Origin: a cyanobacterium endosymbiont of Epithemia turgida isolate EtSB Lake Yunoko | GTDB taxonomy: Bacteria > Cyanobacteriota > Cyanobacteriia > Cyanobacteriales > Microcystaceae | DNA: 32,000 nucleotides | Direction: 5' to 3' | Assembly (NCBI RefSeq): GCF_000829235.1 | Contig: NZ_AP012549.1 | Location: 2,190,001 to 2,222,000, forward strand | Shown: positions 1 to 32,000 of the stretch, one piece after another | Layout: each line of letters opens with the position of its first letter | Position numbering within the stretch: the stretch's first letter is position 1 | Notes under the pieces: model-generated | Told to the model about the DNA's origin: nothing | The model's database searches: none | Seen by the model: only the letters and a program-made list of their open reading frames with translations | Program-made: the position numbers and the translations under genes

Positions 1-84
1 ATTATGTCTACTCATAGACGGTTGTTTTCAGTGCCTAAGTCACGAGATAATGTTCATAGATAACTTCTAACTTCTGACTAGCCC

Positions 85-1605
85 ATGATCATTCCCGATT
101 TCAAAGAATTTTGCGCATTAGCCCAACAAGGCAATTTTATACCAATCTATCAGGAGTGGGGGGCAGATCTCGAAACTCCCGTATCAGCTTGGTATAAGGT
201 TTGTAGCGGTCAGCCCTACAGTTTTTTATTGGAGTCAGTAGAAGGAGGAGAAAACCTCGGACGTTATAGTTTTTTAGGATGTGATCCCGTTTGGGTTTTG
301 GAAGTCAAGGCTAATAGAACTACTCAAATTTATCGAGATAATTCAGTCAAAATCTTTGAGGGAAATCCATTTGACATATTGACCCAATGTTTAGTTCCTA
401 TCCGTCCGGTTATCTTACCTCAACTACCATCGGGTATCGGAGGATTGTTTGGATTTTGGGGCTATGAATTGATTAATTGGATTGAACCTCGTGTTCCTAT
501 TTATCCTTTAATGGAAGACGACTTACCCGATGGGGTATGGATGCAAGTAGATAGCCTGATAATTTTTGATCAGGTAAAGCGGAAAATTTGGGCGATTGTT
601 TATGCTGATTTACGGCAAGAAAATATTAACTTAGAAGAGACTTATCAAAAAGCTTGTGATCGTGTCACTGGCTTAGTCCTAAGGTTAAAACTTCCCCTTC
701 CCATGGAAGCCAAAACTCTAGAATTAAATCCCAAACCAGCCGATTCAGATCTTTCAGCATATGATAGTAACGTGGGACGATCACGTTTTTGTGAAAATGT
801 TCTAAAAGCGAAGGAATACATCCGTGCAGGGGACATCTTTCAGGTTGTGGTTTCCCAACGCCTTAGCGCGACTTATGATAATGATCCTTTCAATCTTTAT
901 CGTTCTCTTCGGTTGATTAATCCCTCCCCTTATATGGCTTATTATAATTTTGGGGACTGGCAAATTGTTGGATCAAGTCCAGAGGTCATGGTTAAATCCA
1001 AACGCAGTGAGAATAAGATCAAAGCTATCTTACGACCTATTGCTGGAACTCGACGAAGAGGAAAAACCTCCATCGAAGATCAGGCGTTGGCTAAAGAATT
1101 ATTAAAAGATCCAAAAGAAATAGCGGAACATGTTATGTTAGTCGACTTAGGACGTAACGATTTAGGCCGAGTTTGTGTTAAAGGAAGTGTCATCATTGAT
1201 GAGTTAATGATGATTGAACGCTATTCTCATGTAATGCATATCGTGAGCAATGCAACAGGAGAGTTGGCTCCCGATAAAACCGTTTGGGACTTGCTTAAAG
1301 CTTGTTTTCCAGCAGGAACGGTGAGCGGTGCGCCAAAAATTCGGGCGATGGAAATTATCCACGAGTTAGAACCTGAACGAAGGGGACCATATTCGGGAGT
1401 CTATGGCTACTATGATTTTGAAGGACAGTTAAATACTGCGATCGCTATTAGGACAATGGTTGTCCGCCCTTTGGGTGAAAATCAACATCTCGTATCGGTC
1501 CAGGCAGGAGCTGGACTAGTGGCTGATTCTGACCCTGAAACGGAGTATGAAGAGACTCTTGACAAAGCCAGAGGGTTATTAGAGGCGATGAATCGCCTAA
1601 GCTAA
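85..1605 (+). CDS. trpE: Anthranilate synthase component I
   Basis: Complete 506-aa ORF. The translation carries chorismate-binding/TrpE motifs: LLESVEGGE, NPSPYMAYY, IAGTRRRG, MLVDLGRNDLGRV, FPAGTVSGAPKIRAMEII, RGPYSGVYGY and AGAGLVADS. Confidence 0.95.
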   Translation: MIIPDFKEFCALAQQGNFIPIYQEWGADLETPVSAWYKVCSGQPYSFLLESVEGGENLGRYSFLGCDPVWVLEVKANRTTQIYRDNSVKIFEGNPFDILTQCLVPIRPVILPQLPSGIGGLFGFWGYELINWIEPRVPIYPLMEDDLPDGVWMQVDSLIIFDQVKRKIWAIVYADLRQENINLEETYQKACDRVTGLVLRLKLPLPMEAKTLELNPKPADSDLSAYDSNVGRSRFCENVLKAKEYIRAGDIFQVVVSQRLSATYDNDPFNLYRSLRLINPSPYMAYYNFGDWQIVGSSPEVMVKSKRSENKIKAILRPIAGTRRRGKTSIEDQALAKELLKDPKEIAEHVMLVDLGRNDLGRVCVKGSVIIDELMMIERYSHVMHIVSNATGELAPDKTVWDLLKACFPAGTVSGAPKIRAMEIIHELEPERRGPYSGVYGYYDFEGQLNTAIAIRTMVVRPLGENQHLVSVQAGAGLVADSDPETEYEETLDKARGLLEAMNRLS

Positions 1606-1650
1606 CTTACCAGATTGCTATAGAACCAATTATTTTTTGTTTTAACTGAA

Positions 1651-1957
1651 TGGGGGCGGAGAGACTTGAACTCTCACGACCTTGCGGTCAACGGATTTTC
1701 ATTCTCTTATAGCTTTCGCTATTGCCGAAGTATTGGCTTTAAGAATTGGACTCTCTCTTTACCCTCAGCCTTACGTGTTAGGGTAGCTCCCGTCGAGTCT
1801 CTGCACCTTCCTCAAAATTATGAGGCTTGGCTCAGGATTGCCTTATCTGCATTTCAGACTTAGGTTTCCCTGAGTTTGAGAGCGGTCACTTGATAGATTT
1901 CTCTAACAAGGCTCAATTTCGTTAAGTCCGTAGCGTCTACCATTCCGCCACGCCCCC
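1651..1957 (-). tRNA. trnL: tRNA-Leu(UAA), split by a group I intron
   Basis: Minus strand. The 5' exon is 1957-1924 (GGGGGCGTGGCGGAATGGTAGACGCTACGGACTT). The 3' exon is 1699-1651 (AAAATCCGTTGACCGCAAGGTCGTGAGAGTTCAAGTCTCTCCGCCCCCA). Joined, they give a long-variable-arm cloverleaf with acceptor stem GGGGGCG/CGCCCCC, anticodon loop CUUAAAA (anticodon UAA), T-arm GAGAG-TTCAAGT-CTCTC and discriminator A. No CCA is encoded. Confidence 0.95.
1700..1923 (-). ncRNA. Group I self-splicing intron in the tRNA-Leu(UAA) anticodon loop
   Basis: A 224-nt insert lies between U34 and A35. Read on the minus strand it contains the conserved cores CTCAAACTCAGGGAAACCTAA, GGCAATCCTGAGCCAAGCC, GGTGCAGAGACTCGACGGGAGCTACCCTAAC and GAGGGTAAAGAGAGAGTCCAATTCT. 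It ends in omega-G (..AAGAGAATG|AAAATCC). These blocks match the Anabaena/plastid trnL intron as I remember it. There is no internal ORF. Confidence 0.9.
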
Positions 1958-2124
1958 ACTACGTACTCCAGTAAGAGTAGTATGATTAACTCACTGTCTT
2001 TAATCGTAACATAATATTCTCTATCAGGAAACTTTTTTTATCCCTTTTGTAAAAAAAAGAATTATGGGACAATTTTTAGGATAAAAGCCTCTCAAAATAT
2101 AGGCTAGTCCATACATACACTTAA

Positions 2125-4113
2125 TTAACTTAAATAAGTATAGAGATCAAGATTTTCTTCATAATTCCGCCATAAAGCCTCAGACTCTTTTTGTGTGATT
2201 CTACCCTCTTGTACAGCCTGCTCAGTACGTTGACGAATTCGTTGGCTTAGTTTATTCGTGTCGTATTGAACATAGTTCAATACATGGGCAATTGTATCTC
2301 CTTGAACAAAATCTTCAATCTCATATCCCTTTGAATTGATAACAATATGAACTTGATTAAGATTACCAAAAAGATTGTGAAAATTCCCCATAATTTCTTG
2401 ATACGCTCCCACTAAAAATATTCCCAAATAGTAAGGTTCTTTGATAGAACATTCAGGATTAGAAAACTCTAGGGGAAATAAATTAGTATCTTTGTTCACT
2501 TTTAATGGACGAAGTGGATGCAATTCTAAAACAGGTTTGCTATTTCGCAAATTGATAAATTGGTCTATCTTCCCATCACTATCACAAGTTAAGTCAGCTA
2601 AAGTTCCTCGTTGAGTAGGTTCTTCATTTAAACGGTGAACGGGCATTATAGGAAACAATTGATTAATTGCCCAAGTATCGGGAGCAGAACGAAAAACTGA
2701 TAAATTCGCATAATAAATTGAGGACATGCTTTTCTCTAAGTTTTCAAGATCATCGGGGACACAATCTTGATGCTGAATCATGTCATAGATTTTTTTACAA
2801 CAAACCCAGTACAATTGCTCTGCCTTTGCTCTTTCTATTAAATTCAAATAACCAAAATTAAATAAACTAATAGCCTCTTCTTTAAATTGAATGGCGTCAT
2901 GATACATTTCCTGATAATTTATCGGATTAATTGACTTATAAGTTTCCCAAAGATTACGAATAATTAAATTTTCCTCTTCTTCTCGAGGAGGAGGAACTAT
3001 ATTAGACACATCATTAGTGTGAAGTATATCAAAAACCACAACGGAATGATGAGCAGTAATTGCCCTTCCACTTTCACTAATTAAAACAGGTGCCGCAACA
3101 CCAGCTTCTTCACAAGCTTCTTTAATTTCAGCAACAATATCATTAGCGTAATTTTGCATACTATAGTTTTTTGAGGCATAAGAGTTGGTTTTTGAACCTT
3201 CATAATCGACGCCTAAACCTCCTCCCACATCAAGATATTTCATGTTTGGATTTATTTTTGCCAACTGTACATAAATTTGACTTGCTTCACGCATAGCATC
3301 TTTAATAACACTGATAGAAGAAATTTGTGAGCCAATATGAAAATGAAGAAATTGCAAATAGAACAAAATATTCTTTTGTTTTAGATACTTAATTGCAGTT
3401 AAAATTTGAGGAATATCTAAGCCAAATTTAGCGCGATCACCTGTGGAATTTCCCCAACGTCCTGTCCCTTTTGTACTTAGTTTTACTCGTATTCCTAAGT
3501 TTGCTTCAATCGCTAATTGTTCACTTATTTGTATTGTTAAATAAAGTTCTTCTAATTGTTCAATCACAATAACTAGTTTGTATCCTAGACGAACAGCCAA
3601 CAAAGCGGTTCTGATATAAATGACATCTTTATAACCGTTACAAACAATGATTGAGGAATTATCGGATACACTTGAATTAGGATCTATGGAGGCTAAAGCG
3701 ATCATTAACTCTGGTTTAGAACCTGATTCTAATCCAAACTGATATGGTTTTCCATGACGAACAATTGATTCAATAATTTGACGATTTTGATGACACTTGA
3801 TAGGATAAACTCCTTGATAGTGATTAGAATAGTTGTAGTTGTTAATCGCATTCTTAAAACAATTATTTAATCGAGCTAAACGATCAGCTAATATTTCAGG
3901 AAATCTAATCAATAAAGGTAAATTGATATTTTTCTTTTGTAAAGATTTAACTAAATCAAATAGGTCTAGAGAATCGTCCTTATTTCCTCGAGGAAACACG
4001 ACCACATGACCATCAGCATTAATAGAAAAATAAGGATCTCCCCAATCATCGATTTGATACAGGTTGATACTATTTTCAATCGTCCATCTCGAAGAAATTT
4101 CTAATTTTCTCAT
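2125..4113 (-). CDS. speA: Biosynthetic arginine decarboxylase (PLP-dependent)
   Basis: Complete 662-aa ORF. The N-terminus has the SpeA-type pattern (W..E.S..LY.I..WG.PYFSIN..G.V). Also present are YPIKCNQ-like YPIKCHQNR, the HIGSQ motif (FHIGSQI), DVGGGLGVDY, EPGRA-like SESGRAI and the C-terminal GAYQEIMGNFHNLFG. Confidence 0.93.
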   Translation of the reverse strand: MRKLEISSRWTIENSINLYQIDDWGDPYFSINADGHVVVFPRGNKDDSLDLFDLVKSLQKKNINLPLLIRFPEILADRLARLNNCFKNAINNYNYSNHYQGVYPIKCHQNRQIIESIVRHGKPYQFGLESGSKPELMIALASIDPNSSVSDNSSIIVCNGYKDVIYIRTALLAVRLGYKLVIVIEQLEELYLTIQISEQLAIEANLGIRVKLSTKGTGRWGNSTGDRAKFGLDIPQILTAIKYLKQKNILFYLQFLHFHIGSQISSISVIKDAMREASQIYVQLAKINPNMKYLDVGGGLGVDYEGSKTNSYASKNYSMQNYANDIVAEIKEACEEAGVAAPVLISESGRAITAHHSVVVFDILHTNDVSNIVPPPREEEENLIIRNLWETYKSINPINYQEMYHDAIQFKEEAISLFNFGYLNLIERAKAEQLYWVCCKKIYDMIQHQDCVPDDLENLEKSMSSIYYANLSVFRSAPDTWAINQLFPIMPVHRLNEEPTQRGTLADLTCDSDGKIDQFINLRNSKPVLELHPLRPLKVNKDTNLFPLEFSNPECSIKEPYYLGIFLVGAYQEIMGNFHNLFGNLNQVHIVINSKGYEIEDFVQGDTIAHVLNYVQYDTNKLSQRIRQRTEQAVQEGRITQKESEALWRNYEENLDLYTYLS

Positions 4114-4156
4114 AAGAATTAATCTAAGGTTAAATTCATGTAGTCATTGAAAAGCA

Positions 4157-5017
4157 TCAACTTCGCCAAATAGCATCAGCTACTAGTGCTATATCTACTA
4201 TTTGTGCTACGTCATGAACCCTTAATATATCTGCTGATTGGGCGATTGCTCCACAGCAGGCTGCGGCAGTTCCCCAGAGTCGTTGTTTCGGGTTAATATG
4301 ACCAATAAAACGCTTACGAGAAACTCCCACCACTATAGGCTGGACTAAACGCTTAAATTCTGACAAACGCTGTAATAGTTCTAAATTTTGTGAGTAAGTT
4401 TTGGCAAAACCGATACCAGGATCAATGATGAGGTGTGATCGCTTAATGCCAGCTTTCATCGCTAAATTCAGTTGATTATCTAACCATTGAATAACTTCTT
4501 CTATTAAATCAGTATAATCCGTCAATTGTTGCATAGTTTGAGGATTACCTCTAATGTGCATTAAGATGATAGGGACTTTTAACTTAGCCACCACTGCAAA
4601 CATCTGGGAATCAAAAGTTCCTCCAGAAACATCATTTACTAAGTCTGCACCTGCTTCGATTGACACTACTAGAGCATCAGCAACTGATGCTCTAGTAGTG
4701 TCAATCGAAATAGGAATAGACGTTTCCTGACGCAGTAGTTTTATTATAGGAATAACACGATTTAATTCTTCTTCGAAAGAAATTTGTTGAGACCCTGGCC
4801 GTGTTGATTGTTCCCCAATATCGATAATATCTGCTCCTGAATTAATGAGGATTTTAGCTTGAATTAAAGCGGTTTCTAAAGTATTAAACTGGCCACCATC
4901 ACTAAAACTGTCAGGAGTTACGTTAAGAATCCCCATAATATAGGTTCTTTTTCCCCAACAAAAGGAATATTGTCTTAGTTTTAAATCAGCCATAATAGTT
5001 TTAAATACTTTCAACAT
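4157..5017 (-). CDS. folP: Dihydropteroate synthase
   Basis: 286-aa ORF with DHPS motifs GILNVTPDSFSDGG, DIGEQSTRPG, ISIDT, NDVSGG, MHIRGNPQTM, DPGIGFAKT and GVSRK. An alternative start is the ATG at 4993 (MADLKLRQ..). The frame is open but contains a 55-bp perfect palindrome (4655-4709) that adds about 3 codons between the ISIDT and AGADLVNDVSGG motifs. Confidence 0.85.
   Translation of the reverse strand: MLKVFKTIMADLKLRQYSFCWGKRTYIMGILNVTPDSFSDGGQFNTLETALIQAKILINSGADIIDIGEQSTRPGSQQISFEEELNRVIPIIKLLRQETSIPISIDTTRASVADALVVSIEAGADLVNDVSGGTFDSQMFAVVAKLKVPIILMHIRGNPQTMQQLTDYTDLIEEVIQWLDNQLNLAMKAGIKRSHLIIDPGIGFAKTYSQNLELLQRLSEFKRLVQPIVVGVSRKRFIGHINPKQRLWGTAAACCGAIAQSADILRVHDVAQIVDIALVADAIWRS
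4655..4709. repeat. Perfect palindrome inside folP (26-bp arms, 3-nt spacer)
   Basis: 4655-4680 (ttcgattgacactactagagcatcag) is the exact reverse complement of 4684-4709 (ctgatgctctagtagtgtcaatcgaa). The spacer is caa. I checked this base by base. Confidence 0.97.
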
Positions 5018-5075
5018 ACTACTTCATAAGAAATAAGGAGGCGGTCTTTGCGCCCCCTATTTCCAATAAACTCAT

Positions 5076-5801
5076 TTATTGATAATTAACAATGCGTGCA
5101 AATCCTACCGAATCTAAACTAGCTCCTCCCACTAACACGCCATCAATTTCAGGTTGAGCCATAATTTCATCAACATTAGAAGGTTTAACTGATCCTCCAT
5201 ATTGGATAGTAACTTCTTCATTTGACAACTGAGAGCGAATGATACCAATAACGCGGTTAGCTTCAGTCGCTTCACAAGTATCTCCAGTCCCAATCGCCCA
5301 AATAGGTTCATAAGCAATGACTAAATTACTTTGATTGACATTAATTAAACTTTGTTTGACTTGGTTAATAATAACAGGTTCTGTTTCTCCTCTATCCCGT
5401 TGTAATTTACTTTCCCCTACACAGAGAATGGGAATTAGTCCGTGGCGTTGGGCAGCTAGCACTCGTAGATTTACTGTTTCATTAGTTTCACCGAAATATT
5501 GACGCCGTTCACTGTGTCCAACCACCACATAATCTACTCCAAGCTCTGTCAGCATTGCACCAGATATCTCTCCTGTATAAGCTCCTTCATCTTCCCAGTG
5601 GATGTTTTGTGCTGCCAAATGAATCAACCCAGCATATAGACTTTTTGACATGACACTCAAAGCAGTAAAGGGAGCGCATAAAACTACTTCTCTTGTTCCG
5701 TTCATTTCTTCGAGATTCGATTTTGATTCTTGCAAAAACTCCAGAGCTTTCTTCTGAGTTTTGTGCATTTTCCAGTTACCCGCAATAATAATTTTTCTCA
5801 T
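5076..5801 (-). CDS. tpiA: Triosephosphate isomerase
   Basis: Complete 241-aa ORF with the motifs [30 protein letters not shown] and GGASL. Confidence 0.95.
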
Positions 5802-6433
5802 AGCTATCTCTAAAAATTAATTTCAATGTTTTTGCAGTCTTCTAGTTTAATGCCTTAAGGATATCAGAGGGAAGAGTACAATAAGATCAAAGTTTGAGAA
5901 AGGAGATAATGTCTTAAGGAACATGACTCATAATCACTTCTATCACTTTTTAAGTAAAATACTTAAAAAACTTAGGATAAAAATTAATTTATATTCTAAA
6001 TTTTTTAGAAAAAATATTGATGTTTATGATTTAACCATTATATTTAATTTCAATGAAAAAGGTTAAATATTGTTATTTTTAACTCTTTTTATTAAAATAT
6101 TTTAACTTTGCAATTAGTACATTTTATTAAATTTTTTCGGGTTTAAAATACTAAGAATTATCCATACATTAGCATAAATTTTAATAAAAAAGCTTTAATA
6201 TTTAACAAACTATCCTGATTAGAAACTAGATATTGTTACATATCTTATTTAATCTTTTAAAGATATAGTTATTTTAATAATTTTAAATATCATATTTTAG
6301 AATTTTTTTTACAATAAAAATTAGGATTAAGTTATAGAGAATATGTTACACTTATTTAATAAGACTTAAACAAAAGATAGTTAGAGCTGCAGATTATATT
6401 TTAATAGCTAAATAAGTGGTTTTATTATAAAAT

Positions 6434-6554
6434 ACTTATTCTTTACTTATTCTTTACTTATTCTTTACTTATTCTTTACTTATTCTTTACTTATTCTTTA
6501 CTTATTCTTTACTTATTCTTTACTTATTCTTTACTTATTCTTTACTTATTCTTT
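6434..6554. repeat. Tandem repeat, 11 exact copies of the 11-bp unit ACTTATTCTTT
   Basis: Counted unit by unit from 6434 to 6554 with no mismatch. It lies in an ORF-free AT-rich spacer. Confidence 0.97.
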
Positions 6555-6936
6555 GTTAATAAATACTAATATTTTTGCTAAAATAAAGATATATATTGGC
6601 AGCTATCAACGTTAGTTAAATTAAACCATATAGTATGTTTTTGTTAACCAATAATCTAAGCTCTATAAAAAAATAACAGTATTTATTTCAAAATTTATTT
6701 GACCAACAAATTGGTTTAACTTAAATAATTAAAACGCAAAATTATTCTTAAAATTTCACCACTCTTAAACAGATACTATCTGAAACAGAATACACCTAAC
6801 ATAGGTTTTAGTGCAATATGTATAGATTAAAGAAGATCTTATATATTTATTTTCAGTAATCCAAGTTTCAAGAATAACGGCTTACTAAGCCAAAAAGTTA
6901 GCAATACTTTGTTAAATCATTTTCTTTTTTTAAACT

Positions 6937-7086
6937 TTATACTCTATCTGATGTTTCCTGATAGAGTGCAGAATCGAATGGTGGAACTTCAATATTGGGA
7001 CATTCATCTTTAGTTGTACTAAAAATGTAATCAAAGCCTTCAGCGATATATTGAACTAAACTTTGCAAGATTTTATCGACACTCAT
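6937..7086 (-). CDS. Small hypothetical protein (49 aa), below the ORF-track cutoff
   Basis: The minus-strand ORF reads MSVDKILQSLVQYIAEGFDYIFSTTKDECPNIEVPPFDSALYQETSDRV*. An AAGAGG Shine-Dalgarno-like motif lies 8 nt upstream of the ATG. The ORF forms a local GC-richer island inside an otherwise ORF-free desert. I cannot assign a family from memory. Confidence 0.4.
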   Translation of the reverse strand: MSVDKILQSLVQYIAEGFDYIFSTTKDECPNIEVPPFDSALYQETSDRV

Positions 7087-7792
7087 AACATCTGCCTCTT
7101 AACTCTCATGAACTTTATAAAAAACTTCACTTGCTGAGGGTTTTTATTTTTTAGAGTTAAAAAAAGCTTTTTTCATCTCTTCTGTTCTCGATTATCTTAA
7201 GAATATTTCAACCTTTGAACAAGTTTGTAATAAATTTTAAAATGACAAGAATCCGCTTTGTATTTTCGTTAACTTTTATAAACTAAAATATTAGCTAGTA
7301 TTAACTTCTAGAGAATTCAGTATAACCATAATGATAGGTTTTCAAACAAAAAACTATTTTTTCACTAAATCAAATTAATCAATTTAATTTACCAATATAT
7401 TTAAAAAATATTGGAATTTTAACTTAAGTTTTTTAAAATAAAAAAACTTAAAGATCAAGGAATTTCAATTGCTATTATGATAAAATTAACGTATTCTATC
7501 GTTGATAGAGCTATTTTGAGAATTTAGTCACTATTAAGATGGTTTATAGATATAGTGAGTGAGTTAGATTTATGAGAACGTACTATGATGTGCTTTCAAT
7601 ACTATCATTCTTGTCCTAATACTGATAAGATTTTATCTCACAATTATCGATAATTTTTAGAGATTAAAGTTATAACTAAGATGGATATTATCAATTACTA
7701 TTTTAAAATAGTGATACTTTTAAAGTAAAACTTAATCAACAAAAGTGAAGTATGTATTCAAGCTATTAAAATGCTATGTGTAGCTGTCATGC

Positions 7793-7820
7793 AACCAGAT
7801 TTAAAAGTTTAAATCTGGTT
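7793..7820. repeat. Perfect palindrome (13-bp arms, 2-nt centre)
   Basis: aaccagatttaaa-ag-tttaaatctggtt. Confidence 0.9.
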
Positions 7821-7919
7821 TAATTTGATATAATTTACTTTAATTAAATTAAAGTACTTAGGAGTACTGTCCTTAATTCAATACACTCGATTGTCTATGT
7901 TTTTCTAAGAGCAAAGATT

Positions 7920-9245
7920 GACTTTATTCTAAATGATTACAGTTTGCTCATAGGTTTGTAGAATCTAACTATGATTGCTTGTTACACCGGAGAGAAACTT
8001 GCTCATCATCAAGCGAGTTTTGAACTGTTCATATGTCATCTCCCAGAATCTTTTGGATATTTAATTGCCATGGGAATTACTCAAAATTTAAATCTTTTAG
8101 AAAATCTACACTTTAGTGAAAAATCCTAAAAAATAGGATTAAAACCTGATTTTTAATCCTATTTTTTAGGATTTTTCATTAGTTCTAGCTTCAGGAGGCT
8201 TTACGGGGAAAGTTTGGGCAGTACATGAAGGAACAACGGTATTTTCCCATGAACCTCTATTGCCGACAGAAGTCTCTTTCTTGCAAGCCCAACTTATAGA
8301 AACCTACTTTTTAAACACCCTCAACTATTAAAATTAGATTGCTACTAAAGTCGGTAGAATAGGCGATGTAGCAAGTAAAAACGCTTTTTTATTAGAAAAA
8401 CCTGAGGTGTGTTCAGTTCAGTCCTTAAGGTTCGATATGAGCGGCTAGAGTAGCTTTAGCGGGAGGGTTGGGGGTCACCTTTAAATAGGTTAGCAGCTCT
8501 AAAATTAGGGTGCCAACCTAGTGTAATCATAGCTTATTCTTTAATCATGGCTATCAAAGCTGTATCAGGGAGTGAAGATGAAGCTTTATATACCTTTAGG
8601 CGTTATTTTTCAGGAGCTACTTTGCTACTTAATACCTAAGATGCAGTAGCTGCAGCAGAAAGCTTAGTGGACAAAGTTAATAAAAGAATCCTCAATGTCA
8701 CAGAAGTTCGCATAGATTCGGGAGATTTAGTTACCTTATCCCAAAAAGTGCGATTTCTATTACCCAACATTAAGATCTTTGCCAGTGGCGATCTTGATGA
8801 ATTGGGAATTGCTCGTCTCAAAGAAGCAGGTGCCTCTATTGATAGTTGTAGATTCGGAACCAACCTTGTAACCGGCAAACCTCTCAAGGGAGTCTATAAA
8901 TTAATGGAAATTGATGGAGCTATTACTATGGCAAAATCTAGCAGTAAGGCCACCTATCCAGGGCAAAAACAGATTTTTGGGACCTACATACAATGAGGGT
9001 ATAGTCAAAGGTGATTGCTTAGGGTTAACCACTGTCTCAATTGAGAGAGCGGAAACCAACTTTTACAGTTGGTCATAACAGAAGGAAAATCCTTGTTTCA
9101 ACCTGAATCTTTAGAGACTATTCGTCAACGAACTCAAAGGTCGGTTGAGAGTCTCCTCTCTGCAACTCATCATCTTAGGCAACCCACTTAAATTGAGGTT
9201 AAAATCTCCAATGAACTCGAATCGTTGCGTCAATCTTTAGGTTAA
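7920..9245 (+). pseudogene. pncB: Nicotinate phosphoribosyltransferase pseudogene (multiple stops and frameshifts)
   Basis: Collinear NAPRTase fragments appear in shifting frames:
- NLTMIACYTGEKLAHHQASFELFICHLPESFGYLIAMGITQNLNLLE (from 7962).
- GFTGKVWAVHEGTTVFSHEPLLPTEVSFLQAQLIETYFLNTLNY* (8196-).
- MAIKAVSGSEDEALYTFRRYFSGATLLLNT* (8548-).
- ORF 8667-8996 (..VRIDSGDLVTLSQKVRFLLPNIKIFASGDLDE..FGTNLVTG..VYKLMEI..TYPGQKQIF).
- The C-terminal ..ITEGKSLFQPESLETIRQRTQRSVESL..RQPT*IEVKISNELESLRQSLG*, ending at 9245. Confidence 0.88.
8116..8177. repeat. Perfect palindrome inside the pncB pseudogene (28-bp arms, 6-nt loop)
   Basis: 8116-8143 (tgaaaaatcctaaaaaataggattaaaa) is the exact reverse complement of 8150-8177 (ttttaatcctattttttaggatttttca). 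The loop is cctgat. Confidence 0.97.
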
Positions 9246-9281
9246 TGGATAGTGAATAGTTGAGTGTTAATTATTAATCAT

Positions 9282-9848
9282 ATGACAAAAATTGCTCTGT
9301 TTGGAACTAGTGCTGATCCTCCTACCGCCGGACATCAATCAATTCTCCGTTGGTTATCTACTCACTATGATTGGGTTGGGGTTTGGACTTCGGATAATCC
9401 TTTTAAAACTCATAAAACTTCTTGGTACCATCGTATGGCAATGTTAACATTATTAATTGATGATATTAATCTCCCAAGAAACAATATTTATCTTAGTGAG
9501 AAACTAAGTCATCGATGTAGTTTGATAAGTTTAGCTAAAGCTAAAGAAATTTGGGGAAACAATCCTGATTATAGTTTGGTAATCGGGTCTGATTTAGTTG
9601 GTCAAATTCGTCGTTGGTATCATATTGAAGATATACTAGAGCAAGTCAATCTTTTGATTGTTCCTCGCTCTGGATACGACCTGACTCAAAAGGATATAAT
9701 AGCTTTGAAGAAATTAGGAGGAAACTATCAGATTGCTGATCTTGCTGTCCCTGCTGTTTCTTCGACTGCTTATAGAGAAAACCAGAATCCAAGTGTATTG
9801 ATTAAACCTATTCAAGAATATATTTATCGAGAGCAATTATACCGATAA
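9282..9848 (+). CDS. nadD: Nicotinate-nucleotide adenylyltransferase
   Basis: The ORF is open from the GTG at 9264. The ATG at 9282 gives MTKIALFGTSADPPTAGHQSIL.., the nucleotidyltransferase (H/T)xGH motif at the usual N-terminal position. SSTAYRE lies near the C-terminus. The gene sits in a pncB-nadD-nrtR-nadE cluster. Confidence 0.88.
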   Translation: MTKIALFGTSADPPTAGHQSILRWLSTHYDWVGVWTSDNPFKTHKTSWYHRMAMLTLLIDDINLPRNNIYLSEKLSHRCSLISLAKAKEIWGNNPDYSLVIGSDLVGQIRRWYHIEDILEQVNLLIVPRSGYDLTQKDIIALKKLGGNYQIADLAVPAVSSTAYRENQNPSVLIKPIQEYIYREQLYR

Positions 9849-9869
9849 ATTTAGAAAAAAATAAATTTG

Positions 9870-10546
9870 TTTTAGCCGGGTTTAAACCTAGTGTAAATAA
9901 TATAATTTTTTTCCTTAATTTTTACCAGAATCAACTCTTCTCTTTATTTGTTAAATGGAAACTCACTCTGTAATAAGCAATAGAATTTATATAAAATTTT
10001 ATAAATTTTTTAAAAAAGTATTATGTAAAAAAATTAGAGTCAATAATCTATATTTAGAGCAATTATGTACTTTTAAGAGTCAAAATTTAGATCCAAAGGT
10101 ATCTCTTAATAGTTTTAATGTCCACTATATTTCTGTTAGCTATTTTGTTTTAGTTCGTTTTGAATAGGCATAACTCTTAAATCTTAATAATTATGGATAG
10201 AATTACTTGGTGCATCATTCAAAAGATTACTCAATTAGTTTTTGATTATGATCAAATTTTAGATTATCGTTATCAACGATTGTGCAATAAAATTAAATAT
10301 AGTCCTATTGCTTTTGAGGTTCTGCTGTACTTATTTACTTTAAATGATATTTATCAAGTTTATTCAGCTATTTTATAAAAAAACTTTACTGATTATTCTA
10401 ATTTTAAATTTCGATTATTAAAATTAGATTTTCTGATAAATACTAAGAGAAAAGTCTCTATAGTTACAGGAAGACCCGCTAGTTTATATCGTTTTGACTT
10501 TGAAGTATTTAATCCCTTTAAAGACAACCATTTTATATTTGTTTAA
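9870..10546 (+). pseudogene. nrtR: Nudix-related NAD regulator (NrtR-type) pseudogene
   Basis: Nudix-domain remnants read ..SVNNIIFFLNFYQNQLFSLFVKW.. and ..NNLYLEQLCTFKSQNLDPK..ISVSYFVLV (compare YLEQLYTFG..RDPRG..ISVAY.ALV). The C-terminal winged-helix part reads FDYDQILDYRYQRLCNKIKYSPIAFEVLLYLFTLNDIYQVYSAIL*KNFTDYSNFKFRLLKLDFLINTKRKVSIVTGRPASLYRFDFEVF. It has an in-frame TAA at 10376-10378, and the same frame continues to 10546. The track ORFs 9955-10167 and 10193-10378 are pieces of this gene. Confidence 0.72.
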
Positions 10547-10563
10547 ATCTAATAAGATTACTT

Positions 10564-12252
10564 ATGAAAATTGCTATTGCTCAACTGAATCCAACCATTG
10601 GAGATTTAGCAAATAACGCTAAAAAAATTGTAGAAGCAGCTCAATTTGCTGCTCATCAAAATGCTAGGCTTTTACTAACTCCTGAATTATCTTTATGTGG
10701 ATATCCTCCCCGCGACTTACTACTTGATCCTAGTTTTATTAAATCCCTTTCTATTGAATTGCAAAGTTTAGCTCAGAAATCTCCCTCTCAATTAGCTATT
10801 TTAGTAGGAACAGTTACTCCTAATCATGATGCTCATATTAAAGGAGAAAAGCCTCTTTTTAATAGTATTGCGTGGTTAGAAAATAGTCAGATAAAAAAGG
10901 TATTTCATAAAAGACTTTTACCAACGTATGATGTCTTTGATGAAGATCGCTATTTTGAACCAGGGCGACAAAATAATTATTTCGAATTATTACCTGATTC
11001 CCAATCATCTACTCCTTTAAAAATTGGGATTACAATCTGTGAAGATTTATGGAATGATGAAAAGTTTTGGGGGGGTAAATATTATGAGTATAATCCCCTA
11101 GAAGATTTGCTTAAATTTGGGGTTGATTTTATTTTAAATTTATCTGCTTCTCCCTATAATGTCGGCAAGCAGAAGATACGAGAAAAAATGGTAAAATATA
11201 GCAGTAAACACTATCAAACTCCTATTATTTATGTCAATCAAATTGGTGGTAATGATGATTTAATTTTTGATGGAAATAGTTTTGCTGTAAACAAAAAAAG
11301 TGAAATTGTATTACGATTAAAGGCATTTGAGGAAAATATTGATTTTATCAATTTACAAATAAAAGATAAAGATCTTTCTTTGTCAAAAATAAATGATGAA
11401 ATAAAAATAGAGGAAGAAGAAATTTGGCTAGCCCTAGTTTTAGGGGTTAAAGACTATGTGAAAAAATGTGGGTTTTCTAAGGTCGTTTTAGGATTAAGTG
11501 GAGGAATTGACTCTGCGTTAGTTGCTGCGATTGCTACAGAAGCGTTAGGAAAAGAAAATGTATTAGCATTACTTATGCCATCTCCTTATAGTTCTCACCA
11601 TTCTATTATTGATGCTGAAGCTTTAGTTAAAAATTTAGGTATTAACAGTTATAAGTTACCTATTGGGGATATTATGGAGTCTTATAAGATTCTATTAGAC
11701 CCCTTATTTGAAGGAACAAAACTTGGAATTGCTGAGGAAAATATTCAATCTCGCATTCGGGGTAATTTATTGATGGCTATTGCTAATAAATTTGGACATC
11801 TTCTGCTATCTACTGGGAATAAATCAGAAATGGCGGTAGGTTATTGCACTTTGTATGGTGATATGAATGGAGGGTTAGCTGTTATTTCAGATGTGCCTAA
11901 AACTCGTGTATTTTCCCTTTGCCGTTGGCTAAATTGTGACAGAGAAATAATACCCCATAATATTTTAATTAAATCCCCTAGTGCGGAATTAAAACCAAAT
12001 CAAACCGATCAAGACTCTTTACCCTCTTATGAAGTACTTGATGAGATTTTAGAGGGATTAATTCATCGTCATCAATCAGTTAGTCAAATTCATGAAGCAG
12101 GATTTGATTTAGCCACTATCGATAAAGTAATAAAATTAGTTGCCAGTGCTGAATTTAAACGAAAACAGGCTTCTCCAGGATTAAGAATAACTGATAGAGC
12201 ATTTGGAACAGGTTGGAAAATGCCTATTGCAAATCGTTGGAAAATTAATTAA
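10564..12252 (+). CDS. nadE: Glutamine-dependent NAD+ synthetase
   Basis: Complete 562-aa ORF. It has an N-terminal CN-hydrolase/nitrilase domain (MKIAIAQLNP.., TPELSLCGYPPRDL, ICEDLW) and a C-terminal NAD synthetase domain with the PP-loop GLSGGIDS, followed by STGNKSE and EFKRKQA. Confidence 0.95.
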   Translation: MKIAIAQLNPTIGDLANNAKKIVEAAQFAAHQNARLLLTPELSLCGYPPRDLLLDPSFIKSLSIELQSLAQKSPSQLAILVGTVTPNHDAHIKGEKPLFNSIAWLENSQIKKVFHKRLLPTYDVFDEDRYFEPGRQNNYFELLPDSQSSTPLKIGITICEDLWNDEKFWGGKYYEYNPLEDLLKFGVDFILNLSASPYNVGKQKIREKMVKYSSKHYQTPIIYVNQIGGNDDLIFDGNSFAVNKKSEIVLRLKAFEENIDFINLQIKDKDLSLSKINDEIKIEEEEIWLALVLGVKDYVKKCGFSKVVLGLSGGIDSALVAAIATEALGKENVLALLMPSPYSSHHSIIDAEALVKNLGINSYKLPIGDIMESYKILLDPLFEGTKLGIAEENIQSRIRGNLLMAIANKFGHLLLSTGNKSEMAVGYCTLYGDMNGGLAVISDVPKTRVFSLCRWLNCDREIIPHNILIKSPSAELKPNQTDQDSLPSYEVLDEILEGLIHRHQSVSQIHEAGFDLATIDKVIKLVASAEFKRKQASPGLRITDRAFGTGWKMPIANRWKIN

Positions 12253-12289
12253 TACTAGCTAAAAGGACAATACTTTTATAGTATTTAAA

Positions 12290-14711
12290 ATAAATTGAGG
12301 TAAAATTGAATCATGATCCATGGTTATTGAGATATCTGAAAAGAATTAGACCATGTAGATCCGCGTTCTTCCTAGTTATGAATTTAAGGAATAGTTGGTA
12401 AATTATCCCCGTAGATAGAAGAATGTACGGTCACATTTGCGATTGTTATGCTATCGTCGAATAATTAGGTGACTAATTTCATATAAGGAATTTCCCCGCA
12501 TCCTGCACAAGCATCCGAAAACTCAAACAAGAGTTCTTACATCTGTTGATGACTAATTTTATTTAGTTGTAAAGTATGTGATTTAAGATTAACAAGAGCG
12601 AAAAAATAGTCCAAATTTTTTCGCTTTTACTCCTGTATTGGTAATTGAGAAGTCATATTTATTGCTTCCAACTTTGCTTGAAATTTATTTTTTGTAGTAC
12701 AAACATTTACATAAAACCCACACCTACTACAGTCTTCCGCAACGACTTGGCTCGTGAATTTCAATTAAGTTTTTTAAAGTCTAAACACTTTGCATAAGTA
12801 GTTTTGAAGACTTGGAGTACATTGGTAAATGTTTGTTTCTTATACACTTTATACTGAATGACCGCATAAGGATACACTAAAACACATTTATTACCTTAAA
12901 CACAGACATTGAGGTCTCGTACAGATATTTAATGGATAACCTTCTGGTTTTTCTATTTTATTTTACCATATTTTTTAAATACATCACGGGTAAATACTAA
13001 TGTGGCATTGAAAATCAGACATTCAAAGTTAGTTGCGTCGTCATCTATCGTTATCGAAACCGCTACTTGATGAAAATAATCTAATGCCGAGTCAACCACT
13101 TTCATATTCATTTGTACGATTTATTTACTTTTTTTACTATAAGTCTTGTAGATGTGTTTTAAAATTGGCTCTCTAGCTTTTTCTCTAGTTAATCCTTTTA
13201 GTTATTTATTGATAATTTATTTTTGGATAGACTAAAAAAATAATATTATATTAGATTTAATCTATAGTGATTATTTAGTATAAATATTAAGCTTTCAACT
13301 ACTCATTCTAAAATATAAATTTATTTATAAGAAAAATCATTAGTTATAAATAATAAAGTTAGCGTTGTTACCTGGTTTAATTAAACTAGAAAAGAAATTT
13401 TTGGAGTAAAAATATCAGGGGTTTGTTCGATGATTTTACCCAGGTTTTCGTTTATATTAACAATCATATCTAAGTATCAACTATAGCAGATAGCTATATT
13501 ATAATCAGTTCTTATAAAAAAGGTTAGACTAGCATGAATAAAACTATCTTTAGTTATAGGATTAAAGTGGTTTTTGCAATCACTTAATACCATATTATTA
13601 CAAATTTTTTTAACCATTAAAGAGATGATTTTTGTGAAATAAATTATATGCCGTTCTCCAATAACTATTTTAATACTTTAAATTAATATCTAAATCTAAA
13701 TAGAGTTTTTAACGCTTTAAAGATAACATATAAATATAAAAGTTATCCAAATAATTTATTTTAAAATTGAGTTTATTCTTGCTATTTTTAATAAAAATTT
13801 AACGAGCTTTATTGTTAAAAATAGACAATACTATTTAATTCTAACAATCCCAATTTTTCCATTAGTTTAATAAAAAATTCAATGCTTTATAAGTGTTTTT
13901 ACAAAACTCATCAAAATAATAACTTTTTCTGCTTTAGAATTACCATAATAGTCAAACAAATGATATTGTTAGCCCGTCAGTTAAGCAAACTTATACATTA
14001 CTTTTTCTAAGATTTTGTGATAAACTTTAGAAAACTCTGGGGGTTCCCTCGTTTGTAAGTAAACATCAGAGTTTTGTAGTAGTTCTTCAACTCATCGGGT
14101 AATCAGGAGTTAACACTCATTCACGATGGGCAATCATCCATTGATCTTTAATCAATGATCGCAAGACACTATCCTCTAATAACTCCACTTTTTGCACTTA
14201 ATAGGCAGTTCGAAACCCATCAAAAAATATATAAAACCCCACAAAAACTGGTGGCTGTAGCTATTACAGCTAAATCTTGCACTTCTTGCACAGATGCAGA
14301 ACTTAACAATACCAACCTAGTCCTACGGACAGCCATCACATTACTATGATCTGATCACCAAAAATAGATAACGTCTGGGCAACTAGAGAGTCTGCTGCGA
14401 CACGGAGTACCAATTGACATGATTTTTCTTATTAAATTGTAGCTATCAGAAATTATCAATAATAAATTCTAAAATAATGTCAATGGAGTGTTAATACTCT
14501 TGTTTACAATGCTTTATTAATAATCTCTGCTATTCCTCTCTCACTTTATATTTAGACGACGGAAGGTACAGTTATCCGGAGGTTTGATCCGCCCATTCTT
14601 CTCTAGGTGAGGAAAAGTAATAGGATAGATAGCAATCACTTCATTGACGTGACGAGTCACTCTAACGACCGCTTTGTTTCCACTCAAAGTGACATAGACT
14701 TAAGTGTTCAT
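12290..14711 (-). pseudogene. nifJ: Pyruvate:ferredoxin/flavodoxin oxidoreductase pseudogene (heavily decayed, 3' part deleted)
   Basis: Collinear PFOR signatures appear on the minus strand through many stops and frameshifts:
- N-terminus, about 14711-14550: MNT*VYVTLSGNKAVVRVTRHVNEVIAIYPITFPHLEKNG.
- About 14385-14205: LSIFGDQIIVM..FFDGFRTAY*VQKVELL.
- About 12935-12850: ISVRDLNVCV*GNKCVLVYPYAVIQYKVY, a decayed CxxCxxCxxxCP ferredoxin motif.
- About 12540-12390: ELLFEFSDACAGCGEIPYMKLVT*LFDDSITIANVTVHSSIYGDNLPTIP.
- About 12375-12335: EERGSTWSNSFQ. Confidence 0.88.
12597..12625. repeat. Perfect inverted repeat (11-bp arms, 7-nt loop) inside the nifJ pseudogene
   Basis: agcgaaaaaat-agtccaa-attttttcgct. 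Confidence 0.9.
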
Positions 14712-15410
14712 AGTGTTCTGGTGCTTGTTTTTTGAGTCCGACAATAAGTTGATTAGAGGGAAAAATTCCTGTAACGAATACGTAACACTTTGTGGTTGAT
14801 AAGTAAAAATAACTACTCTTTTAAAGGTAAGTCAAAGAACTTTAAGGATAGTTAATTATTGAATTAAATTAATGTAAAGTCTACAGTAAGCCTTCTAGGA
14901 CTAAAGTCTCTTATATTTTCATAGTCGTGACTTCAGTAATTATGCCTCTACTCTTAGAATCCAACATAATCAAAGAGTTTAAACAATTTATTATCTTTTT
15001 TTAAGACGTTTAATTTAATAAATATTTTGACGTAAATAAAAAATTATAAATAAAAAGTATCATTTTTCAATGACTTTCAGCAAAGAATACATGTAATTGT
15101 GAGCAAAAAAATTGGACTAATTAGTCTACTAACTATCCGTACCAACCTTGAATATTATTTTAACAAATAAATTGAAATTAAAGTTATCTAAATTTTGTCT
15201 ATCATCAGAGTAATCGCAAAAACGGTTAGTATATTTTTCTGTTTTTTATTGTCTTAAAACAATAGTTCAGAATGTATTAAGTAACCTGGCGGTTGCTATA
15301 TTATTTAGCATAGGCTAGAAATTTGACAAATTGGATCCTCTTTTATTCTAAAACAACTACTTCTACAGAATTATTTAAGAACCCTGGGAAAAAATTGATT
15401 TAGATTTCAC

Positions 15411-18053
15411 TTAAACAATATCTTCTTCTGATTGTTTTTTACAAAATTCTAAGTTATTATTATGACAATCAACAATAACTTGATCACCACAAACAAATCT
15501 ATTTTCTAATATTCTTGTCGCCATAGGATTCTCTAATTCTCGTTGAATAGCCCGTTTTAAAGGACGCGCTCCATAGACTGGATCATAACTAGAACTAACA
15601 ATATAGTCTAGGGCTGAGTCTGTTAATTCTATCCTAATTTTTTGTTCTTTAAGTAATTTTTCAATTCGTTTTATTTGCAGACACACAATCTGCCGTAACT
15701 CTGTTTTATTAAGAGTATGAAAAATAATCAGATCATCGATACGGTTCAAAAATTCGGGACGGAAATGTTTATGCAATGATTCCAAAACCTTTTTGCGCAT
15801 TTCCTCATAATCTGTTTCACCTTGTGTAAGGTTAAGGATATGGCTACTTCCTATGTTACTAGTCATTACAATAATAGCGTTACGGAAATCTATCACTCGT
15901 CCTTGGGAATCAGTAATACGTCCATCATCAAAGACTTGCAAAAGAATATTAAAGACATCTACATGGGCTTTTTCCACTTCATCCAACAACACTACACAAT
16001 AGGGACGGCGACGGACTGCTTCAGACAATTGTCCCCCTTTCTCATACCCCACATATCCAGGGGGCGCACCAACTAATCGAGAGACTGCCTGTTTTTCCAT
16101 ATACTCAGACATATCAATGCGAACCATTGCTTCTTCTGAGTCGAAGAGAAAAGCGGCTAATGCCCTAGCTAATTCAGTTTTTCCTACCCCTGTAGGACCC
16201 ATAAACAAGAATGAACCAATAGGACGAGAAGGATCTTTCATTCCAGCTCTAGCACGACGAATAGCAGCAGCAACAGCAGCTATAGCCTCTTGTTGTCCAA
16301 TAACCTTTTCGTGTAGATGTACTTCAAGTTTAAGAAGTTTTTGACGTTCGGTCGCTAACAAATTATTGGTAGGAATACCTGTCCATCCAGCTACAATTTC
16401 AGCAATATCAGACTCGGAGACTTGTTCTCGGAGTAAGGTTTTGCCCTGCGCTTGAATATCAAGAAGTCGGGTTTCTTTAGCTTCCCGTTGCTGTTGAACC
16501 ACTTCTAGTTTACCGTATTTTAATTGAGCGGCTTTGTTCAGTTCGTAAGCCCTTTCTGCTTGTTCGACTTGTAGACGTAGCTGTTCTTCTTCTTCTTTAA
16601 GAGTATTAATATCATTAAGTATCTGCTTTTCTAACTGCCATTGGGACGCAAGTTGTTCGTGAGTAGATTCTAAATTTTTTATTTCTTTTTGAATGCCTTC
16701 TAAACGTTCTTTGGAAGCGCAATCAATGATTAACATTCCTCGTTGTTCTTCTCCCTCTAAGGAAAGTTTTTCCATTTGTAACTGCATTAAACGACGATCA
16801 ACATCTTCTAGTTCAACAGGTTTAGAGGTGATTTCCATTTTTAACTTAGCTGCTGCTTCATCTACAAGGTCAATGGCTTTGTCGGGTAAAAAGCGATCAG
16901 TAATGTAACGATGGGAAAGAGTTGCTGCAGCTACTAATGCTGAGTCAGTAATTTTGACCCCATGATGGACTTCATAGCGTTCTTTGAGTCCTCGTAGAAT
17001 GGAAATGGTATCTTCCACACTCGGTTGTTTAACATACACTTGCTGAAAACGCCGTTCTAGAGCAGGATCTTGTTCAATATGCTTCCGGTACTCATCAAGA
17101 GTTGTTGCACCGATACAGCGCAATTCTCCGCGGGCTAACATGGGTTTTAAGAGGTTACCTGCATCCATGCCTCCTCCTTCGCGAGAACCGGCTCCAACAA
17201 CGGTATGAAGTTCATCGATAAAGAGTATGATTTCTCCCCCGGATTGGGTGACTTCTCGCATTACGGTTCGTAGACGTTCTTCAAATTCCCCTCGATATTT
17301 CGCCCCCGCGATAAGACTTCCCATATCTAGAGAGATTAATTGACGACTTTTGAGAGACTCAGGAACGTCCCCGTTAATAATACGTTGGGCTAACCCTTCG
17401 GCAATTGCAGTTTTTCCGACTCCTGGTTCTCCAATTAAGACGGGGTTATTTTTTGATCTACGGGAAAGAACCTGAATCACACGACGAATTTCTTCATCTC
17501 GGCCAATTACAGGGTCAAGTTTTCCTTTTGCCGCTTGTTCAGTAAGATCTCGCCCATATTTTACGAGAGCTTCATAATTATCTTCTTGGTTAGGTTCGGT
17601 AACTTTTTGTGACCCTCGAAGTGCCCTTATCTCTTTCTCTAAGTCTTGGGGGTCAAATTGAAAACTCTTCAAGCAACGTCGTCCAATGCGTTCATCTTCA
17701 GCAAATCCCATCAACAGATGTTCAACGGAAATATATTTATCTTGCCAACTTTCACGAGAAGCTTCCGCACGATCTAACATTAAATCTAAGCCCTGTCCTA
17801 AGTAAAGTTGATCGACAGTAATTACTTTAGATTGACGGTTGCCAAAAACTTCTAACTGTTGTTGTAATCGGAAAACATCTAAGTTAGATCTTTCTAAAAT
17901 ACGAATAGCTAAGCCTTTTTCCTGTTCTAACAAGGCTAAAACAACGTGTTCCACTTCTAAGGTTTGATTTCTAAAACGCCGGGCTACGTCTTGTGATCTG
18001 ACAATCGCGTCCCAGGCTTGTTCTGTAAACTTACTTGAATCAGTTGGCTGCAT
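15411..18053 (-). CDS. clpB: ATP-dependent chaperone/disaggregase ClpB
   Basis: The ORF is open to 18104. The ATG at 18053 gives [18 protein letters not shown].., the usual cyanobacterial ClpB N-terminus. There are two AAA+ modules with Walker A motifs GEPGVGKT and GPTGVGKT. A long coiled-coil middle domain and the ClpB signatures [11 protein letters not shown] and [10 protein letters not shown] are present. Confidence 0.95.
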
Positions 18054-18797
18054 TATTGGTTTAATTCCCTGCGGGTAAGGCAAAAGTTGATGACAATACG
18101 ACATTCAACTTAATCCTAATATTCTTATTTTAATCGGTAGTATGACGAGCGGTAGAAAGAAAGACAGTTCTAATTTCTGATCCTGTCAAGTTTCATTAAG
18201 GACATAGTCAAATTGGATTTCTATTAAACTTAACTAATAGGATATCAATTTTCATTGAACAAATTTTCAACTACTTGTAGGACAATCGATCCAGAAGATT
18301 ATAAAGTATTTTCACTTAATAACTTTCCTATCAGAAATTCATTTTCTTGCTTTAATGGCAAGCCATCTCACTTCTGAAGAGACTATTTTAATAGCATCAG
18401 GCAAACAATAAGGCAACCATCTCGATTTTTATAAAGTTTGTTATATTTTCAAACTATTTTTATGCAAAAAATACAAAATTTTTATTTTGGGCATTTATTG
18501 CACGTATAAAATTTGATTAAACGAGCAATTAAAATCAAAAAATTGCTCTGCAAAAATTGCTTTCTATACATCAACCGCTATAATTTTATTTATCTTATTG
18601 ATTGTCTTAGTTTATGTCATATCGATATATTTTTTAAACTTTATTATTAGTTTAACATAGCCCAAATATCTAGTTGGCAGCAAGATCTTAGCTCTGTTAA
18701 TACACCTAAACTGAAGCTTACTACCAACCCAGATTTTTATGCATATGATGCATATTTTGGCTGTGTCAGTTGACTTATTTCTGAATTTCTATTTCTT

Positions 18798-19604
18798 TTA
18801 AGTTGTTGCCCAAAATCTGATAACATACCAGAGGGCTTTTACCCCATCTGTCCAATTAATTTTTTTACCTTCAGCATAAGATCGCCCATAATAAGAAACT
18901 CCTGCTTCATATAAACGCCAACGACGGTGAGACTTAGCTACCTTAACAGTGAACTCTACTTCAAAACCGAAGTCATTACAATTCAACTTTATATCATCCA
19001 AGACTTCCCTTCGGAACATTTTTGTACAAACTTCAATATCTGTTAAAGTCGTGTTACAGAGTAAATTAATAAAGTTAGAAATAACTTGATTACCTAAGAG
19101 GTGGTAAAAATATAAAACCCGATGAGGTTCACCATAAAAGCGAGATCCATAAACTACATCAGCCCACCCTTCCTCAATTAATCGCCACATCCGTTTCCAG
19201 TCTTGGGGATCATATTCTAAGTCAGCATCCTGAATCAAAATTACTTCTCCTCTAGCGGCTTTAAACCCTGTTCGTAAGGCAGCTCCTTTACCTTGATTAC
19301 GTTTATGGAAGATCACTTGAGCACTAACAGACAAGGAGTCAGAAGGTGTTACTTCTGGTCGAAGATGATGAGTTTCGCATTTGATCACTATTAATCGTTG
19401 ATTACTATCAAGTTCAATTTTCACCCTTTGGCTATTTGCTTGGACAAAAGTTCGTTCTAACCATTCTTTAGTTCCATCAGTCGATCCATCATCAACTAGA
19501 ACAATTTCTTTAGAAATCCCTGGAAGTGCTTGAACTACTTTGGTTAAAGCACTTTCTATAGTATGAATTTCATTGTAAACAGGAATAACAATCGATAATT
19601 TCAT
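18798..19604 (-). CDS. Family 2 glycosyltransferase
   Basis: The ORF is open to 19631. The ATG at 19604 is preceded by GAGGAG 7 nt upstream and gives MKLSIVIPVYNE... GT-A motifs are VDDGSTDGT and QDADLEYDP. Confidence 0.88.
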   Translation of the reverse strand: MKLSIVIPVYNEIHTIESALTKVVQALPGISKEIVLVDDGSTDGTKEWLERTFVQANSQRVKIELDSNQRLIVIKCETHHLRPEVTPSDSLSVSAQVIFHKRNQGKGAALRTGFKAARGEVILIQDADLEYDPQDWKRMWRLIEEGWADVVYGSRFYGEPHRVLYFYHLLGNQVISNFINLLCNTTLTDIEVCTKMFRREVLDDIKLNCNDFGFEVEFTVKVAKSHRRWRLYEAGVSYYGRSYAEGKKINWTDGVKALWYVIRFWATT

Positions 19605-20496
19605 AAGAGATCTCCTCGAACACCTTTTCAATGGTTAATTTTATCTATTGACCTAACTTTACTCTTTTTTTCTCCTTGCTTATACCAATTTATCTTTAGT
19701 TATTGCAAGGCTTCTAAGAATTTGGGGTGAGTCAATTAAATTTAATAAATCAAGTTCAATTATAGACATTAGTTACCCTGACATATACTGTCATCATAGT
19801 GAAAAAAGTTTTTCAAAGTCAGGTTTTGACAGCTAACTATACTGAGATATCTCAAACATTAGTATAGATTAAATAATCTTGTGAAGTTACACAGAATGGC
19901 AAACTTACATTACTCAAGAATATATAAATTTAGATTATTTCTACAAAGTAGAATTTTATTAACGAGTTTCACTAATTTTCACTTCATCTCTTGTTGACCA
20001 AAATTAATTGATTAAAGTTTATAATTAATAAAAAATCTTTAAAAATTTATTTAGTAATATATCTTCAGTCTCTAAATAATTTATTTATTAAACCTTGCGT
20101 TAAATCAAAAATAGATTTATGTCTATTTGTGTTACCTTAAATTTAATTCAAAGCAGCTCACCACATTCGTTTATGATCTAATGTAGTAGATTAAATTTTA
20201 AATACTATTTCACATAATTGAATGCTAATTATTGAAGCAATTTAATTAAATTTTTGAAAGCTAAATGTATATAATGACGAGATTAATGACATATTTCTAT
20301 CAAAGTAAGTTTTATTAAACTTATTACTATTATTTACAAGTTAGTGATGAATAGAATATTAGCATTCTCATATCAGGCATAAACTTTATAAAATAAAAAA
20401 AAATAACTATATCAATAAATATTTTTTAAAAAAAAATTAACCATGATATTTAAAATTTCAATATTTTGATTAATTACAAGCAATTGTAGTAATTTT

Positions 20497-20553
20497 AATT
20501 TATATTATTTTTACATAAAAATGGTATTTTTTTATGTAAAAATAATATAAATT
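20497..20553. repeat. Perfect palindrome in a gene desert (25-bp arms, 7-nt loop)
   Basis: 20497-20521 (aatttatattatttttacataaaaa) is the exact reverse complement of 20529-20553 (tttttatgtaaaaataatataaatt). The loop is tggtatt. Confidence 0.95.
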
Positions 20554-22119
20554 TAAAAAAATCACAGTAGTATTTTTATGTTTAATAGGAATTATATAGA
20601 TTATCAAAGATTTTATTAAGATCAATATCTAGTTTTATGTCTATACCACCAAACCTTAATAAGGGTGATTTATGATATAAAGCTACTGCTTTCTTTTCTC
20701 TCTATTTCTGTATAGTTAATATTTAAAAATATATTTTTGAACTAAAATTTAAATAAATTAGCTAAAACAATTAACACTTTATAGATTTTTGTTGAAGCTG
20801 TATTTCACTAAAAAATATATCAAAAATAATTTAAATTAAATTTATTAAAAATAGTATAAATACTCCTATAATTAAGTTTATTTTTTTAAAAAAATTACTT
20901 CAAATAATGCTCATTTATTTGACTAAAGTGAACCGGATAACGACTATACTCAAAAGAAAATCTAAAACAATGACTGTAGCTAATTTAGGCAAAGTATCTA
21001 TAATACCCCGTTGGGTATAGGTAATATTCTCATTAATAGCTACTACCATAATTAAGTCTAAATCACACATAATTAAGCTAAATTAACTGGTAATTATTTT
21101 ATTAATTACTGACAATTATTTTTGGATAAAAACTATTGACATTATTGATCAATAAGGCAATAAGGTAAGCATTATTTTTTCCTAGAAATCGCATTATATT
21201 GATACTATTGAACAATATAAATACAAATTATTACTAATGCTAATTAATTTAATTTATTTATGTTTATTTTAATTTAAAATTAATTTTTTAATAAAAAATA
21301 TTTAAAAAATATACTATTCACTAGTATTTTATCGCTGAATGTTTTTAAAAATTTTAATAACAAGTTATTTAAGATTTATTAAACTTAATAAGTTATGATT
21401 AGCCTCTTTATAAGAATTGCTATTTTTAATATTTAGTATATTTATTGAAAATTTAAGTTACCTATACAGTCTATTGTCCGCAATCAGCCTATTTTTTGTA
21501 GTACACATATAATTTTAGCACTATTTTAAGTATTTTTATGTTGTATATTATTACTTTTACTTTTACGTAAAATTTAATTTATATCAAAAAATTTGTATAT
21601 TTATATAACAAAATAAAAAAAATATTGCATTAAAATTGGTAGCTCTTTTTGAAGATTTTTCTCAATAAGAGTAGTTATTAGTTTAACTATTATAATTATT
21701 TACTACTTTACTCCTACACGGTTAAAGAGATTTACTTATATATTTTTATAAAACGGTAAGTTTTTATTGACTTATAATTATTGTTGTATTTAGGTAAAAT
21801 TGTCATAAAAACATAATTTATTACTCTGAGTTAAAACAATTTTTATAATTGCATTATTAATTATAAAACTTTATTATTTAGCATATATAATAGTATATTT
21901 AATTATATTTGCAAGTATTAATTGTTATTTAATATTTAGATTTTATTTAGGTTTAGTAGTCTTACTAAGATGATATGGTTAAGTACTTAATATAGAACAT
22001 AAAATGACTATAAATAAATTTTATTAGATTATTTAGCTACTCTTGTTTTAGTAAATTTTACTCTCTTCTTTTTGTTGTATAGGGTTATATAAAAACAAAT
22101 TTAATTAGGAGTATAACTC

Positions 22120-22406
22120 ATGGATAAACCGACTACTGTTATTTATTCAATTACAGAAGTTCTTAAGTGTATTGACAATAAGTTAGATGGAAATTAAAAG
22201 TAAGTTAATCACAAGTTTAAATTTGATCTAAAAAATGTTATGGATTTAAAGTTGGAAGTAATAACCTAGACTAAGAAATTTAAGAGAATAGATAAGTGAC
22301 TATAAAAAGTACAAAAAACTTAATAAATTAAGTTTGGGCGTTAATTATTTTTTTGTTCTGTGCCATTCTTACTGCTACTAGATTATTTTTCAAGGACAAT
22401 TGTTAA
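22120..22406 (+). pseudogene. Possible decayed small coiled-coil/C-terminal TM protein gene
   Basis: An AGGAG motif lies 9 nt upstream of the ATG at 22120. The reading MDKPTTVIYSITEVLKCIDNKLDGN* is followed by stop-riddled K/L/E-rich reading. In another frame there is a clean hydrophobic tail, VWALIIFLFCAILTATRLFFKDNC*, ending at 22406. This is pattern only, with no family assignment. Confidence 0.3.
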
Positions 22407-22572
22407 CCAACAAAGCGTGATCTGATATTTCAGATTATCTTTAATATAAGATTCAAAGGTGACATTATCAATGATAATAAATAAAATATAGAGAAAAAAA
22501 CTTATTTTAAATAAATTAACTTGTTGACTTGGAGTTTTAAAAAAACAATAGTAACTCTTTCTGATTCTTTCT

Positions 22573-24705
22573 ATGATGATGTCTCAATCTAACTCTCTTG
22601 AACAGTCCTTAAAACATTTTTTTGGTTATGATAGGTTTCGTCCTGGACAAGCAAATATTATCGAAGAAGCCCTAGAAAATCATGACTTATTAGTAATTAT
22701 GCCGACAGGAGGAGGGAAGTCCCTTTGTTTTCAACTGCCTGCATTACTTAAACCTGGTCTAAGTGTGGTAGTCTCCCCCTTAATTGCTCTAATGCAAGAT
22801 CAAGTAGACACTCTGTTAGATAATGGCATTGGGGCAACTTTTCTCAATAGTAGTCTCAGTTCTCAAGAAATACGGTCTCGTGAACAAGCACTTGTTCAGG
22901 GGAAAATAAAACTGCTGTATGTCGCACCAGAAAGATTATTAAATGAGAAATTTGCCCCTTTTTTAGGTTTTATTTCTCAAAAAATTGGGATTTCTGCTTT
23001 CGCAATTGATGAAGCTCATTGTGTGTCTGAATGGGGGCATGATTTCCGTCCTGAATACCGACAACTAAAACAACTTCGTAAATGCTATCCTCAAGTTCCT
23101 ATGTTTGCTTTAACTGCAACAGCTACCAAGCGGGTACAAGAAGATATCATCAAGCAGTTAGGATTAAGACAGCCAAGAATTCATATTACTAGTTTTAATC
23201 GTCCGAACCTTTACTACGATGTAAAACCTAAAAAACCTAACAACTATAACACATTATTGTCCTATATTCGTGAACAAAAAGGGACAGGAATTGTATATTG
23301 TCTCAGTCGTCGTTCAGTAGATGAAATTGCCTTTTATTTACAAAATGATGGAATTGATGCTTTACCCTATCATGCAGGAATGGATGATCAGACAAGACGC
23401 TTAAATCAACACCGTTTTATTCGAGATAATGTACAAGTGATAGTAGCAACTATTGCCTTTGGAATGGGCATTAATAAACCTGATGTTCGCTTCGTTATTC
23501 ATTATGATTTACCTCGTAATTTAGAGGGTTATTATCAAGAGTCAGGACGGGCAGGAAGGGATGGAGAACCAGCCAAGTGTATCTTGTTTTTTAGTTTATC
23601 TGACGTCAAAAGAATTGAATATATAATTAATCAAAAAACTTCTTATCAAGAACGAAAAGTATCCCGTCAGCAGTTACGTCAAGTAGTAGACTATGCTGAA
23701 GGTGTTGACTGTCGTCGCACCATTGTTTTACGATATTTTGGGGAAAGATTTTTAGGAAACTGTGGTAACTGTGACAATTGTCTTAACCCAAAACCTATAG
23801 AAGACTGGACAATTGAAGCACAAAAATTTCTTTCTTGTGTTATACGTTGTAATGAAAAATTTGGCATGACTCATATTATCGATGTCTTACGGGGATCGAA
23901 AAAGCGTAAAATAGAACAATATGGTCATCATCTTTTGTCAACTTATAGTATTGGAAAAGACAAAAGTTTAGCTGAATGGAAAATGCTCGGACGATCTTTA
24001 ATTCACCAAAATTTATTAGATGAAACTAGCGATGGATTTTCTGTATTAAAACTTAACGAACGGAGTTGGGAAATTTTAAAAAAACAGAGAAAGGTAAATA
24101 TTCCAGTTAGTCAAAAATCATCCTTAAAAATTTTAATAGATAATAAATATGGGGCTACTGAAACTGAGTTTCTCTTTGATCGATTAAGAGATTTAAGGAA
24201 GCAGTTAGCAGACAATAGTAATATAGCTCCATATGTCATTTTTTCTGATTTAAGTTTAAAATTGATGGCACAATTAAAACCCCAAAATTTAAAAGAATTC
24301 TCTAGAATTTCCGGAGTAACTGACTTCAAAACAAATCAATATGGAGAAAAATTTTTATCAGAAATTATGTTATTTGTTCGAGAACAAGCTTCTCTAAATC
24401 CTTTAGCAAGTTCAAGTAATATGATAACTTTACAGCTATACCAACAAGGATTAGAGCCGGTGGAAATTGCTAAGATACGAGGGTTGAAAGAAAGTACAAT
24501 TTATTCTCACCTCTCGGAATTAATTGAAGAAAGACAACCAGTAGATATCAATAAATTGGTTTTTCCAGTCAAACAAGATATTATTATTCAAGCCATTAAG
24601 AAAATTGGGGATGGCACCCTAACTCCTATTAAAGAATATTTAGGAGATCATTACAGCTACAGTGAGATTAAATTAGTTAGAGCTTGGTATCGAAGTAAAC
24701 AATAA
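22573..24705 (+). CDS. recQ: ATP-dependent DNA helicase RecQ
   Basis: Complete 710-aa ORF. Helicase motifs are [68 protein letters not shown] and [10 protein letters not shown]. Also present are the Zn-binding CRR..CGNCDNC, an HRDC region ([13 protein letters not shown]) and a C-terminal HTH-like extension. Confidence 0.95.
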
Positions 24706-25264
24706 TTTTGACACTCTTAGATAATTCTAAAAACAAACTATTTTTGCTGGACCTATGTTATTCAATTGCTAGGGGGTTTCCTGATAGTATATTTTTTCCA
24801 AAAGGATAGCAAAGAAACTTATTGATATTTAGGTTCCGATTTTTTGGGAAAATCTCATTCTTTTGATCGTAAGAATTGATAAGCAATCCTATCTTCAGAA
24901 TACTGGTCAGATCTTCTCATATCTCTATCTATAGAAGCTTCAAATTATCGTTTTTAGAATGGAGTTAAATCACAAAGCCAAGACACAGGGAAAAAATTTT
25001 TCTCCTGTTTGGGTGTCTGACTATTACAATGCTCTAGGTTAGACAACTTCCAATACTTTTAAAACTTACTTCACAAATCACCTCTCAGAGAGATTAAAAG
25101 ATGTTATCTAACAACAGATTAATCTATAAACTTTTCGTGTCATTTATCAGATAACTAAAAAATTTTAAAGTTTTTATTGTTGAGAAATATTTGGAAACTA
25201 ATTTATCAAATAAACCTTTTAACTTTTAATAGTAAATTACTTTTTTATTATCAGAATCAGTAAC

Positions 25265-25675
25265 TTACAATATACCCTCACCATCTTGAATCTTAATAGA
25301 AAAATTGGCTACTAATATATTTTTAGATTGAAAGTAATTTAGTTTATTATGTGACGTTTTTTCAAATTTTTTTTTCTTAGTTTTTTCTGATGATAGCTTA
25401 GAATCTGATTTCTTTTCTTGAGAATGAATATGATCATAAACCTTGATTAAGATCATTTTCTCGTCAACCGGTTCAAATTCAGTGGGTCTAGTGGATGATT
25501 TTTTTATTTTTGTTAATTTTTTAGCTGGATTAGCAGTTGGTTGATCAACCCCCTGTAGAGCTTTATATCCAACTTTATAAGCAATATAAGCACTGGCTGT
25601 ACTAACTCCAGACATAGCCAACAAAAGTGGTATAGTCCATTTAATGGTAGAACCAATTGAGATTTTCATAATCAA
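25265..25675 (-). CDS. Hypothetical membrane-anchored, Lys-rich protein (possibly the truncated 5' part of a larger gene)
   Basis: 136-aa ORF with one N-terminal hydrophobic helix (WTIPLLLAMSGVSTASAYIAY) followed by a K/S/E-rich low-complexity region. No recognisable motif. The frame continues after the stop as VTDSDNKKVIYY*. Confidence 0.45.
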   Translation of the reverse strand: MIMKISIGSTIKWTIPLLLAMSGVSTASAYIAYKVGYKALQGVDQPTANPAKKLTKIKKSSTRPTEFEPVDEKMILIKVYDHIHSQEKKSDSKLSSEKTKKKKFEKTSHNKLNYFQSKNILVANFSIKIQDGEGIL

Positions 25676-25816
25676 TAATTAAGTCAATATATCAAAAAAC
25701 GAAAGAAAAACCTTGAACAACGCTGACCCTGAACCCCTATGCGAGCTATAATAAAGGTATGCTCTAACAATAAGCAAGTCAACCAAGCAATCGACTTCTT
25801 ATAAATTAGGAGACAC

Positions 25817-25889
25817 CCAGGGTTGGCCGAGCGGTTGAGGCAGCAAACTCATAATTTGCCCAAGGCAGGTTCAACTCCTGCACCCTGGA
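25817..25889 (+). tRNA. tRNA with CAU anticodon, most like tRNA-Ile2 (lysidine) rather than initiator or elongator Met
   Basis: 73-nt cloverleaf. The parts are acceptor CCAGGGT/ACCCTGG, D-arm GCCG-AGCGGTTG-AGGC, anticodon stem GCAAA/TTTGC with loop CTCATAA, variable loop CCAAG, T-arm GCAGG-TTCAACT-CCTGC, and discriminator A. No CCA is encoded. The anticodon stem lacks the initiator GGG/CCC pairs, and C1-G72 is paired. The D-loop, anticodon arm and T-loop resemble plastid trnI-CAU as I remember it. Confidence 0.85.
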
Positions 25890-25892
25890 CTT

Positions 25893-25908
25893 AAACCCTT
25901 TTGGGTTT
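25893..25908 (+). terminator. Small hairpin immediately 3' of the tRNA
   Basis: AAACCC-TTTT-GGGTTT begins 4 nt after the tRNA discriminator. The stem is weak and there is no separate U-tract. Confidence 0.3.
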
Positions 25909-26429
25909 CTGAGAAATAATCGGGGTTTGTTACATATATGATGTTACTTTTAGCATAAAAATAGTTGGTTTATAGATATAGATCAGGAGAAGCTATACTG
26001 TACCAAAGTATTAACAATATTGGGTATATTTAAGGCAAGGGTCTACAAATCTGTAATTTTCTACCTTAAAGCATCCCAGTATACAGTTCCAAAAGTTTTG
26101 TAATTGTTAATTTTAAATTATATTTTTTTACGCCTGATAAAATTTAGTTGATGGAAGAAGTATTCCGTAATTGTTCAATACTCTAAATTTGTTGTGAGGT
26201 TGTTTAATAATCCTAAAATTAAACGTAAGATCGGTCCAGAGAATTTTACCTCATCAAAAGTATGGTTCAATAAAAGATTGACTCATAGATTTAGTTGTCA
26301 AGGATTTTGGCTAGGACATGGCTTAATTGTAGCAAAAGTTTAAGCTATAGACTTAAGTGTTTAACTTTTAAGTCGCAACATTCGGATCTAAAGACATCAT
26401 TGTTAATAATTTTTCCTTAGGCTTTTGTT

Positions 26430-27035
26430 ATGCAATCTAATTCTATCAATACCTTTTGTGTCAAAATAGCTGATTTATCTATATTGCGTCAATATCTTTT
26501 AAACTTATTCATTGATCATGCCTACGCTGAAGGTGATTTTTTATTATCGTCCCAACAAAAAAGTACCTACTATATCAATGGAAAACAAGTAACCCTAAGA
26601 GCTGAGGGGGCTGTGATGATTGGTCGATTATTATTATCCATGCTACCTGAAGATACCCAGGGAGTGGCAGGGCTAACTTTGGGAGCCGATCCCATTGTTA
26701 CTAGTGTCAGTACGGTTTCTGCCTATGAAAACCGTCCTATTTCTGCTTTAATCGTCCGTAAAGAAGCTAAAGGACATGGGACACAAGCTTATATTGAGGG
26801 TCCAACCCTCGAAGATGGAGCTAAGGTTGTGGTCTTAGAAGATGTAGTAACTACAGGTAAATCTGTTATGCTAGCGGTGGAACGGTTGCGGGCTGTAGGT
26901 TATAAAGTTGATAGAGTCATTGCTCTCATTGATCGTGAACAAGGGGGGGCTGTTCGTTGTGAGTCCCAAGGACTGGATTTTAAAGCTGTCTTTTCAATTA
27001 CAGAACTTCAGAAAATTTATAGAAAAAAATTCTAA
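26430..27035 (+). CDS. pyrE: Orotate phosphoribosyltransferase
   Basis: Complete 201-aa ORF. It has the PRPP-binding motif VVVLEDVVTTGKS, an upstream RKEAKGHGT loop and the cyanobacterial-type N-terminal extension. Confidence 0.93.
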   Translation: MQSNSINTFCVKIADLSILRQYLLNLFIDHAYAEGDFLLSSQQKSTYYINGKQVTLRAEGAVMIGRLLLSMLPEDTQGVAGLTLGADPIVTSVSTVSAYENRPISALIVRKEAKGHGTQAYIEGPTLEDGAKVVVLEDVVTTGKSVMLAVERLRAVGYKVDRVIALIDREQGGAVRCESQGLDFKAVFSITELQKIYRKKF

Positions 27036-27120
27036 TAGTGAATGGTCATATAATTGACAGTGCAATATCAAGGTTAAGATGGAAACAAAGAAATACAAAC
27101 GAAAGGAGTATAAATTGTCC

Positions 27121-27552
27121 ATGCGGATATTGCACACCATGCTGCGGGTTAATAACCTGAACAAGTCACTCAAGTTTTATTGCGATATTTTAGGGATGAA
27201 ATTGCTGCGCCAGAAAGATTATCCAAACGGCAAGTTTACTCTAGCCTTTGTAGGATATGGAAATGAGTCTGAAAAGACGGTCATTGAATTAACCTATAAT
27301 TGGGGTGTGGATTCCTACGAGCTCGGAAATGCCTACGGACATATTGCCCTAGGAGTTAATGATATCTATCAAACCTGCGAAAAAATCCGAGAACTTGGAG
27401 GAAATATTACCCGCGAACCAGGACCAATGAAACATGGTTCAACAGTCATTGCTTTTGTTGAAGATCCCACTGGTTATAAAATTGAGTTAATTCAATTAAG
27501 TTCCCACAGTTCAACTCAAAAAGAAACCTCTTTAGGAGATACTAACCCTTAA
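27121..27552 (+). CDS. gloA: Lactoylglutathione lyase (glyoxalase I)
   Basis: The ORF is open from 27079. The ATG at 27121 is preceded by AAGGAG (27103-27108) and gives [13 protein letters not shown]... The Ni/Zn GloA pattern is present: [21 protein letters not shown] and IELIQ. Confidence 0.92.
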
Positions 27553-27641
27553 TAACAATTGATAAATCGTTTTAGGTTTTTGCGTAAGGTGGGCAATACC
27601 ACCCCTCAGGTCAGGTGAGGGAGTTTCTTGTATTGCTTGTT

Positions 27642-27725
27642 GTCCGGATACTTTTTTTGATATTTTCGTTATAACTCTTAGTGTTTGTTCTCCGGACTCA
27701 CTCCCCACCTTATAAGTGGGTTTTT
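27642..27725 (+). ncRNA. Candidate small structured RNA or 3'-UTR element with a Yfr1-like motif
   Basis: A 7-bp stem, GTCCGGA (27642-27648) with TCCGGAC (27691-27697), is followed by a single-stranded C-rich tract TCACTCCCCAC. That tract contains ACTCCCCAC, 8 of 9 identical to the ACUCCUCAC core of the cyanobacterial Yfr1 motif as I recall it. A terminator-like hairpin plus TTTTT follows. The candidate is a GC-rich island in AT-rich surroundings. Confidence 0.3.
27704..27725 (+). terminator. Rho-independent-terminator-like hairpin downstream of gloA
   Basis: CCCAC-CTTATAA-GTGGG followed by TTTTT. The 5-bp stem is short. Its 5' half can alternatively pair with TAAGGTGGG at 27585-27593. Confidence 0.35.
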
Positions 27726-27806
27726 ACAACTGGATCTAATATTATTAATATAGTTTCCACGATAAAAAACAAAACTTTTAGTTTTTGTCAACCATTAGAC
27801 ACTTGA

Positions 27807-28181
27807 TTATTCATTACGTTGATACTCTTTAAGAAAGTCTATTAAAGTTGCCTGACATTGGGTCAGTAACAAATCTATTAGAAAAACTTCTAGATTTTCT
27901 CCTCCTAAAGGTACCTTGATATTACGAAGAATAGATAAGACTTTGTCTTCGCTTAATTCGTAGTTTTCTATGAGAGGATAGACCCTTTCCGCCACCTTGG
28001 TATAGAAATGAGCTTCTGCAAGATAAAGATGTTATTTTGTAATATCGATATAGATATTTTCATCAATTTTGGCAGCGAGAGTTTCAATTACTTGGGTAGT
28101 AATGAAATTAGCGATAAGATTCTTTAGAATGCTCAGCGACCACCTTAATATTAAGTGAGATGACCTAACAACTAATAATAT
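27807..28181 (-). pseudogene. Interrupted ORF of unknown family
   Basis: Track ORF 27807-27995 starts at a GTG. The same frame is open upstream except for one TAA at 28032-28034: ..WSLSILKNLIANFITTQVIETLAAKIDENIYIDITK*HLYLAEAHFYTKVAERVYPLIENYELSEDKVL... I found no recognisable motif. Confidence 0.35.
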
Positions 28182-29282
28182 TATCGCTTAAACCTCGATC
28201 AATTAAATAATCCGCCGAGTCTACCCAACTTGTTTAAAATTGTAAAAAAAACAAACATCGGAGTTAGATAGCCAGGAAAATCCCGACACGAACCGCATAA
28301 TTTATTCAATCATCAAGATAACAGAACTCAGGAGCAGTTCGATCAGGGTTACGAGACTGATGAGAAAGTATAAAAAAATTCAGTAATTAGTCTATGGCAA
28401 CTATATCTACATTAAATTTCACCAATAGTCTTCTCTAAAATTTGTCGTAAGGATAGTGTATCAAGTTTTATTCAGAATTTAAGCTTTTGATATTTTTTAG
28501 TATAAATTACTTGATTTTTATATCTCTCAGTTAAACCCCGATAAGACCAGTTTGAGAGTTAATTTAAAATCCACAACTTTTTTCTAATTTTGAAACTTCA
28601 TAAAATTATAATTATTTTTTCGATAGCTCCTTTAGAGAATTTTCTATTAATATTCTAAATCATAAGAGTTTCTTCATTCTCATTGTGTTTTATGAACAGG
28701 GATTTTATCCCATTGCTAATAATTATTCACTTGTACTAAGCCATTGAGAAAGTCGCCGTTTTTTGCAAAGTAAAGTATTTAGTGATTACAAAAATTATTA
28801 CTACCACTATTATTCATTTTTAAATTTAGTTAAGCTCATTAAAGCTATTTTATTCTGTCAACTTTTGAGCAATGATTGTCATCTAGTTATGATACTCTCT
28901 ATTAGCTTAGTTATTTTCTTGATCTTCCTAAATAATTAGAGCTTGAAGACTGTCAAGTCGATCAACTAAATATTATGGTGATTGCTAATTGATAGCCTAA
29001 TTAAAGATTATATAATTACCATATTTTAAAAATCACAAATATTATTGTAATTTTGATCAACAGATGTCAATAGAATTAAAATAAGAAGAATAAAGAGATA
29101 AAATACTACTTGCACTCCTATCTATTTCATTAGATATATAACTTTTTTAGGATAAGCCAACCAGTTAATTATCTATTACTATATAGACCCTTATCTACAA
29201 TGATGGCATCATATCTTCTGTTCCATTATTGATTAAGATTTTGTCATACCTAGTCCCCAAAATCATAATTTTTTCCTTGGGG

Positions 29283-30482
29283 TTACTCTTTCCAAAGCCC
29301 TATTTTTTTTAGCTTATCTCGTAATTCTTCAGCTTCTTTATAAGAATTTTGTTCTTCGTATAGACTCACTGCTTTTTTGAATACTTCTGTGCTTTTAAGT
29401 ATTTTTTTTAACTTAAATAAAACTACCCCTAAATTCTGATAGGCAGCTGCATAATTTGGACTTAGAGACAATAACTTATTGTAAATTAGTTCTGCATTAT
29501 CTAATTGACCCATGGCACTAAGAGTCATAGCAAAATTATAATATCCTGCAATAAAACTTGGATCTATTTGTATAGTAATTTCATAAACTTTAGATGCACT
29601 TTTTAGGTTACCCATAGCTTGTAAAACAACGCCTAAATTGTTGTAAGCTCCTAACTTCAAGGGAGGCATTATTTCTTGATCCAGAGCTTTTTTATAGTGT
29701 TTAACAGCCTTATTATTATCTTGTTTTCTTGTATAAGCATTACCTAAATGGTAATGTAGCTCAAATAAAATATGAGTATTAGCCGTATTAGATTTTAATG
29801 CTCGCTTTAGTAATTTTATTCCTGCTTTTTCTTGGTTTGTCTGCAAATAAAGTGCTCCGAGTTTATTACAAGCATAAGGATCATTGGGATGGTCTTTAAT
29901 AAAATTTTCTATTGCTTGTCGTGCCCTTTTATCTTTATCTAAGGAAATAATAGTTTTAGGATGATAACCATAATGAAACACTGCTATTGCTGGAAGTTCC
30001 ATAATTTTCCATTGAGATTCCTTTTTTAATAACTCAGTAACACTGTCATCAATAATGGCATGATAAGGACGAGAAAATTTAACTGCTGGATGCTTCCGAA
30101 ATAACCGGGATACCAAAGAGTAAGGAGACTGAGACGCACCAATTTCATGACGAACTAAATTAATTACTAAATTATTTTTATCAGCAATTGCCTCTCTAAC
30201 TTTTGAGGCAATTTTAGGGTTAAATACTTCGTCAGCATCTAGAACTAATACCCAATCCCCAGTAACATGGCTAAGGGCTGCATTGCGAGCAATAGCAAAA
30301 TCATTACACCATGTAAAAAAAGAAACTTTTGCCCCAAATTTTTGAGCAATTTCTACTGTTTGATCAGTTGATCCAGTATCCATTACTACCATTTCGTCTA
30401 CAATATCTTGAACACTTTCTAGACATGTATTTAAGTTTTTCTCTTCATCTTTAACAATCATACAAAGACTGAGTTTTGTCAT
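29283..30482 (-). CDS. Family 2 glycosyltransferase with C-terminal TPR repeats
   Basis: Complete 399-aa ORF. The N-terminal GT-A domain has LSLCMIVKDEE, MDTGSTDQT and LVLDADE. The C-terminal half carries several TPR-like repeats (..AYNNLGVVLQAMGNLKSASKVYE.., ..AYQNLGVVLFKLKK..). Confidence 0.9.
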   Translation of the reverse strand: MTKLSLCMIVKDEEKNLNTCLESVQDIVDEMVVMDTGSTDQTVEIAQKFGAKVSFFTWCNDFAIARNAALSHVTGDWVLVLDADEVFNPKIASKVREAIADKNNLVINLVRHEIGASQSPYSLVSRLFRKHPAVKFSRPYHAIIDDSVTELLKKESQWKIMELPAIAVFHYGYHPKTIISLDKDKRARQAIENFIKDHPNDPYACNKLGALYLQTNQEKAGIKLLKRALKSNTANTHILFELHYHLGNAYTRKQDNNKAVKHYKKALDQEIMPPLKLGAYNNLGVVLQAMGNLKSASKVYEITIQIDPSFIAGYYNFAMTLSAMGQLDNAELIYNKLLSLSPNYAAAYQNLGVVLFKLKKILKSTEVFKKAVSLYEEQNSYKEAEELRDKLKKIGLWKE

Positions 30483-32000
30483 AACTTCTTATTTTTTGAA
30501 TGTTTTATATTGAGGAAACTGATTAATTTTATTCCTTCCATAAAAGACAACTTGTTTATTACAAATTTAAGCGTAATTTTTCCTTAATTGAGGACTATTT
30601 AGAGCAAATTTATCTGGTTCTAGCAAAGTATTTATGTGTTAAATCAAGGTTTTTCCTCTATTGTAACTTTTTCGTTATTGGGTTGTCACACTTATCTTCT
30701 ATCTTAGTATAAAGAAGTACTAATAATAGTAAAAAATATTACAAGATTTGCTTTAGCCTTGGGTGTTAATATTCTCTGAATATGTACTTTTCTTTCTCCT
30801 TACCATAGTTAATATTTGCCAATATTTTCCATATTTCTAGATTATTTTCAGTTTATCCCCCAATAGAGAATACTAGCTTAGTAGAAATTTTACGTCTAAA
30901 CCTCACTCAATATAGGGGTTTTAGCTCTCACTTAGTTACAAATCAAATTAAAAGGTTTATAGTCTAGGCTAGAATTATGGCAGTGACTCTCGAAATACAA
31001 CATTAACGTTCCATGACCAATTTTATTTCAGATAATCGCGTGGTAGCGTTGTCGATGGGGTACAGAAAAGGAGAAAGTGATAAAAATTTTGCTGATTACA
31101 ATGAATAAGTATGAAACTTAATTAACTACAAAATTTGCGCTAGTTTTCATCTTAGTTGATCTCCATATAGCTAAATTATTAGCTATATTTAATTTGTACA
31201 AACGGTAACATTGACCTTATCACTCCATTTCTTCTCATTACTCATTCTTAAAGAACAAAAAATCTGTATTAAAGAATAATTACGAAAAAAGTGGAAAAAT
31301 TGAATTTATATTTTTAAAGTATTTAACTCTTATACACCCTTTCTTTTTTATAAGTTTTGAGATATAATTAAAGTTTAAGAATTGAATTAAGTTATGATTT
31401 AACATTTTACTATTAGTTGTTTTTATTTTTACCAGTTACATTACTATTAAACCGATAAAAAATTACATCAGATAATGTTTCTCTGATCATCAAATTATCT
31501 ATATTGGCTTTATGTAAAATGATCTTCAAGTATTTTGTAAAAATTTTATTTAAAAAGTATTTTCTTTCCTAAATAGTGACTATTGTGATAAATCACAGTT
31601 GCCCCAATAAAGCAAAAGAGTTTACTTCTGAAATTTACGAAAGTCAGACATTATATGACTTGCTCATAAAACGATTAATTAATCGTTTTATTTTAATTTC
31701 TGTAGTTTAGTGAAACGATTAAACCCTTATAATTAAATGGACGCAACCTGATGTAAATTTAGTTACTAAAAATTCTATTAATCTATTGATTAATTTAGAG
31801 ACAAATTAATTTTATTTAAGTGAAAATATTCTATACTAACGAATATCCGTAATTTTCTCACATAATAGTAGATTGGGCATATTTTGATATTGCTAACTTG
31901 TCGAATGAACAAGCATTAACGATAAATCCTTACATTAGGTTTAGTAAATTTGGAGGTCAACAACAATGATGACTACCACCATGATGATAATCATCATCAC

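Follow-up and report, generated by a model that had tools for sequence, protein, structure and literature searches.

Ripley (1982) reportedly put forward a model of quasipalindrome-associated template-switch mutation. Mutations of this class are reported to favour the leading strand and to be suppressed by exonucleases. By a template switch to the nascent strand, quasipalindromes are converted into perfect or more perfect inverted repeats, a process followed in Escherichia coli with the thyA and lacZ QP5/QP6 reporters of the Lovett laboratory (PMC7202029). Template switching also changes coding sequences in yeast (PMC8604942), template-switch mutations have been inferred by comparative genomics in great apes and humans (PMC7954356), and RNA hairpins are both created and maintained by the same route (Monttinen & Loytynoja 2022, PMC8794818). 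Here, we describe a palindrome in folP, the dihydropteroate synthase (DHPS) gene, of the cyanobacterium endosymbiont of Epithemia turgida (spheroid body, diazoplast; EtSB), which is very probably the footprint of a single replication error of this type, a quasipalindrome-associated template-switch mutation, and neither a functional element nor a mobile insertion.

In the window, by which we mean the whole stretch of EtSB DNA analysed (32,000 nt), TTCGATTGACACTACTAGAGCATCAG (4655-4680) is the exact reverse complement of CTGATGCTCTAGTAGTGTCAATCGAA (4684-4709), with CAA between them; when imperfect flanking pairs are included, the inverted repeat has arms of 38 nt with 87% complementarity. When the 32-kb window was simulated 30 times with a first-order Markov model, perfect hairpin arms (spacer of at most 10 nt) reached a maximum of 9–13 nt, and chance is therefore no explanation for the 26-nt arms in folP. 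The palindrome sits within an uninterrupted open reading frame (ORF) on the minus strand (4157..5017, annotated start at 4993; Table 1), whose product is 100% identical to the NCBI protein of this endosymbiont, covers profile positions 1–244 of 244 of Pfam Pterin_bind (E=3.3e-84) and matches DHPS entries in the PDB down to 1e-69; a full-length Pterin_bind TIM-barrel domain and an open reading frame are present in EtSB FolP. The initial annotation had described two exactly complementary 26-bp arms around a caa spacer, had dismissed chance within 32 kb and had read the coding strand of the palindrome as ISIDTTRAS-VA-DALVVSIE, all of which is borne out by the sequence check, the simulations and the translation of the intact ORF. 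The window has two further perfect hairpins of a length comparable to the folP palindrome, both AT-rich and intergenic, one at 8117-8178 with 28-bp arms and one at 20497-20553 with 25-bp arms.

Table 1 Features of the EtSB folP locus in window coordinates
Feature	Position	Strand	Details
folP (dihydropteroate synthase) CDS	4157..4993	-	278 aa, intact; longer ORF to 5017
EtSB-specific 12-nt in-frame deletion junction	4295..4296	-	L/V-Q-Q-N lost after FIGHI
Ancestral outer-stem half CAATCGAA	4655..4662	-	Complementary to TTCGATTG before the event
Putative newly templated 10 nt CTAGTAGTGT	4663..4672	-	Codons L108-V109-V110 and A->S111
Ancestral inner-stem half CTGATGCT	4673..4680	-	Complementary to AGCATCAG before the event
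Spacer/hairpin loop	4681..4683	-	TTG on coding strand, CAA on + strand
Native arm	4684..4709	-	TTCGATTG-ACACTACTAG-AGCATCAG; encodes (I)SIDTTRAS with the conserved DHPS SxDT motif
Putative donor segment ACACTACTAG	4692..4701	-	Inverted-copy template; its reverse complement is the EtSB-specific 10 nt
Codon 61 GAA (Glu)	4811..4813	-	GGA (Gly) in every relative; DIGGQSTRPG loop

We compared the folP DNA of EtSB with that of the endosymbionts of E. adnata (L082/L086, 97.5% nucleotide identity to the window over ~15 kb), E. clementina, R. gibberula (RgSB, L002) and R. gibba, with a JGI contig (L084), a Logan contig (L085, run SRR26831658) and the marine-type uoEpiScrs1, and with free-living cyanobacteria (Rippkaea PCC 8801 and others), in a nucleotide alignment of 10–12 folP orthologues and a protein alignment of 22. 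The ancestral-type coding strand of the closest relatives reads TTCGATTG-ACACTACTAG-AGCATCAG-ttg-CTGATGCT-G-CAATCGAA, a quasi-palindrome with an outer 8-bp stem (TTCGATTG/CAATCGAA) and an inner 8-bp stem (AGCATCAG/CTGATGCT), interrupted by an asymmetric internal loop, in which 10 nt face a single nucleotide. In EtSB, the lone ancestral G has been replaced by CTAGTAGTGT, which is the reverse complement of ACACTACTAG at 10 of 10 positions, and according to the orthologue alignment this replacement is the sole EtSB change across the 55 bp. The net effect is a gain of 9 nt in frame, by which the interrupted pairing at 16 positions gives way to continuous pairing at all 26 and GCT-GCA-ATC-GAA (AAIE) becomes GCT-CTA-GTA-GTG-TCA-ATC-GAA (ALVVSIE). 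The odds of such a match for a random 10-mer are about 1e-6, and the new tract is confined to EtSB, where it occurs in the window and in a second contig of the same strain (L081).

The remainder of the palindrome is shared with the relatives. The native arm is identical or nearly so in nine of the nine other spheroid-body-lineage sequences, the outer-stem half CAATCGAA is paired at 8/8 positions in all freshwater spheroid-body lineages, and the inner-stem half CTGATGCT at 8/8 in L084 and L001 and at 7/8 in the E. adnata endosymbiont. Expressed as the pairing of the two stems (16 positions), Rippkaea has 5+5, the Rhopalodia symbionts 6+8, the E. adnata symbiont 7+8, and L084 and EcSB 8+8; across these lineages, the quasi-palindrome appears to have tightened stepwise, from 5+5 in Rippkaea to 8+8 in the closest relatives. 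The conservation of the ISIDT-encoding arm in orthologue DNA upholds its initial description as native. The other arm had been taken for an in-frame inverted duplication that added three codons and overwrote native sequence: its in-frame and inverted nature and a template-switch origin agree with the orthologue DNA, but it is not a de novo duplication of 26 bp, and the overwriting comes down to one replaced G: of the 26 pairs in the arms, 16 could already form in the ancestor, and the newly copied tract is just 10 nt long. Judged from these alignments, an imperfect inverted repeat pre-existed in the ancestral state (L084, L001; 7+8 in the E. adnata endosymbiont), the mutation made it perfect, and a single event accounts for every difference, the new bases being the reverse complement of the opposite arm, as expected of a template switch.

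The ancestral stems in folP were purely a by-product of the coding sequence. We propose that, while the coding strand was being synthesised, its nascent 3' end (..CTGATGCT) would pair back onto AGCATCAG, be it within that strand or across the fork; the polymerase would copy ACACTACTAG as CTAGTAGTGT, and the return to the proper template would take place via the outer 8-bp stem, with CAATCGAA re-annealing. The reciprocal correction, of the short side onto the long, would remove 9 nt together with the catalytic SIDTTR motif, so that only the insertion outcome could survive selection.

In both the protein and the DNA alignments, the insertion is absent from the endosymbionts of E. adnata, E. clementina, R. 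gibberula and R. gibba and from uoEpiScrs1, and likewise from free-living Rippkaea and other relatives; among the 22 aligned orthologues, the extra three residues are found in EtSB only (..SVADALVVSIEAGAD.. in EtSB, ..SVAxA---AIEAGAD.. in the others). The initial annotation had reasoned that the same palindrome in free-living orthologues would make it ancestral; those orthologues are without it, and the insertion proved specific to the E. turgida endosymbiont, with no counterpart in the aligned relatives. EtSB had already split from the E. adnata symbiont when the event took place. Since the EtSB branch should have brought about 0.17 substitutions to a 55-bp stretch, with a probability of ~0.84 of none, the still-perfect arms say little about recency. 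Perfect palindromes are deletion-prone, which lends some appeal to the opposite polarity, in which the perfect palindrome is the ancestral state and 9 nt were deleted in the other lineages; this, however, requires identical independent 9-nt deletions in each other spheroid-body lineage and in the free-living outgroups, and the 12-residue form of the encoded segment is universal in diverse DHPS sequences. Parsimony over the available phylogenetic spread rejects an ancestral palindrome lost elsewhere, and we give it practically no credence.

A template switch in EtSB would not stand alone in the clade. We scanned 4.9 kb (tpiA, folP, speA and flanking DNA) in nine sequences for lineage-unique clusters of changes, and found four such clusters among the four closest lineages, two of which are inverted copies of nearby sequence; both of these, one being the EtSB-specific 10 nt, fall in the same ~30 nt of folP. 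In L085, five clustered substitutions turn ATCAGTTGCTGATGCTGC into ATCATTTACTAAGTCTGC, the exact reverse complement of GCAGACTTAGTAAATGAT located 13 nt downstream, with five of the five substitutions yielding its complement. Pairing rises from 13/18 to 18/18, giving a 20-nt perfect inverted repeat that a repeat search found to be absent from L084, and the protein changes from SVADA to SFTKS. From its sequence signature, the L085 cluster appears to be a second, independent template-switch event at the same spot of folP in a sister lineage.

Similar behaviour was observed at the intergenic hairpin at 8117-8178. Its arms are perfect in EtSB, where they span 28 bp, and in the E. adnata endosymbiont, where they span 32 bp, yet the two sequences are not the same: a C/G pair in one is an A/T pair in the other, and a 5-nt indel (AATAG/CTATT) affects both arms in a paired manner. 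As in the RNA hairpins of PMC8794818 that template switching maintains, these paired changes are concerted evolution of palindrome arms. We also screened the indels of 5–200 nt that separate EtSB from the E. adnata endosymbiont over ~15 kb (n=11, including the folP insertion), seeking inverted or direct copies nearby: only the folP insertion and the paired hairpin indel fit a template switch, and the remaining indels of the 11, among them a 12-nt deletion in folP, carry no nearby-copy signature. L085 and the hairpin at 8117-8178 suggest that the template-switch mechanism is active in the diazoplast clade.

The phi29 polymerase is itself able to switch templates, and MDA chimeras are typically inverted junctions, so that amplification of the DNA, or the assembler, might have made the inverted copy while the real folP keeps its ancestral 12-residue segment. 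Spheroid-body genomes have indeed come from amplified DNA, the sister genome RgSB having been obtained from REPLI-g (phi29) whole-genome-amplified material by authors who mention chimeras (PMC5638926). The EtSB sequence resembles an MDA inverted chimera in that adjacent sequence is copied inverted by polymerase strand switching, but the typical chimera has one junction, whereas here two precise switches would be required and the original template is rejoined in frame. Inspection of reads had been suggested at the outset, and at assembly level such evidence weakens the worry about an artefact: a Logan contig of a different SRA run (SRR29904087; L081) carries the second arm, with the identical 55-mer and the same encoded protein, in a sequence that matches the window across 4,535 nt with 100% identity and may come from the same strain or DNA preparation. 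Analogous events are, moreover, seen in other datasets and lineages (L085 and the hairpin of the E. adnata endosymbiont), parallels that set the EtSB palindrome further apart from MDA chimeras. Because of the two switches, the preserved frame, the second run and the similar events in the clade, a biological origin is much more likely than an amplification artefact, which we consider unlikely. The derived and the ancestral junction each had 0 matches in metagenome contigs, a result uninformative on population frequency: the ancestral junction exists in the JGI contig L084, and the metagenome collection is therefore one without such samples.

The 95-nt mRNA stretch with the hairpin (window 4635-4729) has a predicted folding energy of -54.6 kcal/mol (z=-10.7), compared to -26.6 kcal/mol (z=-3.15 versus shuffles) for the corresponding 86-nt ancestral-type stretch; folded as DNA, a 75-nt stretch gives -30.6 kcal/mol. 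A perfect RNA stem of 26 bp is long enough to be a substrate of RNase III or an obstacle to ribosomes, and the folP hairpin may impede ribosomes or attract RNase III. Such stability, together with the preserved frame and the fact that the ancestral-type stretch already exceeds its shuffles, would suit a hairpin selected for regulating folP through mRNA stability, translational pausing or attenuation, or else a gain to the enzyme from the LVV residues. Yet the stem is restricted to one lineage, conserved codons account for the ancestral complementarity, the helix has kept the same length in 269 of 270 DHPS sequences, a constancy that speaks against the insertion being anything better than neutral, and other unusual lesions have accumulated in the same gene. 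The sequence also lacks the marks of known regulatory hairpins that we sought: a terminator scan gave no terminator-like signal at 4655-4709 on either strand, no T-run or U-tract flanks the stem, and Rfam contains no family matching it. Selection for such a function is thus, in our judgement, highly improbable. An intrinsic terminator is rejected by the missing U-tract after the stem and the missing terminator call, and a known RNA family by the empty Rfam search.

Palindromic elements can enter genes in frame in some reduced genomes, and a small mobile element resembling the Rickettsia palindromic elements (RPEs) or cyanobacterial MITEs could in principle have done so here. The new DNA, however, amounts to just 10 nt and is the reverse complement of adjoining native sequence; the 32-kb window holds no further copy of the palindrome arm within three mismatches, and among 81 loci searched the 55-mer matched L081 alone, which belongs to the same strain, with no match outside the E. 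turgida endosymbiont. Having no multiple copies in the window or the 81 loci, a mobile element of the RPE or MITE type is effectively refuted, and we assign it a negligible probability.

The change from AAIE to ALVVSIE, which we attribute to the template switch, falls in helix alpha3 of the DHPS TIM barrel. We measured the stretch between DT and GA in 270 DHPS sequences, 120 from close relatives and 150 representing clusters at 50% identity: it has 12 residues in 269 and 15 in EtSB only, which confirms the contrast of 15 with 12 residues drawn in the initial annotation. Alignments with DHPS structures from the PDB (6pz2, 1tws) place a 3-residue gap exactly at LVV. An AF2 model of EtSB FolP accommodates the insertion in a retained TIM barrel (pTM 0.88), with the helix lengthened from 102-111 to 102-114 and a local pLDDT of 80/76, as opposed to 95/90 in a no-insertion control (the E. 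adnata protein); on this model, alpha3 of FolP is predicted to be longer by approximately one turn, at the end closest to strand beta4.

EtSB FolP carries further lesions. The G61E change results from an EtSB-unique G>A at CDS nt 182, in a column where 254 of the 270 DHPS sequences have G and 14 have A, EtSB being the one with E. The EtSB-specific 12-nt in-frame deletion, a loss of four residues, leaves the loop G231..R238 with 6 residues compared to the usual 9–10 in the same set. In its catalytic loop and in its segment length, EtSB FolP thus departs from the features conserved in functional FolP, with Glu instead of Gly or Ala as the second residue of GGxSTRPG and 15 instead of 12 residues between DT and GA.

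On the EtSB branch, folP has acquired three point nonsynonymous changes and two indels in 279 codons, as against two nonsynonymous changes and no indels in the 905 codons of tpiA and speA. Five of the seven lineage-unique protein-changing events of EtSB therefore lie in folP, which makes up 24% of the compared codons (binomial P=0.0099 for at least five of seven); the nonsynonymous:synonymous contrast between folP and its neighbours is not significant alone (Fisher P=0.21). In a 2026 comparative study, all rhopalodiacean endosymbionts were without PabAa, which is needed for PABA synthesis, and kept the downstream folate enzymes and an Slr0642-type folate transporter, with folK and folC listed for EtSB in the orthologue table (PMC12903740). 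The folP lesions point to relaxed constraint in EtSB, an argument with few events behind it, and such relaxation is plausible because PABA synthesis has been partly lost and the folate transporter kept. A partial redundancy of FolP in EtSB is plausible and could explain why the lesions are tolerated, with no implication that the enzyme is dead; the in-frame state of both indels fits continued selection for a working protein. Most likely, tolerance of the insertion was helped by relaxed constraint on folP in EtSB.

The mechanism is known, from reporters in E. coli and from yeast, apes and RNA genes; the EtSB instance is new. What it adds is that the states before and after the event are both preserved in living relatives, that codons were inserted into a DHPS helix of otherwise fixed length (269/270), that a second independent event occurred at the same spot of folP in a sister lineage, and that the same gene bears other lesions, in a pathway where selection seems to be weakening. 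A single neutral replication error can yield multi-residue changes and codon insertions in endosymbiont genes without selection, and a repeat of the event at the same site in a sister lineage risks being misread as adaptive or parallel evolution. In annotation and phylogenetics, differences that cluster near an inverted repeat are best counted as one event. The folP gene of the E. turgida diazoplast is also a candidate for early loss of function, which bears on how far these nitrogen-fixing proto-organelles of diatoms rely on the host for folate. A broader synthesis, which we put forward tentatively and consider rather unlikely, would make the part of folP that encodes alpha3 a hotspot at which template switches recur in diatom diazoplasts, with the two independent events in sister lineages as examples. 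It would place EtSB FolP, with its +3 insertion, G61E and four lost residues, at the start of decay during a shift to host-supplied folate, and would have quasi-palindrome switching, perhaps enhanced by lost ssDNA exonucleases or hairpin nucleases, act as a significant and so far overlooked driver of changes of protein length and of the maintenance of palindromes in organelle-like endosymbionts.

Compared with described systems, the EtSB palindrome is like the Rickettsia palindromic elements in consisting of in-frame palindromic DNA that adds residues to a conserved gene in a reduced intracellular genome. Those elements are dispersed mobile repeats of about 100-150 bp; the EtSB arm, in contrast, is the gene's own catalytic-motif sequence, with 10 nt of new DNA and a single location in the window and the 81 loci. 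With quasipalindrome mutation in E. coli, it shares the one-step perfecting of an imperfect inverted repeat by copying of the opposite arm, and a multi-nucleotide change, including an indel, that is templated by nearby sequence. It differs in that the change became fixed during the evolution of a gene in a natural endosymbiont, in place of the reversion of a laboratory reporter, and both the copied tract (10 nt) and the final arms (26 bp) were called longer than the 18-bp reporter quasi-palindrome. As in the comparative-genomic cases of yeast, apes and RNA genes, polarised mutation clusters are inverted copies of adjacent sequence, arms are homogenised, the protein is altered without adaptive cause and the same site is hit again. 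The yeast cases are multinucleotide substitutions affecting up to five residues (Abraham & Hazkani-Covo 2021, PMC8604942), whereas the EtSB event is a three-codon insertion into a helix of constant length, in a bacterial endosymbiont undergoing genome reduction.

Inverted repeats arising by template switching in folP are not confined to EtSB. In a close spheroid-body lineage (contig L085, run SRR26831658), five clustered substitutions within contig positions 1348–1398 of folP produce a perfect 20-nt inverted repeat whose arms are separated by 11 nt, converting SVADA to SFTKS in the protein. This cluster is a second, independent template-switch event, located in the same part of folP as the EtSB palindrome. 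Overall, the folP changes unique to the L085 lineage comprise eight nonsynonymous versus one synonymous. EtSB FolP itself carries two further lesions found in EtSB only, namely G61E in the conserved GGxSTRPG loop (window 4811–4813) and a 12-nt in-frame deletion after FIGHI (window 4295/4296), each with essentially no precedent in the comparison set of 270 DHPS sequences (120 close relatives and 150 representatives of 50%-identity clusters).

Repeats and other features elsewhere in the window are collected in the table.

Repeats, ORF-free stretches and intron in the window
Feature	Position	Strand	Details
Group I intron	1737–1933	-	Rfam RF00028, 88.6 bits
Stretch without ORF of at least 80 aa	5801–8636		
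Perfect tandem repeat	6433–6554		11-nt unit TACTTATTCTT, 11.1 copies
Perfect hairpin	8117–8178		Intergenic; 28-bp arms, 6-nt spacer
Stretch without ORF of at least 80 aa	12252–15411		
Stretch without ORF of at least 80 aa	19631–22573		
Perfect AT-rich hairpin	20497–20553		Non-coding stretch; 25-bp arms, 7-nt spacer
Stretch without ORF of at least 80 aa	27552–29283		

The intergenic hairpin lies within ~2.8 kb lacking ORFs, and its counterpart in the E. adnata endosymbiont (contig L086, ~7000–7075) is likewise perfect, with 32-bp arms. Because the two versions differ by one paired substitution and one paired 5-nt indel (AATAG/CTATT), the arms evolve in concert.

Comparison with the E. adnata endosymbiont also revealed length differences: the tandem array is ~101 nt longer in EtSB, and 1,384 nt of EtSB sequence (window ~12350–13738) are missing at the orthologous position. 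This segment may represent an insertion or the remnant of an IS; alternatively, the E. adnata endosymbiont lineage may have undergone a deletion. The independent Logan contig L081 (run SRR29904087) ends at the tandem array. The four long ORF-free stretches are consistent with the many pseudogenes of the EtSB genome, of which there are reportedly 225.

In the marine-type relative Cyanobacterium sp. uoEpiScrs1, the region orthologous to speA (window ~2057–3257) aligns very poorly with the other spheroid-body genomes, which suggests that speA may have been degraded or replaced there.

Finally, ARAGORN made no call for the split tRNA around the group I intron; exon sequence resembling tRNA-Leu(UAA) lies on either side of the intron, which is the classic cyanobacterial tRNA-Leu intron.

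Follow-up and report, generated by a model that had tools for sequence, protein, structure and literature searches.

Perfect palindromes in a spheroid-body genome as probable products of template switching at quasipalindromes

The perfect palindromes in a 32,000-nt window of the Epithemia turgida spheroid-body genome (EtSB; NZ_AP012549.1, 2,190,001-2,222,000, forward strand) are probably products of short-range template switching at quasipalindromes, a reading to which we give a probability of about four in five. An earlier note on this DNA had proposed that local sequence is turned into perfect hairpins, with template switching or quasipalindrome correction as the origin. Both proposals fit our results. 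Copying of one arm from the other is apparent at folP, at 8117, at 20497 and in other lineages, and such an origin is indicated by new bases that are reverse complements, by mirrored arm changes and by inverted spacers. The window events add a clear-cut case to a mutational process that was already known.

EtSB lives inside the diatom Epithemia turgida as a cyanobacterial endosymbiont that fixes nitrogen. We compared it with five other spheroid-body genomes, namely the symbionts of E. adnata, E. clementina, R. gibberula and R. gibba, and uoEpiScrs1. The spheroid-body sample of six genomes amounted to about 170 kb (169.5 kb), and the search for arm copies spanned about 190 kb.

The palindrome at 4655-4709 (26-bp arms, 3-nt loop) is specific to EtSB and lies within folP, the dihydropteroate synthase gene (4157..5017, minus strand; Pterin_bind 283 bits, TIGR01496 310 bits), whose ORF is intact. 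At this site all relatives carry a quasipalindrome with an 8-bp outer and a 7-bp inner stem, TTCGATTG-ACACTACTAGA-GCATCAG-ttg-CTGA(T/G)GC-TG-CAATCGAA. The TG is replaced in EtSB by TCTAGTAGTGT, the reverse complement of ACACTACTAGA, yielding perfect arms of 26 bp. Two nucleotides have thus given way to 11, exactly the opposite bulge in reverse complement; the site is 9 bp longer on balance, the frame is kept and Leu-Val-Val is added. These 9 bp are missing in 7 of 7 relatives. Of the 55 bp, 44 are ancestral and shared with every relative; the other 11 are new and repeat the neighbouring 11 bases in reverse complement. The arm is single-copy in each relative and occurs twice, inverted, in EtSB only. 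Comparison of the orthologues shows that a quasipalindrome shared by all relatives was made perfect in EtSB only. In EtSB alone, folP has also undergone a 12-bp deletion and the change G68E within its GGxSTRPG loop.

Rickettsia palindromic elements can enter genes in frame, and the net in-frame gain in folP resembles them. It could be argued that the palindromes were inserted as members of a mobile or repeat family of palindromic elements, MITE, REP or Rickettsia-palindromic-element-like, for which in-frame gene insertion is possible. A true 39-bp insertion, specific to EtSB, at 12577-12615 points the same way. Its 3' part together with ancestral sequence makes up palindrome 12597-12625 (11+7+11), located between nadE and clpB in the nifJ/PFOR pseudogene region, where a remnant of pyruvate:ferredoxin oxidoreductase is found (POR_N, E 8e-4). 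Inverted copying explains only part of this insertion, and no source was found for its other ~28 bases. Set against orthologous DNA, a comparison that separates overwriting from insertion as the earlier note had envisaged, folP is a replacement with net gain and 12577-12615 reads as an insertion-type event. Against a repeat family, no alignment of at least 9 bp was found between arms, and no further full-length arm copy in the ~190 kb of spheroid-body DNA. The folP palindrome is built mostly from ancestral bases and completed from its own neighbours. Free-living cyanobacterial palindromes do form families (16 of 45 share 10-mers), whereas spheroid-body palindromes share sequence only between orthologues; a recent survey also infers few active mobile elements from genome stability. 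We consider this origin very improbable. The view that the arms are mutually unrelated and are not copies of a MITE, REP or other repeat family stands, the arms being single and built from local ancestral DNA.

The six palindromes of the earlier note were all found in the window sequence; the second long one exists as described, at 8117-8178 rather than 8116-8177, one base off. It has 28-bp arms and a 6-nt loop and lies in a pncB pseudogene remnant (NAPRTase_N, E 1.3e-4). The third, 20497-20553 (25-bp arms, 7-nt loop), occupies an AT-rich gap from a glycosyltransferase gene to recQ. The shorter ones are 7793-7820 (13+2+13), 12597-12625 and, upstream of tpiA, 5947-5969 (10+3+10). Contexts were also as reported: 4655 falls in the intact folP ORF, 8117 in the pncB remnant and 12597 in the PFOR remnant stretch. 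Absent from that inventory were 31666-31691 (13+0+13), 7424-7451 (11+6+11), 7836-7856 (10+1+10), 21841-21868 (10+8+10), 31165-31188 (10+4+10) and a hairpin in the nadD-nadE interval at 10397-10428 (11+10+11). Two sites conserved inside genes with 9-10-bp arms, 2263-2283 and 30186-30213, are likeliest to be chance.

Chance in AT-rich DNA, or an amplification or assembly artefact, might also be invoked for the palindromes. Whole-genome amplification can make inverted chimeras, and chance alone should account for about 2 of the 12 that have arms of at least 10 bp. In 200 dinucleotide-preserving shuffles in 500-bp blocks, 1.7 such palindromes were expected against the 12 observed; for arms of at least 13 bp, 5 were observed and 0.06 expected, and the 3 with arms of at least 15 bp were matched in none of the 200 shuffles. 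Local shuffles thus fall well short of the window count. Mirror repeats (reverse, not complement) served as a composition-matched internal control. With arms of at least 12 bp, inverted repeats outnumbered mirror repeats 5 to 0 in the window and 31 to 0 in 169.5 kb of spheroid-body DNA; only reverse-complement symmetry shows the excess. Folded as single strands of DNA, the long palindromes give -29.7, -25.7 and -19.9 kcal/mol, with z of -15, -12 and -9. Logan contigs of an independent run, SRR29904087, are 100.000% identical to the window at 1928-6462 and 16092-32000, covering palindromes 4655, 5947, 20497 and 31666. The 8117 palindrome falls outside these contigs, but its orthologue is also perfect in the E. 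adnata symbiont, a species sequenced separately. Neither artefact nor chance has more than a marginal probability as the explanation, and the palindromes are genuine features of the genome and, apart from the conserved hairpin at 10397-10428, recent ones.

Pairwise differences from the E. adnata symbiont, the sister genome, are mirrored between arms. Its orthologue of the 8117 palindrome (32+8+32) departs from that of EtSB in one substitution and one 5-bp indel, each mirrored on the two arms, and in having the spacer inverted, 6 of 8 spacer positions matching in inverted orientation and 1 of 8 directly. The site is not palindromic in the symbionts of E. clementina, R. gibberula or R. gibba or in uoEpiScrs1. 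At 20497 the E. adnata symbiont has perfect 24-bp arms whose outer halves differ in mirror image, and the spacers, TGGTATT and AATACCA, are exact reverse complements (7 of 7 inverted); the R. gibberula symbiont has only a quasipalindrome.

Similar changes were seen at shorter palindromes. At 7793 a quasipalindrome found in all spheroid-body genomes is perfect in EtSB alone, with the spacer inverted (AG in EtSB, CT in the outgroups) and one T-A pair changed to C-G. The 31666 palindrome also occurs in the E. adnata symbiont. In place of the TTAATCGTTTTAT of EtSB, the R. gibberula symbiont reads TTAAGAATTTTC, and the clustered 3-nt change is the reverse complement of the left arm. The E. adnata symbiont also shares the 5947 palindrome with EtSB, for which the outgroups have a different 9-bp hairpin with another centre, and therefore ~14 nt were replaced. 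Outgroups show a quasipalindrome at 7424; the E. adnata symbiont has lost one arm and the loop there and has gained a new 17+4+17 palindrome alongside. A perfect 9+2+9 palindrome at 22316-22335 has the spacer AA in EtSB and TT in the E. adnata symbiont, a spacer inversion, and imperfect arms in the R. gibberula symbiont. The 21841 palindrome is imperfect in the E. adnata symbiont, where that at 31165 has one mismatch. Because flanks are AT-rich and only one outgroup is available, the change at these two sites and in the E. adnata version at 20497 could be read in either direction.

Every sampled spheroid-body lineage has lineage-specific events of its own whose orthologues are quasipalindromes. 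Given as arm + spacer, they are 26+3 in the E. clementina symbiont; 21+8, 22+9 and 26+0 in that of R. gibberula; 20+12 (spacer inverted at 11 of 12 bases) and 18+0 in that of R. gibba; 25+0, 17+4 and 15+12 in that of E. adnata; and 14+5 in uoEpiScrs1. Of the ~535 clusters of differences that separate EtSB from the E. adnata symbiont across the window, at least 9 are inverted-copy events. In a crude automated scan of this pair, reverse-complement matches and a reverse-only control separated only at lengths of at least 16 (5 versus 2; at least 20, 3 versus 0). That the conversion is genome-wide is an extrapolation from ~170 kb of six genomes.

Taken together, the derived sequences reproduce the adjoining arm exactly as its reverse complement, short inverted repeats were present beforehand at both switch points, and the events are lineage-specific and recurrent at the same sites. 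A nascent 3' end, in replication or repair synthesis, would pair with a short inverted repeat close by, copy a stretch of the opposite arm and then go back. In this way one arm would be replaced or lengthened by the other's reverse complement, and a switch between strands would invert the spacer too. Within genes, only in-frame products such as that in folP would survive. Switching at a replication fork, fold-back synthesis in break repair and mismatch correction in an extruded hairpin would leave indistinguishable sequence traces.

Alternatively, the hairpins may be functional and kept by selection, whether they end transcripts, structure RNA or bind proteins, with ordinary compensatory evolution behind the mirrored differences. 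The 10397-10428 hairpin is conserved in 6 of 6 genomes; it is old, does not attest a recent event, and may be functional or due to chance. The 7793 quasipalindrome is likewise old and shows the T-A to C-G double change, and the core of 8117-8178 fits a loose terminator consensus on both strands. The long palindromes, however, sit in pseudogene remnants, coding sequence and AT-rich gaps, are missing from the other spheroid-body genomes, and belong to a set whose mean arm GC is low (0.23). Terminator-like sites are not enriched (11 versus 8.6 +/- 2.8 expected), and the one clear example, 5036-5058 directly downstream of tpiA, is a short GC-rich stem. A common binding protein is not plausible because the palindrome sequences are unrelated. 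Stepwise compensatory substitution, moreover, would not give mirrored 5-bp indels or exact spacer inversions. We find selection for function an improbable explanation for the palindromes at large.

Density comparisons with other cyanobacteria used arms of at least 14 bp and took ORFs of at least 100 aa as long. Palindromes are 4-9 times as dense per base in spheroid-body DNA. Outside long ORFs the figures are 26.9 versus 15.7 per 100 kb, about 1.7-2 times other cyanobacteria. Such regions hold 22 of the 24 spheroid-body palindromes and make up 48% of the sampled spheroid-body DNA. Since the ratio per non-ORF base is so modest, most of the per-base excess reflects the large non-ORF share, and the process is not clearly more frequent in spheroid bodies once decaying DNA is allowed for. 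The palindromes may be conspicuous mainly because about half of the genome is unconstrained, AT-rich and decaying; seed hairpins would be common there, and selection would not remove the products. The suggestion that palindromes are a hallmark of genome reduction is at most weakly borne out: the 4-9-fold density per base speaks for it, and the ratio of ~1.7 outside ORFs of at least 100 aa against it. A published survey found inverted-repeat-rich genomes to be more often those of endosymbionts (PMC10434271). Unlike our analysis, that survey took in every short inverted repeat per kb with no phylogenetic polarisation, and long perfect palindromes and how they arise lay outside its subject.

The underlying rate may itself be raised. 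The same template switching could have been accelerated by loss of a safeguard such as RNase HII (rnhB), SbcCD or a 3' exonuclease, an idea that we hold to be conceivable and rather unlikely. The gene rnhB is listed as absent in 6 of 6 rhopalodiacean symbionts and in UCYN-A, and yeast RNase H2 loss raises quasipalindrome mutations (PMC3820800); the per-base density and the frequency of inverted-copy events between EtSB and the E. adnata symbiont also agree with it. The excess outside long ORFs is, however, small, and Richelia HH01, which is not known to lack rnhB, has similar palindromes at one locus. To our knowledge, arms of 25-32 bp with spacers are not efficient SbcCD substrates. The earlier appeal to relaxed repair or lost palindrome processing is not supported by two genome surveys of these symbionts, in which replication and repair are reported as largely intact: mutS, mutL, recA, recFOR, recG, recJ, recN, ruvABC, uvrABCD and polA are kept, and the missing list consists of phrB, rnhB and one recQ orthologue only.

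Template switching at quasipalindromes can be set beside several known systems. Palindromic repeat families (REP, MITEs, Rickettsia elements and the cyanobacterial families of our control loci) likewise supply intergenic hairpin DNA, sometimes in frame in genes, but are multi-copy with shared sequence, whereas spheroid-body palindromes are unique and derive from local ancestral DNA. Plastid genomes carry hairpin-associated small inversions in which loop orientation flips between close relatives, with short inverted repeats flanking; their stems tend to be conserved and are credited with a part in transcript stability. The two systems share the loop flip and an AT-rich genome of cyanobacterial descent, and differ in that spheroid-body stems are themselves new and lie in decaying DNA. 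As in template-switch RNA hairpins and primate mutation clusters (PMC8794818, PMC7954356), a single inverted copy explains clustered multi-nucleotide changes and new long stems come from one event; no RNA function is implied in spheroid bodies.

Arm homogenisation, arm extension and spacer inversion together form the published signature of template switching between inverted repeats (PMC8604942, PMC5941160, PMC8794818, PMC7202029). Inverted-repeat homogenisation in yeast genes (PMC8604942) and perfect-repeat conservation in Proteobacteria (PMC5941160) parallel our cases: arms are perfected in single lineages, events recur at a given site, and spacers are exactly inverted from one sister taxon to the other. 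The largest arm among the cases drawn on here is 16 bp, in a study confined to coding DNA, whereas spheroid-body events lie mostly in pseudogenes and gaps, reach arms of 32 bp and in one case add 3 codons to an essential-pathway gene. In Ripley's model and in the Lovett laboratory's E. coli reporters (PMC7202029), an imperfect inverted repeat is likewise perfected in one step, the other arm templates the new bases and switching takes place in short stems already present. Unlike events in those reporters, the endosymbiont events are fixed evolutionary changes with arms up to 26-32 bp; the folP event agrees base for base with a quasipalindrome-associated template-switch mutation (PMC7202029).

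An exhaustive search of the window for perfect stems with a loop of at most 12 nt recovered three long palindromes, written here as arm + loop + arm in bp: 26+3+26 at 4655-4709, 28+6+28 at 8117-8178 and 25+7+25 at 20497-20553. Two others had 13-bp arms (7793-7820 and 31666-31691), three had 11-bp arms (7424, 10397 and 12597, named by first coordinate) and four had 10-bp arms. Against 200 dinucleotide shuffles in 500-bp blocks, by which local composition is kept, 12 palindromes with arms of at least 10 bp were observed where 1.7 were expected, and 5 with arms of at least 13 bp where 0.06 were expected; arms of 15 bp were reached in none of the 200 shuffles. The perfect palindromes that the earlier note had reported are thus present and exceed shuffled controls. 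Mirror repeats, whose composition dependence equals that of inverted repeats, served as a second control. With arms of at least 12 bp, 169.5 kb of DNA from spheroid bodies (the diatom endosymbionts to which EtSB belongs) contained 31 inverted and no mirror repeats. Independent contigs of run SRR29904087 were 100.000% identical to positions 1928-6462 and 16092-32000, with neither mismatches nor gaps over 20,444 bp, and the DNA so covered contains the palindromes at 4655, 5947, 20497 and 31666. The palindromes of the window are not artefacts.

The dihydropteroate synthase and RecQ encoded in the window match proteins of EtSB, the spheroid body of the diatom Epithemia turgida, at 100% identity. 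On the EtSB chromosome of 2,794,318 bp, the window carries trpE (85-1605, + strand), speA (2125-4113, - strand), folP (4157-5017, - strand) and tpiA (5076-5801, - strand), followed by decayed DNA (5.8-9.26 kb) with remnants of pncB, the nicotinate phosphoribosyltransferase gene. These remnants (7971-9260, with a weak NAPRTase_N match at 7971-8129) lie directly upstream of intact nadD (9264-9848, + strand) and nadE (10564-12252, + strand). A second decayed region (12.3-15.4 kb) holds a pyruvate:ferredoxin oxidoreductase remnant and precedes clpB (15411-18104, - strand), a glycosyltransferase gene (18798-19631, - strand), an AT-rich gap (19.7-22.5 kb), recQ (22573-24705, + strand) and a tRNA-Met (25817-25890, + strand). 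Between trpE and speA, a group I intron (1737-1933, - strand; Rfam RF00028, 88.6 bits) is presumably that of cyanobacterial tRNA-Leu(UAA); ARAGORN made no call of an interrupted tRNA around it. The E. adnata symbiont lacks some 1.4 kb of decayed nifJ/PFOR DNA (12355-13738) that is present, in diverged form, in the symbionts of E. clementina and R. gibberula; this looks like a lineage-specific deletion within a pseudogene.

Could the hairpins be functional and maintained by selection? The sites are found in pseudogenes, coding sequence and AT-rich gaps alike, and show no conservation past the sister species. Terminator-like sites showed no enrichment (11, with 8.6 +/- 2.8 expected), and the clear one, at 5036-5058 just downstream of tpiA, is a short GC-rich stem (6 of 8 pairs GC) unlike the palindromes. 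An intrinsic terminator has a short GC-rich stem and a T run and lies 3' of a gene, whereas the long palindromes possess 1-11 GC pairs per 25-28 and occupy coding sequence, a pseudogene remnant and an AT-rich gap. We therefore regard function under selection as unlikely. The hairpins at 10397, 2263 and 30186 were kept in all spheroid-body genomes compared and gave no sign of a recent event. That at 10397-10428 (11-bp stem, 10-nt loop), in the gap between nadD and nadE, is nearly unchanged in all six spheroid-body genomes and sits in well-conserved non-coding DNA upstream of nadE; it may be a regulatory element.

Next, we compared orthologous regions of five further spheroid-body genomes (the symbionts of E. 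adnata, E. clementina, R. gibberula and R. gibba, and uoEpiScrs1) and of free-living relatives. The event within folP at 4655 can be read base by base. In all relatives the site has the form TTCGATTG / ACACTACTAGA / GCATCAG ttg CTGA(T/G)GC / TG / CAATCGAA, in which an outer stem of 8 bp and an inner one of 7 bp flank an asymmetric bulge; both stems occur in all relatives, and in part in free-living Rippkaea. EtSB possesses TCTAGTAGTGT (11 nt) in place of TG, and when reverse-complemented these 11 new bases exactly equal the 11-nt bulge ACACTACTAGA. The outcome is a perfect 26-bp stem with a net gain of 9 bp, in which 44 of the 55 bp are ancestral local sequence. None of 17 aligned orthologues or 7 DNA orthologues has the change; in the protein it adds Leu-Val-Val, an insertion found neither in the 17 aligned orthologues nor in solved DHPS structures. 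Two other changes in EtSB folP were likewise seen in none of the 17 orthologues: a Gly to Glu replacement (GGA to GAA; G68E) in the conserved GGxSTRPG loop, and a 12-bp deletion removing four residues (GHI----NPKQ). With the insertion, this makes three non-conservative changes private to EtSB in a reading frame that is otherwise intact, which suggests that folate synthesis in this symbiont is under relaxed constraint or beginning to decay. No record was found of the exact window folP reading frame with its upstream start.

The two other long palindromes are also perfect in the E. adnata symbiont (32+8+32 at 8117 and 24+7+24 at 20497), with sequences that differ from those of EtSB. At 8117 the two genomes are separated by one substitution and one 5-bp indel, each of which recurs in mirror image on the other arm; at 20497 several differences in the outer half of the arm are all mirrored. 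The 20497 spacer of one genome is the exact reverse complement of that of the other (TGGTATT versus AATACCA), and 6 of the central 8 nt at 8117 match when inverted, compared with 1 of 8 in direct orientation. Mirrored differences together with inverted spacers show that, after the two species split, one arm was copied from the other at least once more and the spacer was inverted. More distant spheroid-body genomes were only quasipalindromic or non-palindromic at both sites. As the length there is almost the same as in the outgroups, these events were overwrites. A direction of copying at 20497 (left arm copied in EtSB, right arm in the E. adnata symbiont) was considered and dropped, since by matches to the single outgroup only the left arm of EtSB and its spacer orientation are clearly ancestral-like.

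Similar changes were seen at smaller sites. A clustered 3-nt change at 31666 is templated by the opposite arm, and spacers are inverted at 7793 (AG versus CT) and 22316 (AA versus TT). Outgroups are quasipalindromic at 7793, 7424, 20497 and 31666. At 7424 the E. adnata symbiont has lost one arm by deletion and built a new palindrome with 17-bp arms alongside. In terms of overwrite or insertion, the classes that the earlier note had proposed, 8117 and 20497 were overwrites and the folP arm had been completed from the adjacent arm, with an exception at 12577-12615. Here the 12597 palindrome closes off 39 inserted bp that are private to EtSB and only partly an inverted copy, and a search for the source of the insertion found none. 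This partly untraced insertion speaks for a palindromic repeat family of the MITE, REP or Rickettsia palindromic element kind. Against such a family, the arms bear no similarity to one another, no extra copies occur in about 190 kb of spheroid-body DNA, and 10-mers are shared by orthologous pairs only. Nor do the sites look like insertions into empty sites, the folP palindrome being mostly ancestral and 8117 and 20497 overwritten. For the DNA sampled, a repeat family can be ruled out, and the earlier note was right that the arms are mutually unrelated.

Quasipalindrome template-switch mutation, in which the nascent strand copies the opposite arm of an imperfect inverted repeat, arises during DNA synthesis, at a rate tied to replication direction and limited by 3' exonucleases. 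Earlier work (PMC8604942, PMC5941160, PMC8794818, PMC7202029) gives its signature between inverted-repeat arms as templated reverse-complement bases, stems that pre-exist at both switch points, and homogenisation and extension of arms with spacer inversion. The sites described here carry templated bases, ancestral stems, lineage-private clustered changes and, in a subset, an inverted spacer. In the mechanism we propose, a short inverted repeat pre-exists at the switch points and the new bases are templated by the adjacent arm; the clustered change arises in a single step in one lineage, with the spacer inverted in a subset by a switch between strands. Such switching may be fork-based, or may reflect fold-back synthesis during break repair.

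Every spheroid-body locus of about 20 kb had its own long perfect palindromes, at differing positions. Where orthologues could be aligned, they were quasipalindromes, with one arm matching conserved sequence and the other overwritten. In the symbionts of E. clementina (6147-6201), R. gibberula (2126-2175) and E. adnata (18606-18647), the conserved arm had served as template and its reverse complement had overwritten the other arm. Examples included 26+3+26 in the E. clementina symbiont; 21+8, 22+9 and 26+0 in the R. gibberula symbiont; 20+12, with 11 of 12 spacer bases matching inverted (site 6430), and 18+0 with a gain of 15 bp in the R. gibba symbiont; 25+0, 17+4 and 15+12 in the E. adnata symbiont; and 14+5, with an inverted spacer, in the symbiont genome uoEpiScrs1. 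The inverted-copy process is not peculiar to EtSB. The stretch orthologous to the pncB remnants (window 7971-9260) hosts lineage-specific palindromes in the symbionts of E. clementina (locus L001, 6147-6201) and R. gibba (locus L039, 6430-6481). A 20.8-kb locus (L079) of Richelia intracellularis HH01, of which 46% lies outside long ORFs, has five sequence-unrelated perfect palindromes within 7132-20503 (arms of 15, 27, 15, 23 and 18 bp), perhaps an occurrence of the same phenomenon in a separate symbiosis.

Across the window, EtSB and the E. adnata symbiont differ by 830 substitutions in about 535 difference clusters, and at least 9 of these clusters (1-2%) are inverted-copy events by curated alignment. 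We also scanned this alignment automatically, comparing difference clusters with nearby reverse-complement sources and using reverse-only and complement-only matches as controls. Informative only at lengths of 16 or more, the scan gave 5 reverse-complement, 2 reverse-only and 0 complement-only matches at that threshold, and 3, 0 and 0 at 20 or more. Because it was swamped by AT-rich low complexity at shorter lengths and is blind to events with differences across both arms, the curated alignments were used.

The density of palindromes with arms of at least 14 bp was 14.2 per 100 kb in spheroid-body DNA, 3.6 in 77 other cyanobacterial loci (1.25 Mb), 1.6 in the three closest free-living relatives (61.5 kb) and 3.0 in 80 assorted bacterial loci. 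The general bacterial baseline came from a metagenome scan with RecQ, which returned no spheroid-body or close relatives (best identity 68%). However, DNA outside ORFs of at least 100 aa makes up 48% in spheroid bodies and 18% in other cyanobacteria, and per non-ORF base the densities were 26.9 and 15.7 per 100 kb, respectively (12-23 in the general bacterial set). The excess over other cyanobacteria anticipated by the earlier note therefore held per base and was smaller per non-ORF base. Control palindromes differed in kind: they had a mean arm GC of 0.45, compared with 0.23 in spheroid-body ones, and 16 of 45 shared 10-mers and so belong to families. Chance stems able to seed a switch were about four times commoner per base in spheroid-body DNA, and the shuffle expectation for arms of at least 10 bp was 1.9 in 32 kb here versus 1.5 per 100 kb in the controls. 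In our reading, palindrome abundance largely mirrors the amount of unconstrained AT-rich DNA in spheroid-body genomes, although the rate itself may be modestly raised.

Relaxed repair, offered by the earlier note as a contributing cause, runs against two surveys in which replication and repair are largely intact in these symbionts, with only phrB, rnhB and one recQ orthologue listed as missing. The recQ entry, an orthologue of Cyan8802-4440, is listed as absent from every endosymbiont in Supplementary Table S2 (PMC12903740). The window recQ is intact (710 aa; TIGR01389 score 746 bits, cut-off 640), as is RecQ in all spheroid-body genomes found; the table entry is probably a different paralogue, and RecQ should not count among the lost repair genes. 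The spheroid-body genome papers and supplements yielded nothing on the status of sbcC, sbcD and xseA. RNase HII (rnhB) is reported to be absent in all six rhopalodiacean symbionts and UCYN-A; in Rippkaea the gene lies between rne and pheA, which are numbered consecutively in EtSB (PMC12903740). Because loss of RNase H2 in yeast leads to more quasipalindrome mutations (PMC3820800), this absence, reported in the literature for all these symbionts, is a concrete and testable lead as to a possibly raised rate; a role for RNase HII loss behind the palindromes is speculative. We think it improbable that the template-switch rate is truly raised in spheroid bodies, and perhaps in other diatom diazotroph symbionts (Richelia), with universal RNase HII loss as a possible cause. 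If it were, inverted copying would have a quantitatively important role, not recognised until now, in making pseudogenes decay, in small inversions and now and then in altering proteins as a nitrogen-fixing organelle emerges, and the eight or more complete close genomes would form a natural mutation-accumulation experiment for quasipalindrome switching.

To our knowledge, clean natural bacterial examples of template switching with resolved polarity are few. Several complete sister genomes permit each event to be read here base by base, the instances being: 1) the three codons added to folP; 2) two sites re-homogenised after the sister split with flipped spacers; and 3) private events in each lineage, with arms of up to 32 bp. 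Single inverted-copy events account for about 1-2% of the difference clusters in the window, and analyses of rate, dN/dS or positive selection should not score any of them as a set of independent substitutions. Such palindromes may also be places where deletions occur and assemblies break. A general survey found a tendency for inverted-repeat-rich genomes to belong to endosymbionts (PMC10434271), and the spheroid-body genome papers that we searched were silent on palindromes, hairpins and inverted repeats. The process itself is established, and these palindromes add a well-resolved case to it rather than revealing a new kind of mutational process.

What the first reader, a model, noticed from the sequence alone, without database searches (positions are those of the whole stretch)
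8116..8177. 62-bp perfect palindrome in the pncB pseudogene whose right arm is the native gene sequence
Arms 8116-8143 and 8150-8177 are exact reverse complements (28 bp, loop cctgat). The loop plus right arm translate as PDF*SYFLGF. That aligns with the P-[ED]-D-F-L-x-Y-L-x-x-F segment I recall in NAPRTases (for example ..YPEDFLTYLANF..).

The left arm sits where ..SE(x)(x)IAYL.. should be. The distance between the flanking conserved ..HFSE.. and ..GFTGKVWAVHEG.. motifs is about 29 codons, against about 27 in the homologue I remember. So the palindrome did not insert 60 bp. One arm was copied in inverted orientation over the neighbouring native sequence. This gives directionality to the event and matches the folP case.
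Basis: partly seen in the sequence, partly recalled or inferred. Interest (0 to 1): 0.68.

Follow-up and report, generated by a model that had tools for sequence, protein, structure and literature searches.

The report
Template-switch palindrome in dead pncB gene
A 62-base perfect hairpin inside a dead vitamin-salvage gene of a diatom's nitrogen-fixing endosymbiont is a replication copying error that overwrote one stretch with the mirror copy of its neighbour; the mechanism is known, but it looks unusually common in these genomes.

Summary
Exact 28-nt arms lie at 8117-8144 and 8151-8178, with loop CCTGAT at 8145-8150.

The window comes from the spheroid-body endosymbiont of Epithemia turgida (EtSB). 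The palindrome sits in the N-terminal domain of a decayed pncB pseudogene.

Three outgroup spheroid-body lineages have no palindrome. They carry native-like sequence of the same length (63-64 nt against 65 nt), so nothing was inserted.

The right arm matches the nearest outgroup at 21 of 28 positions. The left arm matches it no better than the gene's own pre-existing symmetry allows (17 against 16 of 28). So the left arm was overwritten by the reverse complement of the native right arm. This is a quasi-palindrome template-switch mutation.

Its protein-motif argument (PDF*SYFLGF) used the wrong frame and register.

The sister genome, the E. adnata endosymbiont, has the same palindrome with a flipped loop. 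It also carries a 5-nt duplication and a substitution in both arms, so templated copying happened more than once at this site.

The folP palindrome is an EtSB-only templated insertion of 9 nt, in frame. At least ten more lineage-specific palindromes of this type occur in related loci.

The mechanism is known. Its frequency in these genomes seems unreported.

The parts
7915..9245 (+). pncB (nicotinate phosphoribosyltransferase) pseudogene, upstream of intact nadD (9282-9848) and nadE (10564-12252)
   Evidence: Three-frame translation shows many stops and frameshifts. Pfam NAPRTase_N scores 51.4 bits on the stitched N-terminus. The C-terminal fragment hits NAPRTases. Intact orthologues are about 460 aa. 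The gene is also a pseudogene in the endosymbionts of E. adnata, R. gibberula and E. clementina.
8117..8144 (+). Left arm: the overwritten copy (8118 to about 8140 replaced by the reverse complement of the right arm). T8117 and the inner A-run are shared with the native sequence.
   Evidence: It matches the nearest outgroup's left segment at only 17/28, the same as the pre-existing symmetry of 16/28. The native hallmark AAAATTTTAAA(A/C)AAAC, kept in the unnamed outgroup lineage and in the R. gibberula endosymbiont, is replaced by AAAATAGGATTAAAA. That string is the reverse complement of the native right-hand AATCCTATTTT.
8145..8150 (+). Loop CCTGAT. It has the opposite orientation in the E. 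adnata endosymbiont (AATCAGAC).
   Evidence: Which orientation is ancestral could not be resolved.
8151..8178 (+). Right arm: the native-derived template, covering codons equivalent to F-x-H-x-P-x-K-F-W of PncB, in frame with the downstream FTGKVWAVHEG
   Evidence: It matches the nearest outgroup at 21/28 in register, including CCTATTTT and ATTTTT. It is in frame with 8170-8208, DFSLVLASGGFTG = KFWSLLESGRFTG of the orthologues.
8155..8173 (+). Nested 7-bp hairpin inside the right arm (AATCCTA-TTTTT-TAGGATT), mirrored at 8122-8140 in the left arm. It may mark an earlier, smaller templated change.
   Evidence: Read directly from the sequence. It is imperfect in the E. adnata endosymbiont (TATGATT). 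The outgroups have AAAAAATT / CTAAATT here. This reading is inference only.
9114..9155 (+). A second, still unconverted native quasi-palindrome in the same pseudogene (GAGACTATTCGTCAAC ... GTTGAGAGTCTC)
   Evidence: Two sister lineages have its right arm perfected to GTTGACGAATAGTCTC (+4 nt, G>T). One of them also has the 15-nt spacer inverted.
4655..4709 (-). folP coding palindrome (26-nt arms, 3-nt loop). Arm 4684-4709 is native. Arm 4655-4680 carries the EtSB-only templated +9 nt and one substitution (4663-4672).
   Evidence: Alignment of five endosymbiont lineages: only EtSB has the insertion, changing ADAAIEAGAD to ADALVVSIEAGAD, and the ORF stays intact. An identical Logan contig exists.
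20497..20553 (.). Third long perfect palindrome in the window (25-nt arms, 7-nt loop) in AT-rich non-coding DNA
   Evidence: No orthologous sequence was available to establish its origin.

Best explanation
The palindrome is the scar of a short-range template-switch mutation, also called quasi-palindrome correction. It lies in a non-functional gene.

The native pncB sequence already had a weak inverted symmetry here. Its centre was CAAAAA-N5-7-TTTTTG, and the outer ends were AAAAAT / ATTTTT.

During DNA synthesis, after the split from the nearest sampled outgroup lineage, a nascent 3' end left its template. It paired with the complementary half of this quasi-palindrome and copied about 24-27 nt. 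It then returned to the original template. The result was that the native left half (8118 to about 8140) was replaced by the exact reverse complement of the native right half (8151-8177). Net length changed by only +1 to +2 nt.

At least one more templated event followed in the EtSB / E. adnata endosymbiont pair. The two genomes differ by a 5-nt duplication and a substitution, and each is present symmetrically in both arms. They also differ by a flipped loop. One re-copying of 'arm plus loop' would produce all three differences at once.

What is shown: the derived state, its direction, its near length-neutrality, the pre-existing seed, and its recurrence. What is inferred: that replication was the cause, whether the switch was a fold-back within one strand or a jump across the fork, and the order of events.

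The hairpin needs no function. It persists because the gene is already dead.
For: Source and phylogeny:
- The window belongs to the 2,794,318-bp E. turgida spheroid-body genome.
- Identity to the window over pncB is 96.5% for the E. adnata endosymbiont, 91.5% for an unnamed metagenomic lineage, 82.7% for the R. gibberula endosymbiont and 79.5% for the E. clementina endosymbiont.

The palindrome is derived and length-neutral:
- The three outgroups lack it and keep native-like, translatable sequence of 63-64 nt, against 65 nt in EtSB.

Direction of copying:
- The right arm matches the nearest outgroup at 21/28, the left arm at 17/28, and the background symmetry is 16/28.
- At 8.5% divergence the binomial probability of the observed mismatches is 0.03 for the right arm and 9e-6 for the left arm.
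- The flanks are about 95-100% identical, so the changes form a tight cluster.

Pre-existing seed:
- The CAAAAA...TTTTTG centre is present in free-living pncB genes.

Recurrence at this site:
- The E. adnata endosymbiont has 32-nt arms, an 8-nt loop, symmetric differences in both arms and a flipped loop.
- I predicted this beforehand from a Logan contig that ends exactly k-1 = 30 nt inside the arm.

The same process elsewhere:
- folP has a templated +9 nt.
- The site at 9114-9155 is perfected in sister lineages, with a loop flip in one.
- Ten further lineage-specific perfect palindromes each retain one native arm.
- Two strains of the E. clementina endosymbiont differ only by an AAA/TTT loop flip.

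Literature:
- Template switching creates perfect stems, symmetric compensatory changes and loop inversions (PMC8794818).
- It also homogenises inverted-repeat arms and inverts spacers (PMC8604942, abstract).
Against: The right arm is not pristine. It differs from the nearest outgroup at 6 positions plus a 1-nt indel, against about 2.4 expected. So further changes must be assumed, such as the nested TTAGGA cluster and a G>C at 8177.

The region is A/T-rich and low in complexity, so per-site comparisons carry limited information.

The ancestral loop orientation is unresolved.

I cannot tell a single origin followed by re-homogenisation from two independent conversions.

No direct evidence ties the event to replication.
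Confidence: 0.85

Rival explanations
1. Maintenance by recombination. The palindrome arose by template switching, but the later symmetric changes and loop flips come from RecA-type recombination or gene conversion between the two arms, not from repeated replicative template switching.
For: Recombination between inverted repeats inverts the spacer and can co-convert the arms. Loop flips are seen between EtSB and the E. adnata endosymbiont, between two sister lineages at the second site, and between strains of the E. clementina endosymbiont. Spheroid-body DNA repair genes are reported as largely intact (10.64898/2026.03.19.712447).
Against: Arms of 16-32 bp are at or below the usual minimum length for efficient homologous recombination (general knowledge). 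One template-switch event explains the flip and the homogenisation together (PMC8794818). Recombination cannot explain the original overwrite of non-homologous sequence.
Confidence: 0.2
2. Functional hairpin. The perfect stem is kept by selection, for example as a terminator, an RNA element or a protein-binding site. That would explain why both lineages keep perfect arms.
For: The arms are perfect in two genomes that differ at about 3.5% of sites, and every difference within the arms is symmetric. The hairpin is very stable.
Against: - It sits inside a dead gene and is absent from three other endosymbiont lineages.
- The stem is 82% A+T and is not followed by a T-tract.
- Rfam gives only sub-threshold matches to eukaryotic miRNA hairpin models, on both strands.
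- Many unrelated palindromes of different sequence occur at arbitrary places, including inside folP.
Confidence: 0.05
3. Opposite direction. The left arm is native and the right arm is the inverted copy.
For: A gapped alignment to the distant E. clementina endosymbiont gives the left arm moderate similarity. Two informative sites favour a native left arm.
Against: Against the nearest outgroup the left arm has 11 mismatches in 28 (P about 9e-6 at 8.5% divergence), while the right arm keeps CCTATTTT and ATTTTT in register. Informative sites favour a native right arm 6 to 2. The right arm is in frame and in register with the downstream conserved FTG block.
Confidence: 0.04
4. Inserted hairpin element. 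A small mobile or foreign palindromic element (MITE- or REP-like) inserted here and native sequence was deleted to compensate.
For: Perfect hairpins are typical of such elements. Free-living cyanobacteria do carry families of repeated hairpins.
Against: - Length is conserved to within 1-2 nt.
- One arm is homologous to the native gene.
- The arm sequence occurs nowhere else in the window or in 1.55 Mb of fetched loci.
- The other palindromes share no sequence with it.
- There is no target-site duplication.
Confidence: 0.02
5. Artefact of assembly or of whole-genome amplification (an inverted chimera).
For: Amplification chimeras are inverted junctions (general knowledge).
Against: - An identical independent Logan assembly exists.
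- The homologous palindrome is in the complete E. adnata endosymbiont genome.
- A Logan contig from a separate run breaks exactly k-1 nt inside the arm, as a real arm of at least 31 nt would cause.
- The change is a short, length-neutral replacement, not a junction.
Confidence: 0.01

Closest known systems
Quasi-palindrome-associated template-switch mutations (Ripley 1982 model; E. coli lacZ quasi-palindrome reporters, PMC7202029)
   Same: An imperfect inverted repeat is made perfect by copying one arm from the other. This gives clustered substitutions and templated indels, as at 8117-8178, at the folP +9 nt, and at the +4 nt of the 9114-9155 site in sister lineages.
   Different: The events here are natural and fixed, with long copied tracts (about 24-27 nt) that create 26-32-bp perfect stems. 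The reporter events correct a few bases. No genetic test of the pathway is possible in this uncultured endosymbiont.
Template-switch mutations that create and maintain hairpins in rRNA and miRNA genes (Monttinen & Loytynoja 2022, PMC8794818) and short-range template switches in great apes (PMC7954356)
   Same: A single event creates a perfect stem. Compensatory changes are symmetric, loops invert, and net length is nearly unchanged.
   Different: Those cases concern functional RNA genes or large eukaryotic genomes. This one lies in a bacterial endosymbiont pseudogene with no RNA function. The local density also looks much higher: 3 long events in about 600 differing alignment columns between EtSB and the E. 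adnata endosymbiont. [quoted passage not shown]
Inverted-repeat arm homogenisation and spacer inversion in yeast genes (PMC8604942)
   Same: Arms are homogenised, spacers are inverted, and multinucleotide changes fall inside coding sequence (compare folP).
   Different: The host is a bacterial endosymbiont, the arms are much longer, and most events fall in decaying DNA.
Coding palindromes in Nematomorpha mitochondrial genes (PMC6649704)
   Same: Long perfect inverted repeats are tolerated inside protein-coding genes of a reduced genome, as in the folP case.
   Different: Those repeats reach 284 bp and are numerous within each gene. Here a single 55-nt palindrome adds three codons.

Membership tests
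Template-switch / quasi-palindrome-correction mutation | The derived sequence is the exact reverse complement of an adjacent sequence | tested here: met
   8117-8144 is the reverse complement of 8151-8178.
Template-switch / quasi-palindrome-correction mutation | The ancestral state lacks the repeat, and the change is a cluster confined to the target while the flanks are conserved | tested here: met
   Three outgroup lineages have no palindrome. The flanks are about 95-100% identical to the nearest outgroup. There are 11 mismatches in the 28-nt left arm.
Template-switch / quasi-palindrome-correction mutation | The source (template) arm keeps homology to the ancestral sequence | tested here: met
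   The right arm matches the nearest outgroup at 21/28 in register. Informative sites favour it 6 to 2. It carries more changes than expected (6 against about 2.4).
Template-switch / quasi-palindrome-correction mutation | Length is conserved, or indels are templated | tested here: met
   65 nt against 63-64 nt. The folP +9 nt and the +4 nt at the second site are exact complements of the other arm.
Template-switch / quasi-palindrome-correction mutation | Complementarity already exists at the switch points | tested here: met
   The nearest outgroup's left and right halves are 16/28 complementary. The CAAAAA...TTTTTG centre is present in free-living pncB.
Template-switch / quasi-palindrome-correction mutation | It arises during DNA synthesis (strand bias, dependence on exonucleases or polymerase) | not testable with these tools
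   This needs genetics or mutation-accumulation data.
Mobile hairpin element (MITE / REP-like) | A multi-copy family with a net insertion and a target-site duplication | tested here: not met
   The arm is single-copy in the window and in 1.55 Mb of loci. There is no net insertion. The whole genome was not searched.
Intrinsic terminator / structured RNA | A G+C-rich stem with a U-tract, or a match to a curated RNA family, conserved across lineages | tested here: not met
   The stem is 82% A+T with no T-tract. Rfam hits are far below the gathering scores. The structure is absent from three lineages.
PncB (NAPRTase) pseudogene | Homology to the NAPRTase domains, a disrupted reading frame, and conserved pncB-nadD-nadE synteny | tested here: met
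   Pfam PF17767 scores 51.4 bits. Stops and frameshifts are present. Synteny holds in all endosymbiont loci and in L083.

The most novel reading that the evidence does not exclude
Spheroid-body (diazoplast) genomes of rhopalodiacean diatoms may be a natural hot spot for template-switch mutagenesis. Long perfect palindromes would be continually created, re-homogenised and flipped across the genome. Extrapolating from 3 palindromes with arms of 25 nt or more in 32 kb gives a few hundred in EtSB.

Such events would speed pseudogene decay. They would add codons to essential genes such as folP. They would also create multinucleotide changes that can mislead scans for positive selection. The cause could be the unusual dnaA-less replication of these genomes or the loss of a nuclease that processes hairpins or 3' ends.
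Probability: 0.4. Interest if true: 0.65.

Novelty: new member of a known kind. Interest (0 to 1): 0.45.

Why it matters
This one palindrome is an ordinary mutational scar, but an unusually clean one. Outgroups preserve the ancestral state. The direction of copying can be read off. A sister genome shows a second round of templated copying together with a loop flip.

Taken with the folP insertion and at least ten similar lineage-specific palindromes in about 88 kb of endosymbiont sequence, it suggests that template switching is a notable source of clustered mutations in these young endosymbiont genomes. Palindromes with arms of 17 nt or more are about 6 times as dense as in free-living cyanobacterial loci, and those with arms of 25 nt or more about 45 times. 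This does not appear in the spheroid-body genome papers I could search.

There are three practical consequences:
- Such events mimic several independent substitutions and can produce false signals of positive selection.
- Arms of 31 nt or more break short-read assemblies exactly at the palindrome.
- They offer a natural data set on how hairpins originate and how their two arms evolve together.

One caveat applies. The enrichment may reflect relaxed selection in non-coding DNA and not a higher mutation rate.

Tried and rejected
Real orthologues and the reading frame place the conserved KFWxLLxSGRFTG block at 8170-8208.
It supplied orthologue proteins and a control set, but no close relatives.
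- A metagenome-contig scan with a 22-nt block conserved in all known relatives found nothing. That collection lacks the JGI samples holding the relatives.
- Look-up of NadD from the GTG start failed. The ATG start worked.
- L083 and L084 turned out to be unrelated, frameshift-rich or degraded cyanobacterial contigs at 66-68% identity and were not informative.
- Comparing the arms with the R. gibberula and E. clementina endosymbionts alone was ambiguous (11-14 of 27-28 for either arm). The nearer outgroup, fetched with the last look-up, resolved it.
- The ancestral loop orientation could not be resolved. Both orientations match the outgroups about equally well (hand comparison of the sequences).
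- The Rfam search gave only generic hairpin noise.
- Literature searches for palindromes in Epithemia spheroid bodies found nothing.
Full report
OBSERVATION

The window contains a perfect 62-nt palindrome. Its arms are 8117-8144 (TGAAAAATCCTAAAAAATAGGATTAAAA) and 8151-8178, and its loop is CCTGAT at 8145-8150. Taken literally, they are not reverse complements. With one G/T mismatch the arms extend to 31 nt, spanning 8114-8181.

Chance does not explain it. In 200 shuffles that preserve local composition, the longest perfect arm had a median of 11 nt and a maximum of 18 nt. Folded as single-stranded DNA, the hairpin has dG -25.7 kcal/mol and a z-score of -10.5.

Each arm also contains a small nested hairpin, AATCCTA-N5-TAGGATT.

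SOURCE AND CONTEXT

Exact-sequence look-ups place the window's proteins on a 2,794,318-bp NCBI contig. Their closest named relatives are 'cyanobacterium endosymbiont of' Epithemia adnata, E. clementina, Rhopalodia gibberula and other rhopalodiacean diatoms. The window is therefore from the spheroid body (diazoplast) of Epithemia turgida, abbreviated EtSB.

The palindrome lies in a heavily decayed pncB pseudogene at about 7915-9245.
- The translation has many stops and frameshifts.
- The stitched N-terminus matches Pfam NAPRTase_N from end to end across the palindrome, at 51.4 bits against a cut-off of 32.6.
- The C-terminal fragment hits nicotinate phosphoribosyltransferases.
- Intact nadD and nadE follow downstream.

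NOT AN ARTEFACT

A Logan (k=31) contig from run SRR29904087 is 100% identical to window 6525-16119, which includes the palindrome.

A Logan contig from a 97.6%-identical relative began exactly 30 nt (k-1) before the outer end of the right arm. From this I predicted that the relative has a palindrome with arms of at least 31 nt at the same outer boundary. The complete genome of the E. adnata endosymbiont (EadnSB, CP076462.1) confirmed the prediction.

WHAT THE RELATIVES SHOW

I obtained the orthologous region from several lineages:

| Lineage | Identity to window over pncB | Palindrome at this site | Length between anchors TTTAGT...T(T/C)(C/T)TAGCTT |
|---|---|---|---|
| EtSB (window) | - | yes | 65 nt |
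| EadnSB | 96.5% | yes | 75 nt |
| 'SBx', an unnamed lineage seen identically in five JGI metagenome contigs, four of which span this site | 91.5% | no | 63 nt |
| R. gibberula endosymbiont (RgSB) | 82.7% | no | 64 nt |
| E. clementina endosymbiont (EcSB) and close strains | 79.5% | no | 64 nt |

Identities come, and lengths.

The three outgroups read as recognisable PncB. RgSB gives YFSQEQLENFKKLEFLTIYTKFWLILA... and EcSB gives HFSQEQL*SLDKIIIFSHPLKFLSILASRDFPGGVW. Free-living orthologues read ...HFTSQQIEALQNTGIFAHAPAKFWSLLESGRFTG....

So the palindrome is a derived feature of the EtSB+EadnSB clade. It replaced native sequence and was not inserted.

WHICH ARM IS NATIVE

Comparison with SBx, the nearest outgroup, gives these results:
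- The right arm matches the orthologous SBx segment at 21 of 28 positions, with one 1-nt gap. The matches include CCTATTTT and ATTTTT in register.
- The left arm matches at 17 of 28.
- SBx's own left half matches the reverse complement of its right half at 16 of 28. So the left arm resembles the native sequence only where that sequence was already symmetric.
- At sites where SBx-left differs from the reverse complement of SBx-right, EtSB follows the right arm at 6, the left at 2, and neither at 4.
- With the regional divergence of 8.5%, the observed mismatches have binomial P = 0.03 for the right arm and 9e-6 for the left arm.

The native left-hand hallmark AAAATTTTAAA(A/C)AAAC is shared by SBx and RgSB. 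In EtSB and EadnSB it is replaced by AAAATAGGATTAAAA, which is the reverse complement of the native right-hand AATCCTATTTT.

The right arm is also in frame and in register with the conserved downstream block. DFSLVLASGGFTGKVWAVHEG at 8170 onward corresponds to KFWSLLESGRFTGDVWAVPEG.

Its supporting argument was not. PDF*SYFLGF is in the wrong frame, and the recalled motif PEDFLxYLxxF does not occur in these orthologues.

SEED

The functional gene already carries an inverted symmetry at this point. An example is CAA AAA ACA GGA ATT TTT G in free-living cyanobacteria. RgSB has AAAAAACTAGAATTTTT. SBx has outer AAAAAT / ATTTTT ends. This is the classic substrate for quasi-palindrome correction.

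RECURRENCE AT THE SAME SITE

EadnSB has 32-nt arms (TGAAAAATCATAAAAAATAGAATAGGATTAAA and its complement) and an 8-nt loop, AATCAGAC. Relative to EtSB it differs in three ways:
- A CTATT tandem duplication is present in both arms.
- A G>T change is present in both arms.
- The loop is in the opposite orientation, with two additional substitutions.

No difference within the arms is asymmetric. Independent drift cannot produce this pattern. There are two possibilities. The two lineages may have converted separately from right arms that had already diverged. Alternatively, a second templated event re-copied 'right arm plus loop' over 'left arm plus loop'. That one step would homogenise the arms and flip the loop.

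Published work describes exactly these outcomes of template switching (PMC8794818; PMC8604942, abstract). I cannot tell the two histories apart, and I could not resolve which loop orientation is ancestral.

THE SAME PROCESS ELSEWHERE

(a) folP, 4655-4709. Only EtSB has a 9-nt in-frame insertion plus one substitution. Together they turn an interrupted quasi-palindrome into a perfect one with 26-nt arms. The inserted CTAGTAGTGT is the complement of ACACTACTAG in the conserved arm. The protein changes from ADAAIEAGAD to ADALVVSIEAGAD and the ORF stays open.

(b) Window 9114-9155. This is a native quasi-palindrome that encodes ETIRQRTQRSVESL. In SBx and in another lineage (L085) its right arm has been perfected (+4 nt, G>T). 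In L085 the 15-nt spacer is also inverted.

(c) Further lineage-specific palindromes. EcSB, SBx, RgSB and EadnSB each carry additional perfect palindromes with 17-26-nt arms. In most, one arm is the conserved native sequence and the other is overwritten at nearly constant length; the two in A/T-rich spacer DNA (EadnSB L089 2917-2966, RgSB L091 5043-5095) could not be polarised. Two EcSB strains differ only by an AAA/TTT loop flip.

(d) Density. Perfect palindromes with arms of at least 17 nt and loops of at most 20 nt number 14 in 88 kb of spheroid-body sequence. The control is 35 in 1,367 kb of free-living cyanobacterial loci. For arms of at least 25 nt the counts are 6 and 2.

(e) EtSB against EadnSB. 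Of 35 mutation clusters, 3 have an exact reverse-complement source nearby. None do under the reverse-only or complement-only controls.

RIVALS

- Mobile hairpin element: excluded. Length is conserved, one arm is homologous to the native gene, and the arm is single-copy in the window and in 1.55 Mb of fetched loci.
- Functional hairpin: unlikely. The site is a dead gene, three lineages lack the structure, the A+T-rich stem has no T-tract, and Rfam gives only sub-threshold noise.
- Artefact: excluded.
- Recombination between the arms: this remains a possible contributor to loop flips and arm homogenisation. It cannot explain the origin of the palindrome.

COMPARISON WITH KNOWN BIOLOGY

This is a new, well-polarised natural example of a known mutational mechanism, namely quasi-palindrome correction or short-range template switching. 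It is not a new kind of element.

What may be new is how common long events are in spheroid-body genomes. The spheroid-body genome papers I could search do not mention palindromes, hairpins or template switching. One of them reports DNA replication and repair as largely intact apart from the loss of dnaA, and it had to correct 76 genes for possible multinucleotide mutations.

[quoted passage not shown] Here there are 3 long events in about 600 differing alignment columns. The methods differ. Relaxed selection in the abundant non-coding DNA could also explain the excess without any rise in the mutation rate.

VERDICT

- The mechanism is a templated overwrite of the left arm by the native right arm, with at least one further templated event in the clade (confidence about 0.85).
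- Interest is moderate: the mechanism is ordinary, the natural example is clean, and there is a credible lead to a genome-wide pattern.

Noticed in passing
window 4655-4709 (folP, minus strand): EtSB-specific templated +9 nt (3 codons, A to LVVS) plus one substitution. It creates a perfect palindrome with 26-nt arms inside an intact, presumably essential folP gene. The other four spheroid-body lineages lack it.
   Followed up: yes
window 9114-9155; L096 6055-6102; L085 about 790-845: A native quasi-palindrome in the pncB pseudogene is unconverted in EtSB and the E. adnata endosymbiont. It is perfected (+4 nt, G>T) in two sister lineages, and one of them also has the 15-nt spacer inverted.
   Followed up: yes
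L094 7780-7834 vs L092 7780-7834 (orthologous to window about 9070-9125): The E. clementina endosymbiont has its own 26-nt-arm palindrome in the pncB pseudogene. The left arm is overwritten and the right arm is native. Two near-identical strains differ only by the loop, AAA against TTT.
   Followed up: partly
window 20497-20553: A third long perfect palindrome (25-nt arms, 7-nt loop, 96% A+T) in an 18.5% GC non-coding stretch. No orthologous sequence was available to establish its origin.
   Followed up: no
window 12355-13738: A 1.4-kb segment is absent from the E. adnata endosymbiont but present in three other spheroid-body lineages. So it is a deletion specific to the E. adnata endosymbiont, not an insertion in EtSB.
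   Followed up: partly
window 6433-6554: A perfect tandem array of an 11-nt unit (TACTTATTCTT, 11.1 copies, 100% matches). It coincides with the break between the two Logan contigs and with an alignment gap against the E. adnata endosymbiont.
   Followed up: partly
window 6937-7086 (minus strand): A 49-aa ORF in the 23% GC spacer between tpiA and pncB is called in the E. turgida, R. gibberula and E. clementina endosymbionts and the unnamed metagenomic lineage, but not in the E. adnata locus, and it clusters at 90% identity or more. It may be a real small gene or a conserved remnant.
   Followed up: no
window about 9850-10560: The NrtR / Nudix-like regulator gene between nadD and nadE is 241-248 aa in the R. 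gibberula and E. clementina endosymbionts. In EtSB it is reduced to a 61-aa ORF, and to 103-117 aa fragments in the E. adnata endosymbiont and the unnamed lineage. This suggests decay of NAD-salvage regulation alongside pncB.
   Followed up: no

Follow-up and report, generated by a model that had tools for sequence, protein, structure and literature searches.

A decayed nifJ gene between nadE and clpB in the nitrogen-fixing endosymbiont of Epithemia turgida

Identification of a nifJ relic

We analysed a stretch of 32,000 nucleotides (the window) from the genome of the cyanobacterial endosymbiont of Epithemia turgida, and found that the minus-strand span 14711→12342 is almost certainly a non-functional relic of nifJ, the gene for pyruvate:ferredoxin/flavodoxin oxidoreductase (PFOR), in a genome-reduced, N2-fixing endosymbiont of a rhopalodiacean diatom (spheroid body, or diazoplast). 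The window, with a GC content of 17-46% in 500-nt windows and with intact genes set between long AT-rich, ORF-free stretches, resembles the reduced genome of a cyanobacterial endosymbiont. The relic lies between two intact genes, in the following arrangement.

10564..12252, plus strand: intact nadE, encoding an NAD+ synthase of 562 aa; it converges on the nifJ relic and served as our synteny anchor
12253..12341, no strand: spacer with a deletion junction, downstream of nadE (blastn, MAFFT)
12342..14711, minus strand: nifJ pseudogene (tblastn, frameshift-aware dynamic-programming alignment, stitched translation)
15411..18104, minus strand: intact clpB-type chaperone gene (897 aa), the other border of the interval

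As a reference we used a NifJ of 1190 aa, composed of the Crocosphaera PFOR that is the best database match (P0001) for aa1-842 and of the C-terminal part of Nostoc NifJ. A tblastn search of the whole 32-kb window with this reference gave five collinear minus-strand HSPs (aa1-162, 51-215, 221-449, 576-737 and 737-881), which span 14711→12339 with E-values of 8e-15 to 3e-77. No second PFOR stretch was found by tblastn in the 32-kb window, where the sole other match covered 17 aa with E=2.4, and the nadE-clpB interval contained no Rfam family and no tRNA. We then joined all of the HSPs by a frameshift-aware dynamic-programming alignment written for this analysis, which yielded a single collinear match of reference aa1-880 to 14711→12342, with 776 codons aligned at 49.7% identity. 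Furthermore, a phmmer search with the stitched translation against 5.8 billion proteins afforded 3884 PFOR-like matches below 1e-5, reaching 8.4e-137, and the top match was the Crocosphaera PFOR, with 47% identity across the stitched translation. PFOR similarity by phmmer and tblastn thus extends over most of the length, as expected for membership of the family by descent. These results bear out the initial annotation, which had recognised a 3'-truncated nifJ pseudogene on this strand.

Anatomy of the relic

The aligned relic carries 26 in-frame stops and 16 frameshifts, that is, 42 disabling lesions in 776 aligned codons. A functional PFOR needs an uninterrupted frame of about 1200 codons, whereas the longest ORF within 12342-14711 is 52 aa. 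In addition, there are six internal deletions (reference aa 46-53, 332-336, 458-468, 477-486, 546-577 and 651-671), and the internal losses amount in all to about 104 reference residues. The parts and motifs that are still recognised are as follows, all on the minus strand.

14700..14711: retained start codon ATG, followed by Lys4 AAA→TAA (DNA alignment of relics)
13846..14711: N-terminal third, aa1-300, with POR_N and the start of PFOR_II (per-segment statistics)
14645-14616: motif NEVIAIYPIT
14227-14207: motif FFDGFRT
13118..13845: central AT-rich third, aa301-600, with PFOR_II and the POR gamma domain (per-segment statistics, shuffle tests)
12904-12869: first [4Fe-4S] ferredoxin motif, CV*GNKCVLVYP here and CVQCGKCVLVCP in the reference
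12731-12696: second [4Fe-4S] motif, CSRCGFYVNVCT here and CTGCAICVDVCP in the reference
12342..12581: start of the TPP-binding domain, aa801-880, with 68% identity and 4 stops (per-segment statistics)
12515-12483: motif DACAGCGEIPY
12368-12342: motif ERGSTWSNS, the end of the relic

The order POR_N, PFOR_II, POR gamma, EKR, two [4Fe-4S] clusters and TPP_enzyme_C is collinear in the relic, with the EKR region partly deleted (aa651-671) and TPP_enzyme_C reduced to its first ~80 residues; all of the signatures named by the initial annotation (N-terminal, FFDGFRT, 4Fe-4S and TPP) were found where it had placed them. The N-terminal third is the best-kept long block, with 52-63% identity and a GC of 0.30-0.39. 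Neither ferredoxin-domain [4Fe-4S] cluster retains a complete set of Cys ligands: in the first, two of the four Cys are replaced (C→G and C→Y) and one stop has arisen, and in the second, the third of the four Cys is changed to Tyr, together with a Pro→Thr change, in agreement with the partial replacement of ligands noticed at the outset. The distance from the ATG to the first ferredoxin motif is 602 codons versus 692 in the reference, so that the shortening first estimated at about 80 codons is real and amounts to 90.

At the 3' side, the last recognisable codon corresponds to reference aa880 at 12342, and ~310 codons (aa881-1190) are deleted, close to the 300 or so first thought to be missing. 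The TPP-binding core (GDG...N, about aa980-1020 of the reference) is absent, with nothing past aa881 detected by tblastn in the window. Between the end of the relic and the nadE stop codon, which ends at 12252, lie 89 nt, and the earlier 3' limit of 12290 needs to be moved to about 12342.

In comparison with the homodimeric NifJ/PfoA of Crocosphaera, Rippkaea and Synechocystis, the relic has the same domain order and motifs, although NifJ/PfoA of unicellular cyanobacteria reads GACAGCGETPY where the relic reads DACAGCGEIPY. Unlike these enzymes' genes, the relic is no longer a gene, in view of its stops, frameshifts, truncation and replaced Cys ligands.

Homology and composition of the central region

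The central third shows an identity of 29-47% and a GC of 0.19-0.25, and is ~170 nt below its expected length. The region 13140-14040 had been described as drifted beyond recognition; this does not hold, since one tblastn HSP covers aa221-449 and reaches down to 13414, aa301-450 scores z=15.7 against 13420-13850 over dinucleotide shuffles, and aa500-585 scores z=4.5 against 13175-13330, a level reached in 0 of 100 shuffles. The whole central block gives z=23 over shuffles. Only one short stretch fails individually.

13300..13440, minus strand: ~140 nt, about aa440-520, without individually significant NifJ similarity and placed by collinearity alone

Here the local frameshift-aware score of 22 was reached in 56 of 100 shuffles. 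On these alignments, the central third is still homologous to NifJ and was not replaced.

We also considered whether the patchy preservation records different stages of decay within one gene, as had been proposed. In the window, the central dip spans a GC of 0.16-0.28 and an identity of 27-44%. A low-GC, low-identity centre (aa301-550) is present in all three long relics, namely those of the window and of two sister endosymbionts (L083 and L086, described below), and the centre is the most divergent stretch in all pairwise DNA comparisons, with identities of 0.53-0.64. Functional Crocosphaera nifJ itself has a GC of 0.55 at the N-terminus versus 0.37-0.39 for aa301-550, and the GC has fallen by ~0.17-0.19 in the N-terminus and centre alike. 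Since the central dip recurs in the sister relics and a GC dip already exists in the functional gene, there is no separate stage of decay to be read from it, and the temporal reading was rejected on the per-segment GC and identity, the sister relics and the functional gene; what remains of the proposal is regional unevenness. Conservation among functional NifJs in the centre (0.64-0.92) does not explain the low relic identity, which we infer to reflect AT-rich, indel-prone sequence together with alignment noise. The pattern fits one pseudogene of a single age with an uneven starting composition. As a caution, patchy preservation within a pseudogene need not signal different ages.

Relics in sister endosymbionts

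We located the loci of sister genomes via NadE, one by a contig scan and the others by protein search and contig look-ups, and found nifJ relics in the nadE-clpB interval of four sister endosymbiont genomes, hence of five including the window. The relic therefore holds the orthologous position among these endosymbionts, and the sister copies range from nearly full length down to ~300 nt, as listed by retained reference residues.

L086 (ENA assembly, 3.10 Mb): aa1-1189, 76% identity, 13 stops, 8 frameshifts
L083 (R. musculus endosymbiont): aa1-1077, 56% identity, 22 stops, 16 frameshifts
Window (Epithemia turgida endosymbiont): aa1-880, 50% identity, 26 stops, 16 frameshifts
L081 (Rhopalodia gibba endosymbiont): aa1-154 (68% identity, 4 stops, 1 frameshift) and aa984-1097
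L001 (Cyanobacterium sp. uoEpiScrs1, 2.48 Mb): aa140-175 and aa1085-1160

The part of nifJ lost from the window, past aa880, is still present in L083, L081 and L086, and in L086 gene callers still report ORF fragments with POR_N, POR, EKR and TPP_enzyme_C domains. The L001 relics were revealed by the full-length reference, after a tblastn search of 80 loci with short hand-picked peptides had given no match. At the other border of the interval, the gene was assigned to the clpB type from the Pfam domains annotated for its L081, L083 and L086 orthologues. The spacer next to nadE in the window aligns with nadE-adjacent sequence of the sisters and not with nifJ; indeed, the blastn match to L001 extends from nadE through 12294, and in the MAFFT alignment 12341→12253 falls opposite that end of the L083 interval which adjoins nadE.

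By NadE identity, the closest relatives of the window are the endosymbionts of R. gibba (93%) and R. musculus (91%); the values for two further endosymbiont genomes and for the free-living Rippkaea orientalis PCC 8801 are 85% and 79%, respectively. Among the free-living relatives L002, L006, L084 and L085, a set that includes Rippkaea PCC 8801, nifJ was not found beside nadE. We thus rejected an ancestral nadE-nifJ synteny outside the endosymbionts, because other genes adjoin nadE in the free-living relatives, whose NifJ/PfoA genes, unlike the relic, are not adjacent to it.

Two further observations were made on these loci. The 2.4-kb segment 9690-12047 of L086, which runs from the nadE stop to the nifJ stop in this least-decayed sister, is ORF-poor, and ~0.5 kb of it survives in L001 and none in the window; it may mark another lost gene between nadE and nifJ. 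Separately, L085 (NEED01000071.1, GCA_002110465.1) has a free-living gene content (NRPS, intact pncB, mutS), while its NadE is 86% identical to that of the window, level with other spheroid-body clades and above Rippkaea PCC 8801 (79%). As a free-living relative of the spheroid bodies, L085 may be closer than the strain usually taken for reference.

Shared and private lesions

We compared the lesions among the relics by DNA alignment. The window and L081 have in common the K4 AAA→TAA change and a +1 insertion at aa107, and Q77 CAA→TAA is common to the window, L081 and L083. The window and L083 share four stops (E599 GAA→TAA, E684 GAA→TAA, aa866 and aa870), as well as a deletion of about aa550-578 whose 3' edge is the same in both. 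As read from these shared lesions, nifJ is shown to have been inactivated before the window lineage and the R. gibba and R. musculus endosymbionts diverged from one another. The recurrence of several lesions in independently assembled sister genomes also makes sequencing error an unlikely source of the stops and frameshifts.

In contrast to the lesions common by descent, the large deletions differ among the window, L081, L083 and L001, as in a pseudogene under relaxed selection with lineage-specific deletions. The 2.5-kb internal deletion of L081 is private to it, and since L081 keeps aa984-1097, the 3' truncation of the window postdates the split from the L081 lineage.

The comparison shows that nifJ sat between nadE and clpB in the five endosymbiont genomes, the window included, and that after its inactivation point mutations and small indels wore it down, together with large deletions specific to each lineage, one of which took the last ~310 codons in the window lineage. 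Mutation was probably AT-biased and selection on nifJ relaxed. PFOR may have become dispensable with the pyruvate dehydrogenase complex kept in a stable host cytoplasm, perhaps with a stable iron supply, where, to judge from the literature, an oxygen-sensitive route serving iron limitation and fermentation would not be needed.

The timing of the inactivation admits a second reading, which we consider slightly better than even: nifJ was inactivated independently in separate spheroid-body lineages, well after endosymbiosis, so that the five relics form a staggered time series. In L086, each of the 13 stops and 8 frameshifts is private to that lineage, which suggests a parallel inactivation there, and the identity of its relic to the reference is 76% versus 50% for the window. 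Frameshifts near aa319 and aa444, taken as candidates common to L086, L083 and the window, were rejected as such, for they proved to be different indels at the DNA level. In the VVEMQ motif, the window and L086 do have a stop in place of one and the same Glu codon, but it is parallel, because it is absent from the window's nearest relatives L081 and L083. However, a first non-coding change in the common ancestor, such as a promoter mutation, would look alike, as would a lesion-free period of relaxed selection in that ancestor, and a slower substitution rate in the L086 lineage is an alternative. Independent inactivation complements the descent of a dead gene within the window, R. gibba and R. 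musculus group and does not replace it. That nifJ still worked in one spheroid-body lineage or more (L086 among them) for a long time into the endosymbiosis, with parallel losses to follow, has in our estimate an even chance. If so, the nadE-clpB interval would be a natural time series from ~3.6 kb to ~0.3 kb, which could serve to estimate the rate of deletion and the bias of neutral substitutions in endosymbiont genomes that reportedly lack transposases, and could help to order gene losses during organelle formation.

The kept domain order, and the better preservation of both ends than of the centre, could also be taken to mean that the span is still useful, as a split or truncated PFOR made from several short ORFs, comparable with the multi-subunit 2-oxoacid:ferredoxin oxidoreductases, or through recoding read-through. 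We regard this as extremely improbable, in view of the load of disabling lesions, the lack of any ORF above 52 aa, the lost iron-sulfur ligands and the deleted core of the TPP domain, and given that the sisters delete different large parts of the gene without replacement. The better-kept ends match the higher N-terminal GC of functional Crocosphaera nifJ and the pattern of the sister relics, and are not a sign of constraint; nothing in the sequence suggests residual function of the relic. Chance similarity, or a foreign or duplicated fragment unrelated to the resident nifJ, would agree with the Pfam scan of the three raw minus-strand frames, which returned POR_N alone at 23.1 bits, under the 27-bit cut-off, but such a scan is too insensitive for a relic so fragmented, and this reading, to which we give next to no credence, is refuted by the phmmer (8e-137) and tblastn (3e-77) E-values, the collinear match over 880 residues, the Crocosphaera PFOR as best match, which the phylogeny predicts, and the interval shared by the five genomes.

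Published loss of nifJ and its meaning

The reading of the span as an inactivated nifJ agrees with published accounts. Passages of a 2026 preprint (bioRxiv 10.64898/2026.03.19.712447) report nifJ as lost from spheroid bodies and other N2-fixing cyanobacterial endosymbionts, and treat it as required for N2 fixation only under iron limitation. Richelia endobionts without nifJ are described in parts of a 2025 preprint (bioRxiv 10.1101/2025.03.25.645212), where pyruvate dehydrogenase is argued to be sufficient. In the tables concerned of the PMC12903740 supplements, PfoA is present in Rippkaea (Cyan8802-3966) and given as '--' in all seven N2-fixing endosymbionts, including RGRSB, ETSB and UCYN-A, whereas PdhA, PdhC and LpdA are present in the tabulated endosymbionts.

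Within these sources, the lost gene, the kind of organism (Epithemia/Rhopalodia spheroid bodies, UCYN-A and Richelia endobionts) and the conclusion are the same as ours; the published accounts, in the passages concerned, give the absence of the gene, and the anatomy of the relic and the locus-by-locus comparison come from the present analysis. An intact second nifJ copy outside the 32 kb would be excluded by the published tables, which cover related genomes: since these give PfoA as '--', the objection that an intact paralogue exists is, for the related genomes and as far as the tables go, answered in the negative. The proposal that loss of nifJ points to a reductant supply which is rewired or depends on the host is more than the evidence can carry, PfoA being absent and pyruvate dehydrogenase kept in the seven tabulated endosymbionts.

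The pseudogene call is correct, and the loss of nifJ in such endosymbionts is already published; what is mildly new is confined to the series of decay states at one locus across five genomes and to the hint that inactivation was parallel. The relic confirms at the sequence level a loss already tabulated for every N2-fixing unicellular cyanobacterial endosymbiont sequenced, and carries little weight alone. It illustrates the usual course of endosymbiont genome reduction, with AT-biased point lesions and small indels, then lineage-specific deletions, and its modest value lies in a well-anchored locus for comparing decay among spheroid-body genomes. Spheroid-body genomes are poor in transposases and have 225 (EtSB) to 286 (RgSB) annotated pseudogenes, found by tblastn search (PMC5638926), and their decay state differs between lineages, according to the relevant passages of that paper and of the 2026 preprint (PMC5638926; bioRxiv 10.64898/2026.03.19.712447). 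Enriched in AT, frameshifted, partly deleted and situated in a long 'intergenic' region, the nifJ relic is typical of this class and not distinguishable from it, with two further relics, of pncB and of a NUDIX/NrtR-type gene, only a few kb away.

Neighbouring genes and relics

The first of these, a relic of pncB (nicotinate phosphoribosyltransferase), occupies 7932-9260 on the plus strand in three frames, with 54-71% identity to the Rippkaea protein, and none of L081, L083 and L086 has a called pncB at this position. The pncB-nadD-NUDIX-nadE cluster thus seems to have lost its first gene across the clade, while nadD and nadE are intact. The NUDIX/NrtR-type gene at 9845-10543 (plus strand), directly upstream of nadE, has at least seven stop codons in the window, whereas it is intact (241 aa) in L081, L083 and L086; its loss looks specific to the window's lineage.

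Elsewhere in the window, ~2.9 kb at 19632-22572, between a glycosyltransferase gene and a 710-aa ORF, has a GC of 0.17-0.24 and no ORF of 90 aa or more, and the equivalent gap in L001 is only ~1.2 kb; this stretch is probably another heavily decayed gene or genes. A group I intron lies at 1737-1933 on the minus strand (Rfam RF00028, 88.6 bits), which is most probably the well-known tRNA-Leu(UAA) intron of cyanobacteria; the host tRNA itself was not called by ARAGORN. Finally, an AT-rich stretch that otherwise lacks ORFs contains an intact ORF of 49 aa at 6937-7086 (minus strand). It shows 61% identity to an ORF of equal length in the same position in L085, and 43% to the one in Rippkaea, and probably represents a genuine small gene that was retained.
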